Shown here: piece after piece, positions 1 through 64,000 of the stretch
Layout: each line of letters starts with the position of its first letter
How positions within the stretch are numbered: the first letter of the stretch is position 1
Assembly: GCF_016026235.1 (NCBI RefSeq)
Contig: NZ_CP065613.1
Strand: one strand, 5' to 3'
DNA length: 64,000 nucleotides
Origin: Escherichia coli
GTDB lineage: Bacteria > Pseudomonadota > Gammaproteobacteria > Enterobacterales > Enterobacteriaceae
The notes under the pieces: model-generated
Databases searched by the model: none
What the model saw: only the letters and a program-made list of their open reading frames with translations
What the model was told of the DNA's origin: nothing
Translations under genes and position numbers: made by a program

Positions 1-616
1 CAGCTCCTAACGCGAAAGGAATACGCCATCCCCACTCTCTGAGTGCAGCGTCTTCCATGGTGTGTTGTAAAACCACGACAACCAGTAGGGCTAGCAGTTG
101 TCCGCCGATCAACGTCACATACTGAAATGATGCGTAAAAACCTTTGCGCCCTTCAACGGCAACTTCACTCATATAGGTGGCGCTGGTGCCATATTCTCCG
201 CCAACGGATAATCCCTGAAATAAACGAGCGAAAAGCAATAATGCCGGAGCCCACGTACCTATAGTTTCATAACCTGGGAGGCAGGCGATAACCAGCGATC
301 CGAAACACATCATACACACCGATAACAGCATCGATTTTTTGCGACCATGTTTATCGGCTATGCGGCCAAATAGCCAACCGCCTATTGGGCGCATCAGGAA
401 TCCCGCAGCAAAAACACCTGCTGTTTGTAGTAGTTGAGTCGTCGTGTTCCCGGAAGGGAAGAAAATGTGGGCGAAGTAGAGTGAACAGAACGAGTAGACA
501 TAGAAATCGAACCACTCGACCAGATTACCTGAAGAGGCCCCCACAATCGCCCAAATGCGGCGACGAGTATCACTACTTGTCAGTTTGCTGTCTGCCGTTA
601 CAGTACTTTCAGCCAT
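1..616 (-). CDS. kgtP: alpha-ketoglutarate permease KgtP (MFS transporter), N-terminal part; gene runs off the window start
   Basis: Minus-strand translation from ATG at 616..614 gives [41 protein letters not shown]... with MFS motif [10 protein letters not shown]; located next to the 5S end of the rrn operon as in K-12. Confidence 0.85.
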
Positions 617-892
617 GCCATTATGTCTCCTGCCGTAATCCGATGCTTTTGTTGGTCGCTTTTGTTTATTTCTTTTGGTAAAGAAAATGTTATACATTTG
701 TTGCGTATCATTATGCAACCTTAACCATGAATTTAGTTAGCAGGAAAATGGTTATTGAGGAGCTTAAGGATAAATTTCTGGTAAGGAGGACACGTATGGA
801 AGTAGGCAAGTTGGGGAAACCGCATCCGTTGCTGAATCTGGCATATGTGGGAGTATAAGACGCGCAGCGTCGCATCAGGCATTTTTTTCTGC

Positions 893-931
893 GCCAATGC
901 AAAAAGGCCATCCGTCAGGATGGCCTTCTGC
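893..931 (-). terminator. rrn operon terminator hairpin downstream of 5S rRNA
   Basis: GC-rich inverted repeat AAGGCCATCC-GTCA-GGATGGCCTT next to a run of A/T, directly 3' of the 5S gene on the minus strand. Confidence 0.7.
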
Positions 932-939
932 TAAATTTG

Positions 940-1059
940 ATGCCTGGCAGTTCCCTACTCTCGCATGGGGAGACCCCACACTATCATCGGCGCTACGGCG
1001 TTTCACTTCTGAGTTCGGCATGGGGTCAGGTGGGACCACCGCGCTAAGGCCGCCAGGCA
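940..1059 (-). rRNA. rrfG: 5S ribosomal RNA
   Basis: Reverse complement reads TGCCTGGCGGCC...GAGAGTAGGGAACTGCCAGGCAT, the canonical E. coli 5S sequence, 120 nt. Confidence 0.95.
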
Positions 1060-1151
1060 AATTCTGTTTTATCAGACCGCTTCTGCGTTCTGATTTAATC
1101 TGTATCAGGCTGAAAATCTTCTCTCATCCGCCAAAACATCTTCGGCGTTGT

Positions 1152-4053
<2,902 letters not shown>

Positions 4054-4246
4054 TCACAACCCGAAGATGTTTCTTGCGATTCATCATCGTGTTGCGAAAA
4101 TTTGAGAGACTCACGAACAACTCTCGTTGTTCAGTGTTTCAATTTTCAGCTTGATCCAGATTTTTAAAGAGCAAATATCTCAAACATCACCCGAAGATGA
4201 GTTTTGAGATATCAAGGCAGGTGACTTTCACTCACAAACCAGCAAG

Positions 4247-4322
4247 TGGCGTCCCCTAGGGGATTCGAACCCCTGTTACCGCCGTGAAAGGGCGGTGTCC
4301 TGGGCCTCTAGACGAAGGGGAC
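4247..4322 (-). tRNA. gltW: tRNA-Glu (UUC) in the 16S-23S spacer
   Basis: Reverse complement GTCCCCTTCGTCTAGAGGCCCAGGACACCGCCCTTTCACGGCGGTAACAGGGGTTCGAATCCCCTAGGGGACGCCA. Confidence 0.95.
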
Positions 4323-4407
4323 GTATCAGTCTGCTTCGCAAGACGCCTTGCTTTTCACTTTCTATCAGACAATCTGTGTGAGCACTGCAAAGTACGCTTC
4401 TTTAAGG

Positions 4408-5949
<1,542 letters not shown>

Positions 5950-6124
5950 AAAAGTTTGATGCTCAAAGAATTAAACTTCGTAATGAATTACGTGTTCACT
6001 CTTGAGACTTGGTATTCATTTTTCGTCTTGCGACGTTAAGAATCCGTATCTTCGAGTGCCCACACAGATTGTCTGATAAATTGTTAAAGAGCAGTGCCGC
6101 TTCGCTTTTTCTCAGCGGCGCGGG

Positions 6125-6160
6125 GTGTGCATAATACACTTTCCCGCTACAGAGTCAAGC
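6125..6160 (-). promoter_or_regulatory. rrn P2 promoter
   Basis: Minus strand reads TTGACT-N17-TATTAT upstream of the 16S 5' end, matching the known rrn P2 architecture. Confidence 0.7.
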
Positions 6161-6244
6161 ATTTATTTTTGCCTTCTCTGCCGGAATTCTCAGGAGAACC
6201 CCGCTGACCCGGCGGCGTGTTTGCCGTTGTTCCGTGTCAGTGGT

Positions 6245-6330
6245 GGCGCATTATAGGGAGTTATTCCGGCCTGACAAGCGAAAAATATAAAAACTTTATC
6301 GTTCGCTCATTTTTCAGGCAAAACATCTTA
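6245..6330 (-). promoter_or_regulatory. rrn P1 promoter with upstream AT-rich UP/FIS region
   Basis: Minus strand reads TTGTCAGGCCGGAATAACTCCCTATAATGCGCCACCACTG (-35 TTGTCA, -10 TATAAT, GC-rich discriminator); AT-rich sequence further upstream. Confidence 0.75.
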
Positions 6331-6392
6331 AATATAGTCTTTTCCGTCTAACTTATAGACAAAAACGAGCCCCGAAGGGCTCGTTTTATCAT

Positions 6393-8966
6393 TTACTGGA
6401 CGGCGACAATCCGGTCTTCATTAACTTCCAGGCGAATCACTTTACCCGGAACCAATTCACCAGACAGTATTTGCTGTGCCAGCGGGTTTTCGATCTGCTG
6501 CTGAATTGCACGTTTCAGAGGACGTGCACCATAGACCGGATCGTAACCGTTCTCGCTCAGCAGTTTCAGCGCCTCGTCAGAAATGTGGATTTCATAACCA
6601 CGTTCTTCCAGACGTTTATACAGACGTTTCAACTGAATCTGCGCAATCGACGCAATGTGCTGTTCACCCAGCGGATGGAAGACCACCACTTCATCGATAC
6701 GGTTAATGAATTCCGGACGGAAGTTATGGCTAACCACACCGAGCACCAGCTCTTTCATGTGCGCATAATCCAGTTCACCGAAGCGTTCCTGAATCAGATC
6801 GGAACCGAGGTTAGAGGTCATAATGACAACCGTATTACGGAAGTCGACCGTTCTCCCCTGCCCGTCAGTCAGACGCCCATCATCCAGTACCTGCAACAGA
6901 ATATTGAAGACATCCGGATGCGCTTTTTCCACTTCATCCAACAGGATGACGGAATACGGACGACGACGCACAGCTTCGGTCAGGTAGCCACCTTCTTCAT
7001 AACCGACATATCCCGGAGGCGCACCAACCAGACGAGACACCGAGTGTTTCTCCATAAACTCGGACATATCGATACGGACCATCGCCTCGTCGCTATCAAA
7101 CATAAAGTTCGCCAGCGCCTTACAAAGCTCTGTTTTCCCCACACCAGTTGGGCCGAGGAACAGGAATGAACCAATCGGGCGATTTGGATCCGCCAGCCCC
7201 GCACGGCTACGACGAATAGCGTTAGATACCGCATCAACCGCTTCGTTCTGACCAATAACGCGATGGTGCAGTTCTTGCTCCATACGCAGCAGTTTTTCGC
7301 GCTCGCTTTCCATCATGCGAGAAACCGGAATCCCCGTCCAACGCGCCAGCACTTCAGCAATTTCGGCGTCGGTCACTTTATTACGCAACAGACGCATAGT
7401 TTTGCCTTCGAGCTGCGTTGCGGCTTCCAGTTGCTTTTCCAGTTCCGGGATTTTGCCGTATTGCAGTTCAGACATCCGCGCCAGGTCCCCCACACGGCGA
7501 GCCTGTTCAATAGCGATTTTCGCCTGTTCCAGTTCCGCTTTAATGGTCTGCGTACCAGAAAGCGATGCCTTCTCTGCTTTCCACTCTTCTTCTAACTTGG
7601 AGTACTGACGTTCTTTGTCGCTCAGTTCTTCGTTGAGCATATCCAGACGTTTTTTACTGGCTTCATCAGACTCTTTCATTAACGCCTGTTGTTCCAGTTT
7701 GAGCTGGATGATACGGCGATCGAGTCGGTCGAGTTCTTCTGGTTTTGAGTCAATCTGCATACGAATGCTGGATGCTGCTTCATCGATCAGGTCGATGGCT
7801 TTATCCGGCAGCTGACGGTCAGCAATGTAGCGATGAGACAACGTCGCCGCTGCAACAATTGCCGGGTCAGTAATTTGCACATGGTGGTGCAATTCGTAAC
7901 GTTCTTTCAGGCCACGTAGAATCGCAATGGTATCTTCAACAGAAGGCTCGGCAACAAACACTTTCTGGAAACGACGTTCCAGCGCAGCATCTTTTTCGAT
8001 GTACTGGCGATATTCGTCAAGCGTCGTGGCACCTACGCAGTGCAATTCACCACGCGCCAGCGCCGGTTTCAGCATGTTTCCGGCGTCCATTGCGCCATCG
8101 GCTTTACCCGCGCCGACCATGGTATGTAATTCGTCGATAAACAGGATGACGTTGCCTTCCTGTTTGGCAAGATCGTTAAGCACGCCTTTTAAACGTTCTT
8201 CAAACTCACCGCGATATTTCGCCCCAGCCACCAGCGCGCCCATATCCAGCGCCAGTACGCGGCGGCCTTTCAACCCTTCCGGCACTTCGCCGTTGATAAT
8301 ACGCTGCGCCAGACCTTCAACGATGGCAGTTTTACCGACGCCGGGTTCACCAATCAGTACCGGGTTATTTTTAGTACGACGTTGCAGCACCTGAATGGTA
8401 CGGCGAATTTCTTCATCACGACCAATCACCGGATCGAGTTTGCCTTGTTCGGCTCGTTCGGTAAGATCGATGGTATATTTTTTCAAAGCCTGACGTTGGT
8501 CTTCAGCACCTTGATCGTTCACGCTTTCACCTCCACGCATTTGTTCAATCGCTTGAGTAATGTTGGCGGTGGTCGCCCCTGCTGCTTTCAGGATGTCGGC
8601 CAGCGTGCCGCGAGACTCAAGTGCCGCCAGAACGAACAGTTCTGACGAGATAAAGTTATCACCACGTTTTTGCGCCAGCTTGTCGCAAAGATTAAGAACG
8701 CGCACCAGATCCTGTGATGGCTGGACATCACCACCAGTACCTTCAACCTGCGGTAAACGATTTAATGCCTGATTGATATCTGTGCGCAACTGGCCAGCAT
8801 TTATGCCAGCGGATGTTAATAAAGGACTAACCGAACCCCCTTCCTGATTCAGCAGGGCGCTCATTAAATGAAGTGGTTCGATGAATTGGTTGTCGTGCCC
8901 GAGTGCAAGTGATTGGGCATCGGCAAGAGCAAGCTGGAATTTATTAGTAAGACGATCCAGACGCAT
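6393..8966 (-). CDS. clpB: ClpB disaggregase chaperone (AAA+, two nucleotide-binding domains)
   Basis: ORF 6393..8978; native start taken as [11 protein letters not shown] (857 aa); two Walker A motifs ([16 protein letters not shown]). Confidence 0.95.
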
Positions 8967-9004
8967 AACTCCTCCCATAACGGATCAAAGTTGCTACTGG
9001 AGAT

Positions 9005-9033
9005 TAAATGAGGTCATCCCTCAATTATTCAAG
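9005..9033 (-). promoter_or_regulatory. sigma-32 heat-shock promoter of clpB
   Basis: Minus strand reads CTTGAATAATTGAGGGATGACCTCATTTAAT, matching sigma-32 -35 CTTGAA and -10 CCCCATnT-like. Confidence 0.65.
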
Positions 9034-9095
9034 GTTATTGACCAGATTAATGTGAAAAGAAAATCACGCGTACCGGATCGTCTTGATTCTTTAGG

Positions 9096-9827
9096 TTATA
9101 TCAGCCAAATGAAACTTGCCATACGCCCGGTGGTCTTGTCGCGACGATAAGAGAAGAAAGTCTCATTTTCCGTATATGTACAACGGTCGCCGCCGAAAAT
9201 TTGTTCAACGCCAACGCTCGCCAGACGCTGCCGGGCAAGCAGATAAATATCCGCCAGATACTTATCACCATGCTGAATGAAAGCTGTACTCGCTTTGGCG
9301 TCTGCTGCCATAAACGCCTCGCGAACCTCCGCCCCCACTTCGAACGCGCGTGGACCAATTGCCGGCCCTAACCAGGCGAGAATATTTTCCGGATTATCAG
9401 CAAAACAGGAAACTGTCTCTTCCAGCACGCCTGCGCACAGTCCACGCCAGCCAGCATGAGCGGCGGCGACTTCCGTTCCCGCTCGATTGCAAAACAGCAC
9501 AGGGAGGCAGTCGGCAGTCATCACTGCGCAAACCGTGCCAGGCGTATTGCTATAAGAGGCATCTGCTCGTTTTGAGGCATAAGGTTCGCCAGTAAGCTTA
9601 AGCACATCTTTGCCGTGTACCTGCTCAAGCCAGACCGGTTTAGAAGGCAAATTGCCCGCAGCAAAAAGTCGCTTGCGATTCTCCTCAACGTGATCCGGGT
9701 TATCGCCACAATGGGCAACGAGGTTGAGCGAGTCATACGGGGGCAAGCTCACGCCGCCGATACGAGTAGAGCTACAAGCCGCAACACCTTTTGGCAGCGG
9801 CCACTGCGGGACAATCAGCTTACTCAT
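9096..9827 (-). CDS. pgeF: YfiH/PgeF family protein (purine nucleoside phosphorylase / peptidoglycan editing factor)
   Basis: 243 aa ORF MSKLIVPQWPLPKGVAACSSTRIGGVS...; 4-nt start/stop overlap with rluD. Confidence 0.9.
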   Translation of the reverse strand: MSKLIVPQWPLPKGVAACSSTRIGGVSLPPYDSLNLVAHCGDNPDHVEENRKRLFAAGNLPSKPVWLEQVHGKDVLKLTGEPYASKRADASYSNTPGTVCAVMTADCLPVLFCNRAGTEVAAAHAGWRGLCAGVLEETVSCFADNPENILAWLGPAIGPRAFEVGAEVREAFMAADAKASTAFIQHGDKYLADIYLLARQRLASVGVEQIFGGDRCTYTENETFFSYRRDKTTGRMASFIWLI

Positions 9828-10804
9828 AACCAGTCCACTTCATCCTTATGCTCTTCGAAATCGGCGCGCATCACCTCAATCAGCTCCACCATATCTTGTG
9901 GAATAGGCGCATGCCATTCCATTTCGATGCCGGAGATCGGGTGATAAAGACGCAGCATGGTTGCATGAAGCGCCTGGCGGTCAAACTTACGCAGCGTGGA
10001 GATAAATGCTTCCGAAGCACCTTTTGGCGGACGCGGACGGCCACCATAAACCGGATCGCCCACCAGCGGATGAGTGATATGGGCCATATGCACGCGGATC
10101 TGGTGCGTACGTCCAGTTTCCAGACGCAACCGCAGACGCGTGTGCACACGGAAGTGTTCCATGATGCGATAGTGAGTCACCGCCGGTTTGCCCATCGGAT
10201 GCACCGCCATGTGAGTACGTTTGGTCGGGTGGCGGCTGATGGGTTCATCTACTGTACCGCCAGCGGTCATATGACCAATTGCCACCGCTTCATACTCACG
10301 AGTAATTTCACGCCTTTGCAAAGATTCGACTAAACGCGTCTGAGCCGGAACGGTTTTTGCCACAACCATCAGGCCAGTGGTGTCTTTATCCAGACGATGG
10401 ACGATGCCTGCACGCGGTACATCAGCAATGGGCGGATAGTAATGAAGCAACGCATTCAGTACCGTGCCATCCGGGTTACCCGCGCCAGGATGTACCACCA
10501 GGTCGCGCGGTTTATTAATGACAATGATATCTTCATCTTCATAGACGATATCCAGCGGGATATCCTGCGGTTCAAAACGCGCTTCTTCTTCAATCTCAGC
10601 GTTTATGGCAACCTGCTCGCCACCCAATACTTTTTCTTTCGGCTTATCACAAACTTTGCCGTTTACCAGCACGCGCTGGTCGAGGATCCATTCTTTTATT
10701 CGCGAACGTGAATAATCCGGGAACATTTCGGCCAAAGCCTGATCTAAGCGTTGACCGAGTTGGTTTTCGGACACCGTTGCAGTGAGCTGTACTCGTTGTG
10801 CCAT
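9824..10804 (-). CDS. rluD: 23S rRNA pseudouridine synthase RluD
   Basis: 326 aa ORF with S4 domain N-terminus and pseudouridine synthase core (HRLDKDTTGLMVVAK). Confidence 0.92.
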   Translation of the reverse strand: MAQRVQLTATVSENQLGQRLDQALAEMFPDYSRSRIKEWILDQRVLVNGKVCDKPKEKVLGGEQVAINAEIEEEARFEPQDIPLDIVYEDEDIIVINKPRDLVVHPGAGNPDGTVLNALLHYYPPIADVPRAGIVHRLDKDTTGLMVVAKTVPAQTRLVESLQRREITREYEAVAIGHMTAGGTVDEPISRHPTKRTHMAVHPMGKPAVTHYRIMEHFRVHTRLRLRLETGRTHQIRVHMAHITHPLVGDPVYGGRPRPPKGASEAFISTLRKFDRQALHATMLRLYHPISGIEMEWHAPIPQDMVELIEVMRADFEEHKDEVDWL

Positions 10805-10938
10805 ATATACTGCTTCTTCGTTTATCGTTGGGGTTTTACGGCTTTGCCGTTTAATATAGTGTGCTATTGTAGCTGGTCTTAACCGGGAGCAGGAACAGAG
10901 AATCTCCCGTATTACATTTTGAGGAAAGTCAAAACGTC

Positions 10939-11676
10939 ATGACGCGCATGAAATATCTGGTGGCAGCCGCCACACTAAGCCTGTTTTTGGCGGGTTGCTC
11001 GGGGTCAAAGGAAGAAGTACCTGATAATCCGCCAAATGAAATTTACGCGACTGCACAACAAAAGCTGCAGGACGGTAACTGGAGACAGGCAATAACGCAA
11101 CTGGAAGCGTTAGATAATCGCTATCCGTTTGGTCCGTATTCGCAGCAGGTGCAGCTGGATCTCATCTACGCGTACTATAAAAACGCCGATTTGCCGTTAG
11201 CGCAGGCTGCCATCGATCGTTTTATTCGCCTAAACCCGACCCATCCGAATATCGATTATGTCATGTACATGCGTGGCCTGACCAATATGGCGCTGGATGA
11301 CAGTGCGCTGCAAGGGTTCTTTGGCGTTGACCGTAGCGATCGCGATCCTCAACATGCACGAGCTGCGTTTAGTGACTTTTCCAAACTGGTGCGCGGCTAT
11401 CCAAACAGCCAGTACACCACCGATGCCACCAAACGTCTGGTATTCCTGAAAGATCGTCTGGCGAAATATGAATACTCCGTGGCCGAGTACTATACAGAAC
11501 GTGGCGCATGGGTTGCCGTCGTTAACCGCGTAGAAGGCATGTTGCGCGACTACCCGGATACCCAGGCTACGCGTGATGCGCTGCCGCTGATGGAAAATGC
11601 ATACCGTCAGATGCAGATGAATGCGCAAGCTGAAAAAGTAGCGAAAATCATCGCCGCAAACAGCAGCAATACATAA
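10939..11676 (+). CDS. bamD: outer membrane protein assembly factor BamD (lipoprotein, TPR)
   Basis: 245 aa; lipobox LFLAGC; matches BamD/YfiO. Confidence 0.93.
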
Positions 11677-11693
11677 CAGAAACCTGAAACACA

Positions 11694-11726
11694 AAACGGC
11701 AGCCATTGAGCTGCCGTTTTTTATTC
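11694..11726 (+). terminator. rho-independent terminator after bamD
   Basis: AAAACGGCAGC-CATTGA-GCTGCCGTTTTTTATT hairpin followed by T-run. Confidence 0.8.
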
Positions 11727-11897
11727 TGTTAGTTGTGAATGTGAAACTGAAGCGATTTAGTCACTATCGATCTCATCAAATATGGCTCGCTTTGAGATAT
11801 TCCTCAAGTAAAAAAACACCTCTTCCTGCGATTTCTCACAAAAAAGATTCGTTGACAAAAAGTGACAAAATTATGAGATTTCCATCACACATTTTGA

Positions 11898-12293
<396 letters not shown>

Positions 12294-12316
12294 TCCTTTA
12301 TATTGAGTGTATCGCC

Positions 12317-12340
12317 AACGCGCCTTCGGGCGCGTTTTTT
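12317..12340 (+). terminator. rho-independent terminator after raiA
   Basis: AACGCGCC-TTCG-GGCGCGTTTTTT. Confidence 0.8.
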
Positions 12341-12396
12341 GTTGACAGCGTGAAAACAGTACGGGTACTGTACTAAAGTCACTTAAGGAAACAAAC

Positions 12397-12444
12397 ATGA
12401 AACACATACCGTTTTTCTTCGCATTCTTTTTTACCTTCCCCTGA
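12397..12444 (+). CDS. pheL: pheA leader peptide (Phe-rich attenuation leader)
   Basis: ATG AAA CAC ATA CCG TTT TTC TTC GCA TTC TTT TTT ACC TTC CCC TGA = [15 protein letters not shown], seven Phe codons. Confidence 0.9.
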
Positions 12445-12490
12445 ATGGGAGGCGTTTCGTCGTGTGAAACAGAATGCGAAGACGAACAAT

Positions 12491-12520
12491 AAGGCCTCCC
12501 AAATCGGGGGGCCTTTTTTA
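12491..12520 (+). terminator. pheA attenuator terminator
   Basis: AAGGCCTCCCAAATCGGGGGGCCTTTTTTATT between pheL and pheA. Confidence 0.8.
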
Positions 12521-12542
12521 TTGATAACAAAAAGGCAACACT

Positions 12543-13703
12543 ATGACATCGGAAAACCCGTTACTGGCGCTGCGAGAGAAAATCAGCGCGCTGGATGAAA
12601 AATTATTAGCATTACTGGCAGAGCGGCGCGAACTGGCCGTCGAGGTGGGAAAAGCCAAACTGCTCTCGCATCGCCCGGTACGTGATATTGATCGTGAACG
12701 CGATTTACTGGAAAGATTAATTACGCTCGGTAAAGCGCACCATCTGGACGCCCATTACATTACTCGCCTGTTCCAGCTCATCATTGAAGATTCCGTATTA
12801 ACTCAGCAGGCTTTGCTCCAACAACATCTCAATAAAATTAATCCGCACTCAGCACGCATCGCTTTTCTCGGCCCCAAAGGTTCTTATTCCCATCTTGCGG
12901 CGCGCCAGTATGCTGCCCGTCACTTTGAGCAATTCATTGAAAGTGGCTGCGCCAAATTTGCCGATATTTTTAATCAGGTGGAAACCGGCCAGGCCGACTA
13001 TGCCGTCGTACCGATTGAAAATACCAGCTCCGGTGCCATAAATGACGTTTACGATCTGCTGCAACATACCAGCTTGTCGATTGTTGGCGAGATGACGTTA
13101 ACTATCGACCATTGTTTGTTAGTCTCCGGCACGACTGATTTATCCACCATCAATACGGTCTACAGCCATCCGCAGCCATTCCAGCAATGCAGCAAATTCC
13201 TTAATCGTTATCCGCACTGGAAGATTGAATATACCGAAAGTACGTCTGCGGCAATGGAAAAGGTTGCACAGGCAAAATCACCGCATGTTGCTGCGTTGGG
13301 AAGCGAAGCTGGCGGCACTTTGTACGGTTTGCAGGTACTGGAGCGGATTGAAGCGAATCAGCGACAAAACTTCACCCGATTTGTGGTGTTGGCGCGTAAA
13401 GCCATTAACGTGTCTGATCAGGTTCCGGCGAAAACGACGTTGTTAATGGCGACCGGGCAACAAGCCGGTGCGCTGGTTGAAGCGTTGCTGGTACTGCGCA
13501 ACCACAATCTGATTATGACCCGTCTGGAATCACGCCCGATTCACGGTAATCCATGGGAAGAGATGTTTTATCTGGATATTCAGGCCAATCTTGAATCAGC
13601 GGAAATGCAAAAAGCATTGAAAGAGTTAGGGGAAATCACCCGTTCAATGAAGGTATTGGGCTGTTACCCAAGCAAGAACGTAGTGCCTGTTGATCCAACC
13701 TGA
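12543..13703 (+). CDS. pheA: bifunctional chorismate mutase / prephenate dehydratase
   Basis: 386 aa [39 protein letters not shown]... Confidence 0.95.
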
Positions 13704-13705
13704 TG

Positions 13706-13739
13706 AAAAAGTGCCGGATGATGTGAATCATCCGGCACT
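13706..13739. terminator. bidirectional terminator between convergent pheA and tyrA
   Basis: AAAAAGTGCCGGATGA-TGTGAA-TCATCCGGCACT palindrome flanked by A/T. Confidence 0.8.
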
Positions 13740-13745
13740 GGATTA

Positions 13746-14867
13746 TTACTGGCGATTGTCATTCGCCTGACGCAATAACACGCGGCTTTCACTCTGAAAA
13801 CGCTGTGCGTAATCGCCGAACCAGTGCTCCACCTTGCGGAAACTGTCAATAAACGCCTGCTTATCGCCCTGCTCCAGCAACTCAATCGCCTCGCCGAAAC
13901 GCTTATAGTAACGTTTGATTAACGCCAGATTACGCTCTGACGACATAATAATGTCGGCATAAAGCTGCGGATCCTGAGCGAACAGTCGCCCGACCATCGC
14001 CAGCTCAAGGCGGTAAATCGGCGAAGAGAGCGCCAGAAGTTGCTCAAGCTGAACATTTTCTTCTGCCAGGTGCAGGCCATAAGCAAAAGTGGCAAAGTGG
14101 CGCAACGCCTGGATAAACGCCATATTCTGATCATGTTCGACAGCACTAATGCGATGCAGTCGCGCGCCCCAGACCTGAATTTGCTCAAGAAACCATTGGT
14201 ACGCTTCTGGCTGGCGTCCATCACACCAGACCACGACCTGCTTCGCCAGACTGCCGCTATCCGGACCAAACATCGGGTGTAACCCCAGCACCGGGCCATC
14301 ATGCGCCGCCAGCATGGCCTGTAACGGCCCATTTTTCACTGATGCCAGATCGACCAGAATACAGTCTTGCGGTAAAGGCGGTAATTTGCCGATAACTTGC
14401 TCAGTAATGTGGATTGGCACACTAACAATCACCATTCCAGCATCGGCAACAATATCAGCCGCTCGATCCCAGTCATGTTGCTCCAGAATCCGCACCTGAT
14501 AACCCGAGAGTGTCAGCATCTTCTCGAACAGACGTCCCATCTGACCGCCGCCGCCAACGATAACTACCGGGCGTAACGCAGGACAAAGCGTTTTAAATCC
14601 TTTGTCGTTTTCACTGGAGTAAGATTCACGCATCACCCGACGCAAAACATCCTCAATCAGATCTGGCGGTACACCCAGAGCTTCCGCCTCTGCACGACGC
14701 GAGGCCAACATAGATGACTCGCGCTCCGGAACATAAATAGGCAGTCCAAAGCGGCTTTTCACCTCTCCCACTTCAGCAACCAGTTCCAGACGCTTCGCTA
14801 ATAAATTCAGCAGCGCTTTATCGACTTCATCAATTTGATCGCGTAATGCGGTCAATTCAGCAACCAT
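13746..14867 (-). CDS. tyrA: bifunctional chorismate mutase / prephenate dehydrogenase
   Basis: 373 aa [37 protein letters not shown]... Confidence 0.95.
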
Positions 14868-14877
14868 AATAAACCTC

Positions 14878-15948
14878 TTAAGCCACGCGAGCCGTCAGCT
14901 GCCCGTTCAGATCCTGATGAATTTCACGCAGCAAGGCATCGGTCATTTCCCAGCTAATGCAGGCATCGGTTACGGATACACCGTATTTCATTTCACTGCG
15001 CGGTTGCTCGGAAGACTGATTGCCCTCGTGGATATTACTTTCGATCATCAGACCAATAATTGAGCGATTGCCATCTTTGATTTGAGCAACCACGGATTCT
15101 GCCACCGCAGGCTGACGGCGATAATCTTTATTGGAATTACCGTGGCTGCAATCTACCATCAGAGACGGGCGCAGTCCCGCCTGTTCCATCTCTTTTTCAC
15201 ATTGCGCAACATCCGCAGGGCTATAGTTCGGCGCTTTACCACCGCGCAGGATGACATGCCCGTCCGGATTCCCCTGAGTTTGTAGCAACGCAACCTGCCC
15301 TGCCTGGTTAATGCCAACAAAACGATGCGGCTGGGCGGCGGCGCGCATAGCGTTAATTGCTGTTGCCAGACTGCCGTCGGTGCCGTTTTTAAAACCAACC
15401 GGCATGGAAAGCCCGGAGGCCATTTCACGGTGAGTTTGCGATTCCGTTGTACGAGCACCAATGGCTGACCAGCTAAACAGATCGCCCAGGTATTGCGGGC
15501 TATTCGGATCTAACGCTTCCGTCGCCAGTGGCAGTCCCATATTCACCAGCTCAAGCAGCAATTTACGCGCGATCTGCAGCCCGGCTTCTACATCAAAAGA
15601 GCCATCCATATGGGGATCGTTAATTAACCCTTTCCAGCCGACAGTGGTACGGGGTTTTTCAAAATAGACGCGCATTACCAGATAGAGGCTATCGCTGACC
15701 TCTGCGGCAAGGGCTTTAAATCGACGAGCATATTCCAGAGCAGTTTCCGGATCATGAATGGAACAAGGACCACATACTACCAGCAGACGAGGATCGCGCC
15801 CGGCGATAATATCTGAAATGGTTTTACGCGAGTCAGCAATCTGGGCTTCTTGTTGCAGGCTTAATGGAAAAGCGGCCTTCAGTTGTGCCGGAGTCATTAA
15901 AACCTGTTCGTCGGTAATATGTACGTTATTCAGCGCGTCTTTTTGCAT
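14878..15948 (-). CDS. aroF: DAHP synthase, Tyr-sensitive
   Basis: ORF 14878..16017; native start taken at [27 protein letters not shown] (356 aa). Confidence 0.93.
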
Positions 15949-16042
15949 GATGGCGATCCTGTTTATGCTCGTTTGCGATAGTTGATCCTCAGCGAGGATG
16001 ACGTAACGATAACACATAAAGTAAAGTTTTCAATCCATATTT

Positions 16043-16112
16043 CGTACATTTTTCTTTACATAAGCAATTTATTCGCGCTTTAAACCCTTGCTTCTGTATA
16101 GATAAATTTACA
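16043..16112 (-). promoter_or_regulatory. aroF promoter region with TyrR-box-like palindromes
   Basis: TGTAAAGAAAAATGTACG (minus strand) and TGTATAGATAAATTTACA resemble the TyrR box TGTAAA-N6-TTTACA upstream of aroF. Confidence 0.6.
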
Positions 16113-16157
16113 CCACCTTTGAAAGCAATCCGCTATGCTTTGAAAAAGGAGAAAGAA

Positions 16158-16313
16158 ATGATGAAAAAGTTTATCGCCCCCTTGTTGGCTTTACTGGTTA
16201 GCGGATGCCAGATTGATCCTTATACTCACGCGCCAACCTTGACCAGCACCGACTGGTATGATGTTGGTATGGAAGATGCGATATCGGGCAGCGCCATAAA
16301 AGATGACGATGCA
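16158..16313 (+). pseudogene. yfiL: yfiL-like lipoprotein gene, 5' part only, cut by IS1
   Basis: AAGGAG RBS then MMKKFIAPLLALLVSGCQIDPYTHAPTLTSTDWYDVGMEDAISGSAIKDDDA; reading frame runs directly into the IS1 terminal inverted repeat at 16314. Confidence 0.7.
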
Positions 16314-16328
16314 GGTAATGACTCCAAC

Positions 16329-16832
16329 TTATTGATAGTGTTTTATGTTCAGATAATGCCCGATGACTTTGTCATGCAGCTCCACCGATTTTGAGAACGA
16401 CAGCGACTTCCGTCCCAGCCGTGCCAGGTGCTGCCTCAGATTCAGGTTATGCCGCTCAATTCGCTGCGTATATCGCTTGCTGATTACGTGCAGCTTTCCC
16501 TTCAGGCGGGATTCATACAGCGGCCAGCCATCCGTCATCCATATCACCACGTCAAAGGGTGACAGCAGGCTCATAAGACGCCCCAGCGTCGCCATAGTGC
16601 GTTCACCGAATACGTGCGCAACAACCGTCTTCCGGAGACTGTCATACGCGTAAAACAGCCAGCGCTGGCGCGATTTAGCCCCGACATAGCCCCACTGTTC
16701 GTCCATTTCCGCGCAGACGATGACGTCACTGCCCGGCTGTATGCGCGAGGTTACCGACTGCGGCCTGAGTTTTTTAAGTGACGTAAAATCGTGTTGAGGC
16801 CAACGCCCATAATGCGGGCAGTTGCCCGGCAT
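16329..16832 (-). CDS. insB: IS1 InsB (transposase catalytic part; expressed as InsAB' by frameshift)
   Basis: 167 aa ORF overlapping insA 3' end in the -1 frame. Confidence 0.9.
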
Positions 16833-17026
16833 CCAACGCCATTCATGGCCATATCAATGATTTTCTGGTGCGTACCGGGTTGAGAAGCGGTGTAAGTGAA
16901 CTGCAGTTGCCATGTTTTACGGCAGTGAGAGCAGAGATAGCGCTGATGTCCGGCGGTGCTTTTGCCGTTACGCACCACCCCGTCAGTAGCTGAACAGGAG
17001 GGACAGCTGATAGAAACAGAAGCCAC
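16751..17026 (-). CDS. insA: IS1 InsA (DNA-binding repressor / N-terminal part of transposase)
   Basis: 91 aa [43 protein letters not shown]... Confidence 0.93.
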
Positions 17027-17272
17027 TGGAGCACCTCAAAAACACCATCATACACTAAATCAGTAAGTTGGCAGCATCACCAAAGGGGCTGATGAAAATG
17101 CCAGCACAATACGATTAAATTAATTAAAACCCCACAAATAAATTAAACATAAGATTTTACTCATTATGTTTTATTTCTCACAATGATGACGACTGCATGA
17201 AATAATGATATTTTAATGAGCATTCAGAAAAAATATCGATGCATTTCGAGCGAAGATGGTGGGGATCCCTGA

Positions 17273-17791
17273 ATGCGTTTTTCTCACCGACTGTTCTTAC
17301 TGCTGATTATCCTGCTGACGGGAGCACCAATACTCGCTCAGGAGCCTTCTGACGTTGCGAAAAACGTGCGTATGATGGTTTCCGGTATTGTCAGTTACAC
17401 TCGCTGGCCTGCGCTATCAGGGCCACCAAAGTTATGTATCTTTTCATCTTCACGTTTTAGTACCGCCCTACAAGAGAATGCCGCGACATCTTTGCCTTAT
17501 CTGCCTGTCATCATTCACACTCAACAAGAGGCGATGATTTCAGGCTGCAATGGTTTTTATTTTGGCAACGAGTCACCGACATTCCAGATGGAATTAACCG
17601 AACAATATCCGTCAAAGGCGTTATTATTAATTGCCGAACAAAATACCGAGTGCATTATTGGTAGCGCCTTTTGTCTGATCATCCACAATAATGACGTCAG
17701 ATTTGCCGTAAACCTGGATGCCTTATCGCGTAGCGGTGTAAAGGTCAACCCGGATGTCTTGATGCTCGCACGGAAGAAAAATGATGGATAA
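17273..17791 (+). CDS. yfiR: periplasmic repressor of DgcN (YfiR)
   Basis: 172 aa with signal peptide [24 protein letters not shown]; first gene of yfiRNB. Confidence 0.9.
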
Positions 17792-19007
17792 CGATAATTC
17801 TCTTAATAAGCGCCCCACGTTTAAAAGAGCATTACGCAACATCAGTATGACCAGCATATTTATCACTATGATGCTGATCTGGTTGCTGCTTTCCGTGACC
17901 TCGGTGCTGACCCTGAAACAGTACGCGCAAAAAAACCTGGCACTGACAGCAGCAACAATGACTTACAGTCTGGAAGCAGCTGTCGTTTTTGCCGATGGCC
18001 CTGCAGCAACTGAAACACTGGCAGCGCTGGGCCAGCAAGGGCAATTTTCAACTGCAGAAGTACGTGATAAGCAGCAAAATATTCTGGCATCCTGGCATTA
18101 CACCCGTAAGGATCCAGGCGATACTTTCAGCAATTTCATAAGCCACTGGCTCTTCCCTGCCCCCATCATTCAGCCGATTCGTCACAATGGTGAAACCATT
18201 GGCGAAGTACGCTTAACCGCTCGCGACAGTTCAATCAGCCATTTTATCTGGTTTTCGCTCGCCGTACTGACCGGTTGTATTCTGCTGGCATCAGGAATCG
18301 CAATTACCCTCACCCGCCATTTGCACAATGGCCTGGTGGAAGCACTGAAAAATATCACCGATGTCGTACATGATGTGCGTTCCAACCGCAATTTTTCCCG
18401 ACGAGTTTCGGAAGAACGTATAGCTGAGTTTCACCGCTTCGCTCTCGACTTCAACAGTCTGCTGGATGAAATGGAAGAGTGGCAGCTTCGTTTACAGGCC
18501 AAAAATGCGCAGCTTCTGCGTACCGCGCTACATGACCCATTAACCGGGCTGGCTAACCGCGCAGCGTTTCGTAGCGGCATCAATACGTTGATGAACAATT
18601 CCGCTGCCCGAAAAACGTCGGCGTTACTATTTCTTGATGGCGATAATTTCAAATATATCAATGATACCTGGGGTCATGCGACGGGCGATAGAGTCTTGAT
18701 TGAAATCGCAAAACGGTTAGCTGAATTTGGCGGGCTACGACATAAAGCATACCGCCTGGGCGGCGATGAATTCGCGATGGTGCTCTATGGTGTACAGTCG
18801 GAATCTGAAGTGCAGCAGATATGCTCAGCACTGACACAAATCTTTAATCTCCCGTTTGATCTTAATAATGGCCATCAGACCACCATGACATTAAGCATTG
18901 GTTACGCAATGACCATTGCGCACGCTTCTGCGGAAAAATTACAAGAGCTGGCCGATCACAATATGTATCAGGCCAAACACCAGCGTGCCGAAAAGCTGGT
19001 GAGATAA
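17781..19007 (+). CDS. dgcN: membrane diguanylate cyclase DgcN (YfiN), HAMP-GGDEF
   Basis: 408 aa; transmembrane N-terminus; GGDEF motif (RLGGDEF). Confidence 0.92.
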
Positions 19008-19022
19008 CAAGGATATATCGAT

Positions 19023-19505
19023 ATGATAAAGCACCTGGTAGCACCCCTGATTTTCACCTCACTAATACTGACTGGCTGCCAGTCCCCTCAGGGAAAGTTT
19101 ACTCCTGAGCAAGTCGCCGCTATGCAATCTTATGGATTTACTGAATCCGCCGGCGACTGGTCGCTGGGCTTATCAGATGCCATTCTGTTCGCAAAAAATG
19201 ACTACAAATTGCTCCCGGAAAGCCAGCAACAGATCCAAACCATGGCAGCCAAATTGGCCTCGACAGGGCTAACACATGCCCGTATGGATGGACACACCGA
19301 TAACTATGGTGAAGACAGTTACAACGAAGGCTTATCATTGAAACGGGCGAATGTCGTGGCCGATGCATGGGCTATGGGTGGACAAATTCCACGCAGCAAT
19401 CTCACCACACAGGGTTTAGGAAAAAAATATCCCATAGCCAGTAACAAGACCGCCCAGGGCCGCGCCGAGAACCGCCGCGTCGCAGTGGTGATTACTACCC
19501 CTTAA
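19023..19505 (+). CDS. yfiB: OmpA-family lipoprotein YfiB
   Basis: 160 aa; lipobox LTGC; OmpA-like C-terminus (NRRVAVVI). Confidence 0.92.
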   Translation: MIKHLVAPLIFTSLILTGCQSPQGKFTPEQVAAMQSYGFTESAGDWSLGLSDAILFAKNDYKLLPESQQQIQTMAAKLASTGLTHARMDGHTDNYGEDSYNEGLSLKRANVVADAWAMGGQIPRSNLTTQGLGKKYPIASNKTAQGRAENRRVAVVITTP

Positions 19506-19581
19506 AACACGAGCAAACAGATAAAAAAAGGGCCAGCCAATTGGCCAGCCCTTCTTAACAGGATGTCGCTTAAGCGAAATC

Positions 19582-19932
<351 letters not shown>

Positions 19933-19970
19933 TTAATCTCTTATCCTGGGTAAACTGATATCTCGGGGGC

Positions 19971-20738
19971 TTACGCCATCCCATCATGTTTATGTTGCTG
20001 TTGTGCGTGTTCCGTTTTGAACTCCGCCAGCAACCTTGCTTGCTCTTCAGTCAGAGCCAGGTTTTCCAGAAGTTCAGGTCTTCTAAGCCAAGTACGGCCC
20101 AGCGACTGTTTCAAACGCCAGCGACGTATCTCGGCATGGTTGCCCGACAGTAACACTGGCGGAACTTCCATCCCTTCTAACACCTCAGGCCGCGTATAGT
20201 GCGGGCAATCCAGCAATCCTTCAGCAAAGGAATCTTCCGTTGCCGAGGCTTCATGTCCCAGTACTCCCGGAATAAACCGGGAAACGGAGTCAATCAGCGT
20301 CATTGCTGGTAACTCACCACCACTGAGAACGTAATCGCCGATTGACCATTCTTCGTCAATTTCGGTTTGGATCACGCGCTCATCTATACCTTCGTAGCGA
20401 CCGCACACCAGAATCAATTTTTGATTCGTTGCCAGTTCGCTGACGCCCGCTTGATCAAGCTTGCGTCCCTGTGGTGAAAGATAAATCACCTTTGCGCCTT
20501 CACCCGCCGCGGCTTTTGCTGCATGAATGGCGTCCCGCAAGGGTTGCACCATCATTAACATCCCCGGTCCGCCGCCATAAGGACGATCGTCCACGGTACG
20601 GTGCCGGTCATGCGTGAAATCGCGAGGACTCCAGCTCTGGATGCTCAGCAGGCCATTTTTAACTGCCCGGCCAGTTACCCCGTAATCGGTAATTGCGCGG
20701 AACATTTCAGGAAACAGGCTAATTATGCCAATCCACAT
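19971..20738 (-). CDS. trmD: tRNA (guanine37-N1)-methyltransferase
   Basis: 255 aa [30 protein letters not shown]... Confidence 0.96.
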
Positions 20739-20768
20739 AGCGCCGTCTTTTACCGTTTATCCGGTGGT

Positions 20769-21317
20769 TTAAAAACCAGGATCCCAATCTACTTCGATTG
20801 AACGAGTAGTGAGATCGACTTTCTTGATAACCTGCCCATCGAGGAACGGTACGAGACGTTCCTTGATACCAAACGCATCTTTCAGGTTTGCCTTAATGAC
20901 GAGAACGTCATTGGATCCGGTTTCCATCATATCGACGACTTTACCGAGATCGTAGCCTTCAGTGGTTACTACCTGGCAGCCCATCAGGTCTTTCCAGTAG
21001 TAGTCACCCTCTTCAAGCTGAGGCAGCTGCGATGAATCCACGACAATTTCACAATTCGTCAGCAGGTTCGCCGCATCACGATCGTCAACGCCTTTCAGCT
21101 TGATGATCATGTCCTGATTGTGGTGCTTCCAACTTTCCAGCTGGACTTGCTGCCACTGACCCGCCTTCTGGATAAACCAGGGCTGATAGTCAAAAATGCT
21201 TTCGGCGTCTTCGGTGGAAGAAAACACTCTGAGCCACCCACGAATACCGTAAGACGAACCCATTTTTCCCAAAACGATGGGATCAACAGGTGCTTGCGCG
21301 GTGAGTTGTTTGCTCAT
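20769..21317 (-). CDS. rimM: 16S rRNA processing protein RimM
   Basis: ORF 20769..21326; native start taken at [20 protein letters not shown] (182 aa). Confidence 0.93.
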
Positions 21318-21335
21318 CATGACCACCGTGACAGA

Positions 21336-21662
<327 letters not shown>

Positions 21663-21720
21663 TTACTGATTTCTGGAGAAAATGCAATCAGCAGTTAATA
21701 ACTCTGTCGCATAAGGTCAT

Positions 21721-23082
21721 TTAGCGACCAGGAAATCCCGGTGGCATCATCCCTTTCATGCTTCTCATCATCTTCGCCATTCCGCCCTTCTTCATTTTCT
21801 TCATCATGCGCTGCATGTCGTCGAACTGTTTCAGAAGACGGTTAACGTCCTGCACCTGCATACCGCAACCGGCAGCAATACGGCGTTTACGCGAACCTTT
21901 GATGATTTCTGGCTTAGCGCGTTCTTTCATCGTCATCGAGTTGATGATGGCTTCCATACGCACCAGCACTTTATCGTCCATCTGCGACTTGACATTATCC
22001 GGGATCTGCCCCATGCCCGGCAGCTTGCCCATCAGGCTAGCCATGCCGCCCATATTTTTCATCTGGCGCAGCTGCTCAAGAAAGTCGTTGAGATCGAAGC
22101 CGTCGCCTTTTTTTAGCTTGCTGGCTAATTTCTCTGCCTGCGCGCGGTCAACTTTGCTTTCGATATCTTCGATCAGCGACAGTACGTCGCCCATGCCGAG
22201 AATACGCGACGCAATGCGGTCCGGATGGAACGGCTCCAGCGCCTCAGTTTTCTCGCCAACACCGAGGAACTTGATCGGTTTGCCAGTGATGTGACGAATA
22301 GAGAGCGCCGCACCGCCGCGGGCATCGCCGTCCACTTTGGTCAACACTACGCCGGTAAGCGGTAACGCTTCATTGAATGCTTTTGCCGTATTGGCCGCAT
22401 CCTGACCGGTCATGGCGTCAACCACAAACAGGGTTTCAACTGGGTTAATCGACGCATGGACTTGTTTGATCTCGTCCATCATCGCTTCGTCAACGTGCAG
22501 ACGACCAGCGGTATCCACCAGCAGCACGTCGTAGAATTTCAGTTTGGCTTCTTTCAGCGCCGCGTTAACGATATCTACCGGCTTCTGACCAACATCAGAA
22601 GGGAAGAAATCAACGCCCACCTGCTCAGCCAGCGTCTCAAGCTGTTTGATTGCCGCCGGGCGATAGACGTCGGCAGAAACCACCAGCACTTTCTTCTTGT
22701 GCTTCTCGCGCAGGAACTTACCGAGTTTACCAACGCTGGTTGTTTTACCAGCACCTTGCAGGCCCGCCATCAGTACGACCGCAGGCGGTTGCGCAGCCAG
22801 GTTCAGGGTCTGGTTCTCTTCGCCCATCGCCGCAACCAGTTCGTTACGGACGATTTTGACGAACTCCTGCCCCGGCGTCAGGCTCTTATTAACTTCATGA
22901 CCAACCGCTTTCTCTTTTACGCGATTGATAAACTCACGCACTACCGGCAGAGCGACGTCCGCCTCCAGCAGCGCCATGCGCACTTCGCGCAGCGTATCTT
23001 TTACGTTGTCTTCAGTGAGGCGTCCACGGCCACTGATATTGCGCAGCGTGCGCGACAAACGATCGGTTAAATTATCAAACAT
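21721..23082 (-). CDS. ffh: signal recognition particle protein Ffh
   Basis: 453 aa; GTPase motifs (GLQGAGKTT, DTAGR); Met-rich C-terminal M domain. Confidence 0.96.
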   Translation of the reverse strand: MFDNLTDRLSRTLRNISGRGRLTEDNVKDTLREVRMALLEADVALPVVREFINRVKEKAVGHEVNKSLTPGQEFVKIVRNELVAAMGEENQTLNLAAQPPAVVLMAGLQGAGKTTSVGKLGKFLREKHKKKVLVVSADVYRPAAIKQLETLAEQVGVDFFPSDVGQKPVDIVNAALKEAKLKFYDVLLVDTAGRLHVDEAMMDEIKQVHASINPVETLFVVDAMTGQDAANTAKAFNEALPLTGVVLTKVDGDARGGAALSIRHITGKPIKFLGVGEKTEALEPFHPDRIASRILGMGDVLSLIEDIESKVDRAQAEKLASKLKKGDGFDLNDFLEQLRQMKNMGGMASLMGKLPGMGQIPDNVKSQMDDKVLVRMEAIINSMTMKERAKPEIIKGSRKRRIAAGCGMQVQDVNRLLKQFDDMQRMMKKMKKGGMAKMMRSMKGMMPPGFPGR

Positions 23083-23248
23083 TGTCTCTCGCCTGGGGTG
23101 GAAACGGTTGGCCGCAATCGCGACACATCATCAGTATTTTGCCGCAGTATAACATGAAGGCGTCTTTGTTGTTATGCAACGGTTGGAGCAGCGTTCACCT
23201 GACGCTATACTGCTTCTCTTTCTTATTGCTCAAACTGTCGACATTACT

Positions 23249-24040
23249 ATGCCCGTTTTTGCTCTGCTCGCGCTTGTCGCCTACTCCGTCAGTCTTGCGC
23301 TGATTGTTCCCGGTCTGCTGCAAAAAAACGGCGGCTGGCGGCGCATGGCTATTATTTCTGCGGTCATTGCGCTGGTCTGCCACGCAATCGCTCTGGAAGC
23401 CCGCATCCTGCCCGACGGTGATAGCGGACAAAACCTCAGCCTGCTGAACGTTGGTTCATTGGTCAGTTTGATGATCTGTACGGTAATGACCATTGTGGCT
23501 TCTCGCAATCGTGGCTGGTTGCTGCTACCCATTGTCTATGCCTTTGCGCTTATCAACCTGGCGCTGGCAACCTTCATGCCCAATGAATACATCACCCATC
23601 TGGAAGCTACGCCTGGGATGCTGGTGCACATTGGCTTATCGCTCTTTTCCTATGCCACGCTAATTATCGCCGCCCTGTACGCGCTGCAACTGGCGTGGAT
23701 TGATTACCAACTGAAGAACAAGAAACTGGCGTTTAACCAGGAAATGCCGCCATTGATGAGTATCGAGCGTAAAATGTTCCACATCACGCAGATTGGCGTG
23801 GTGCTGCTAACGCTCACGCTTTGCACTGGCCTGTTCTACATGCACAACTTATTTAGCATGGAAAATATCGACAAGGCTGTGCTCTCTATCGTGGCGTGGT
23901 TTGTCTATATTGTGCTGCTGTGGGGACATTATCATGAAGGATGGCGTGGACGCCGCGTCGTCTGGTTTAACGTTGCGGGTGCAGTCATTCTGACACTGGC
24001 CTACTTCGGCAGCCGAATTGTCCAGCAGTTAATCAGCTAA
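23249..24040 (+). CDS. ypjD: inner membrane protein YpjD (cytochrome c assembly-like)
   Basis: ORF 23174..24040; start taken at MPVFALLALVAYSV (263 aa); multiple transmembrane helices. Confidence 0.85.
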   Translation: MPVFALLALVAYSVSLALIVPGLLQKNGGWRRMAIISAVIALVCHAIALEARILPDGDSGQNLSLLNVGSLVSLMICTVMTIVASRNRGWLLLPIVYAFALINLALATFMPNEYITHLEATPGMLVHIGLSLFSYATLIIAALYALQLAWIDYQLKNKKLAFNQEMPPLMSIERKMFHITQIGVVLLTLTLCTGLFYMHNLFSMENIDKAVLSIVAWFVYIVLLWGHYHEGWRGRRVVWFNVAGAVILTLAYFGSRIVQQLIS

Positions 24041-24084
24041 ACCCAGAAAAGGAGTTTCCCCTGGAACACATTTCTACTACTACG

Positions 24085-25347
24085 TTGATCATTATTCTGA
24101 TCATCATGGTGGTCATTTCAGCCTATTTTTCCGGGTCCGAAACCGGAATGATGACCCTCAACCGCTATCGTCTTCGACATATGGCGAAACAGGGTAATCG
24201 CTCGGCCAAACGCGTCGAAAAATTGCTGCGTAAGCCAGACCGCCTGATAAGCCTGGTGTTAATCGGCAATAACCTGGTCAATATTCTTGCCTCCGCGCTC
24301 GGCACTATTGTTGGGATGCGTTTGTACGGTGATGCAGGCGTGGCAATTGCGACTGGTGTGCTGACTTTTGTCGTACTGGTATTTGCTGAGGTATTGCCGA
24401 AAACCATTGCCGCGCTGTACCCGGAAAAAGTCGCTTATCCGAGTAGTTTTCTGCTGGCTCCGCTGCAAATTTTGATGATGCCGCTGGTCTGGTTGCTGAA
24501 TGCTATCACCCGTATGCTGATGCGCATGATGGGTATCAAAACCGATATCGTGGTTAGCGGCTCTTTGAGCAAAGAAGAGTTGCGCACTATCGTGCACGAA
24601 TCACGCTCACAAATTTCCCGTCGCAATCAGGATATGCTGCTGTCGGTGCTCGATCTGGAAAAAATGACCGTTGATGACATCATGGTGCCGCGCAGTGAAA
24701 TTATCGGTATTGATATCAACGATGACTGGAAATCTATTCTGCGCCAACTCTCCCACTCACCTCACGGGCGCATCGTGCTCTACCGTGATTCGCTGGACGA
24801 CGCCATCAGTATGCTGCGAGTACGTGAAGCTTGGCGGTTGATGTCGGAGAAAAAAGAGTTCACCAAAGAAACCATGCTGCGCGCCGCGGACGAGATCTAT
24901 TTTGTGCCGGAAGGTACGCCGCTCAGCACGCAGTTGGTAAAGTTTCAGCGCAACAAAAAGAAAGTCGGCCTGGTCGTCAACGAGTATGGAGACATTCAGG
25001 GGCTGGTGACGGTTGAAGATATTCTGGAAGAGATTGTCGGCGATTTCACCACGTCGATGTCGCCAACACTTGCCGAAGAGGTCACGCCGCAAAACGACGG
25101 TTCGGTGATTATCGATGGCACCGCCAACGTGCGGGAAATCAACAAAGCCTTTAACTGGCATCTACCGGAAGATGATGCCCGCACGGTTAATGGCGTCATT
25201 CTTGAGGCACTGGAAGAGATCCCTGTCGCAGGCACCCGCGTGCGTATTGGCGAGTACGATATAGATATTCTCGACGTACAGGACAATATGATTAAGCAGG
25301 TAAAAGTTTTTCCTGTGAAACCGCTGCGCGAGAGTGTGGCGGAGTAA
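24085..25347 (+). CDS. yfjD: UPF0053 membrane protein YfjD (CNNM/CorB-type: DUF21 + CBS pair + CorC C-terminal domain)
   Basis: 420 aa MIIILIIMVVISAYFSGSETGMMTLNRYRLRH... Confidence 0.88.
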   Translation: MIIILIIMVVISAYFSGSETGMMTLNRYRLRHMAKQGNRSAKRVEKLLRKPDRLISLVLIGNNLVNILASALGTIVGMRLYGDAGVAIATGVLTFVVLVFAEVLPKTIAALYPEKVAYPSSFLLAPLQILMMPLVWLLNAITRMLMRMMGIKTDIVVSGSLSKEELRTIVHESRSQISRRNQDMLLSVLDLEKMTVDDIMVPRSEIIGIDINDDWKSILRQLSHSPHGRIVLYRDSLDDAISMLRVREAWRLMSEKKEFTKETMLRAADEIYFVPEGTPLSTQLVKFQRNKKKVGLVVNEYGDIQGLVTVEDILEEIVGDFTTSMSPTLAEEVTPQNDGSVIIDGTANVREINKAFNWHLPEDDARTVNGVILEALEEIPVAGTRVRIGEYDIDILDVQDNMIKQVKVFPVKPLRESVAE

Positions 25348-25354
25348 CGAAAAC

Positions 25355-25378
25355 GGCCCTGCATTCGCATGCAGGGCC
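25355..25378. terminator. bidirectional terminator between yfjD and grpE
   Basis: GGCCCTGCAT-TCG-CATGCAGGGCC perfect palindrome. Confidence 0.8.
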
Positions 25379-25401
25379 GTGAATTATTACGAAAACAGAA
25401 A

Positions 25402-26028
<627 letters not shown>

Positions 26029-26117
26029 CTAACTTCGCTTATTATGGGGATCAGTTTCAGGGTTTCAAGGGAAGCACTCACATTGTCATCAATCTTCGCA
26101 ACAAGGACCTCGGAAAA

Positions 26118-26996
26118 ATGAATAATCATTTCAAGTGTATTGGCATTGTGGGACACCCACGGCACCCTACTGCACTGACAACACATGAAATGCTCTACCG
26201 CTGGCTGTGCACAAAAGGTTACGAGGTCATCGTTGAGCAACAAATCGCTCACGAATTGCAACTGAAGAATATGAAAACTGGCACGCTCGCGGAGATTGGG
26301 CAACTGGCTGATCTCGCGGTAGTCGTTGGTGGCGACGGTAATATGCTGGGCGCGGCACGCACACTCGCCCGTTACGATATTAAAGTTATTGGAATCAACC
26401 GTGGCAACCTGGGTTTCCTGACTGACCTTGACCCCGATAACGCCCAGCAACAGTTAGCCGATGTGCTGGAAGGCCACTACATCAGCGAGAAACGTTTTTT
26501 GCTGGAAGCGCAAGTCTGTCAGCAAGATTGCCAGAAACGCATCAGCACCGCGATAAATGAAGTGGTGCTTCATCCAGGCAAAGTGGCGCATATGATTGAG
26601 TTCGAAGTGTATATCGACGAGATCTTTGCGTTTTCTCAGCGATCTGATGGACTAATTATTTCGACGCCAACAGGCTCCACCGCCTATTCCCTCTCTGCAG
26701 GCGGTCCTATTCTGACCCCCTCTCTGGATGCGATTACCCTGGTGCCCATGTTCCCGCATACGTTGTCAGCACGACCACTGGTCATAAACAGCAGCAGCAC
26801 GATCCGTCTGCGTTTTTCGCATCGCCGTAACGACCTGGAAATCAGTTGCGACAGCCAGATAGCACTGCCGATTCAGGAAGGTGAAGATGTCCTGATTCGT
26901 CGCTGTGATTACCATCTGAATCTGATTCATCCGAAAGATTACAGTTATTTCAATACATTAAGCACCAAGCTCGGCTGGTCAAAAAAATTATTCTAA
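26118..26996 (+). CDS. nadK: NAD kinase
   Basis: 292 aa; GGDGN motif ([14 protein letters not shown]). Confidence 0.95.
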
Positions 26997-27015
26997 TTTT
27001 ACGCCAGCCTCTTTA

Positions 27016-27053
27016 CTGTATATAAAACCAGTTTATACTGTACACAATAACAG
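27016..27053 (+). promoter_or_regulatory. tandem LexA boxes (SOS operator) of recN
   Basis: CTGTATATAAAACCAG (27016..27031) and CTGTACACAATAACAG (27038..27053), both matching CTGT-N8-ACAG, just upstream of the recN start. Confidence 0.85.
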
Positions 27054-27081
27054 TAATGGTTTTTCATACAGGAAAACGACT

Positions 27082-28743
27082 ATGTTGGCACAACTGACCA
27101 TCAGCAACTTTGCTATCGTTCGTGAGCTTGAGATTGATTTTCATAGCGGCATGACCGTAATAACTGGCGAGACCGGCGCGGGTAAATCTATTGCAATAGA
27201 TGCCCTCGGTCTTTGTCTCGGTGGTCGCGCTGAAGCCGACATGGTGCGTACCGGCGCTGCTCGCGCTGACCTGTGCGCCCGTTTTTCTCTGAAAGATACG
27301 CCAGCGGCTCTGCGCTGGCTGGAAGAAAACCAGCTTGAAGACGGGCATGAATGTTTGCTTCGTCGCGTGATCAGCAGCGATGGTCGCTCCCGTGGTTTCA
27401 TCAACGGTACAGCTGTTCCTCTGTCACAACTGCGCGAACTGGGTCAGTTGCTGATTCAGATCCATGGTCAGCACGCTCATCAGTTACTCACCAAACCCGA
27501 GCACCAAAAGTTCCTGCTTGATGGCTATGCCAATGAAACCTCTCTACTCCAGGAAATGACCGCACGTTATCAGTTGTGGCATCAAAGCTGCCGTGACCTC
27601 GCGCATCATCAACAGTTAAGTCAGGAACGCGCTGCCCGTGCGGAACTGCTGCAATACCAATTAAAAGAACTTAACGAATTTAATCCGCAGCCCGGAGAGT
27701 TTGAGCAAATCGACGAAGAGTACAAACGTCTGGCGAACAGCGGTCAATTGCTGACCACCAGCCAGAATGCATTGGCATTAATGGCCGACGGTGAAGACGC
27801 AAACCTGCAAAGTCAGCTTTACACGGCTAAACAACTGGTGAGCGAATTGATTGGCATGGACAGCAAACTGTCCGGCGTACTTGATATGCTGGAAGAAGCT
27901 ACCATCCAGATTGTTGAAGCCAGCGACGAACTGCGCCACTACTGCGATCGTCTGGATCTCGATCCCAACCGACTGTTTGAACTTGAACAGCGCATCTCAA
28001 AACAGATTTCGCTGGCACGTAAACATCACGTCAGCCCTGAGACATTGCCACAGTATTACCAGTCGCTACTGGAAGAACAGCAGCAACTGGACGATCAGGC
28101 CGACTCACAAGAAACGCTCGCGCTGGCGGTAACGAAACATCATCAGCAGGCACTGGAAACGGCGCGCGCATTACACCAGCAACGCCAGCATTATGCAGAA
28201 GAACTTGCACAGCTGATCACCGACAGTATGCATGCGCTCTCAATGCCGCATGGGCAGTTTACGATTGATGTCAAATTTGACGAGCATCACCTGGGCGCTG
28301 ACGGCGCCGATCGTATTGAGTTTCGGGTAACCACCAACCCAGGTCAGCCAATGCAGCCTATTGCCAAAGTCGCATCCGGTGGTGAATTGTCCCGCATCGC
28401 ATTGGCAATTCAGGTCATCACGGCGCGTAAAATGGAAACCCCGGCACTGATTTTTGATGAAGTGGATGTAGGGATTAGCGGTCCAACAGCGGCAGTTGTC
28501 GGCAAACTGCTGCGTCAACTCGGCGAATCAACTCAGGTGATGTGTGTTACCCACCTGCCACAAGTCGCGGGATGTGGTCATCAACACTATTTTGTCAGCA
28601 AAGAAACCGATGGTGCGATGACAGAAACGCATATGCAATCTCTGGATAAAAAAGCGCGGTTACAAGAGCTGGCGCGCCTGCTTGGTGGCAGTGAAGTCAC
28701 ACGTAACACACTGGCGAATGCGAAAGAACTGCTTGCGGCGTAA
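27082..28743 (+). CDS. recN: DNA repair protein RecN (SMC-like ATPase)
   Basis: 553 aa; Walker A GETGAGKS; coiled-coil middle region. Confidence 0.95.
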
Positions 28744-28891
28744 ACTTTTTCCCTGCTTCACGGTCAGAGTAAACAGCAAAACGCCGTAAGACTGGAAAGC
28801 AAAAGGTTTTAAAGTGATGAAAGGTCTATTATCATCGGCATATTACAGATGAGCCACGTACTGCTCGGGCCCGAAAAGGAATCAAATCACT

Positions 28892-29233
28892 ATGCGCTGT
28901 AAAACGCTGACTGCTGCAGCAGCAGTACTATTGATGTTGACCGCAGGCTGTTCCACTCTGGAGCGAGTGGTTTACCGTCCTGACATCAACCAGGGGAACT
29001 ATCTGACCGCTAACGACGTATCCAAAATACGTGTTGGCATGACGCAACAACAAGTTGCGTACGCATTGGGTACACCGCTGATGTCCGATCCATTTGGTAC
29101 GAATACCTGGTTCTATGTCTTCCGCCAGCAACCAGGTCATGAAGGTGTAACGCAGCAAACGCTGACGCTAACCTTTAACAGTAGCGGTGTGTTGACCAAT
29201 ATTGATAACAAACCTGCGCTGAGTGGTAACTAA
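28892..29233 (+). CDS. bamE: outer membrane protein assembly factor BamE (SmpA)
   Basis: 113 aa; lipobox LTAGC. Confidence 0.93.
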
Positions 29234-29258
29234 TAATAAAGTTGCTCTCAAAGACGTT

Positions 29259-29288
29259 AAAAAAGGTGCTCAATGAGCACCTTTTTTC
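29259..29288. terminator. bidirectional terminator between bamE and ratB
   Basis: AAAAAGGTGCTCA-ATGA-GCACCTTTTTTCT. Confidence 0.8.
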
Positions 29289-29294
29289 TGTCTG

Positions 29295-29585
29295 TTATTT
29301 ATTCGCTGATTTTTCTGCTCGTTGCCTGCGCAGCTCTTTCGGATCGGCAATGAGAGGGCGATAAATCTCCACCCGATCGCCATCATGCACACTATCGCTT
29401 AGTTTTGCCGGACGGCTGTAAATGCCGACTTTGTTTTTAGTTAAATCGATATCGGTACGCAATTCCAGCAAGCCACTGGCGCGAATAGCTTCTTCAACCG
29501 TCGCGCCCTTCTGCAGCGTCACTCGCTGCAGGTACTGCTTCTCAGGTAGCGCATAAGCCACCTCAACGGCAATTTTACCTGGCAC
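29295..29585 (-). CDS. ratB: RatB / YfjF (UPF0125; antitoxin-like partner of RatA)
   Basis: ORF 29295..29669; start taken at the in-frame GTG giving (M)[21 protein letters not shown] (96 aa), overlapping the ratA 3' end. Confidence 0.75.
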
Positions 29586-30051
29586 TGTAAACCTCTTTCG
29601 CACGAACCGTAAAAGCCTGGACCATATTAGACGCCAGCTCTTTAAACACGCGACCAAAGGCGAGTTCAATCAACTTATTGGTAAACTCAAAGTCGAGATG
29701 AAACTCGATACGACACGCCTCCTGGCTCAGCGGCGTAAACTTCCATCCACCAATCAATTTCTTGAACGGCCCATCCACCAGATTCATAAGAATACTTTGG
29801 TTACTGGTCAACTGGTTGCGGGTAGTAAACGTTTTGCTGATCCCAGCCTTAGAGACATCTACCGCCGCAGTCATCTGCCCAGGAGTGGACTCCAGAATCC
29901 GACTTCCGGTACAACCCGGCAAAAACTGAGGATAAGACTGAACGTCATTCACTAACTGATACATTTGCTCCGCGCTGTAGGGTACCAGTGCGGTCCGGCT
30001 AATCTGAGGCATAACAATTTCCATCAACAAAAATCCAACAAATAATATCAT
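29575..30051 (-). CDS. ratA: ribosome association toxin RatA (YfjG; SRPBCC/polyketide cyclase fold)
   Basis: 158 aa ORF ...[34 protein letters not shown]... Confidence 0.88.
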
Positions 30052-30182
30052 TTATCCTGCTGTAAAAAAAACGCTATCCCGGCGCTGGGTAACATCGGGT
30101 TCATGCTAAGATAGAGCCTTGTCCCCCGCAGGATTGATATGGGGTGTTTTCGATTTCAGATTACCGATGATTCACGACGCTT

Positions 30183-30665
30183 ATGACGAAGAAAAAAGCA
30201 CATAAACCTGGTTCAGCGACCATCGCGCTTAACAAGCGCGCCCGTCACGAATACTTTATCGAAGAAGAGTTCGAAGCGGGACTTGCCCTGCAAGGCTGGG
30301 AGGTTAAATCCCTGCGCGCAGGAAAAGCCAATATCAGCGACAGCTACGTCCTTCTGCGTGACGGAGAGGCATTTCTGTTTGGCGCTAACATCACGCCAAT
30401 GGCCGTGGCCTCCACGCATGTGGTGTGCGACCCTACCCGTACCCGCAAGTTACTTCTCAACCAGCGCGAACTGGACTCATTGTACGGTCGCGTCAATCGA
30501 GAAGGCTATACCGTAGTGGCGCTCTCCCTGTACTGGAAAAATGCCTGGTGCAAAGTGAAAATCGGCGTCGCCAAAGGTAAGAAACAGCACGATAAACGTT
30601 CAGATATCAAAGAGCGCGAATGGCAGGTGGATAAAGCGCGTATCATGAAAAACGCCCACCGTTAA
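30183..30665 (+). CDS. smpB: SsrA-binding protein SmpB
   Basis: 160 aa [45 protein letters not shown]... Confidence 0.96.
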
Positions 30666-30879
30666 ACCTGTACTCCAATTATTGACCAGTTCCTCACCGC
30701 GCCTCCCTCTCCGGCGGCGCGAATGAACATCTTATTGGTTATCACATCCGACACAAATGTTGCCATTCCATTGCTTAATCGAATAAAAATCAGGCTACAT
30801 GGGTGCTAAATCTTTAACGATAACGCCATTGAGGCTGGTCATGGCGCTCATAAATCTGGTATACTTACCTTTACACATT

Positions 30880-31242
30880 GGGGCTGATTCTGGATTCGAC
30901 GGGATTTGCGAAACCCAAGGTGCATGCCGAGGGGCGGTTGGCCTCGTAAAAAGCCGCAAAAAATAGTCGCAAACGACGAAAACTACGCTTTAGCAGCTTA
31001 ATAACCTGCTTAGAGCCCTCTCTCCCTAGCCTCCGCTCTTAGGACGGGGATCAAGAGAGGTCAAACCCAAAAGAGATCGCGTGGAAGCCCTGCCTGGGGT
31101 TGAAGCGTTAAAACTTAATCAGGCTAGTTTGTTAGTGGCGTGTCCGTCCGCAGCTGGCAAGCGAATGTAAAGACTGACTAAGCATGTAGTACCGAGGACG
31201 TAGGAATTTCGGACGCGGGTTCAACTCCCGCCAGCTCCACCA
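30880..31242 (+). ncRNA. ssrA: tmRNA (SsrA), 363 nt
   Basis: Begins GGGGCTGATTCTGGATTCGACGGGATTTGCG, contains the tag-encoding segment GCAAACGACGAAAACTACGCTTTAGCAGCTTAA (ANDENYALAA) and ends with the tRNA-like GGTTCAACTCCCGCCAGCTCCACCA. Confidence 0.97.
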
Positions 31243-31445
31243 AAATTCTCCATCGGTGATTACCAGAGTCATCCGATGAAGTCCTAAGAGCCCGCACGGC
31301 GCAAGCCCTGCGGGCTTTTTTGTATCTGCAATTTGTCCCGCGAAGTCCGAAGAGAACTAATTAAATCCGAACCTTTTAGGCCCATTGATAGGCCCAACGA
31401 AAAGCTCTATTGTTTTCGTTGGGCCTAAACGCATGGAGACTCCCC

Positions 31446-32687
31446 ATGGCAAGAAAAACCAAGCCGTTAACCGATACGGAAATCAAAGCCGCCAAACCTA
31501 AAGATGCCGATTACCAGCTGTATGATGGTGACGGGCTTACTCTGTTAATCAAGTCCAGTGGTAGTAAGCTCTGGCAGTTCCGTTACTATCGACCTCTGAC
31601 AAAGCAGCGAACCAAGCAGAGCTTCGGTGCCTACCCTGCCGTCTCACTTTCTGATGCGCGTAAACTCAGAGCCGAATCTCGAGTTTTATTGGCAAAAGAT
31701 ATTGATCCTCAGGAACATCAGAAAGAACAGGTGAGGAATTCTCAAGAGGCCAAAACCAACACCTTCTTGTTAGTTGCCGAGCGTTGGTGGAATGTGAAGA
31801 AAGCCAGCGTGACAGAGGACTATGCCGACGATATCTGGCGCTCGCTTGAGAGAGATGTTTTTCCAGCAATCGGTGATATCAGTGTCACTGAGATTAAGGC
31901 TCATACTCTGGTTAAAGCAGTTCAGCCGGTTCAGGCTAGAGGTGCATTAGAAACTGTTCGCCGTCTTTGTCAGCGTATTAACGAAGTCATGATTTATGCG
32001 CAGAACACGGGCCTGATTGATGCGGTTCCCAGCGTAAATATCGGAAAAGCGTTCGAGAAGCCTCAGAAAAAGAACATGCCGAGCATCCGGCCTGATCAAC
32101 TGCCTCAACTGATGCAGACGATGCGAACAGCAAACATCAGCCAATCAACACGATGCCTGTTCATGTGGCAGCTTCTTACTATTACCCGTCCTGCCGAAGC
32201 CGCTGAAGCTCGATGGGATGAGATCGATTTTGAAGCTAAAGAATGGAAAATTCCTGCAGCTCGAATGAAGATGAACCGGGACCATACGGTTCCATTGTCT
32301 GATGGAGCTCTCGCTATTCTGGCAATGATGAAGTCACTCAGTGGTGGCCGAGAATTTATCTTTCCTAGTCGAATCAAACCAACCCAGCCGATGAATAGCC
32401 AAACAGTGAATGCAGCACTCAAACGTGCTGGATTGGGAGGCGTTCTCGTTTCTCATGGCTTGCGTTCTATCGCCAGTACCGCCCTTAATGAACAAGGCTT
32501 CCCACCTGATGTTATTGAAGCGGCGCTGGCTCATGTGGACAAAAATGAAGTACGTCGCGCTTACAATCGCAGCGATTATCTTGAGCAGAGACGCCCGATG
32601 ATGCAGTGGTGGGCAAACCTTATAAAAGCGGCAGATAGTATTCCTACCGTTTGTAACGAAGTAGCAGGTCTTAGATTGGTTGGGTAG
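31446..32687 (+). CDS. intA: P4/CP4-57-type tyrosine integrase (site-specific recombinase)
   Basis: ORF 31410..32687; start taken at MARKTKPLTDTEIKAAKPKDADYQLYDGDGL (413 aa); sits directly 3' of ssrA, the classic attachment site of CP4-57-like elements; C-terminal HGLRS and Y-containing catalytic region. Confidence 0.9.
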   Translation: MARKTKPLTDTEIKAAKPKDADYQLYDGDGLTLLIKSSGSKLWQFRYYRPLTKQRTKQSFGAYPAVSLSDARKLRAESRVLLAKDIDPQEHQKEQVRNSQEAKTNTFLLVAERWWNVKKASVTEDYADDIWRSLERDVFPAIGDISVTEIKAHTLVKAVQPVQARGALETVRRLCQRINEVMIYAQNTGLIDAVPSVNIGKAFEKPQKKNMPSIRPDQLPQLMQTMRTANISQSTRCLFMWQLLTITRPAEAAEARWDEIDFEAKEWKIPAARMKMNRDHTVPLSDGALAILAMMKSLSGGREFIFPSRIKPTQPMNSQTVNAALKRAGLGGVLVSHGLRSIASTALNEQGFPPDVIEAALAHVDKNEVRRAYNRSDYLEQRRPMMQWWANLIKAADSIPTVCNEVAGLRLVG

Positions 32688-32698
32688 TGGATTTAAAA

Positions 32699-32750
32699 TC
32701 TCAAGTGATTATCCTTAGAAAAGATAATCACTTGAGATAATTGAAATTTT
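32699..32750 (+). terminator. hairpin terminator after the integrase gene
   Basis: Perfect inverted repeat TCTCAAGTGATTATC-cttagaaaa-GATAATCACTTGAGA followed by AATTTTTATT. Confidence 0.7.
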
Positions 32751-33162
32751 TATTGGATTAAGGCAAAACCATGCTACATTAATTAAGATAGTTTAAAATA
32801 GCATTTATATAGATATATGTTACACTTTCTAAAAAAAATCGCGAAAAAGGAAATATGATAACAATCATATTTTAGAAGTTGACATAATACATACCAAATT
32901 TATCGTGCTATGAACACTACATTAACCTTTTATTTTTTCATAACAAGCAAGCAAAAATGATGAATACAATAGAAATTCACCGCAAACAACCAAACATAAC
33001 TCTAGCCCAGCACATACAAAATAAAAGACTACAACTTGGAAAAGAAATCTCCAAAAAATACAAGATTTATCTCGACTTAAGGTTCTGGTTTTTTTTAGAG
33101 ATATTGAGCTTGGGAATAATAACGATCGAGACTTAATTAATCTCCTACAAAAAATAAAGTAC

Positions 33163-34032
33163 TTGGTTGATAATGGAAAGGTAGTTTGCCCTATATCTGC
33201 TACTGTTTTTTTAGAACTAATGAAACAGAACGATATCGAAACAAGGATGGCCACAGCCAAAATTATTGATCATCTGAGTTTTGGAGTTACACTTATAGCT
33301 AGTCATGAGAGAGTCAAACAAGAATTATGTAATGCTACGTATTCGATTTTGGGAGCTAAGGACAGCATTCCAATTGATCAATTAGTATGGACCAAACTAA
33401 GTTATATTTTCGGCGATTACCATCCATACGATACATCTTTCGATGCAGCTGAAGAACTGATCATTCAGAAATCTTTTTTTGATCATATGTGGGATATTTC
33501 ACTCGTTGAAATGATGAACCATATCAACTATGAAAGCTGGGAACAATTTGATTGGCAGAAAACAACAGAAATGCTTAACTTGGCTAATAAAGAGCATACC
33601 AATGAGCTTAGAAGCTATCAACACGCATATCGTATTGAGTTCGACGGAGTGTTAAGCCTTTTCAACGAGCAATTAATCCAGATATTCAAAGAGGCTTACA
33701 AGGCCGGATATAACAATGATGAAATTAATAATAAGAAAAAATCAAAAAATGAAAAACTTAAACAATTTGCACAATTAGTCCGTACTTTACATATTGGTGC
33801 CTCTTGTCATGCTGCAGTAAGATGGGATCAGAAACGCCAGCTCAATGGTAATGATCTTTTAGATTTTCATCATGCCGAAGCAGCTTTAGGATATTGTGAT
33901 TTATTTTTGACTGAAAAACCTTTGAAAGTTCTAGTGAGTCAAGAACATTTGGGATTAAGAGAATTATTCTCATGCTCTGTTGAGTCATCAGCTAGTGAAG
34001 GGCTCAAGATACTTAACATGTGTAAAATATAA
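33163..34032 (+). CDS. hypothetical protein, AT-rich island cargo (no family recognised)
   Basis: 289 aa ORF (TTG start in the track; the true start may be an internal ATG); low GC; convergent with the 565 aa gene. Confidence 0.55.
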   Translation: MVDNGKVVCPISATVFLELMKQNDIETRMATAKIIDHLSFGVTLIASHERVKQELCNATYSILGAKDSIPIDQLVWTKLSYIFGDYHPYDTSFDAAEELIIQKSFFDHMWDISLVEMMNHINYESWEQFDWQKTTEMLNLANKEHTNELRSYQHAYRIEFDGVLSLFNEQLIQIFKEAYKAGYNNDEINNKKKSKNEKLKQFAQLVRTLHIGASCHAAVRWDQKRQLNGNDLLDFHHAEAALGYCDLFLTEKPLKVLVSQEHLGLRELFSCSVESSASEGLKILNMCKI

Positions 34033-34068
34033 AAATTAAGAATATTTCATATTACTAAATCTATAAAC

Positions 34069-34100
34069 TTTAGAGGTCATTTTCATAATTGAAGCTGACC
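34069..34100. terminator. hairpin between convergent island genes
   Basis: AGAGGTCA-ttttcataattgaagc-TGACCTCT inverted repeat. Confidence 0.5.
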
Positions 34101-34185
34101 TCTCACCCGCTCGATAAGTCTCACACAACTATGACTAAGATTGGCAAGTATTATCCCCCCCAATTATCATCTATTACAAAAATAG

Positions 34186-35883
34186 CTAATCATCTATTTT
34201 AAAATCAAAAATCCTTAAAATATCATTAAATGATGCTTCACATTGCCCCACAAGGCTAGTGAAGTGTGCACGTAGATTTTCATGATCGGTACGCGCTTCT
34301 AATATCGCTTTCTTCTTTTTTTCTGTAGAAGCATGTCCGCGTACTTCGGTTCGTAGAGCATGCAGTTTTTGCATAGGCTGAACTAACATTTTCGCTTCAT
34401 CTACTGTTGCACTTTTAGCAATAAGAGCTTCTTGTAGTATGCGCAAGGATCCCCATTTGGGTTCAATGATTCGGCCCTCATATTTAGCAATTTCACTCAG
34501 TGGCTTTGGTAAAAAGCCCTCAACTAAATACTGATCAAGCGCAAGGATTTCATCACCCCACTCTTTGATTGAATCTGTTGCAGGATACTGAACAGCGCCA
34601 CTCAATACTGTACCCCGTGGCTTCCACCAGGTGGGAGGATTCTTGTCCATTAGCGAAATTTTGTGTTTGAGTGCCAACAATGGTTCATTGGACAGATACC
34701 ATTCCCCAACAATATCCGTCTGAAATGCACGCTTAGAAATTGTTCCTTTTGGCCATTCATTGAAGGCTTGCCAATAGAGCTGTTCTTCATAAGGTAAATG
34801 AGCCAAATCACCAATGTATACATGAACTTGCCCGGCCTCATTAATATCATAGGATTTTAAATACCAAGCATTTCGACAAGCAATACTTCTTTCATCTAAA
34901 GTATATTTTTCTGGATCCGCCTTGAAACGATGTAACACTTCTGCTCTAAAAAAGGCAGGTGAAACTTCCCACGGTAATTTATTTTCTTGAAAATAGTTAG
35001 ATAGTGAGTCTGGTCCGCAAGATGTTTCAACATTGCAGCTATTTTTACGATCGTATATTTTAAAGGTTGCGTATTTCCTTTTAGATGGATTATCTTCATC
35101 CTTCCATGCTTTTACCAGACCGCGCACAGTTACTTGAGGGCGAATGATCATTACACCATTACAGTAACTGGCTTCCCCGTTAATACCACCATGATAAAAA
35201 AGACTCCCTTCATCTTTAGTATATCTGTTGATATTCCCCCAGCCAGCAAAATTACCCCATCTGACACGTGTAAAATCAAACTTTAAAACAAGACATGTTT
35301 TGGATAAAGCCATGAATGTATCTAAATCCTTTCTCTTAATAGTAACTATATCCAGATAGTTAAAAGGAGGTGAAATATTTTTGTTAATTATCCTGATTAC
35401 ATCTTCAATATCACCCCGTTCATCGAGACGACAATATGCATTTCTTTCTGGCAAGTAATATAACCCAAGGCTGTGCACAAGTTTCTGACTTAATTCGATA
35501 GGTGCACGGCCTTCTTCAACGCCATGAAACCTACGACGATAAATTAATGCCTCTCCCCCTTTGAACACCCCATCTAAAGGTGGCTCAAGATAAATACGAT
35601 GTCCTTGACCTCCACCCCATGACTTTTGAATCTTCCAACAATACTCAACATCCATACGCATATTCTGCAATGCCCATCTATCTGCTGTAGTAACATTTTT
35701 CTCTAGAGCTAGCGCGCCATGAATTAGGACACTATTTCCAATCGCGTAGATAACCACTTCATCATTTTGAGCATTTTCTTTCAGAAATTTAATTGACCTT
35801 TCAGCCTCTATTAACCAAGCGGCATCATCATTCTGTGGCTTTTCCGAAATAGCATGAAGCTCTGTGAATTTAAATTGGCTCAT
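34186..35883 (-). CDS. hypothetical protein, 565 aa (island cargo; no family recognised)
   Basis: Long uninterrupted ORF starting MSQFKFTELHAISEKPQNDDAAWLIEAERS...; AAGGA upstream of the ATG; lies directly downstream of the STAND operon. Confidence 0.7.
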   Translation of the reverse strand: MSQFKFTELHAISEKPQNDDAAWLIEAERSIKFLKENAQNDEVVIYAIGNSVLIHGALALEKNVTTADRWALQNMRMDVEYCWKIQKSWGGGQGHRIYLEPPLDGVFKGGEALIYRRRFHGVEEGRAPIELSQKLVHSLGLYYLPERNAYCRLDERGDIEDVIRIINKNISPPFNYLDIVTIKRKDLDTFMALSKTCLVLKFDFTRVRWGNFAGWGNINRYTKDEGSLFYHGGINGEASYCNGVMIIRPQVTVRGLVKAWKDEDNPSKRKYATFKIYDRKNSCNVETSCGPDSLSNYFQENKLPWEVSPAFFRAEVLHRFKADPEKYTLDERSIACRNAWYLKSYDINEAGQVHVYIGDLAHLPYEEQLYWQAFNEWPKGTISKRAFQTDIVGEWYLSNEPLLALKHKISLMDKNPPTWWKPRGTVLSGAVQYPATDSIKEWGDEILALDQYLVEGFLPKPLSEIAKYEGRIIEPKWGSLRILQEALIAKSATVDEAKMLVQPMQKLHALRTEVRGHASTEKKKKAILEARTDHENLRAHFTSLVGQCEASFNDILRIFDFKIDD

Positions 35884-35927
35884 GAGTAATATTCATATCC
35901 TTTTACTTTATCTATAACTGACATCAC

Positions 35928-35976
35928 TTATAAGTTATAAGTTATAAGTTATAAGTTATAAGTTATAAGTTATAAG
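35928..35976. repeat. perfect tandem heptanucleotide repeat (TTATAAG)x7
   Basis: 7 exact head-to-tail copies read directly from the sequence, in the 120-bp gap between the stop of the 482 aa gene and the start of the 565 aa gene. Confidence 0.95.
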
Positions 35977-36002
35977 TTCCCCTTATGAATTAAGAAATAA
36001 CA

Positions 36003-37451
36003 TCAAACAAATACCACCCCTCTCGTAATTTTTTCACTGAATCTGCCATAACTTCCATTACGATGGAATCTACGTACTTGCCAAGAGTAAAATGAGCGCA
36101 ATGACCCGGTATTTGTTATGTTTCTCTCGCGATATGTAGTGCCTCGCGATATGAGGGCTGTCCCACAATTACCTTGAATTTGCCCTAGCCTAGCTGGCCC
36201 CCATCCAGCATTCCAATAATAAAGCTCTGCGACGACTAGGTCCTTTAACTTAACCTGTAGACGCCCATCATGCGGGATGACTTCAAGAGAATTTTCTATG
36301 CCTGGCATCGTCGGTAAAAATAACCGGGATGGATACAAATCATGTTGTAGGTATCCTATCCGACCAAAATCGAGCATTCCCGCCAATGGCCAAGCCATAC
36401 AAGTTTTATTCACCAGTTGTTCAAAAGTTGGTGGAGTTATTAAGGTTGTTGTACTGAGTGGATCCGGAGCTTGGCTGGAAAGCATTTGTTCACGTGTCCA
36501 GAACGATTCAATATGGGATGTCAACGAGTCCGCTCCTTCCTTATCACTGCTTACAGTTTGTGACCACCGAACAATCGACAACTCTACGCACTGTTCCATT
36601 GACATTGAAATGGGCGAGCTAAATGCAATTAGCTCGTCTCCTGGGTTTGCCGCCTCTACTTGAGCAAAGAAAGTTCGCAATGAAGCCTCGATCGCCTTAC
36701 TATCACTTTTGAATTCAGTCGATACTGAGAGCCATTCGGGACGATAAGGTCGAAGAAAAGCCAAAGTTGGATGGATAGGCAACGCCAAGAGAGAATGTTG
36801 CTCGGTCAACTCCATTGGTATCCTCCAGATGTGTCTAGCCACAGCTAACGTGCGAAGATAAGCGGAAATTACGCGAAGGGCTGTTCGAGAGGAAAAATGA
36901 GGGGCAAAGCCCTCTCCCAAGGGCCGAATGAAATATCCTGCATCCCCTTGGTACGGTGCATTTGGATATGCCGTCCGGTTTTTTGTCCATTCGAAGGCCA
37001 TTTGTCGAATAAATGGACAGCGGGTAAAAGTTTCCAACTTGCTAATGGTTATATGGAAGATTCTTGGCAAATCCGTACCTTGAACACTATCAAAGTCATC
37101 GGGAATGATGAAGTCTTCTGGAGCTAGTTCCAAATCAGTATTCATGAGCAGAATCGATAACCCAAAATCTTTCATCAACAATGATGAAAGTGGTGAGGGT
37201 AGAAGAATATTCTCTGCCAACAAAGTCGTAGGAAAGTAGTTAAACTCTTTAATTGCCATCCAGAAAATACATAATACTTCGACAACCTCGGCTTCAAGTT
37301 TGCGCGAGCGCAGCAATTGAAGCAGCAATGATTCGGTTTCAGCTTTCGTCTCAGGCTCTCCCAGTCGAGCGGCAAGCTCCTGGATAGTCCACCACCGAGC
37401 AGACGTAGCAGGCCATCCAAGACGGGCAATAAGAATGCGAAGATCGTTCAT
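36003..37451 (-). CDS. hypothetical protein, about 482 aa, third gene of the STAND operon
   Basis: ORF 36003..37496; start more likely the ATG at 37451 (MNDLRILIARLGWPATSARWW...) because it overlaps the stop of the upstream gene as ATGA. Confidence 0.7.
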   Translation of the reverse strand: MNDLRILIARLGWPATSARWWTIQELAARLGEPETKAETESLLLQLLRSRKLEAEVVEVLCIFWMAIKEFNYFPTTLLAENILLPSPLSSLLMKDFGLSILLMNTDLELAPEDFIIPDDFDSVQGTDLPRIFHITISKLETFTRCPFIRQMAFEWTKNRTAYPNAPYQGDAGYFIRPLGEGFAPHFSSRTALRVISAYLRTLAVARHIWRIPMELTEQHSLLALPIHPTLAFLRPYRPEWLSVSTEFKSDSKAIEASLRTFFAQVEAANPGDELIAFSSPISMSMEQCVELSIVRWSQTVSSDKEGADSLTSHIESFWTREQMLSSQAPDPLSTTTLITPPTFEQLVNKTCMAWPLAGMLDFGRIGYLQHDLYPSRLFLPTMPGIENSLEVIPHDGRLQVKLKDLVVAELYYWNAGWGPARLGQIQGNCGTALISRGTTYRERNITNTGSLRSFYSWQVRRFHRNGSYGRFSEKITRGVVFV

Positions 37452-40400
37452 TTCACTTCCTGGGCGATTGGCTCGAGCAGTTTTGACATCCAGCAAGGTG
37501 GTTCTAAGGGCAAGGTCCGAGTATCCTCAATCACACAATTAACCATCGTCTCTGTGAACTTTACAGCTTCATCAATGCGATTTTGCTTAACGTAGAAATA
37601 GACCATAACTTCCGATGGAGCTAGGCGTGACGACACTGGCTCATCAAACATGTTGTAGGTTGTTACGGCCACAAATTCATCACAGCGCTGCGGATAATTT
37701 TGGACAACCAGGTCGAGTCTTTTGCAAGTCACATCCACGTTCTCCATGTAACCAATCCATCCCCCATTACGGATCTGTGCATGAACAAGATACTTCCAAG
37801 CTGCAGTTAAGCCACTTAATCTACGTTTTGTTTGAAATGCAAACTCGGAAAGATGTAGAGCTTCCCTCATCCATTTGTTGTTTTTTGCAAATAAAATCTT
37901 ATCCAGTTCGACGAGTAAATTTCGCCCCTGCTTTTGGCTTTCCCAGTGCTGATACCAAGTACGGAGAAGTTTTGGACGCTCTTTGTAATATGGTTCCAGA
38001 ACTTTGAGCAAGTCTTCCAATTGTTCAGGTCTAAAGACCGTCACATCACCTTCATAAGGTTTATTGTCAGCGTCACTACTTGAATTTTCGTGGCGTTGTA
38101 AACAACCAATATCCCATCCATTATGCTCTTCAAGAATGCGAAGCCGCTCGGAAGCAGTTGTACAACCATCCTCTACAAGTTGTTGAAGTGTATCCCGAAT
38201 TTCGGGATGAAGGCCTGTGCGCATTAGAGCATCCAGAGGCCACTCTTCAATGATTCCCTGTTTGATGTAGGCCTGCATACTGCTCTCGGCCAAAGCCCAG
38301 TCACCCACACATGTATGCTCTTCAAATTTTATTACCAATGCGGAAGGCTTCAGCTTTGCCAGTAGCCGATCTGCTTCAGCAAGAACATGTCTCGTACCCT
38401 TACCATCGGTGTAATCCAAAACATGGTGTATTTGCGGCGCAATTTTAGCCAGTAACCGACAAGCTTCTTTCGGCACTACATCAACTAAATAAGCGATGGC
38501 ATCAACCGTATTACTCAGTGTCGGATCTTTACGATGTCCGTATCCAGTGGTCAATTCCCACGTCTGCGTGCAAAGCTCACGAGCCTCCGAATTCAGTTGA
38601 TGGGAGATCGCTATCGCACAGAGTTGTAATGGTATTTGAAGATGTACACTGGTCTCATTTTGAATGTCTGCATCAAGTAACAAACGTTGAGCGCCAATGA
38701 ATGTTATAGCCGCTTCGTCGGCCATTCTGATCAATGAACCAGATGCGTACTGAGTGCGGAATGACGCACTATCGAACCAAGCGCATTGCAACGCAGCATC
38801 AATAGTCGATTGGGAAAGTACCACAGCACTAGTTCCCGAAAGCAGAACACTACCAATATATATATCGCAAGCAATACGGTGTAGTGCCGCTTGAAAGTCC
38901 GCCGTTGCCGATTTTCTAAAATAACTTTGTCTAAATCGCCGCGATTCAACAGGCTCGAGTAATTCATACAGCTCATGGAAGTTGATGAATTCCCCACACC
39001 ACCATCGTTGGGCTATTTGTGCACCAATTCCGGACAGTACATTGAGATAATCAGTAATATCTTCTCTATCTTCGTACATAGGGGCTTTGATGTGCTCGAA
39101 GTTTGTTTGCCCTTCTGCAATCATACAAAGATTCAGATGTACGGCACCAAACAGCCAGTGGTGCGTGAGAGTTGCCAAATTATCTTTGTGTTTGTAATAG
39201 CTGTCGCTTATCCAGTTCACCGGGATTGGTTGGCTCGAAGGAGTTGAGGTTTTGATTAACGCGACCTCTATTGCAGCCACAAATGGAGTTCTGACAAGTT
39301 CGTCGAAGTCCTCTCGCTCGGTCACTACTACCCCTGCAACCGCAGCCGCTCGTATACAAGCATCGCTAATTATGTTCTTTTTCTGTCCATCGGGTAGAGA
39401 AGCTGCTAGCAACATTAAATCATCCAAATTACCTTTTTGAATCAGCATTTGAACGCGAGGTAACCATATGTCCGGGCTATTTTTGTCGACTAACCAAGCG
39501 AGATTTTCAGATGTATCAGCGATAACGCCAAGCTGTGTAAATGCACTGGCCAGAAACAAGAGTTCATCAGAACCAGCCCTTGAATTATATTTATTGGAAA
39601 ATTGGCATAGGGCTCTGAACCGATGAAAGGCTTCTTCACCGCAAATTTCTGCCTGAATAATATCCCCTCGAGACAGTAAGGCCAGACCAAGTGCAACAAC
39701 GTGTAAAATATCCGTTTCATGCCTAGAGGCTATAGACTCACGTATCACACTTTCCTCTGAGGTTAGTGTCAATGTAAAAGATATGAGCCTAGCCAGATCG
39801 CTATCCTGCATCTGAAATTGACTTCCATCAACCATACGAGCTTTCAGATGCGCCAACCGGTAGGCATCTGAAAAATTTGCAGTTTCAAGCGCAGCGCTCA
39901 GGGCTTCTGACAATAATATCTCAAATAAAGCTTCTGAATATCCTTCTTTTAAGCGACTCATGATCCAGTCACGAGTTAAACCTGTAATGAGATTGTTGGG
40001 GTTACCAAGCTTCGCTTGAACTGTCCATAACCAGTTCACTCGTAGTGAAGTAGGTGCCTGATGTTCAAGCCAGTCTGCAATAACAGGCATTAATTCATTG
40101 ATTCGACTCTCATAGTCATCAGTTGCACGTACGAAAACAGCCAAACTTTCATGGAAGACTTTAAGACCAGCCACAGACGAATGGAGCAAATGCTCTACTT
40201 TATCCACATCTGGTTCCACCGCCTTAATTTTGGTAGCAATCTCTGAGAAGGCTGTCTTAGGCCAGAAAAAAGTAAAGGCACAGATAAGCCTTAGCGTATC
40301 CTTTTGGCTTGGAGCAAGACGTTCCCATAGAGATGCATAGTAAAATCGGGCGTCTTGGCTCAAGTCTCCCTTCAACTGCTCAATATCCCAACTGGATAGT

Positions 40401-41875
40401 CTGCGACCCGAATGTTTCAATTCTGATGTAGCATAAATAACGTGAAGAGGATGGCCATTAGTTTTCTTACGAAGAGCGGATGCTGCACTCTGCAGTTGTT
40501 CTTCAATTTGTTCTTCACTTTCAAAACCAGTTGTAAGCCAGCCTTCTTGAACTGTTCTACGTAGATAAGAAAGTACTGCACTCTCAGACATTGCAGGCAA
40601 TGTATGCCACTCAGATTTTGGTGCAAAGGCGAGCAAATCCGCTGGCAACTGTTCGTCATTTACCGGTTGAGTGCCGACGAGCAGTACCATATTTTCCGGG
40701 CAGGGAATTACCTGACAGAAAAGGTCATCTAGTGGTCGTTTATCCTCAGCGTTGATACGCCAGACATGATCCAAACCATCAAGAATGAGCACAAATGGCT
40801 TTCCCAGTACTTTGTAGTGGGCAGCACATGCCTCCAATTGTGTATGTAAGCCTCCACCAGTTTTCGGGACATCCTCGTGAAACTGTTGGATCTGCGCCAG
40901 AATGGATTGCTCGACAATGTAGCTATTAACCCGGTCGCGGCCTCGCTCGGTTGTCGACAGAAAATAGTGATGGCGAACCGTTGGGATACCTTTTTCTGCA
41001 AGCGTGTCGCACAGTGCGCTCAGGTAAGTACTCTTTCCGCGTCCTGGTGGACCAGTCAGCACAATTGCCTTTCCGGTAGCATTAATTGTGCTCTGGACAA
41101 ATTCTTGATGGAATATTTCATCAGGAACCTCATAACCTTCTGGAACAACAAAATCCTCTGGCAAAGGAGCTGGAGGTGAAGCTCGCAAGATGGTTCCAAC
41201 CTCTGCCAGTTTAATCCAGCCATCCGGCGCAGGGAGATTTTTTTGCGTTGCCCAATTCAGAGCCACATATTTTAGATTAGCGATTCCCTCTGGCGTACCA
41301 TGCAGTCGAAGGCGAGCATCAACTTCATGCTCCAATGCAAGATAGCCCTTATCGCTGTGTCGAATACATAATTGTCTGAAGAAAAGTTTGCATTCCTCAA
41401 CGCCGCCGAGTTCAACTTCTACCAAGGTGCGCTGAGGTTCTGGGATCTTAGAAGGATCAATCCGGTCTCGTTCCAGACAAACCTCAATAGCAGCATCTGG
41501 TCGGCGATTCGTTATGAGCGAAATTTCGCCAATACGCACTGGATCAAGTTGTTTGAAAGCATCGAACCATTTGCGTAGCATCGATCTCGACCGCTCTGTC
41601 TTGCCCGTTTTCTCCAGCATCCAATCCCAAGATAGAAGATGCGTCTCAGAATCTGGGGTGAACTTGATCTGCTGAAGGTCAACGAAGCCATCACTTCGTT
41701 CGATGACGATATCATCTAGTCCCTGTGGTGCTTCGTTTTCATTATCACATTCAAATTTCACGCGGCTATAGCGCGTCGGCGCATCAAGCCAATCGCACAG
41801 GACCTTAAGGCCCTGGCGATTTTGATAAATATAACCAGCTGCAGTGATGGCGGTTTTCTTAATATCTTCACTCAT
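37448..41875 (-). CDS. STAND-class P-loop NTPase (NACHT-like) with N-terminal nuclease-like domain and long C-terminal helical region; candidate anti-phage sensor/effector
   Basis: 1475 aa; Walker A VLTGPPGRGKST, Walker B FVLILDGLDHV (hhhhDGLD, NACHT-type); N-terminal ~250 aa contain ...GLDDIVIERSDGFVDLQQIKF (D...QxK, restriction-endonuclease-fold-like); C-terminal ~1000 aa helix-rich with no enzymatic motif. Confidence 0.8.
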   Translation of the reverse strand: MSEDIKKTAITAAGYIYQNRQGLKVLCDWLDAPTRYSRVKFECDNENEAPQGLDDIVIERSDGFVDLQQIKFTPDSETHLLSWDWMLEKTGKTERSRSMLRKWFDAFKQLDPVRIGEISLITNRRPDAAIEVCLERDRIDPSKIPEPQRTLVEVELGGVEECKLFFRQLCIRHSDKGYLALEHEVDARLRLHGTPEGIANLKYVALNWATQKNLPAPDGWIKLAEVGTILRASPPAPLPEDFVVPEGYEVPDEIFHQEFVQSTINATGKAIVLTGPPGRGKSTYLSALCDTLAEKGIPTVRHHYFLSTTERGRDRVNSYIVEQSILAQIQQFHEDVPKTGGGLHTQLEACAAHYKVLGKPFVLILDGLDHVWRINAEDKRPLDDLFCQVIPCPENMVLLVGTQPVNDEQLPADLLAFAPKSEWHTLPAMSESAVLSYLRRTVQEGWLTTGFESEEQIEEQLQSAASALRKKTNGHPLHVIYATSELKHSGRRLSSWDIEQLKGDLSQDARFYYASLWERLAPSQKDTLRLICAFTFFWPKTAFSEIATKIKAVEPDVDKVEHLLHSSVAGLKVFHESLAVFVRATDDYESRINELMPVIADWLEHQAPTSLRVNWLWTVQAKLGNPNNLITGLTRDWIMSRLKEGYSEALFEILLSEALSAALETANFSDAYRLAHLKARMVDGSQFQMQDSDLARLISFTLTLTSEESVIRESIASRHETDILHVVALGLALLSRGDIIQAEICGEEAFHRFRALCQFSNKYNSRAGSDELLFLASAFTQLGVIADTSENLAWLVDKNSPDIWLPRVQMLIQKGNLDDLMLLAASLPDGQKKNIISDACIRAAAVAGVVVTEREDFDELVRTPFVAAIEVALIKTSTPSSQPIPVNWISDSYYKHKDNLATLTHHWLFGAVHLNLCMIAEGQTNFEHIKAPMYEDREDITDYLNVLSGIGAQIAQRWWCGEFINFHELYELLEPVESRRFRQSYFRKSATADFQAALHRIACDIYIGSVLLSGTSAVVLSQSTIDAALQCAWFDSASFRTQYASGSLIRMADEAAITFIGAQRLLLDADIQNETSVHLQIPLQLCAIAISHQLNSEARELCTQTWELTTGYGHRKDPTLSNTVDAIAYLVDVVPKEACRLLAKIAPQIHHVLDYTDGKGTRHVLAEADRLLAKLKPSALVIKFEEHTCVGDWALAESSMQAYIKQGIIEEWPLDALMRTGLHPEIRDTLQQLVEDGCTTASERLRILEEHNGWDIGCLQRHENSSSDADNKPYEGDVTVFRPEQLEDLLKVLEPYYKERPKLLRTWYQHWESQKQGRNLLVELDKILFAKNNKWMREALHLSEFAFQTKRRLSGLTAAWKYLVHAQIRNGGWIGYMENVDVTCKRLDLVVQNYPQRCDEFVAVTTYNMFDEPVSSRLAPSEVMVYFYVKQNRIDEAVKFTETMVNCVIEDTRTLPLEPPCWMSKLLEPIAQEVK

Positions 41876-41879
41876 AGCA

Positions 41880-44800
41880 TCAAGGTATGTTTAGTTCGGT
41901 TTTGATCCAAGTGTCCAAAGTGTCTACACGTACAAACTGGGTCGGAACAGGATATGGCGGATGAACCATCCAGTAGTACACATCGCGGCTTACATAGAGT
42001 TCAATATTCCTTAAAGGAACACTCTCTGGCTGTGGCCACTGGAGCAGTTCAAGCAACCTTGAACGGTGAGTTTCGAGAAATTTTCTGCGGTCTAAAATAC
42101 GACTGAATTGTCCTGCCCTGTCATTCTCTGCCTTGCCAAATATCCGATCACGAAGACGACGGCTATCTTTCATTGTAAATGGCGGCTGGTTGTACTTACA
42201 CTCTACTGTCACGAGCAAATTGCTTTCCGGCCAGTATGCAAAAACATCGAAATCACCAACGTCATCAAACTTCTCTTCCCGGAATCTTCTAAAGAAATCA
42301 ATACCTCGCTGAACATAAGGTGTATGCCTGCGGAATATTTCCTCTGTACGAAGCTCGAGACGCTTTTCAATACTCTCCTTAACCTCGCGAATGACTGGCT
42401 TAACATGAGGCCAATCAAATTCCGCAGGCAAATAACCGTCTCGTACCGCCGACATCCAAATGTACATTGCCCGGCTTGCCGACTCTGCCCCCCAACGCAA
42501 ATCGGCACCATCAATTACCAGCGGCTTGATAGTGTATCGATCGATTCGCTTATTCCGCTCCCAATATGGAATATCTCCTTCATCGATATCCCTTCCAACG
42601 AGCCTACGAACTCCTACTTCCGAAAGAGTCAGAAAAGCAACAATCTTTTGGGCCTCAGAATAGTCAAGCCTATCAATGCTATCAGCCAACCCTCGCGCAA
42701 GGCGATCAGGTGCTGCAGCATAAGACAAGGAAAGTTCGTTCCCGAATCCATATCGTTGAGCTTGCGATAACACAGCGAGAACAGTGAGCATATTCTGAAG
42801 CTCGAACCCCAAATCGGTGATAAAAGCTTTTTTGAGTTTCTCTGAAGCCAGCAACCCCTCTGGCTCTCCTTCCACCGCATCCTTGTCATTTGTGCCAAGC
42901 CCCAACCTGGACTTCGCATACTCCTTTGCAAAGGTAGCCTCACGATCACCAAAATCTGTCGAATAGAAAACTTCTGGAATATATGAGTCGTCGATCTCAA
43001 CACCACCCACATCTATACCATTGTGAAGGGTATCACTGGCACCAGTCAGCACCATGAACCAATCAACCAAGCCAACTAATTCTCGTAGTACATCCTCTGT
43101 AACTCTATCTACACCATTTGAAGATAAATTGACGGTCTTCTCTAGTAGATATCGATAATGGCGGGCCTTATCACCGAATTCTTTGCGTGCATGTTCTATC
43201 GCATCAAGTCTGTCATACTCAACTTCATGAGCAAGACTCAAACGGGCTCGTTGGATTCTAGTCCTCTCAGTAACAAGGAGGGCATCGTGTTGCTCGATGA
43301 ATGCCTGCAGAAGCTGATGCCTATCAAATGCTGCAAGTCGATTCTCAATGTGAAGACGCATGCGAGCACTGGAAGGATCAATCCTGGCCTTGGCATCTGA
43401 CAGTTCATACCTGCCAGGAATAAACCCAAGCCCCATGATTTCTGCGGCCAGTTTTCTACGGGCAAGCTTGTAATCGGTAGGCGAAGGAATTATAGGGTAT
43501 ACATAGTCGGGGACATCAATATTACGGGTCATGACTTTTAAATGATAACGAGCCGCTTGCGACGCTATATGAGTAAATCGTTGAGCAAATTCATCAGGCA
43601 TCTGCAAACCAAGTACTGCATGACATTTTTCGAGCGTTTCCAGTAAGCAACGAACCTCGAATGATCCATCCTTGGAAAGATTTAATCCAGCAAGCACTGC
43701 ACGTGTATCAACTTGAACGTGAAATACATCGGGGTTGTGGGAATCCGGGATGACTGAAGTCACCACGTGTTTAAATTCGTCTAAAGAAGAAGGACTCTCT
43801 TCAGCTTTAACCAGACTAGATGGTTCAGGGGAGCACGTAAACAAAACATGCGGCTGCCTAAATAGAGAAATATCAGACATCATTTTTCTGCAGCGATAGC
43901 TACAGTCGGCCAGAAGTTGGGCAAAAAGGTCTATCAGACGTCCATCTTCAAAGCGTAATTCTTTGGTTATTTCTATTAATGTTTGAACGGTACAGGAACC
44001 AATCGATGTTGAGTATGCCATCGCTTTGTGATGACGCGATTCAAGTCGAACGACACCTTCAGTTGAAGAACTCAACGTCCATCCGATAGAGCTGTCTGGA
44101 AATACCTTGGGTGCACGAGACCAGAATTCTGTCAATATCTTGAAGCGCCAAGAAGTCCCCCAGTGAGGGTCTAGCCCAATGAAGTTAGGTGCAATCGCAC
44201 CTTCGACAAGCACACCATGCATGTCTTTGAATGATGCAAACAGGTCTACTGTTCCACGGGAAAATGGGCTGAGCGTCCCCTCTTGAGCATCTGTAAATTT
44301 CCAATAACTTTCTAATTCTTCCAGATCGTTGAGACTATCAAAAATCGTGATGAAATCCGCTAATGGAAACAAACGAGTTGGCTTTGAGGGGAGATTGATG
44401 GAATTAAACGCAGTACCCGCGAGTGTAACGACAATAACGATGTGAAGCTCATCGACGCTAGGTTCTGCACCAACTCTAGATAGAGAAAGGAAACGTCCAT
44501 CATCAAGACGGAAGAAAATCGGCGATCCACGACTCACCTTGGCGTATATGCTTTCCGCTGCGTTTGACAGGCGGTCATTAGATGTATGGTCACATGTGCA
44601 AATGAGATATATCCCAGAATTACCCAGTATAATACAACTGATAGGCAGGTCTTTGCAGGCGGTGCCGTCAACATACAGAGTCAAAGGCCCTATAAGGGTT
44701 CTTTGGAATCGCTCAGCGACAAACTCTGCAAGTTTCCTGTGCGTAGAGGGGCTAATCCCGTTCAGATTTTTGTTAGCCCAATGGTCAATAATGAGACCCG

Positions 44801-45662
44801 GTGCACTGCGTACTGACATTGGTATCCATACCCTATCCATCTCGACAGCAAGGAAAGGTAGCGCCATGCCTTGCATCACTGCATTTCCGAACGCATCCGG
44901 TTTCAGCGGTGCTTTGAAAGTGCCAACACGAGTATCGAACGTACACCCTGCTTTCTTTCGGCGGTTCGCTAGCTCATTGCCAAGTTGTTGAAGCAAAGAC
45001 TTGCAAGTCAACCAGAAGTCTTCAGTAGCTAGTTCAACATCAGCACATTGGGCCTCGGTGTTGACAGAGAGCATCAACTCAGGAATCGATTCGATGATCT
45101 GCGCTTGCAGCGCAATGGCAAGATCCATATGGGCTTGTGCTTCTGGAATATGAGCATAGGTAATGCGAAATGCTTCTACGAAGTCAGACATTCTCTCAAT
45201 GCAACTCCCGTAGAACATAGGGACGAAGTCTTGACCAAGCCGTACTTTGATTTGCCCCCAATCAGCCTCGGGGGAAAAATCCTCAAGCATTGGGAATTCA
45301 GGCCATGATGCGTATAATTCTTTTGTAAATACTTTAAAATCTACATAGCTATCAATCGATATACCTACCTGAGACTCAAATGGCAGCTCTAAAAGGACAC
45401 ACCAAGCAAAAATATGCTTTATGGGGCTACCTGTATTGGCTGGCCAGAGTTCGGAAGTAAATAATGCAACTGCTACGTCGAGGGTTTTGTATCGGCGAAA
45501 TAAATTCTGGGTGGCTTCCAGATGCTTACAAAAGTATGTGTCTTCACCTACCCCATTCGTAAACAATTCACGATATCTGGACATATCGTGTATCAAAGAA
45601 TCATAATCAACCTTTTGCTCTGTTAGTTTTCTTTCCCGCTTTTCACGTGACTTCCTACCCAC
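41880..45662 (-). CDS. large protein (1260 aa) with C-terminal PD-(D/E)xK-like nuclease motif; first gene of the STAND operon
   Basis: GTG start preceded by GGGAGGA Shine-Dalgarno; no Walker A found on reading; C-terminus has GDFDVFAYWPESNLLVTVECKY (D-x15-ExK); stop lies 4 nt before the start of the STAND gene. Confidence 0.75.
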   Translation of the reverse strand: MGRKSREKRERKLTEQKVDYDSLIHDMSRYRELFTNGVGEDTYFCKHLEATQNLFRRYKTLDVAVALFTSELWPANTGSPIKHIFAWCVLLELPFESQVGISIDSYVDFKVFTKELYASWPEFPMLEDFSPEADWGQIKVRLGQDFVPMFYGSCIERMSDFVEAFRITYAHIPEAQAHMDLAIALQAQIIESIPELMLSVNTEAQCADVELATEDFWLTCKSLLQQLGNELANRRKKAGCTFDTRVGTFKAPLKPDAFGNAVMQGMALPFLAVEMDRVWIPMSVRSAPGLIIDHWANKNLNGISPSTHRKLAEFVAERFQRTLIGPLTLYVDGTACKDLPISCIILGNSGIYLICTCDHTSNDRLSNAAESIYAKVSRGSPIFFRLDDGRFLSLSRVGAEPSVDELHIVIVVTLAGTAFNSINLPSKPTRLFPLADFITIFDSLNDLEELESYWKFTDAQEGTLSPFSRGTVDLFASFKDMHGVLVEGAIAPNFIGLDPHWGTSWRFKILTEFWSRAPKVFPDSSIGWTLSSSTEGVVRLESRHHKAMAYSTSIGSCTVQTLIEITKELRFEDGRLIDLFAQLLADCSYRCRKMMSDISLFRQPHVLFTCSPEPSSLVKAEESPSSLDEFKHVVTSVIPDSHNPDVFHVQVDTRAVLAGLNLSKDGSFEVRCLLETLEKCHAVLGLQMPDEFAQRFTHIASQAARYHLKVMTRNIDVPDYVYPIIPSPTDYKLARRKLAAEIMGLGFIPGRYELSDAKARIDPSSARMRLHIENRLAAFDRHQLLQAFIEQHDALLVTERTRIQRARLSLAHEVEYDRLDAIEHARKEFGDKARHYRYLLEKTVNLSSNGVDRVTEDVLRELVGLVDWFMVLTGASDTLHNGIDVGGVEIDDSYIPEVFYSTDFGDREATFAKEYAKSRLGLGTNDKDAVEGEPEGLLASEKLKKAFITDLGFELQNMLTVLAVLSQAQRYGFGNELSLSYAAAPDRLARGLADSIDRLDYSEAQKIVAFLTLSEVGVRRLVGRDIDEGDIPYWERNKRIDRYTIKPLVIDGADLRWGAESASRAMYIWMSAVRDGYLPAEFDWPHVKPVIREVKESIEKRLELRTEEIFRRHTPYVQRGIDFFRRFREEKFDDVGDFDVFAYWPESNLLVTVECKYNQPPFTMKDSRRLRDRIFGKAENDRAGQFSRILDRRKFLETHRSRLLELLQWPQPESVPLRNIELYVSRDVYYWMVHPPYPVPTQFVRVDTLDTWIKTELNIP

Positions 45663-45959
45663 TTCATATCCTCCCTGTATGCATACGTTGACAGTCTATA
45701 CGGTATCGAAGCATAGAAATTATTAATGCGTATCATAATGAATATCTTGAGTCACTTACTGTACCGCCCTCACAAAAGTGCATAGCCTCAAACTATCAAA
45801 CACATCCGACAAATTGTTACATTTATATTATTGCAACCATAAAACCCAATAATTTGATAAATAATAAATTTTTCTTATTTCAACTAGTCACACTTCAGAT
45901 TGGTTTACATAACTTTAGCGCAAATCACTGTTTGCCAATAATCACTTCTTCAAAAGCGG

Positions 45960-46195
45960 CTTTCACATTTTCATCCTCCGCTATCCGCCCTGATCAGTTA
46001 CCACAGCTAATGCAGACAATGCGAAATGCCAACATTATTTTGCCTACTCGATGCTTGTTCATGTGGCAACTTCTAACTATCTCACGACCCGCAGAAGCGG
46101 CAGAAGCTCGTTGGGATGAGATCGATTTTGAAGCTAAAGAATGGAAAATTCCTGCAGCTCGAATGAAGATGAACCGGGACCATACGGTTCCGCTA
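45960..46195 (+). pseudogene. truncated second copy of a P4-type integrase (internal fragment only)
   Basis: Encodes ...IRPDQLPQLMQTMRNANIILPTRCLFMWQLLTISRPAEAAEARWDEIDFEAKEWKIPAARMKMNRDHTVPL, matching residues ~215-285 of the intact integrase at 31446..32687; 80 bp (46112..46191) are identical to 32214..32293; no N- or C-terminal part present. Confidence 0.85.
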
Positions 46196-46622
46196 GGTTC
46201 GCGAGGCCTGAGCTTGGCGCAGCTATCGCCAGCAGAATCACCGCTGATGCAAGTGGCGCAGGCGCAGTTAAAGCATCTGTTACCCGCACATCTGATGGCT
46301 TCATTTTCGCCGTTTTTTAGTCAAGCGGGACACACTTCCTAGCCACAGCAAACGGGCGCTGAGAGAGTGGGAATGGCCGCAGAAGGTGCGGGTGGTCGCG
46401 GCCAGTCAGCCGCTCCTACCACCGGTGATCCAGGAAGGCATGTTTGACGCGGTCAGTGAAGCGCTTTACCAAGACCCTTGGCTGAACATTGATTACCGCA
46501 ATGCTCAAGATACTCGCCGTCAGGCGGAGGTGATGCCCCTTGGTTTTAGTCCTACAGGGCTCACGTCTGCAAAGCTAATGGGAAGAGTGTGGTACTCACT
46601 CTCTCCCATATAATCTTCCAAA

Positions 46623-46850
46623 CTATGGCGAAACAGGCGTTAGCGGTTTTTTTACTTTGCTCAAAATCCAGGCATCAATCTCGGATTCTAGCCACCCCAC
46701 CGTCTTTGCTCCCAGTTTCACCCTTTGGGGAAATGTCGGATCATGACGATCAGAACTAGGGTCAAGCCAGTCGTATACCATTGAACGCCCAATGCCTAAC
46801 TTCTTGACAAGTGCAGGTACACGAAGGATTTTTACAGACTTTGGTTCCAT
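46623..46850 (-). CDS. alpA: AlpA-family prophage transcriptional regulator (HTH)
   Basis: 75 aa MEPKSVKILRVPALVKKLGIGRSMVYDWLDPSSDRHDPTFPQRVKLGAKTVGWLESEIDAWI, the AlpA pattern. Confidence 0.8.
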   Translation of the reverse strand: MEPKSVKILRVPALVKKLGIGRSMVYDWLDPSSDRHDPTFPQRVKLGAKTVGWLESEIDAWILSKVKKPLTPVSP

Positions 46851-46964
46851 TAAAGAGCTTCCTCTCTTGGTTTGCTTAGGATGGAAGTCAGACTATCTAC
46901 TGATGCAACTGTGCGACATACGGCTGCAGTACTTCATTTTTTACGGAGCTTAACTGATTGAATA

Positions 46965-47687
46965 ATGGATAATTTTAGTTTTAACGATTTTATCGTTGAT
47001 TTGAAAACTATGTTCAATAATAAGAGCGCAAGCTTGTCCAATAGACTCATGGCGGCTGACCGGGAGCAGGAAAAGGTTATTTCAGATGCAAATGAATATC
47101 ATGAGTTTGTACTATCGCTGGTTGAAAGCATGCTTACGAACCCGGTAGTACGCCGTAGGTTTGATGATCAAGTCTACAGAATGTCATTTGATGAACCAGA
47201 CACGGTTAGCGAAACTATAAGTGAGCTTGTTTTCCTGGCTGATGTTAACTGGCAGCTAGGGCTTGGGCTTCTGAATACGAATAAAAATGAAGCGATAAAG
47301 TGCCTACTCTTAGCTATTGAATACCTTGATTACTGTCGTGGTCTTGAAGATCAAGAATTATGGCAACAGCAACAGACCACAAAATTAGATGTTCCGGCGC
47401 AGAGGGGTAGAAGTAAAGCTGCTCGCTTTGATCCCATTAAAGCCAAAATTATCAGGCTTTTGCAGGAAGCTTGCCCCTCAGACGGATGGGATACTAAATC
47501 AGAAGCTTTGAAGAGCATAGAGAATGGGATTAATGAACTGAAATGGCCATCTGCACGTGATCAGAACAATCTGCCCAAAACCGGAGCTGAAATATTTGCA
47601 ATGAAGATACGCCAGGTTGAGGTCTGGTCAAGTCAGGATCAGAAAATTAAAGCTGCATTTGATAGTGTCGTAAAGCCTAAAAAATAG
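46965..47687 (+). CDS. hypothetical prophage protein, 240 aa
   Basis: Clean ORF MDNFSFNDFIVDLKTMFNNKSASLSNRLMAADREQEK...; no family recognised. Confidence 0.6.
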   Translation: MDNFSFNDFIVDLKTMFNNKSASLSNRLMAADREQEKVISDANEYHEFVLSLVESMLTNPVVRRRFDDQVYRMSFDEPDTVSETISELVFLADVNWQLGLGLLNTNKNEAIKCLLLAIEYLDYCRGLEDQELWQQQQTTKLDVPAQRGRSKAARFDPIKAKIIRLLQEACPSDGWDTKSEALKSIENGINELKWPSARDQNNLPKTGAEIFAMKIRQVEVWSSQDQKIKAAFDSVVKPKK

Positions 47688-47757
47688 ATGTACTTGAGGT
47701 CTAATATGCTGGCAGTTTAAGCCTTAAAAGCCAAACTGCCATCTCACAACGCGCATG

Positions 47758-48342
47758 TTACCTGCGGCTCATTCCAATTGATCGATATCCATCGTCATAA
47801 CTCTTGGTGTGGTCTTTAGCCATATACTCCATGCGCTTCAGTAATTCTTTAACCTGTTGCATATAATTAGGGAGTTTTCTGTTTAAATAAAAACAACCGT
47901 TCTCAGTCATATTCGCCAGACCTGTATATTGCTCTGTATCCAAGCCTAACGCACTACACCATGCCTGCTGGATTAATGCGTATAAACTGTCATCGGAGTT
48001 ATAGTTCCCGGCACCATGGTAGAAGTCTTTATTCAGTAGCAGTAATACATGGTAATGTTTACGGCGGTTAAGTTCACCTACTTCACGTACCCATGCATAC
48101 CGTAATCTATTAGATCGGTTACGTTTCCATCGTAGGTTCTTACGTTGGCAATCGACCAGCAACTTAGCTTTCAGTGATTCAATAAAACGAGTAACCTCTT
48201 TGTTCGAATCACCATACTGATAGTGGCGGGGAAAACGTAAATCAACACGTAGTGCTAACGTACGTGGAAACTCGTCTACTGCATTACGAATAACATCATA
48301 AAATGCTTGCTGGTAGTAAGCATTCAAGGAATTATGCTGCAT
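47758..48342 (-). CDS. yfjJ: YagK/YfjJ-family protein (inovirus Gp2-like, HUH-type replication initiator-like)
   Basis: ORF 47758..48399; likely start MQHNSLNAYYQQAFYDVIRNAVDEFPRTLALRVDLRFP; HYHVLLLL resembles an HUH motif. Confidence 0.65.
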   Translation of the reverse strand: MQHNSLNAYYQQAFYDVIRNAVDEFPRTLALRVDLRFPRHYQYGDSNKEVTRFIESLKAKLLVDCQRKNLRWKRNRSNRLRYAWVREVGELNRRKHYHVLLLLNKDFYHGAGNYNSDDSLYALIQQAWCSALGLDTEQYTGLANMTENGCFYLNRKLPNYMQQVKELLKRMEYMAKDHTKSYDDGYRSIGMSRR

Positions 48343-48406
48343 GTTAATACCTGAATAAATAATTAATATTGAGGTGAGTAAGAATAAATAACCATACAAT
48401 TAACCA

Positions 48407-49645
48407 TCATGATAATGTAGCATGCAGAAGCCATGATAATAGCAGCGCTTCATAGTAGCCCTCCTGAGCCCCAAAGACCTTTATTGCCTGTTGCATGTAC
48501 CATTCACACAGCAACCAGGCATTTTCGACATATTCTTTTTTTATCGCGCATTCACCTTCAGTATAGTAACTCAGCAGCGCGGCCAGACGTGCAACATTAT
48601 TCGGAAGTTTGGATGCAAAATCATTCATGTTTGCATATTCCCTGTCGGGGCCAATACTGCTTTCTATTTCATCGTGAATTTCTTTCCACGCCGCCAAGGC
48701 TGAGGGCTCGAATGATAAACATGTCTGATGCCCAGTCCCGTGTTGAGAAGCACTTTTTTCTATCAGTTCATTCATACGTTGGTAGAAGCGATTAAGATTC
48801 TCCAGCTTACCTGACTGAGGGGAAGATAGACGACTAATAAAACGCTGGCCCTGTGTCGATAATTTCGCATCAATATACAAGATAAAACAGCGTGCAAACA
48901 AACCACTCCCGCGTGCATGTTCGCCCTTGCGTTTTAAAAAATCGTAAAATATTGCTTTTTGTACCATGACTAACAACGTAATACGTCCATTCTTAATCGT
49001 AAAACTTGGCCCTGTTTTCCGATTAACATGAAAACTTTCATCATCCCATATGGAGTTCATAAATCCCAAATCACTCATAGTCCGTCTGCTAAGTATATTA
49101 GCCCCCTCATCAGTTATTAGTCCTGTTTGTGGCGAGTGGGTATACATTTCAAACTGCAGGGCTTCAGGGGTGACATTATTATAAATATACCTTTTGGCTT
49201 TCGGTTGTACTGGCTTTTCAGCAGATAACTGTTCTAACTGCCGTGAAAGTTTATCTGTACATAGTCCTTTCATAGTGTCTTTATCAATGCATTTCAGAAG
49301 TGCATTTTCTTTCTTGCTCCATATTTTAGACTGGACCTCATGTTCTTTCTTCTGCTTTTCATACTGGAGTAATACACGCAGATCATGCTCATGAAAAGGT
49401 TTTAACAGCAGTTTTTCCACCGCTGTTTTTCTCTCGCCAGAATCTGCTATCACGAATGAATACAATGACACCGGAGACTTCATGGTGTCTGTTATTTTTA
49501 CATTAATCAGGCTCTGACACGCCAGTGATAATCCACTCAGCAATGTTAATGCAATCATTTCCCCCGGGGCTCGTGTGCATTCCTCAATATCAAAAATAGT
49601 TTCAAGCAATGACGAGGGGAAAGCGTTAAATGGAAACTCCTGCAT
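48407..49645 (-). CDS. hypothetical prophage protein, 412 aa (probably the replication/primase-associated partner of the YfjJ-like gene)
   Basis: Long ORF MQEFPFNAFPSSLLETIFDIEECTRAPGEMIALTLLSGLSLACQ...; co-oriented and adjacent to the YfjJ-like gene. Confidence 0.6.
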   Translation of the reverse strand: MQEFPFNAFPSSLLETIFDIEECTRAPGEMIALTLLSGLSLACQSLINVKITDTMKSPVSLYSFVIADSGERKTAVEKLLLKPFHEHDLRVLLQYEKQKKEHEVQSKIWSKKENALLKCIDKDTMKGLCTDKLSRQLEQLSAEKPVQPKAKRYIYNNVTPEALQFEMYTHSPQTGLITDEGANILSRRTMSDLGFMNSIWDDESFHVNRKTGPSFTIKNGRITLLVMVQKAIFYDFLKRKGEHARGSGLFARCFILYIDAKLSTQGQRFISRLSSPQSGKLENLNRFYQRMNELIEKSASQHGTGHQTCLSFEPSALAAWKEIHDEIESSIGPDREYANMNDFASKLPNNVARLAALLSYYTEGECAIKKEYVENAWLLCEWYMQQAIKVFGAQEGYYEALLLSWLLHATLS

Positions 49646-49932
49646 GACAATACCTCCAGAAAATGTTGTTTTGATAATTGAAAACTAATCTGGAATGCGA
49701 TCGCAAGTCAATATGAAAAACTGATATTTAGTCTAGTCAGACAGCGTTGGACTAAATTAGTCAAGTGGCAGCTTCTGGTATTTTCATTCGCCTGTGCTTT
49801 CTTTATAAAAACACAGACGAGTAATGTCAGTACGGAGATATACTGCCAGGTAATATGATTTAAATAATTCTCAGATATATATAACCTCAGTGAATTTCCA
49901 CCCGTTTTAATCCAACAGGTCATCCCCACCGG

Positions 49933-50847
49933 ATGGCCTTTTTTCATTCAGAGGCCGATATGAAACATCCCTCGGGTTATACCCTTATCCGTCGCCATCT
50001 GCGGCGTTATCCACACGCGCTACGCCAGCATTTGCTGCAGGAGCTCAACCGACTCGTTACGTATGAACCGGTGATTGGCATCATGGGAAAAACCGGCGTC
50101 GGCAAATCCTCGCTGTGCAATGCACTGTTCCGGAGCGAAGTCTGTACTGTCAATGCCGTGGAAGCCTGCACCCGTCAGCCACAGCGTGTCCGGCTGCGCT
50201 TCGGCAGCCATTATCTGACGCTGGTCGACTTGCCCGGAGTGGGCGAGTCTGTTACCCGCGACGGTGAATACCGTGAGCTGTATCGTGACCTCATGCCACA
50301 GCTCGATATGGTGCTGTGGGTGCTCAAGGCCGATGACCGCGCATTTGCGGTGGAAGAGCAATTTTATCAGGACGTGTTCGCGCAGTTCAGAGGACCGATA
50401 CCGCCAGTGCTGTGGATACTCAACCAAGTGGACAAAACCGAACCTGCCGAGCAGTGGCGATGGTTGTCGGCTCAACCCTCGGCGTTACAGGCGGAGCGTA
50501 TTGCGCAGAAACGGCAGGCTGTGGCACGTCAGTTGCAGATAGCAGAAATAGATATTCTGCCAGTCTCTGTCCGGGGGCGTTACCGGCTGCCGCGCCTGGT
50601 GGAGACCATGATTACCCGCCTCCCAAAGCAAGCCCGCAGTCCACTTGTGCCTCATCTGCAGAACCGGTATCGCACTGATACCGTTATCAATACCGCCAGC
50701 AGCAGCTTTGGCGATGCCGTGGTAGAGGTGATTGATAACATCATTGACCTCGCACCGCTGCCGCAGGTGGCCCGCACAGCACTGCATGCGGTGACCCACA
50801 CCGTCGCCCGCGCGGCAGGCTCCCTGTGGGGATTTTTCTTCGGCTAG
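49933..50847 (+). CDS. yfjP: YfjP/YkfA/YeeP-family GTPase (Era-like small GTPase of CP4-type prophages)
   Basis: G1 motif GIMGKTGVGKSS, G3 DLPGVGES; alternative start at MKHPSGYT (49960). Confidence 0.85.
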   Translation: MAFFHSEADMKHPSGYTLIRRHLRRYPHALRQHLLQELNRLVTYEPVIGIMGKTGVGKSSLCNALFRSEVCTVNAVEACTRQPQRVRLRFGSHYLTLVDLPGVGESVTRDGEYRELYRDLMPQLDMVLWVLKADDRAFAVEEQFYQDVFAQFRGPIPPVLWILNQVDKTEPAEQWRWLSAQPSALQAERIAQKRQAVARQLQIAEIDILPVSVRGRYRLPRLVETMITRLPKQARSPLVPHLQNRYRTDTVINTASSSFGDAVVEVIDNIIDLAPLPQVARTALHAVTHTVARAAGSLWGFFFG

Positions 50848-51059
50848 TCACTTCGCTTTCGATGAGCGGCCTTGCCGTTTTCGATAAGTTTCTTTGTTTC
50901 ATTACGATCGATTTTGTCGATCGAGCCGATCGATATTCATCGTTGTACATGATTAATCCGGTAGCCACATAATCCACAGGGCATTATGTGATTTGTTAAT
51001 TTTAACCATCAAAATCAATGCGATGTATCGCAGGGATTGTCACGCATTAAGGAAAGTAT

Positions 51060-51218
51060 ATGCCGTTAATTCTGTTATGGGGCGGTCTGGCCCTGTTGCT
51101 GGGTATCGTGGCTTCCGCTAATGGACGCTCGTTCTGGGGCTGGTTCATTCTCGGTCTGATTATCGACCCGATACTGGCGGGGCTGCTGTACTGGCTTATT
51201 GCAAAGGACCGCACATGA
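51060..51218 (+). CDS. small hydrophobic membrane peptide (52 aa), unannotated-type small ORF
   Basis: ATG..TGA: MPLILLWGGLALLLGIVASANGRSFWGWFILGLIIDPILAGLLYWLIAKDRT; two predicted TM helices; below the ORF-track size cutoff. Confidence 0.4.
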   Translation: MPLILLWGGLALLLGIVASANGRSFWGWFILGLIIDPILAGLLYWLIAKDRT

Positions 51219-51343
51219 AAACATTTCTGCGTCTGTTCGGTAAGTTCACCCGCTGGTACATCACCCTCATTATCTTTATGGCCTGCCTACTGCTCATTAT
51301 CACCACCCTGGGCAATATGGCTGGCTTCTGACAGGACACTCCA

Positions 51344-51808
51344 ATGAAAAATAAACTGGTTATTTCATTTTTACTGGCTTCAGTGCTGACGCCTTCTGTC
51401 TCGCATGCGTTTGGCAACCCTGATAGCTGGGTAAGTGGCTATGCGCAGGGAACGTCTGAATACACCATCCTCGGTAAAGGGCAATCACAACTTTATCTGG
51501 CCTGCGATAGTTCCGGCTCACAGCCAGCGACCATTATCTTCACTGACGTGAACGGCCAACAGGTCAGGATGGACAGCGGCCAGACACTTGCCATGAGAAT
51601 TGATAACGCTGAAGAAGTGAATATCAGCGAAAGCGAGTCTCATGTGGGATCTGACAATGTGATGTGGGCATGGAACAAATTACGCACCGGCAAACGTGTT
51701 GTGGTTTCAGGTAGCGGGGTAAAACCTGCCACTTTCACTTTAGCGGGGGCTGCTGCAGTTCTTCCTGCCTTCGGTGACAACGGCTGTGTGCCCGGATTTG
51801 CACTGTAG
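51344..51808 (+). CDS. secreted hypothetical protein (signal peptide)
   Basis: 154 aa, MKNKLVISFLLASVLTPSVSHAFG signal sequence. Confidence 0.7.
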   Translation: MKNKLVISFLLASVLTPSVSHAFGNPDSWVSGYAQGTSEYTILGKGQSQLYLACDSSGSQPATIIFTDVNGQQVRMDSGQTLAMRIDNAEEVNISESESHVGSDNVMWAWNKLRTGKRVVVSGSGVKPATFTLAGAAAVLPAFGDNGCVPGFAL

Positions 51809-51842
51809 CTCTGCCTCACTCTTACAGATTAAAGGAAATTTA

Positions 51843-52184
51843 ATGAAGAAAATTATTACAGTCGCAGCACTCAGTCTGCTGTCATTTTCTTCGCTGGCCG
51901 GGTCTTCACCTGTTAGCGTCAGCGTCAGCCCGGGAAGCTACAGTCACTATTCATCGATTCGGGTTACATCAAAAGTCGATTCGATTGTGATTAAACAACT
52001 CATTGTCAACAGGGGAAACTGCCAGGATGCAGAATTCGCCAGCCCCTGGAAACCGGTACGTCTGGGATTTGGCGGTGCTGTATCCCATGAATTTACCGGC
52101 AAGGGGCTGATGGTTCCCTGTAATGTACTGGAAGTAGTTGTCCAGACAAGCGAAGGCGCATGGCAGTTTGATTTTGACAGCTGA
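51843..52184 (+). CDS. secreted hypothetical protein (signal peptide)
   Basis: Start taken at MKKIITVAALSLLSFSSLAGSSPVSVS (113 aa); the track ORF 51774.. extends upstream in frame. Confidence 0.7.
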   Translation: MKKIITVAALSLLSFSSLAGSSPVSVSVSPGSYSHYSSIRVTSKVDSIVIKQLIVNRGNCQDAEFASPWKPVRLGFGGAVSHEFTGKGLMVPCNVLEVVVQTSEGAWQFDFDS

Positions 52185-52275
52185 CACCGCGCGCTTTTCC
52201 ACCTTTCTTTTCTATCTGAACGCCCTGCTCAAACGAGCAGGGCGTTTTCTTTTGCCTCTCTTAAAGGAATTACTT

Positions 52276-53097
52276 ATGAGATTAGCCAGCCGCTTTGGCC
52301 GTATAAACCAGATACGCCGTGACCGTCCTCTGACCCATGAAGAGCTGATGAGTCATGTTCCCAGTGTATTCGGGAGTGACAAACATGAATCGCGTTCAGA
52401 CCGTTACACCTACATTCCGACCATCACCATCCTCGAAAGCCTGCAGCGCGAGGGTTTTCAGCCGTTCTTTGCCTGCCAGACAAAGGTTCGGGACCAGAGC
52501 AAACGGGAGCACACCAAACACATGCTTCGCCTGCGTCGCGCCGGGCAGCTAAACGGTCATCAGGTACCGGAAATCATTTTACTCAACAGCCATGACGGCT
52601 CATCAAGCTACCAGATGCTGCCGGGGTTGTTTCGTGGCGTCTGTACTAACGGTCTGGTCTGCGGTCAGTCATTCGGAGAGGTGCGGGTACCACATAAAGG
52701 TAATGTCGTTGAGAAGGTAATTGAAGGGGCTTACGAAGTTCTCGGGGTATTTGACTGGGTGGATGAAAAGCGTGATGCCATGGCGTCACTTTTACTTCCG
52801 CCACCAGCACAGCACGCTCTGGCGAATGCCGCGCTGAAATATCGCTTTGGTGAGGACCACCAGCCGGTCACGGTATCGCAGTTGCTGACCTCACGTCGCC
52901 GGGAGGATTGCAGCGATGACCTGTGGACCGTCTACCAGCGCGTGCAGGAGAACCTGATGAAAGGGGGATTGTCAGGACGAACCGCACAGGGGAAAAGCAG
53001 TCGCACCCGTGCCGTTACCGGTATTAATGGCGACGTGAAGCTCAATCGTGCCCTGTGGGTAATGGCAGAGAATATGCTCGAGTTTTTCGGGCGTTAA
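52276..53097 (+). CDS. yfjQ: DUF932-family protein (YafZ/YfjQ-like)
   Basis: Start at MRLASRFGRINQIRRDRPLTHEELMSHVPSVFGSDKHESRSDRYTYIPTI (273 aa), typical of CP4-type prophage DUF932 proteins. Confidence 0.8.
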   Translation: MRLASRFGRINQIRRDRPLTHEELMSHVPSVFGSDKHESRSDRYTYIPTITILESLQREGFQPFFACQTKVRDQSKREHTKHMLRLRRAGQLNGHQVPEIILLNSHDGSSSYQMLPGLFRGVCTNGLVCGQSFGEVRVPHKGNVVEKVIEGAYEVLGVFDWVDEKRDAMASLLLPPPAQHALANAALKYRFGEDHQPVTVSQLLTSRRREDCSDDLWTVYQRVQENLMKGGLSGRTAQGKSSRTRAVTGINGDVKLNRALWVMAENMLEFFGR

Positions 53098-53127
53098 ACA
53101 ACGATACAAGCATAAGGAGATAGTTTC

Positions 53128-53571
53128 ATGGATACACAAAACCTTCAGTTCGCTGAGCAGACAGCAATTACTGCCTCTGTGGTACCTGACGAGTTACGCA
53201 TCGGCTTCTGGCCACAGCACTTTGGCTCCATCCCGCAATGGATAACCCTTGAGCCCAGAATTTTTGCCTGGATGGACCGTCTGTGTACCGATTATCACGG
53301 TGGTATCTGGCACTTTTCGACGCTCAGCAACGGCGGCGCTTTTATGGCCCCTGAGTCAGAGCAGGATGAGAAGTGGAAATTGTTCAACAGTATGAATGGC
53401 AACGGCGCGGAACTTACTGGTGAAGCTGCAGGGATAGTCGCCTGTCTGATGGTATACAGCCATCATGCCTGCCGTATCGAATGTGACGCGATGACAGAGC
53501 ACTATTATCGCTTACGAGACTTCGCGCTAAACCATCCAGAGTGCAGTGCCATTATGTATCTAATCGACTGA
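53128..53571 (+). CDS. yfjX: antirestriction protein (KlcA/ArdB-like; YfjX family)
   Basis: 147 aa MDTQNLQFAEQTAITASVVPDELRIGFWPQHFGSIPQWITLEP... Confidence 0.8.
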   Translation: MDTQNLQFAEQTAITASVVPDELRIGFWPQHFGSIPQWITLEPRIFAWMDRLCTDYHGGIWHFSTLSNGGAFMAPESEQDEKWKLFNSMNGNGAELTGEAAGIVACLMVYSHHACRIECDAMTEHYYRLRDFALNHPECSAIMYLID

Positions 53572-53583
53572 GGGATACCTGAC

Positions 53584-54126
53584 ATGAATACCGTATTATG
53601 CCCGGAGTCTTCACAGCGCGAACTATTTCCGCTGACGGTTATGGCACAACATGGTTACCTGCTCCCTGCGACTTCCGGATTGACACCCTATGCCCAACGG
53701 ACCATTCGCCGGGCTATCAATCTGCTGGATAAATATCTGCGCCAGCCCGGCATATCCTTTACATCAAGTATTGCTGCCCGTGACTGGCTTCGGTTACAGC
53801 TGGCAGGACAAGAACGGGAAGTGTTTATGGTGCTCTATCTCGATAATCAGCACCGTTTACTGGAGAGCGAAACGCTGTTTGCCGGTTCGGTTTACCATGT
53901 CCAGGTCCATCCCCGTGAAGTGGTAAAGTCTGCACTTCGCTTCAATGCTGCCGCTGTCGTATTGGCGCACAACCATCCATCCGGCGATCCGGAGCCCAGC
54001 AAAGTCGATCGGCAGATGACTGACAAACTGAAGGAGGTGCTGGGACTGGTTGATGTGAAAACGCTCGATCACCTGGTTGTCGGTCAGGATGGCATTGTGT
54101 CGTTTGCAGAACGAGGCTGGATATGA
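53584..54126 (+). CDS. yfjY: RadC-like JAB-domain protein (YfjY/YeeS family)
   Basis: 180 aa; JAMM motif region HNHPSGDPEPSKVDRQMT. Confidence 0.85.
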   Translation: MNTVLCPESSQRELFPLTVMAQHGYLLPATSGLTPYAQRTIRRAINLLDKYLRQPGISFTSSIAARDWLRLQLAGQEREVFMVLYLDNQHRLLESETLFAGSVYHVQVHPREVVKSALRFNAAAVVLAHNHPSGDPEPSKVDRQMTDKLKEVLGLVDVKTLDHLVVGQDGIVSFAERGWI

Positions 54127-54344
54127 AAATCATCAGTAAGCGCCAGGCCATGGCTCTGTACCGGCAACATCCGGGCTCCCGACTGTTTCGCTTCTGTACC
54201 GGCAAATATAAATGGACTGGCAGTATCTGCCATTATGCTGGCTGGGAAGTTCAGGACATACGCAACGTTCTGGCCGTCTTTGCTGAGCGCCGTCAGGATC
54301 GTAATGGTCCCTATGTCATTCTTCGAAGTGTCACTCTTAATTAA
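54123..54344 (+). CDS. ypjJ: DUF987-family protein (YpjJ/YeeT-like)
   Basis: 73 aa MKIISKRQAMALYRQHPGSRLFRFCTGKYKWTGSICHYAGWEV...; start overlaps the stop of the RadC-like gene. Confidence 0.8.
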   Translation: MKIISKRQAMALYRQHPGSRLFRFCTGKYKWTGSICHYAGWEVQDIRNVLAVFAERRQDRNGPYVILRSVTLN

Positions 54345-54369
54345 TCCTTCCCTTTAATCAGGAACAATA

Positions 54370-54735
54370 ATGAACAATCACTCAGTATTCGGTACCAAAC
54401 CGGAGAATCTTACCTGCCAGGAGTGGGGACTAAAGCGCACGATCACCCCCTGTTTTGGCGCTCGTCTGGTGCAGGAAGGTAACCGGGTGCATTTTCTCGC
54501 TGACAGGGCCGGATTCAACGGTGCTTTCATCGACGATAACGCGCTACGCCTGGATCTGGCCTTTCCGTTGATACTCAAGCAACTGGAGCTGATGCTCACC
54601 AGCGGAGAACTCTCTCCCCGGCATGAGCACTGCGTCACGCTATATCACAATGGACTGACTTGCGAAGCCGATACACTCGGCTCCTGTGGCTATGTCTACA
54701 TCGCTATTTATCCCGACCAGCCTGAACCCCATTAA
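54370..54735 (+). CDS. yfjZ: type IV toxin-antitoxin antitoxin (CbeA/YfjZ/YagB family)
   Basis: 121 aa ...GARLVQEGNRVHFLADRAGFNG...PRHEHCVTLYHNGLTCEADTLGSCGYVYIAIYP. Confidence 0.85.
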   Translation: MNNHSVFGTKPENLTCQEWGLKRTITPCFGARLVQEGNRVHFLADRAGFNGAFIDDNALRLDLAFPLILKQLELMLTSGELSPRHEHCVTLYHNGLTCEADTLGSCGYVYIAIYPDQPEPH

Positions 54736-54772
54736 CTCTACGCTTATCTCTTAAACTCATAGAGCAAACATC

Positions 54773-55102
54773 ATGCAAACCTTATCATCACACCCGACAA
54801 GGGCGACTCAGCCCTGTCTGTCACCCGTTGAAACCTGGCAACGGCTGCTGACTCATCTGTTATCGCAGCACTATGGCCTCACGCTGAATGACACACCGTT
54901 CAGTAATGAAACCACCATACGTGAAGATATAGATGCCGGAGTATCGCTCAGCGATGCGGTGAACTTTCTGGTCGAAAAATACGAACTGGTTCGAATCGAC
55001 CGAAAGGGATTTTCGTGGCAAGAACAAACCCCGTATATTTCCGTAGTGGATATTCTGCGAGCAAGGCGCTCTACCGGCTTGCTAAAAACTAATGTGAAAT
55101 AA
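54773..55102 (+). CDS. ypjF: type IV toxin-antitoxin toxin (CbtA/YpjF/YkfI family; cytoskeleton-targeting)
   Basis: 109 aa ...[73 protein letters not shown]. Confidence 0.85.
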
Positions 55103-55460
55103 ACGCTTAAATACAGAGCAGACTTAAGGAAAGCAAAATGCTAATCTCACAGACGAAGAGACTCCTGCTGTAACCTCCCCTCCCTGCAAAATACCTGACA
55201 TTTTCTTTTAGGACCAACAATGGGACCAAAATGAAAATTGAACTGAAGGTTATCAGCCATTAAACAACAAGTTACAAACCCAATTCAGACTCCGCCAGCC
55301 AATCATGATTGGACGGTGTAAGGACAACACCAACAAAAACAGGAAGTTAGCAGTCTCAGCAGGACACCGACCAGACGGTGAGGAGACAAAAAAGATACGC
55401 AAAGGAGCCGCGGCTCCTGGCGACATGAAAGCCCACAGATGTGGGCTTTTTCGTTGATGG

Positions 55461-58400
55461 TCAGAACGACCAGTTCACACCAGCCACCGCGTTCCACGGG
55501 GATTCCACATCGGCACCGTTGCTATACCCCACCCCGAGATGCCCGCTTAACGTACTGCTGAATGAGGCTTTAATACCTGCCTGGTATATTCCACGTCTGC
55601 CCGACAAATCATTGACGAAATTACCGTCATTATTCACCTTCACCCGGTTATCATCGACAAATTCTTTGCGCACAGCCGCCTTCAGCCACGGCTCAACTTC
55701 CATACCGTTTCCCAGACGCATGTTGTAACTCAGCGTTGCGCCCAGTTCACGATATATACTGCGGGTATCGACTGATTTCGATTTCATGCCATTGGATAAA
55801 TGATATTCGGGGTTATCAGCGGTGAACCCCGTTAACGATGCATACGGCGTCAGGTTCCAGTTACCATCGGTAAATCGCATCCCGGTTTCAATGTGCCCCC
55901 CCAGCCCGTTGCTGTGATAACTGCCGTTGGCGGCTCCACCGCTGCTCATTTTACCGGCTACGTTACTTTCAAAACGGTTCAGCTTCACGATACCGTCCAG
56001 ATAGAAACCACTTTCATGTTCCCAACTGGCATAGCCGCCCAGAGAATAACTGCCCACACTGCCATGTCCTCCACGATCAAAACCGATATGTGAATGGGAA
56101 TAACCCATAAAAGCGCCCAGCGTCGCAATCCCCTCAGGAATATCATTACGGCTGTCGATCCCCACTGTCATTCCGGTCAGCGTCTGCTCAAACCCGGCAC
56201 CCGCATCGGTGGTGACATTATTACGGGTGTTATACGTCGCCCCCCAGACATTATTGTTGTGTGGACTCGCTTTCATTATGTTCAACCGCTCGCGAATACT
56301 GTTTAGCTCAGCATCAAATACCAACGGTAATGTTGCAGCCATATTGAGTACGGCTGCCGTAGAAGGCGTGATGCGTTTCTCCGGAACGGGTGTCGGCGTT
56401 GGATCGGGAGTCGGGTCTGGTTTCGGATCCGGTTTTGGGTCTGGTTTTGGATCCGGCTTCGGATTTGGGTTGGGATTTGGGTTGGGATCCGGGTTGGGTT
56501 TGACATCATTGGTCAGGTTCCAGTTGCTGTTGCCGTCGCTTTTCAGGACATACTCATAGGTCCCAAGATCAACGAAACCGCCGGTATTGCCCAGCGTAAA
56601 CGAAGCATCCCCTCCCCCTGTTTTCACCAGCGTCATCGCATCGTCAGACTGAGGGCTGACGCCGGTATCCTGAACAAAGATTTTAAAATTACCAGTGGCG
56701 TTGTTGTTGACGACCAGTTGATCGCCCCGGGAGCCAGCAACGTTGGTATGCAGGTAGAAATTACCGCTGCCGGAAAGTTCATTGGTTGTCAGCGTATTGT
56801 AGATACCGTTAGTTGTGGCAGGCGCTGCTGTTTGTGCTGATAAATAAACATCACCGTCGTTGAGTAGCAAACTGTTTACTCTATATTCGCAGTTGCTGGT
56901 ACCTGCACAGGAATTATTGCTGTTAAGCCAGACACTGCCCCGGCTGGCAGCCGTCAGGTCGGCAAGCGTGGTATCGACGCCATTTCCCAGAGTTAATGTC
57001 GCGCTATCGGTAATCCGGACCGCCCCTTCAAGTTTTACTGGCGTAACATTATCCCGTGGCGTGATTAACGACAGGCTTCCTGTCGCGCCACTGACCGATG
57101 CATCCGCCAGCGTACCTGCGTAGACGATTGCCGTCCCGCCAGCGACCTGTAGATCTTCTGCCCGGGCCAGAGCCTGAAACTCATCTTTTGACCGCCCAAG
57201 GGTATATTGCCCACCAGAGTTAACCTTTGTGGCGGAGTCCTGACCCAGGTTTTGCATTGCACCACCCTTGCCAACCGTGGAGTCATGGGCTTCGGTACCT
57301 GCTAATACCAATAAATTACCACCATTTTCCAGCAACATATTGGTCGCTAAATTTCCGGCAATGGAAAAGGTGCCGTACTGGTGAGTACCGCTGATTTCAA
57401 TACCGTTAGCCGTGCTCGTCTGGAGAGCGGCACCGCTGTTCTGGACGATATCTGTCGCTTTGCCATTATCGTTGACTGTCAGCGTTCCGCCTTCATTGAT
57501 CGTTGTTTTTATTGCTTCTCCGTTAGCTGAAACTGTTTGTATTCCGCCGTCGTTAATTGTTGTCTCATTCGCCACACCCTCGACGATTTGTTCACCGCCG
57601 GTGAGCGTCGTGCCTGTCGCAGTGGCTTTTGTTTTGACGATCTCCCGTCCGCCCGTATTGACCTGTGTTTTGTCAGAAGAGGTGTCTGACTCCACGGTTA
57701 ACACGCCGCCATTTGCCAGCTGGATATTGTTCGCCGCATCCTGCTCAATGCTGAACGCGACGCCATCAGCGCGTGTCCCTGTGACCCGCGTCGCCCTGGT
57801 GGTTGCAACCAACGCGCCCTGGCTACTCTGCTGTATCCCCGTTGCGCTGCCTTTCTCCCGCACATCGAGTGTGCCGCCGTCATTAAGCACCGAGTTTTCA
57901 GCCAGACCGCCCTCATTAACTACCTGTGAACCCCCATTAATAATGGAACCTTCCGCTGTCCCGTTTGCCATAATTTGTTGTAGGCCAGAGACGATATCGG
58001 TATTGATTGCCTTACCATAATTCTGAACGGTTTGCGTGCCACCATTGATGTGTGTTTTCTCTGTTGACCCACCATCAACAATTTGTTCACCACTTTCGAT
58101 ATTTGCTTCAGTGGCTAAACCATATACCGTTTGCTTGCCACCTTTGATATTTGCTTTATCAGAAGTGGCACTGGCATATATTGTTTGGGTGCCAGCACTA
58201 TTGAGTACAGTGCCAACATCTTTTCCATAAACATCCATTTTGCCGTTGGCATTAATAATCGTGTCAACTGCCCGGGAACCAGTGACGACTGTTAATGAGC
58301 CAGCGTTTTCCAGCACTACATTTTTAGCTTCTGAATTCCTGATGTAGAAAGCATCACCATAACTGTTGGTTCCTTCGATAAGTGTTCCGGAGGTCGTGGA

Positions 58401-64000: not shown

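What the first reader, a model, noticed from the sequence alone, without database searches (positions are those of the whole stretch)
51060..51352. Two overlapping small hydrophobic ORFs between the GTPase gene and the secreted-protein genes
A 52-codon ORF (51060..51218) encodes a peptide with two predicted transmembrane segments. A second 45-codon ORF (51215..51352, MKTFLRLFGKFTRWYITLIIFMACLLLII...) begins at an ATG overlapping the first one's stop (ACATGA). Small membrane peptides in prophage regions are often toxins of TA-like modules or regulators, and they fall below routine annotation thresholds.
Basis: seen in the sequence. Interest (0 to 1): 0.35.

Follow-up and report, generated by a model that had tools for sequence, protein, structure and literature searches.

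The report
Two coupled small membrane-protein genes
Two tiny overlapping genes in an E. coli genomic island are real, conserved membrane-protein genes of unknown function; they open a four-gene cell-envelope operon that sits behind a conserved cluster of three DNA-methylation sites, and nothing found supports a toxin-antitoxin pair.

Summary
Both ORFs exist. ORF1 is 51060-51218 (52 aa, two hydrophobic helices). ORF2 starts at 51215 inside ACATGA as described, but ends at 51331, so it has 38 codons, not 45. Both are genuine genes. The pair recurs in Escherichia, Mixta, Serratia, Providencia and Pectobacterium, with stop/start overlap or a 1-nt gap and dN/dS of 0.04-0.21. ORF1 is already annotated in RefSeq as a hypothetical protein (WP_001128372.1). 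ORF2 is absent from RefSeq annotation but present in GenBank submissions.

ORF1 is a stand-alone copy of a widespread, unnamed two-helix membrane module: 1113 database clusters, often fused to cytoplasmic zinc ribbons. ORF2 is a single-pass partner seen only in Enterobacterales.

The two genes lead a discrete operon: ORF1, ORF2, a YfjT-family periplasmic protein, an Ig-like periplasmic protein, then a terminator. The operon lies in a CP4-57-type island at ssrA.

About 130-155 nt upstream lies a block of three GATC sites with 13 and 9 nt spacing. It is invariant across eight genera and resembles the agn43/gtr Dam-OxyR operators.

No antisense RNA, known toxin family or defence family was found. 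Function is unknown. My best reading is a small membrane effector pair carried as island cargo, with predicted methylation-sensitive expression. Interest is modest.

The parts
49933..50847 (+). YfjP/YeeP-type GTPase gene, the conserved upstream neighbour
   Evidence: Pfam MMR_HSR1 E=1.1e-14. RefSeq annotates it as 'GTPase family protein'. It lies upstream of the GATC block in 41 of 43 metagenome/viral loci.
50906..50931 (.). Block of three Dam sites, GATCGATTTTGTCGATCGAGCCGATC, with 13 and 9 nt spacing; predicted methylation-sensitive operator
   Evidence: Unique in the window, with 0.01 matches expected by chance. The three sites and their spacing are invariant in 16 loci from 8 genera while the flanks diverge. 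The 13-nt GATC pair matches the OxyR half-site layout of gtr and agn43. It aligns to agn43 GATC-II/III.
50918..50926 (.). 9-bp unit CGATCGAGC, present as 1, 2 or 3 copies in different E. coli strains; each extra copy adds a GATC
   Evidence: Alignment of four E. coli copies and GATC positions.
50944..50973 (+). Predicted sigma-70 promoter (-35 TGTACA, -10 CATAAT) immediately downstream of the GATC block
   Evidence: Consensus scan. The matching positions are conserved as TTATCC/TTGTAC and TATAGAAT/TATAAAAT/CATAAT in 42 distinct orthologous sequences. No transcript data.
51019..51032 (.). Palindrome TGCGATGTATCGCA in the predicted 5' leader
   Evidence: Conserved in the Escherichia, Providencia, Mixta and Serratia lineages and in islands with other cargo. 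The leader has no unusual RNA stability, z = -0.11.
51049..51053 (+). Shine-Dalgarno AAGGA for ORF1, 6 nt before the ATG
   Evidence: Read from the sequence.
51060..51218 (+). ORF1: 52-aa protein with two hydrophobic helices and the motif A..NGRSFWxWFxLGxIIDPILA..Y
   Evidence: RefSeq WP_001128372.1. 38-69 homologues, none with a Pfam domain. dN/dS 0.04-0.17. PHROG 9201, E=1.1e-8.
51204..51208 (+). Shine-Dalgarno AAGGA for ORF2, embedded in the Lys-Asp codons of ORF1, 6 nt before ATG 51215
   Evidence: Read from the sequence.
51215..51331 (+). ORF2: 38-aa single-pass membrane peptide with four K/R in the first 13 residues and one hydrophobic helix at about 14-32; its start overlaps the ORF1 stop (ATGA)
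   Evidence: The 38-aa frame is conserved in five genera. dN/dS 0.05-0.21. Called as a gene on other contigs.
51344..51808 (+). Third cistron: exported YfjT-family protein (154 aa)
51843..52184 (+). Fourth cistron: exported 113-aa protein with an Ig-like beta-sandwich fold and invariant NRG.C...C
52218..52247 (+). Intrinsic terminator (13-bp stem followed by a T run) that closes the four-gene unit before the DUF932 gene
   Evidence: The DUF932 CDS starts at 52276, by transfer of the RefSeq annotation.

Best explanation
ORF1 and ORF2 are two genuine, translationally coupled small inner-membrane protein genes. ORF1 (52 aa) is a stand-alone copy of a widespread two-helix membrane hairpin module. 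ORF2 (38 aa) is a single-pass peptide, predicted N-in/C-out, that in Enterobacterales is almost always encoded right at the ORF1 stop. Together they probably form a small membrane complex. They are the first two cistrons of a discrete four-gene envelope cassette (ORF1, ORF2, YfjT-family periplasmic protein, Ig-like periplasmic protein, terminator). That cassette fills the variable cargo slot after the GTPase gene in a CP4-57-type island integrated at ssrA. Transcription is predicted to start from a conserved sigma-70 promoter placed just after three invariant Dam (GATC) sites. Expression is therefore predicted to be methylation-sensitive and possibly phase-variable, as for agn43, gtr and opvAB, with OxyR the leading candidate binding protein. 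SHOWN: the ORFs, their conservation under purifying selection, the coupling geometry, the operon boundaries, the family relationships, and the invariance of the GATC block. INFERRED: membrane topology, complex formation, promoter use, Dam/OxyR control, and the effector role. I take the effector role to be modulation of an envelope or membrane target for the benefit of the island (for example exclusion of phage or other elements) rather than cell killing.
For: Coding: the 52-aa and 38-aa frames are kept in Escherichia, Mixta, Serratia, Providencia and Pectobacterium. Synonymous sites are near saturation (pS 0.49-1.0) while pN is 0.04-0.23, giving dN/dS 0.04-0.21. Coupling: the junction is ATGA, TGATG or TAATATG in different genera, with an AAGGA Shine-Dalgarno inside the end of ORF1. 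Partnership: Citrobacter carries a diverged 38-aa peptide and Providencia alcalifaciens/burhodogranariea a different 31-aa cationic single-helix peptide at the same place. Both ORFs are disrupted together in independent lineages while the downstream genes stay intact. Module: a profile of ORF1 finds 1113 clusters. Of 40 longer relatives examined, 19 carry zinc ribbons and others carry Ank, HIRAN or SHOCT domains C-terminal to the hairpin, which argues for a cytoplasmic C-terminus. Autonomy: ORF1 also occurs alone, in one lineage as a monocistronic unit followed directly by a terminator, in related RadC/AlpA/YfjI-type islands of Vibrio, Aeromonas and other lineages. Operon: gaps of only 12 and 34 nt precede the next two genes, and a 13-bp-stem terminator lies at 52218-52247. 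Regulation: the three GATC sites are invariant in 16 loci from 8 genera. The block always lies about 60 nt after the GTPase stop and about 150 nt before whichever cassette follows, in 43 further loci. The 13-nt GATC pair is the geometry of OxyR half-sites in gtr (PMC2909390). The best local alignment to the K-12 yeeP-flu spacer places it on agn43 GATC-II/III; 1 of 300 shuffles reaches that score. Precedent: opvAB is a 34-aa membrane peptide plus a two-TM protein, 1 nt apart, behind four GATC sites and under Dam/OxyR control (PMC3350482).
Against: There are no expression, methylation or phenotype data. The promoter rests on a consensus match whose count is no higher than in shuffled sequence (3 found, 3.0 expected) plus conservation. 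The OxyR half-site match is only 7 of 10 positions, and the repeated CGATCGA could bind another protein. The link between the peptides and the periplasmic proteins is not obligatory, because the same promoter block drives cassettes that lack ORF1/ORF2 and ORF1 occurs alone elsewhere. Eight of about 18 assessable ORF1/ORF2-type loci in metagenomes carry decayed copies. The pair is therefore dispensable and possibly costly, which is also what one would expect of a mildly toxic membrane peptide. The 'GRS' loop carries the only mid-sequence positive charge, so the topology is not settled.
Confidence: 0.5

Rival explanations
1. Toxin of a TA-like module: one or both peptides are membrane-depolarising toxins of type I kind, held in check by an antisense RNA or by the partner peptide, and they stabilise the island.
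For: Both are small, very hydrophobic and carried on a mobile island. Overlapping, coupled reading frames recall mok/hok. Repeated inactivation in nature fits a costly gene. ORF1 can be a solitary gene next to a divergent Xre-type regulator.
Against: No Rfam hit to any TA RNA in 49500-53500. No antisense promoter or terminator stands out, and the leader is not unusually structured (z = -0.11). No toxin family matches in Pfam, NCBIfam or PADLOC. The genes have good Shine-Dalgarno sites and are co-transcribed with two exported proteins. The ORF1 module serves as an ordinary membrane anchor in more than 1000 protein clusters. The island already carries a CbtA/CbeA TA pair.
Confidence: 0.12
2. Stand-alone exclusion or defence factor: the peptide pair, or ORF1 alone, sits in the inner membrane and blocks DNA entry or a receptor or transport step used by phages, colicins or competing elements, independently of the two periplasmic proteins. 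This is a specific version of the effector role in the best explanation.
For: ORF1 occurs alone in related islands. A PHROG family of phage proteins matches it at E=1.1e-8. The predicted phase-variable control parallels gtr and opvAB, which change phage susceptibility. The cargo slot holds only envelope proteins.
Against: No PADLOC match. No tblastn match in 50,697 phage records. No phenotype data of any kind.
Confidence: 0.2
3. Dedicated accessory subunits of the cassette: the two peptides anchor, insert or stabilise the YfjT-family and Ig-like periplasmic proteins and have no role without them.
For: Tight operon with 12-nt and 34-nt gaps. The same four-gene order is kept in Escherichia, Mixta, Serratia, Providencia and Leclercia. 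K-12 CP4-57 has an analogous small membrane protein, YpjK, directly before yfjS-yfjT.
Against: YfjT-like and Ig-like genes occur behind the same promoter without ORF1/ORF2 (ORF1-less cassettes) and stay intact where ORF1/ORF2 have decayed. ORF1 occurs without them in Vibrio, Aeromonas and other lineages.
Confidence: 0.13
4. Regulatory upstream ORFs: the act of translating them, not their products, tunes expression of the downstream secreted-protein genes.
For: Position at the 5' end of the operon and overlapping or closely spaced cistrons.
Against: Strong amino-acid-level constraint across genera (dN/dS 0.04-0.21). An invariant sequence motif shared with distant relatives in Vibrio and Burkholderia. 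ORF1 exists as a monocistronic gene elsewhere.
Confidence: 0.04

Closest known systems
opvAB (STM2209-STM2208) of Salmonella enterica
   Same: Horizontally acquired two-gene membrane unit that starts with a tiny hydrophobic peptide (34 aa). The cistrons are 1 nt apart. A cluster of GATC sites lies upstream of the promoter, and the locus shows Dam/OxyR-dependent phase variation that alters the envelope (PMC3350482).
   Different: No sequence similarity. OpvB is a 221-aa Wzz-like protein, whereas here the partner is a 52-aa hairpin and two periplasmic proteins follow. There are three GATC sites rather than four. Regulation here is only predicted.
agn43 (flu) Dam/OxyR switch downstream of the GTPase pseudogene yeeP in CP4-44
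   Same: Same position in a related island: GTPase gene, then three GATC sites, then surface or envelope cargo. The CGATCG-N7-CGATCGA core is shared and the two spacers align best there. The 13-nt GATC pair is shared.
   Different: In agn43 the GATC sites lie downstream of the promoter. Here the conserved promoter-like elements lie downstream of the GATC sites, a layout closer to gtr and opvAB. The third-site spacing differs (19 and 13 nt versus 13 and 9 nt). The cargo is unrelated.
ypjK-yfjS-yfjT of E. coli K-12 CP4-57
   Same: Same island type and integration site (ssrA). A small hydrophobic protein gene overlaps the start of genes for exported proteins, including a YfjT-family member.
   Different: YpjK (78 aa, Gly/Ala-rich) shows no recognisable similarity to ORF1 or ORF2 by inspection. 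K-12 has the lipoprotein YfjS instead of the Ig-like protein. The K-12 yfjP-yfjQ spacer lacks the GATC block.
Type I toxin peptides (Hok, Ldr, TisB, Ibs, ShoB, Zor)
   Same: Size, hydrophobicity and residence on mobile DNA. Coupled overlapping frames are superficially like mok/hok.
   Different: No antisense RNA, no structured leader, no family match. The genes are operonic with exported proteins. ORF1 has a strongly conserved non-hydrophobic motif (NGRSFW, IDP) shared with ordinary membrane-anchor domains.
Unnamed two-helix N-terminal anchor of bacterial zinc-ribbon membrane proteins, and PHROG 9201
   Same: ORF1 matches these by profile, with a shared pattern such as A..[KR]GRSG.GWFLLAL.ISPLLAG.
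   Different: ORF1 is the module alone, with a 5-residue tail. No member has a described function, and no Pfam or NCBIfam model covers the module.
Small single-pass regulators of membrane proteins such as MgrB
   Same: ORF2 has the same build: a cationic N-terminus, one helix and a short periplasmic tail. There is a weak local match to MgrB around LACLLL.
   Different: The NCBIfam score is 13.5 bits against a cut-off of 40 (E=0.06). ORF2 lacks the periplasmic Cys-containing domain of MgrB.

Membership tests
Type I toxin-antitoxin toxin | Small hydrophobic membrane peptide | tested here: met
   ORF1 is 52 aa with mean Kyte-Doolittle hydropathy 1.25; ORF2 is 38 aa with 1.26.
Type I toxin-antitoxin toxin | Cognate antisense or adjacent small RNA antitoxin | tested here: not met
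   No Rfam match to any TA RNA at E<=1 in 49500-53500. The only minus-strand promoter-like site points away from the ORFs, and site counts equal the shuffled expectation. A novel RNA cannot be excluded without RNA-seq.
Type I toxin-antitoxin toxin | Self-contained locus with a structured, translation-blocking leader | tested here: not met
   First cistrons of a four-gene operon with exposed AAGGA Shine-Dalgarno sites. Leader fold z = -0.11.
Type I toxin-antitoxin toxin | Growth arrest or depolarisation on expression | not testable with these tools
   Needs an induction experiment.
Dam/OxyR epigenetic phase-variation switch (agn43, gtr, opvAB class) | Cluster of three or more GATC sites in the regulatory region | tested here: met
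   GATC at 50906, 50919 and 50928. The pattern is unique in 64 kb, with 0.01 expected.
Dam/OxyR epigenetic phase-variation switch (agn43, gtr, opvAB class) | The GATC sites are conserved while the flanks drift | tested here: met
   Sites and 13/9-nt spacing are identical in 16 loci from 8 genera. See also the consensus of 42 distinct sequences, noting that 43 of those loci were retrieved with the block itself as the query.
Dam/OxyR epigenetic phase-variation switch (agn43, gtr, opvAB class) | GATC pair 13 nt apart inside a sequence resembling the OxyR half-site ATAGnTnnnAnCTAT | tested here: inconclusive
   The spacing is met, as in gtr at -110/-97 and -46/-33. ATCGATTTTGTCGAT matches 7 of 10 positions, against 8 of 10 for agn43. 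No clear second half-site was found.
Dam/OxyR epigenetic phase-variation switch (agn43, gtr, opvAB class) | OxyR binding blocked by methylation; alternative methylation patterns; ON and OFF subpopulations | not testable with these tools
   Needs EMSA, methylome data and single-cell reporters.
YpjK family (K-12 CP4-57 small membrane protein) | Sequence similarity to YpjK | tested here: not met
   Translated YpjK shares no motif with ORF1 or ORF2 by inspection. It was not retrieved by either ORF1 search.
ORF1 family (unnamed; PHROG 9201) | About 50 aa with two helices and the motif A..NGRSFWxWFxLGxIIDPILA | tested here: met
   Alignment of 33 members with invariant A18, S24, F25, W28, I35, D36, P37 and A40. 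PHROG 9201 E=1.1e-8.
MgrB (NF007635) | Score at or above the curated cut-off of 40 bits | tested here: not met
   13.5 bits, E=0.06, covering only the helix.
Holin/antiholin pair | Adjacent endolysin or spanin genes and a highly charged C-terminal tail | tested here: not met
   The neighbours are a GTPase, two exported proteins and a DUF932 protein. The tails are KDRT and GNMAGF.

The most novel reading that the evidence does not exclude
The invariant CGATCGA-repeat block after the island GTPase gene is a portable Dam-methylation epigenetic switch, related to the agn43 operator. It would make a whole family of mosaic envelope cassettes phase-variable across Enterobacterales, with switching frequency tuned by the 9-bp repeat copy number. 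Within the cassette type that carries them, the ORF1-ORF2 peptide pair would be a new two-peptide membrane effector that changes envelope properties such as phage or colicin susceptibility in the ON subpopulation.
Probability: 0.2. Interest if true: 0.65.

Novelty: new member of a known kind. Interest (0 to 1): 0.38.

Why it matters
Small membrane proteins remain under-annotated and mostly uncharacterised, and here one of the two is missing from RefSeq annotation. This pair comes with unusually clean comparative evidence. There is purifying selection across genera, a conserved coupled junction, joint decay in some lineages, and a link to a very large unnamed two-helix anchor module. It is therefore a tractable entry point for that module. 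The more consequential lead lies upstream. A three-GATC block, invariant over eight genera, precedes interchangeable envelope cassettes at the same position where related islands carry the agn43 switch. If it is methylation-sensitive, many Enterobacterales islands would encode bistable surface or envelope traits that standard annotation does not reveal.

Tried and rejected
- **Family scans.** Pfam and NCBIfam scans of both peptides gave nothing above threshold. The MgrB hit for ORF2 (E=0.06) and the Stx1B hit for the 113-aa protein (E=0.027) are similarities in a helix or signal peptide only and were dismissed.
- **PLDc_N.** From memory I suspected a resemblance of ORF1 to the PLDc_N domain. 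The Pfam scan gave no hit at E<=1, so I dropped it.
- **Defence and phage libraries.** PADLOC gave no hit for either peptide or for the two exported proteins. tblastn of ORF1 against 50,697 phage records gave no match.
- **RNA families.** An Rfam E-value scan of 49500-53500 gave only two chance-level hits. One is simply the operon terminator.
- **YpjK.** K-12 YpjK was tested as a possible homologue and is unrelated.
- **ORF2 homologue search.** I used exact-cluster look-up and locus extraction instead.
- **The 113-aa protein.** The homologue search returned only close relatives, so the AF2 alignments were built from extracted loci.
- **Literature.** Searches for YfjT/YpjK, YfjP/YeeP/YkfA and the GATC-block sequence found nothing relevant.
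- **Lipoprotein reading of ORF2.** I considered ORF2 as a lipoprotein signal peptide because of FMAC. I rejected it because the hydrophobic run continues uninterrupted past the Cys and the Citrobacter counterpart lacks the Cys.
- **Not attempted.** A structure prediction of an ORF1-ORF2 complex was not run; both prediction jobs went to the periplasmic proteins.
Full report
**Observation.**
The window sequence and the mechanical ORF list confirm ORF1 at 51060-51218. It has 52 codons and encodes MPLILLWGGLALLLGIVASANGRSFWGWFILGLIIDPILAGLLYWLIAKDRT. Its stop is TGA 51329-51331, however. ORF2 therefore has 38 codons (MKTFLRLFGKFTRWYITLIIFMACLLLIITTLGNMAGF), not 45. Hydropathy shows two hydrophobic stretches in ORF1 (about 1-19 and 25-47), separated by the polar turn ANGRS. 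ORF2 has one hydrophobic stretch (about 14-32) after a tail with four K/R residues. Both ORFs have an AAGGA Shine-Dalgarno sequence 6 nt before the ATG. The one for ORF2 lies in the Lys-Asp codons of ORF1.

**Setting.**
The window carries tmRNA (ssrA) at 30880-31242. The region matches RefSeq E. coli chromosomes annotated as follows:
- YfjI-family protein
- GTPase-family protein
- hypothetical protein of 52 aa (WP_001128372.1, which is ORF1)
- two hypothetical proteins
- DUF932 protein
- antirestriction protein
- RadC
- DUF987 protein
- YeeU/CbeA antitoxin and CbtA toxin
- ypjA autotransporter

This is a CP4-57-type island at the CP4-57 site. ORF2 is not annotated in any of the four RefSeq records I opened. 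Only 12 of 5426 complete E. coli genomes match this stretch, and 9 of them cover most of it. Those copies are almost identical, so they say nothing about selection.

**Are the ORFs genes?**
Searches with ORF1 found 38 homologues, and 69 with a profile. They come from Klebsiella, Enterobacter, Providencia, Pectobacterium, Kluyvera, Citrobacter, Aeromonas, Vibrio and Burkholderia. Most are 50-52 aa; the longer ones are N-terminal extensions, frameshifted products or fusions. None carries a Pfam domain. I fetched DNA around homologues and read the sequence after each ORF1 stop:
- **38-aa ORF2 orthologue** in Escherichia, Mixta and Serratia, with an ATGA overlap.
- **38-aa ORF2 orthologue** in Providencia, with a TGATG overlap.
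- **38-aa ORF2 orthologue** in Pectobacterium, with TAATATG (a 1-nt gap).
- **Diverged 38-aa peptide** in Citrobacter and Pseudocitrobacter, with the same charge pattern, 8 nt after the stop.
- **Different 31-aa cationic single-helix peptide** in P. burhodogranariea and P. alcalifaciens.
- **No such peptide** in Aeromonas.

Pairwise Nei-Gojobori estimates between Escherichia, Mixta, Providencia and Pectobacterium give pS of 0.49-1.0 and pN of 0.04-0.23. Where dS is calculable, dN/dS is 0.04-0.17 for ORF1 and 0.05-0.21 for ORF2. Both frames are therefore protein-coding and under purifying selection. The exact ORF2 sequence is already in public collections on 763 contigs, named 'hypothetical protein' or 'membrane protein'. 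ORF1 is on at least 1000 contigs.

**What ORF1 is.**
A profile of 33 family members was searched against 1.84 billion representative proteins. It found 1113 clusters at E<=1e-3, of which 18 were at E<=1e-10. Many hits are longer proteins in which the same two-helix module is N-terminal. Of 40 such proteins, 19 carry Zn_ribbon_3 and 13 carry DZR. Others carry ankyrin, HIRAN or SHOCT domains. These are typically cytoplasmic domains, so the C-terminus of the hairpin is probably cytoplasmic; this is an inference. No Pfam or NCBIfam model covers the module. PHROG 9201, of unknown function, matches at E=1.1e-8. ORF1 is thus the module on its own, with a strongly conserved polar signature: NGRSFW in the turn and IDP inside helix 2.

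**Operon and cassette.**
ORF2 is followed after 12 nt by a 154-aa exported protein of the YfjT family (PF27224 on orthologues). After a further 34 nt comes a 113-aa exported protein. A 13-bp-stem terminator follows at 52218-52247, ahead of the DUF932 gene.

AlphaFold2 models gave these results:

Neither model assigns a function. K-12 CP4-57 has an analogous arrangement, ypjK-yfjS-yfjT, but YpjK is unrelated in sequence.

**The upstream region.**
The 212-nt spacer after the GTPase gene holds GATC at 50906, 50919 and 50928, within GATCGATTTTGTCGATCGAGCCGATC. This pattern is unique in the window, with 0.01 matches expected by chance.

In 16 orthologous loci from eight genera the three sites and their 13 and 9 nt spacing are identical, while the flanks diverge. 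The genera are Escherichia, Providencia, Pectobacterium, Mixta, Serratia, Citrobacter, Pseudocitrobacter and Leclercia.

E. coli strains differ only in having 1, 2 or 3 copies of the 9-bp unit CGATCGAGC, and each extra copy adds a GATC.

Just downstream lie conserved promoter-like elements: TTGTAC/TTATCC, a 16-19 nt spacer, then CATAAT/TATAGAAT/TATAAAAT.

I then scanned viral and metagenome contigs for the block itself and found 43 more loci. In 41 of them the block lies about 60 nt after a GTPase gene, and it always lies about 150 nt before a cassette of envelope proteins. The cassettes fall into these types:
- **Type A, 19 loci:** ORF1, ORF2, YfjT-like, 113-aa protein.
- **Type B, 13 loci:** a 133-aa relative of the 113-aa protein, then YfjT-like.
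- **Type C, 7 loci:** the 133-aa-type protein, a 75-aa membrane protein, then a 278-aa exported protein.
- **Type D, 1 locus:** YfjT-like followed by a 113-aa-type protein.
- **Unassignable, 3 loci.**

The same cargo variants occur in E. coli genomes. Because the block was the search query, this set shows what follows the block, not how invariant the block is.

**Comparison with known switches.**
A GATC pair 13 nt apart is the arrangement inside each OxyR half-site of the gtr switch, where the pairs sit at -110/-97 and -46/-33 (PMC2909390). It is also the arrangement of agn43 GATC-II/III. The half-site-like sequence here matches 7 of 10 consensus positions, against 8 of 10 for agn43.

In K-12 the agn43 switch lies in the same relative place, after the GTPase pseudogene yeeP. 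The best local alignment of the two spacers puts the window's first two GATC sites on agn43 GATC-II/III, and the conserved CGATAAG on GATC-I. Only 1 of 300 shuffles reaches that score.

I therefore predict methylation-sensitive, possibly phase-variable transcription. The binding protein is not established; OxyR is the best guess.

The closest functional precedent for a tiny membrane peptide gene pair under such control is Salmonella opvAB (PMC3350482).

**Loss and autonomy.**
Among type-A loci with enough sequence, 10 keep both ORFs intact and 8 carry decayed copies:
- L034 has a stop in ORF1 and a frameshift in ORF2.
- L037, L044 and L065 have a deletion inside ORF1 and a frameshift in ORF2.
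- L039, L066 and L073 have a frameshifted 84-aa product with substitutions in the invariant motif, and the ORF2 start is lost or prolines appear in the helix.
- L055 has a stop in ORF1.

In each of those loci where the held sequence extends far enough, the YfjT-like and Ig-like genes remain intact. The two small genes thus tend to be lost together, and they are not needed to keep the downstream genes.

Conversely, ORF1 homologues in Vibrio and in an uncultured lineage (P0052) sit alone in related islands. Those islands carry RadC, DUF2787, AlpA, YagK/YfjJ and DUF3987 genes, and ORF1 lies next to a divergent Xre-type regulator gene. In the P0052 lineage an intrinsic terminator follows directly. 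The Burkholderia homologue also lacks an ORF2-like ORF, but its neighbours show no such island markers. ORF1 is therefore an autonomous unit, and ORF2 is an Enterobacterales add-on.

**Interpretation.**
The toxin reading has only generic support: size, hydrophobicity, residence on a mobile element and frequent decay. Its specific hallmarks are missing. There is no antisense RNA, structured leader or family match.

The regulatory-uORF reading is excluded by the amino-acid-level constraint.

The 'dedicated subunit of the periplasmic proteins' reading is weakened by the free recombination of the cassette modules.

I favour a small two-peptide inner-membrane effector carried as island cargo. It would be expressed with other envelope proteins from a promoter that is predicted to be Dam-sensitive. 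The molecular target is unknown.

**Verdict.**
The TA idea is unsupported. Both sequences are already in databases as hypothetical proteins, so novelty is limited. The conserved GATC block and the mosaic cassettes behind it are the more interesting lead.

Noticed in passing
window 50906-50931 (with conserved CGATAAG at 50882-50888): Three Dam sites with 13 and 9 nt spacing, invariant across eight genera. The block always lies between an island GTPase gene and a variable envelope cassette. It aligns to the agn43 operator of K-12.
   Followed up: yes
window 50918-50926: The 9-bp unit CGATCGAGC is present once here but two or three times in other E. coli strains, giving 4 or 5 GATC sites. This could be a tuning knob for a methylation switch.
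   Followed up: partly
window 50966-50990: Inverted repeat CACATAAT-N9-ATTATGTG overlaps the predicted -10 hexamer. Other lineages have a different palindrome (ATCCCTCAGGGAT) at the same place, which suggests an operator at the transcription start.
   Followed up: no
window 51019-51032: Palindrome TGCGATGTATCGCA in the predicted leader. It is conserved as AAATCAATGCGATGnATCGCAG in most lineages, including islands with other cargo, and is absent in Pectobacterium and Citrobacter.
   Followed up: partly
window 51843-52184; loci L005, L019, L025, L032: The 113-aa exported protein belongs to an unnamed family (113-135 aa) with invariant NRG.C...C and a predicted Ig-like beta-sandwich fold. A member occurs in every assignable cassette type behind the GATC block. 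A relative precedes ORF1 in Aeromonas.
   Followed up: partly
loci L005 4658-4885 and 5188-6024; L019 4303-5136: Other cassette modules are a 75-aa multi-helix membrane protein and a 277/278-aa exported Cys-rich protein. These are shuffled with the YfjT-like and Ig-like genes between islands.
   Followed up: partly
proteins P0036, P0037; locus L030 4001-4273: Natural ORF1-ORF2 fusion products. The Leclercia NCTC13032 copy and a Citrobacter freundii protein (86 aa) are frameshift fusions. A 52-aa product arises from a deletion between the short repeats GCTGGTnCAT in the two ORFs.
   Followed up: partly
locus L017 5254-7962: In Providencia alcalifaciens an ORF1 homologue with a 31-aa partner lies about 1 kb upstream of Hcp-like and VgrG-like (type VI secretion) genes. 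This is a different context from the GTPase islands.
   Followed up: no
window 55461-60176 (- strand): A 1571-aa autotransporter ORF (ypjA/EhaD-like) ends the island. It converges on the CbtA toxin gene.
   Followed up: no
loci L013 657-1220, L025 4925-5488, L076 4165-4665: In Aeromonas and Vibrio islands, ORF1 homologues lie one or two genes upstream of an LRAT/NlpC-P60-like protein. In Aeromonas that protein has a hydrophobic C-terminus and is followed by DUF2787 genes.
   Followed up: no

What the first reader, a model, noticed from the sequence alone, without database searches (positions are those of the whole stretch)
53128..55102. Compact anti-restriction / RadC-like / DUF987 / CbeA-CbtA module
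Five co-oriented genes with short or overlapping junctions encode an ArdB/KlcA-like antirestriction protein, a RadC-like JAB protein, a DUF987 protein and a type IV toxin-antitoxin pair of the cytoskeleton-targeting CbtA/CbeA class. It is a known module, but its presence next to a putative defence operon means the island carries both an anti-defence gene and an addiction module.
Basis: established knowledge. Interest (0 to 1): 0.3.

Follow-up and report, generated by a model that had tools for sequence, protein, structure and literature searches.

The report
Known ArdB–RadC–DUF987–CbeA/CbtA island operon
The five genes are real and correctly named: they are a diverged but intact copy of the well-known anti-restriction / RadC protease / DUF987 / CbeA-CbtA toxin-antitoxin operon that ends CP4-57-type islands inserted at the tmRNA gene of E. 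coli, so the finding is ordinary.

Summary
Observation confirmed. Window 53128-55102 (+) holds five intact co-oriented ORFs separated by 12, -4, 25 and 37 nt. Each matches one Pfam family over its full length: Antirestrict (ArdB/KlcA), RadC-JAB, DUF987, CbeA_antitoxin and CbtA_toxin (E 1e-35 to 3e-55).

The block is the last operon of a ~24-kb island inserted at ssrA, between the integrase and a degenerate attR next to ypjA. That is the position of K-12 yfjX(lfgA)-yfjY(lfgB)-ypjJ-yfjZ-ypjF. It is a different allele: 59-77% protein identity to the K-12 paralogues. The exact allele occurs in 9 of 5426 complete E. coli genomes, and its proteins are already named in RefSeq.

Functional residues are kept (JAMM motif; toxin F65), and dN/dS is 0.05-0.23.

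- A DUF932 gene 30 nt upstream belongs to the same conserved array.
- DNA identity to K-12 jumps from ~70% to ~96-100% inside the last ~60 nt of the toxin gene, with a matching jump at the 3' end of intA. The island interior has therefore been exchanged.
- An integrase remnant lies between the NACHT "defence" operon and the module.

The "anti-defence" and "addiction" roles are inferred from relatives, not shown here. Already known; low interest.

The parts
30880..31242 (+). ssrA (tmRNA); its 3' end is the left attachment site of the island
   Evidence: ARAGORN and Rfam RF00023 at 292.8 bits; 3' end identical to K-12
31410..32687 (+). P4-type tyrosine integrase (intA-like)
   Evidence: Pfam Phage_integrase, Arm-DNA-bind_3 and Phage_int_M. 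It is 96.7% identical in DNA to K-12 up to position 32639, after which similarity is lost
52218..52247 (+). Strong terminator-like hairpin (13-bp stem, 8 G-C pairs, T-run) 28 nt before the DUF932 start. It is a possible attenuator or boundary of the transcription unit
   Evidence: sequence
52276..53097 (+). DUF932 gene (YfjQ/YafZ-like, 273 aa), 30 nt upstream of the anti-restriction gene. It is the sixth member of the conserved array
   Evidence: Pfam PF06067 at 1.1e-48; 78-79% identical to YfjQ/YafZ; same order and spacing in other genomes; dN/dS 0.05
53128..53571 (+). ArdB/KlcA-family anti-restriction protein (147 aa, pI 4.9)
   Evidence: PF03230 at 1.5e-35; PDB 2WJ9 ArdB 2.1e-69 (72% identity) and 2KMG KlcA 1.1e-24; dN/dS 0.10
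53584..54126 (+). Short RadC-like JAB/JAMM protein (180 aa; YfjY/LfgB type, without the N-terminal part of canonical RadC)
   Evidence: PF04002 at 5.9e-43; PDB 2QLC 1.1e-22; E112, H129-N-H131, S139 and D142 invariant across the K-12 paralogues; NCBIfam RadC equivalog matched only over model positions 58-212 and below its cut-off
54123..54344 (+). DUF987 protein (73 aa, pI 10.4), overlapping the RadC stop by 4 nt (ATGA)
54370..54735 (+). CbeA/YeeU/YfjZ-family type IV antitoxin (121 aa)
   Evidence: PF06154 at 6.2e-53; PDB 2INW, 2H28 (YeeU), 2EA9 and 2JN7 (YfjZ) at 1e-44 to 1e-49
54773..55102 (+). CbtA/YpjF-family toxin (109 aa)
   Evidence: PF06755 at 3e-55, profile positions 1-108 of 112; 77% identical to YpjF; F65 conserved and C15 as in YpjF/YkfI
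55030..55060 (.). Recombination junction inside the 3' end of the toxin gene. DNA identity to K-12 CP4-57 is ~50-85% upstream and 90-100% downstream
   Evidence: 30-nt sliding identity; alignment; the left counterpart lies at ~32639 in intA
55284..55299 (+). Degenerate right attachment site (copy of the ssrA 3' end, the K-12 'psaA' remnant), 4 nt shorter than in K-12
   Evidence: the K-12 annotation ends CP4-57 at this point

Best explanation
This is the terminal accessory operon of a CP4-57-type (P4-like) integrative island inserted at ssrA. It is a diverged allele of the K-12 yfjX(lfgA)-yfjY(lfgB)-ypjJ-yfjZ-ypjF operon, preceded by its usual DUF932 partner. Shown here: five (really six) intact, co-oriented, tightly packed genes of these families, at that locus, under purifying selection, with catalytic and target-contact residues kept. 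The working model below is inferred from characterised relatives. (1) The acidic ArdB/KlcA protein relieves type I restriction of the element's DNA. (2) The JAMM-motif RadC-like protein is a metalloprotease; K-12 LfgB cleaves the antitoxin/repressor MqsA. (3) DUF987 is a small basic partner, translationally coupled to RadC, with unknown activity. (4) The CbtA-type toxin binds FtsZ (through the F65 surface) and MreB and blocks division and elongation. The CbeA-type antitoxin counteracts it, reportedly by bundling the cytoskeletal polymers rather than by binding the toxin. Together the operon would help the island establish and persist. The conserved int and toxin ends also appear to have served as crossover points when the island interior was exchanged.
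For: Families and boundaries. Solved relatives: ArdB 2WJ9 and KlcA 2KMG, YeeU and YfjZ, RadC JAB 2QLC. Locus: ssrA, integrase, attR remnant and ypjA. This matches the K-12 map, in which the operon is the last unit of CP4-57. Identity to K-12 paralogues is 56-77%. Conserved residues. dN/dS is 0.05-0.23 for all six genes against two other alleles. The same six-gene array with the same spacing is present in another E. coli with different cargo and in contigs next to a fimbrial operon that carry a toxin named from Serratia marcescens. Close relatives (>=90%) occur in Klebsiella, Citrobacter, Enterobacter and Serratia. [quoted passage not shown] Interior exchange.
Against: No activity was tested for these particular proteins, and the RadC-like protein is only 59% identical to LfgB. 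The K-12 promoter region with the MqsA site (245-252 bp upstream of lfgA) has no counterpart here, because the anti-restriction gene starts 30 nt after DUF932. K-12 regulation therefore cannot be transferred. No convincing sigma-70 promoter was found, and a strong terminator-like hairpin sits just before DUF932, so the transcription start is unknown. Aravind and colleagues argue that RadC-type JAB domains may act on nucleic acids rather than proteins (PMC5512222). An addiction role has not been shown for this TA family. The attR copy is eroded, so the island may no longer move. That would make entry functions vestigial, although purifying selection argues the genes are still used.
Confidence: 0.88

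Rival explanations
1. Domesticated host stress module. The operon no longer serves the island. [quoted passage not shown]
For: K-12 data: lfgB deletion sensitises cells to H2O2, acid and heat, and LfgB degrades MqsA (PMC10846083). Deleting all three toxin genes lowers oxidative-stress resistance (PMC5371832). attR is eroded here, and all genes are under purifying selection.
Against: The MqsA-bound promoter region of K-12 is absent here. The RadC-like protein is only 59% identical to LfgB. The same array travels between genera and between chromosomal sites with different cargo, which fits an element-borne function better than a host-specific circuit.
Confidence: 0.2
2. Phage-defence toxin-antitoxin. 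The CbtA/CbeA pair, perhaps together with the JAB protease, is an abortive-infection system that belongs functionally with the neighbouring NACHT operon in a defence island.
For: The island carries a NACHT/STAND protein with PADLOC hits to Avs1b (4.4e-11) and to nuclease effectors. K-12 CP4-57 carries AbpAB and RnlAB at the equivalent place. Many TA systems defend against phage (general knowledge).
Against: None of the five proteins matches a PADLOC model, apart from a marginal JAB hit at E 0.006. I found no published phage-defence phenotype for CbtA-family toxins in the papers read. The module keeps constant company with an anti-restriction gene rather than with any one defence system.
Confidence: 0.07
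3. Decaying remnant. The genes are leftovers of a dead prophage-like element and have no current function.
For: K-12 CP4-57 is called a cryptic prophage. The attR is degenerate, and an integrase fragment lies inside the island.
Against: All ORFs are intact with full-length profile coverage, the motifs are kept, dN/dS is 0.05-0.23, and gene spacing is identical across genera.
Confidence: 0.03

Closest known systems
E. coli K-12 CP4-57 operon yfjX(lfgA)-yfjY(lfgB)-ypjJ-yfjZ-ypjF
   Same: It has the same five families in the same order, on the same strand relative to ssrA and ypjA. It is the last operon before attR, and the last ~60 nt of the toxin gene and the downstream flank are 96-100% identical.
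   Different: Protein identity is only 59-77%. The RadC-like protein is 20 aa longer at the N-terminus and the antitoxin 16 aa longer. DUF932 is directly upstream here, whereas in K-12 yfjR...yfjW and ypjI lie between yfjQ and yfjX. The K-12 lfgA promoter/MqsA region is absent.
K-12 CP4-6 yafX-ykfG-ykfH-yafW-ykfI and CP4-44 yeeS-yeeT-cbeA-cbtA
   Same: These are paralogous arrays. DUF987 here is closest to YkfH (73%) and the antitoxin closest to CbeA (73%).
   Different: They sit at other attachment sites (thrW; CP4-44 has no integrase). CP4-44 lacks the anti-restriction gene and has an 88-nt antitoxin-toxin spacer (PMC5371832).
ArdB of PAI II CFT073 (PDB 2WJ9) and plasmid KlcA (PDB 2KMG)
   Same: Same family and length class. 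The protein is acidic and 72% identical to 2WJ9 over 134 residues.
   Different: KlcA is a plasmid leading-region protein and a more distant match (E 1e-24). Activity was not tested here.
Cargo hot spots of P4-like elements (K-12 CP4-57 carries AbpAB and RnlAB)
   Same: A conserved backbone (int, AlpA-like HTH, YfjI/DUF3987, YfjJ-like, GTPase, DUF932 and this operon) surrounds variable defence-like cargo: a NACHT operon here and an S8 peptidase plus AAA ATPase in strain Sx181-0-1.
   Different: The module under study is backbone, not cargo.

Membership tests
ArdB/KlcA anti-restriction proteins (Pfam PF03230) | Full-length match to the family profile | tested here: met
   PF03230 at 1.5e-35, profile positions 2-92 of 92
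ArdB/KlcA anti-restriction proteins (Pfam PF03230) | Sequence homology to the solved ArdB and KlcA structures | tested here: met
   2WJ9 at 2.1e-69 (72% identity) and 2KMG at 1.1e-24
ArdB/KlcA anti-restriction proteins (Pfam PF03230) | Small acidic protein (published members 134-157 aa, pI 4.6-5.05) | tested here: met
   147 aa, pI 4.86; published values in Table 1 of PMC2836571
ArdB/KlcA anti-restriction proteins (Pfam PF03230) | Alleviates type I restriction in vivo | not testable with these tools
   Shown for YfjX, YafX and ArdB-CFT (PMC2836571), but not for this protein
RadC-like JAB/JAMM domain proteins (PF04002), prophage short form (YfjY/LfgB, YkfG, YeeS) | RadC JAB domain | tested here: met
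   PF04002 at 5.9e-43, profile positions 2-121 of 121; PDB 2QLC at 1.1e-22
RadC-like JAB/JAMM domain proteins (PF04002), prophage short form (YfjY/LfgB, YkfG, YeeS) | JAMM metal-binding motif E...HxH...S..D | tested here: met
   E112, H129, H131, S139 and D142 are invariant with the three K-12 paralogues
RadC-like JAB/JAMM domain proteins (PF04002), prophage short form (YfjY/LfgB, YkfG, YeeS) | Canonical full-length RadC (equivalog PRK00024, with its N-terminal region) | tested here: not met
   Scores 159.7 bits against a cut-off of 180 and matches only model positions 58-212. This is the short mobile-element form, not the housekeeping RadC/YicR
RadC-like JAB/JAMM domain proteins (PF04002), prophage short form (YfjY/LfgB, YkfG, YeeS) | Protease activity (LfgB cleaves MqsA) | not testable with these tools
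   PMC10846083 concerns K-12 LfgB, which is 59% identical
DUF987 (PF06174) | Full-length profile match | tested here: met
   1e-34, profile positions 1-65 of 65; the family has no defined function
CbtA/CbeA type IV toxin-antitoxin system | Toxin of PF06755 with the antitoxin of PF06154 immediately upstream on the same strand | tested here: met
   3e-55 and 6.2e-53, with a 37-nt spacer
CbtA/CbeA type IV toxin-antitoxin system | FtsZ-contact residue F65 conserved | tested here: met
   F65 is invariant in the alignment with YpjF, YkfI and CbtA; its role comes from PMC5624674
CbtA/CbeA type IV toxin-antitoxin system | Toxin blocks FtsZ and MreB; antitoxin rescues without binding the toxin | not testable with these tools
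   Needs expression, microscopy and interaction assays
CP4-57-type (P4-like) integrative island at ssrA | Inserted at the 3' end of ssrA, with a P4-type integrase next to attL and an ssrA-derived repeat at the far end | tested here: met
   The attR repeat is degenerate (16 nt with two gaps) and 4 nt shorter than in K-12

The most novel reading that the evidence does not exclude
The six-gene array from DUF932 to CbtA may be an entry and establishment cassette of islands that are mobilised as single-stranded DNA. The backbone also encodes a YfjJ/inovirus-Gp2-like Rep protein and a DUF3987 protein. In this reading, ArdB blunts restriction, the JAB protease removes host repressors or antitoxins, CbtA briefly halts division, and the CbeA antitoxin may even travel through a conjugative T4SS, as reported for CbeA, YagB and YfjZ. 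Separately, the conserved 3' ends of the integrase and toxin genes may act as homology anchors that let related islands swap their whole interiors, defence cargo included, by two crossovers.
Probability: 0.15. Interest if true: 0.45.

Novelty: already known. Interest (0 to 1): 0.12.

Why it matters
It matters little on its own. The module is a textbook component of E. coli cryptic P4-like islands, and these exact proteins are already named in RefSeq. The value of the check is mainly bookkeeping. It fixes the right-hand boundary and type of the island that carries the NACHT operon. It shows that the module is backbone rather than cargo. It also documents a clean example of island-interior replacement, with crossovers inside intA and inside the toxin gene. 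This is relevant to how defence cargo is shuffled between related islands at one attachment site.

Tried and rejected

2. DUF987 hits to very large multi-repeat proteins (P0136, P0220) turned out to be PKD-repeat proteins. The predicted fold is alpha+beta, not an Ig-like sandwich, so I treat these as scores inflated by repeats.

3. Gene neighbourhoods of distant DUF987 genes showed no RadC, CbeA or CbtA, even at E<=1. DUF987 is therefore not obligatorily tied to the TA pair.

4. PADLOC gave no defence-system model for the five proteins.

5. Rfam found no RNA family inside or beside the module.

6. The promoter scan found no site above shuffled expectation and none placed to drive the operon.

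7. A search for an internal ssrA-type att copy, which would prove two tandem islands, found none at <=3 mismatches.

8. NCBIfam has no models for four of the five proteins.

9. The PDB holds no solved CbtA-family toxin.

Full report
OBSERVATION

The stretch 53128-55102 contains five + strand ORFs with ATG starts: 53128-53571 (147 aa), 53584-54126 (180 aa), 54123-54344 (73 aa), 54370-54735 (121 aa) and 54773-55102 (109 aa). The junctions are 12 nt, a 4-nt ATGA overlap, 25 nt and 37 nt.

Each product matches one Pfam family over its full length, at scores four to seven times the gathering cut-off:
- Antirestrict PF03230, 1.5e-35
- RadC PF04002, 5.9e-43
- DUF987 PF06174, 1e-34
- CbeA_antitoxin PF06154, 6.2e-53
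- CbtA_toxin PF06755, 3e-55

WHAT IT IS

Sequence searches against solved structures agree with the family names.
- The first protein matches ArdB of E. coli CFT073 (2WJ9, 2.1e-69, 72% identity) and plasmid KlcA (2KMG, 1.1e-24). It is acidic (pI 4.86), like published ArdB proteins.
- The second matches a RadC JAB domain (2QLC, 1.1e-22) and keeps the JAMM residues E112, H129, H131, S139 and D142. It is the short mobile-element form: the NCBIfam equivalog for full-length RadC is matched only over model positions 58-212 and below its cut-off.
- The fourth matches YeeU/CbeA and YfjZ structures (1e-44 to 1e-49).
- The toxin has no solved relative. It aligns end to end with YpjF (77%), YkfI and CbtA, keeps F65 and has C15 as in YpjF and YkfI. 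According to Heller et al. (PMC5624674), the F65S substitution abolishes FtsZ binding in CbtA, YpjF and YkfI.

CONTEXT

The window holds ssrA at 30880-31242, followed by a P4-type integrase at 31410-32687. Next comes a four-gene minus-strand operon that includes a 1475-aa NACHT protein (34186-45662).

Downstream of that operon, in order, are:
- an integrase fragment (45983-46195)
- YfjJ-like and DUF3987/YfjI-like genes
- a GTPase (49951-50847)
- three small ORFs without Pfam hits
- a strong terminator-like hairpin (52218-52247)
- a DUF932 gene (52276-53097)
- the five genes
- a degenerate copy of the ssrA 3' end (55284-55299)
- the convergent ypjA autotransporter gene (55461-60176)

This is the layout of K-12 cryptic prophage CP4-57. 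There the operon yfjX(lfgA)-yfjY(lfgB)-ypjJ-yfjZ-ypjF is the last unit before the psaA att remnant and ypjA.

A DIVERGED ALLELE AND AN EXCHANGED INTERIOR

Protein identity to the K-12 paralogues is only 56-77%. The best K-12 match differs by gene: YfjX, YfjY, YkfH, CbeA and YpjF.

DNA similarity to K-12 is 96.7% from the left flank through ssrA and intA up to position 32639. It is then absent or about 65-76% through the island. It returns to 90-100% from about 55030-55060, which is inside the last ~60 nt of the toxin gene, and stays high through attR and ypjA. The whole island interior has therefore been replaced relative to K-12, with apparent crossovers at the 3' ends of the integrase and toxin genes.

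Within the module, synonymous divergence against two other alleles is uneven: dS is 0.8-1.3 for the antitoxin and 0.2-0.3 for the toxin. This points to further mosaicism.

DISTRIBUTION

The block matches 1709 of 5426 complete E. coli genomes at some level, but only 9 at >=99%. The next best matches are about 87%. RefSeq annotates the five CDSs in those genomes as antirestriction protein, RadC family protein, DUF987 domain-containing protein, YeeU-family antitoxin and CbtA-family toxin.

The exact proteins occur on 27 to about 750 contigs: 621-753 for four of them and 27 for DUF987. Relatives at >=90% identity are named from Klebsiella, Citrobacter, Enterobacter, Serratia and others.

Strain Sx181-0-1 carries an 87% allele at the same ssrA/ypjA locus with different cargo, an S8 peptidase plus an AAA ATPase. 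Contigs carrying a toxin named from Serratia marcescens have the same six genes, DUF932 to CbtA, with the same spacing, next to a fimbrial operon. The conserved unit is thus six genes and is backbone, while the defence-like genes are variable cargo.

ARE THE GENES IN USE?

All six genes show dN/dS of 0.05-0.23 against both other alleles. All ORFs are intact and the functional residues are kept. This rules out simple decay.

HOW IT MOST LIKELY WORKS (inferred from relatives)

- ArdB-type proteins, including YfjX and YafX, relieve all four families of type I restriction in vivo (PMC2836571). R64 ArdB blocks a type I enzyme in vitro (PMC12429846).
- K-12 YfjY/LfgB is reported to be a protease that degrades MqsA and so derepresses rpoS. 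The five K-12 genes are described as one operon (PMC10846083). Others have argued that RadC-type JAB domains act on nucleic acids (PMC5512222).
- YpjF is toxic and gives lemon-shaped cells, YfjZ rescues (PMC5371832), and YpjF binds FtsZ and MreB (PMC5624674).
- CbeA, YagB and YfjZ were found to be translocated through the F-plasmid T4SS (PMC11288057).

DUF987 remains without a function. Its family is small, with 163 clusters among 1.84 billion representatives. Its predicted fold is confident but has no relative in the PDB. Distant members sit in small-gene arrays of mobile elements without RadC or the TA pair.

WHAT CANNOT BE TRANSFERRED FROM K-12

The MqsA-bound promoter lies about 250 bp upstream of lfgA in K-12. 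Here the anti-restriction gene starts 30 nt after DUF932. The nearest upstream non-coding stretch holds a terminator-like hairpin only 28 nt before the DUF932 start. No promoter-like site stands out. The transcription start and regulation are unknown.

The island does carry a NACHT/STAND protein with weak-to-moderate PADLOC hits (Avs1b 4.4e-11, nuclease effectors 1e-7 to 3e-8). A defence reading is reasonable for that operon.

However, the operon ends 7.5 kb upstream of the module, on the other strand, and an integrase remnant lies between them. No internal att copy was found, so whether two elements fused is open. 'Anti-defence' rests on 72%-identical relatives. 'Addiction' has not been shown for this TA family.

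VERDICT

The module is already known and already annotated. The modest additions are the sixth gene, the exact island boundary, the eroded attR, and the crossover points that show replacement of the island interior. Interest is low.

Noticed in passing
window 34186-45662 (minus strand): A four-gene operon of 1260, 1475, 497 and 565 aa. The 1475-aa protein has an N-terminal nuclease-like region (PADLOC effector, LmuA and SAVED_PDDEXK hits) plus a NACHT NTPase (Avs1b 4.4e-11). The other three proteins have no Pfam or PADLOC hit. The region is AT-rich in part (GC 0.35-0.38 at 33-36 kb). It is probably a STAND-type defence system with uncharacterised partners.
   Followed up: partly
window 45983-46195: An internal ~210-nt fragment of an intA-like integrase gene (82% identical to K-12 intA; RefSeq calls it a partial recombinase). 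It lies between the NACHT operon and the island backbone, and no ssrA-type att copy is nearby. This suggests that the island is a composite or recombinant of two P4-like elements.
   Followed up: partly
window 55284-55299: The right-end copy of the ssrA 3' end is 4 nt shorter than the K-12 psaA remnant: TTCAGACTCCGCCAG|CCAATC here against ...GCCAGCCCACCAATC in K-12. The same deletion is present in strain 2017.01.04CC. Whether it prevents excision is unknown.
   Followed up: partly
window 32639 and 55030-55060: Similarity to K-12 CP4-57 ends 48 nt before the integrase stop and resumes about 60 nt before the toxin stop. This is a two-crossover replacement of the entire island interior.
   Followed up: yes
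window 54370-55102: Synonymous divergence between alleles is three to six times higher in the antitoxin (dS 0.8-1.3) than in the adjacent toxin (0.2-0.3). The antitoxin is closest to CbeA while the toxin is closest to YpjF, so the TA pair itself looks mosaic.
   Followed up: partly
window 51060-52184: Three small + strand ORFs (52, 154 and 113 aa) lie between the GTPase and DUF932, and the two longer ones have no Pfam hit. They occupy the place of yfjR-ypjK-yfjS-yfjT in K-12 and of the WYL, YfjS_YafY, IrmA and DUF905 genes in other islands. The 154-aa and 113-aa products begin with signal-peptide-like sequences.
   Followed up: no
window 52218-52247: A 13-bp G+C-rich hairpin followed by a T-run lies only 28 nt upstream of the DUF932 start codon. 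It is either a terminator for the preceding small ORFs or an attenuator for the six-gene array.
   Followed up: no
proteins P0103, P0084, P0086 (DUF987 representatives): Some DUF987 family members are tandem duplications (159 aa, two domains). Others are longer ORFs with DUF987 at the C-terminus, and one of these has a DUF932 N-terminal fragment. These are probably deletion or frameshift fusions within the same array.
   Followed up: partly
window 55461-60176 (minus strand): An intact 1571-aa YpjA/EhaD-type AIDA-like autotransporter gene converges on the toxin gene. A hairpin at about 55425-55452 between them could terminate both transcripts.
   Followed up: no
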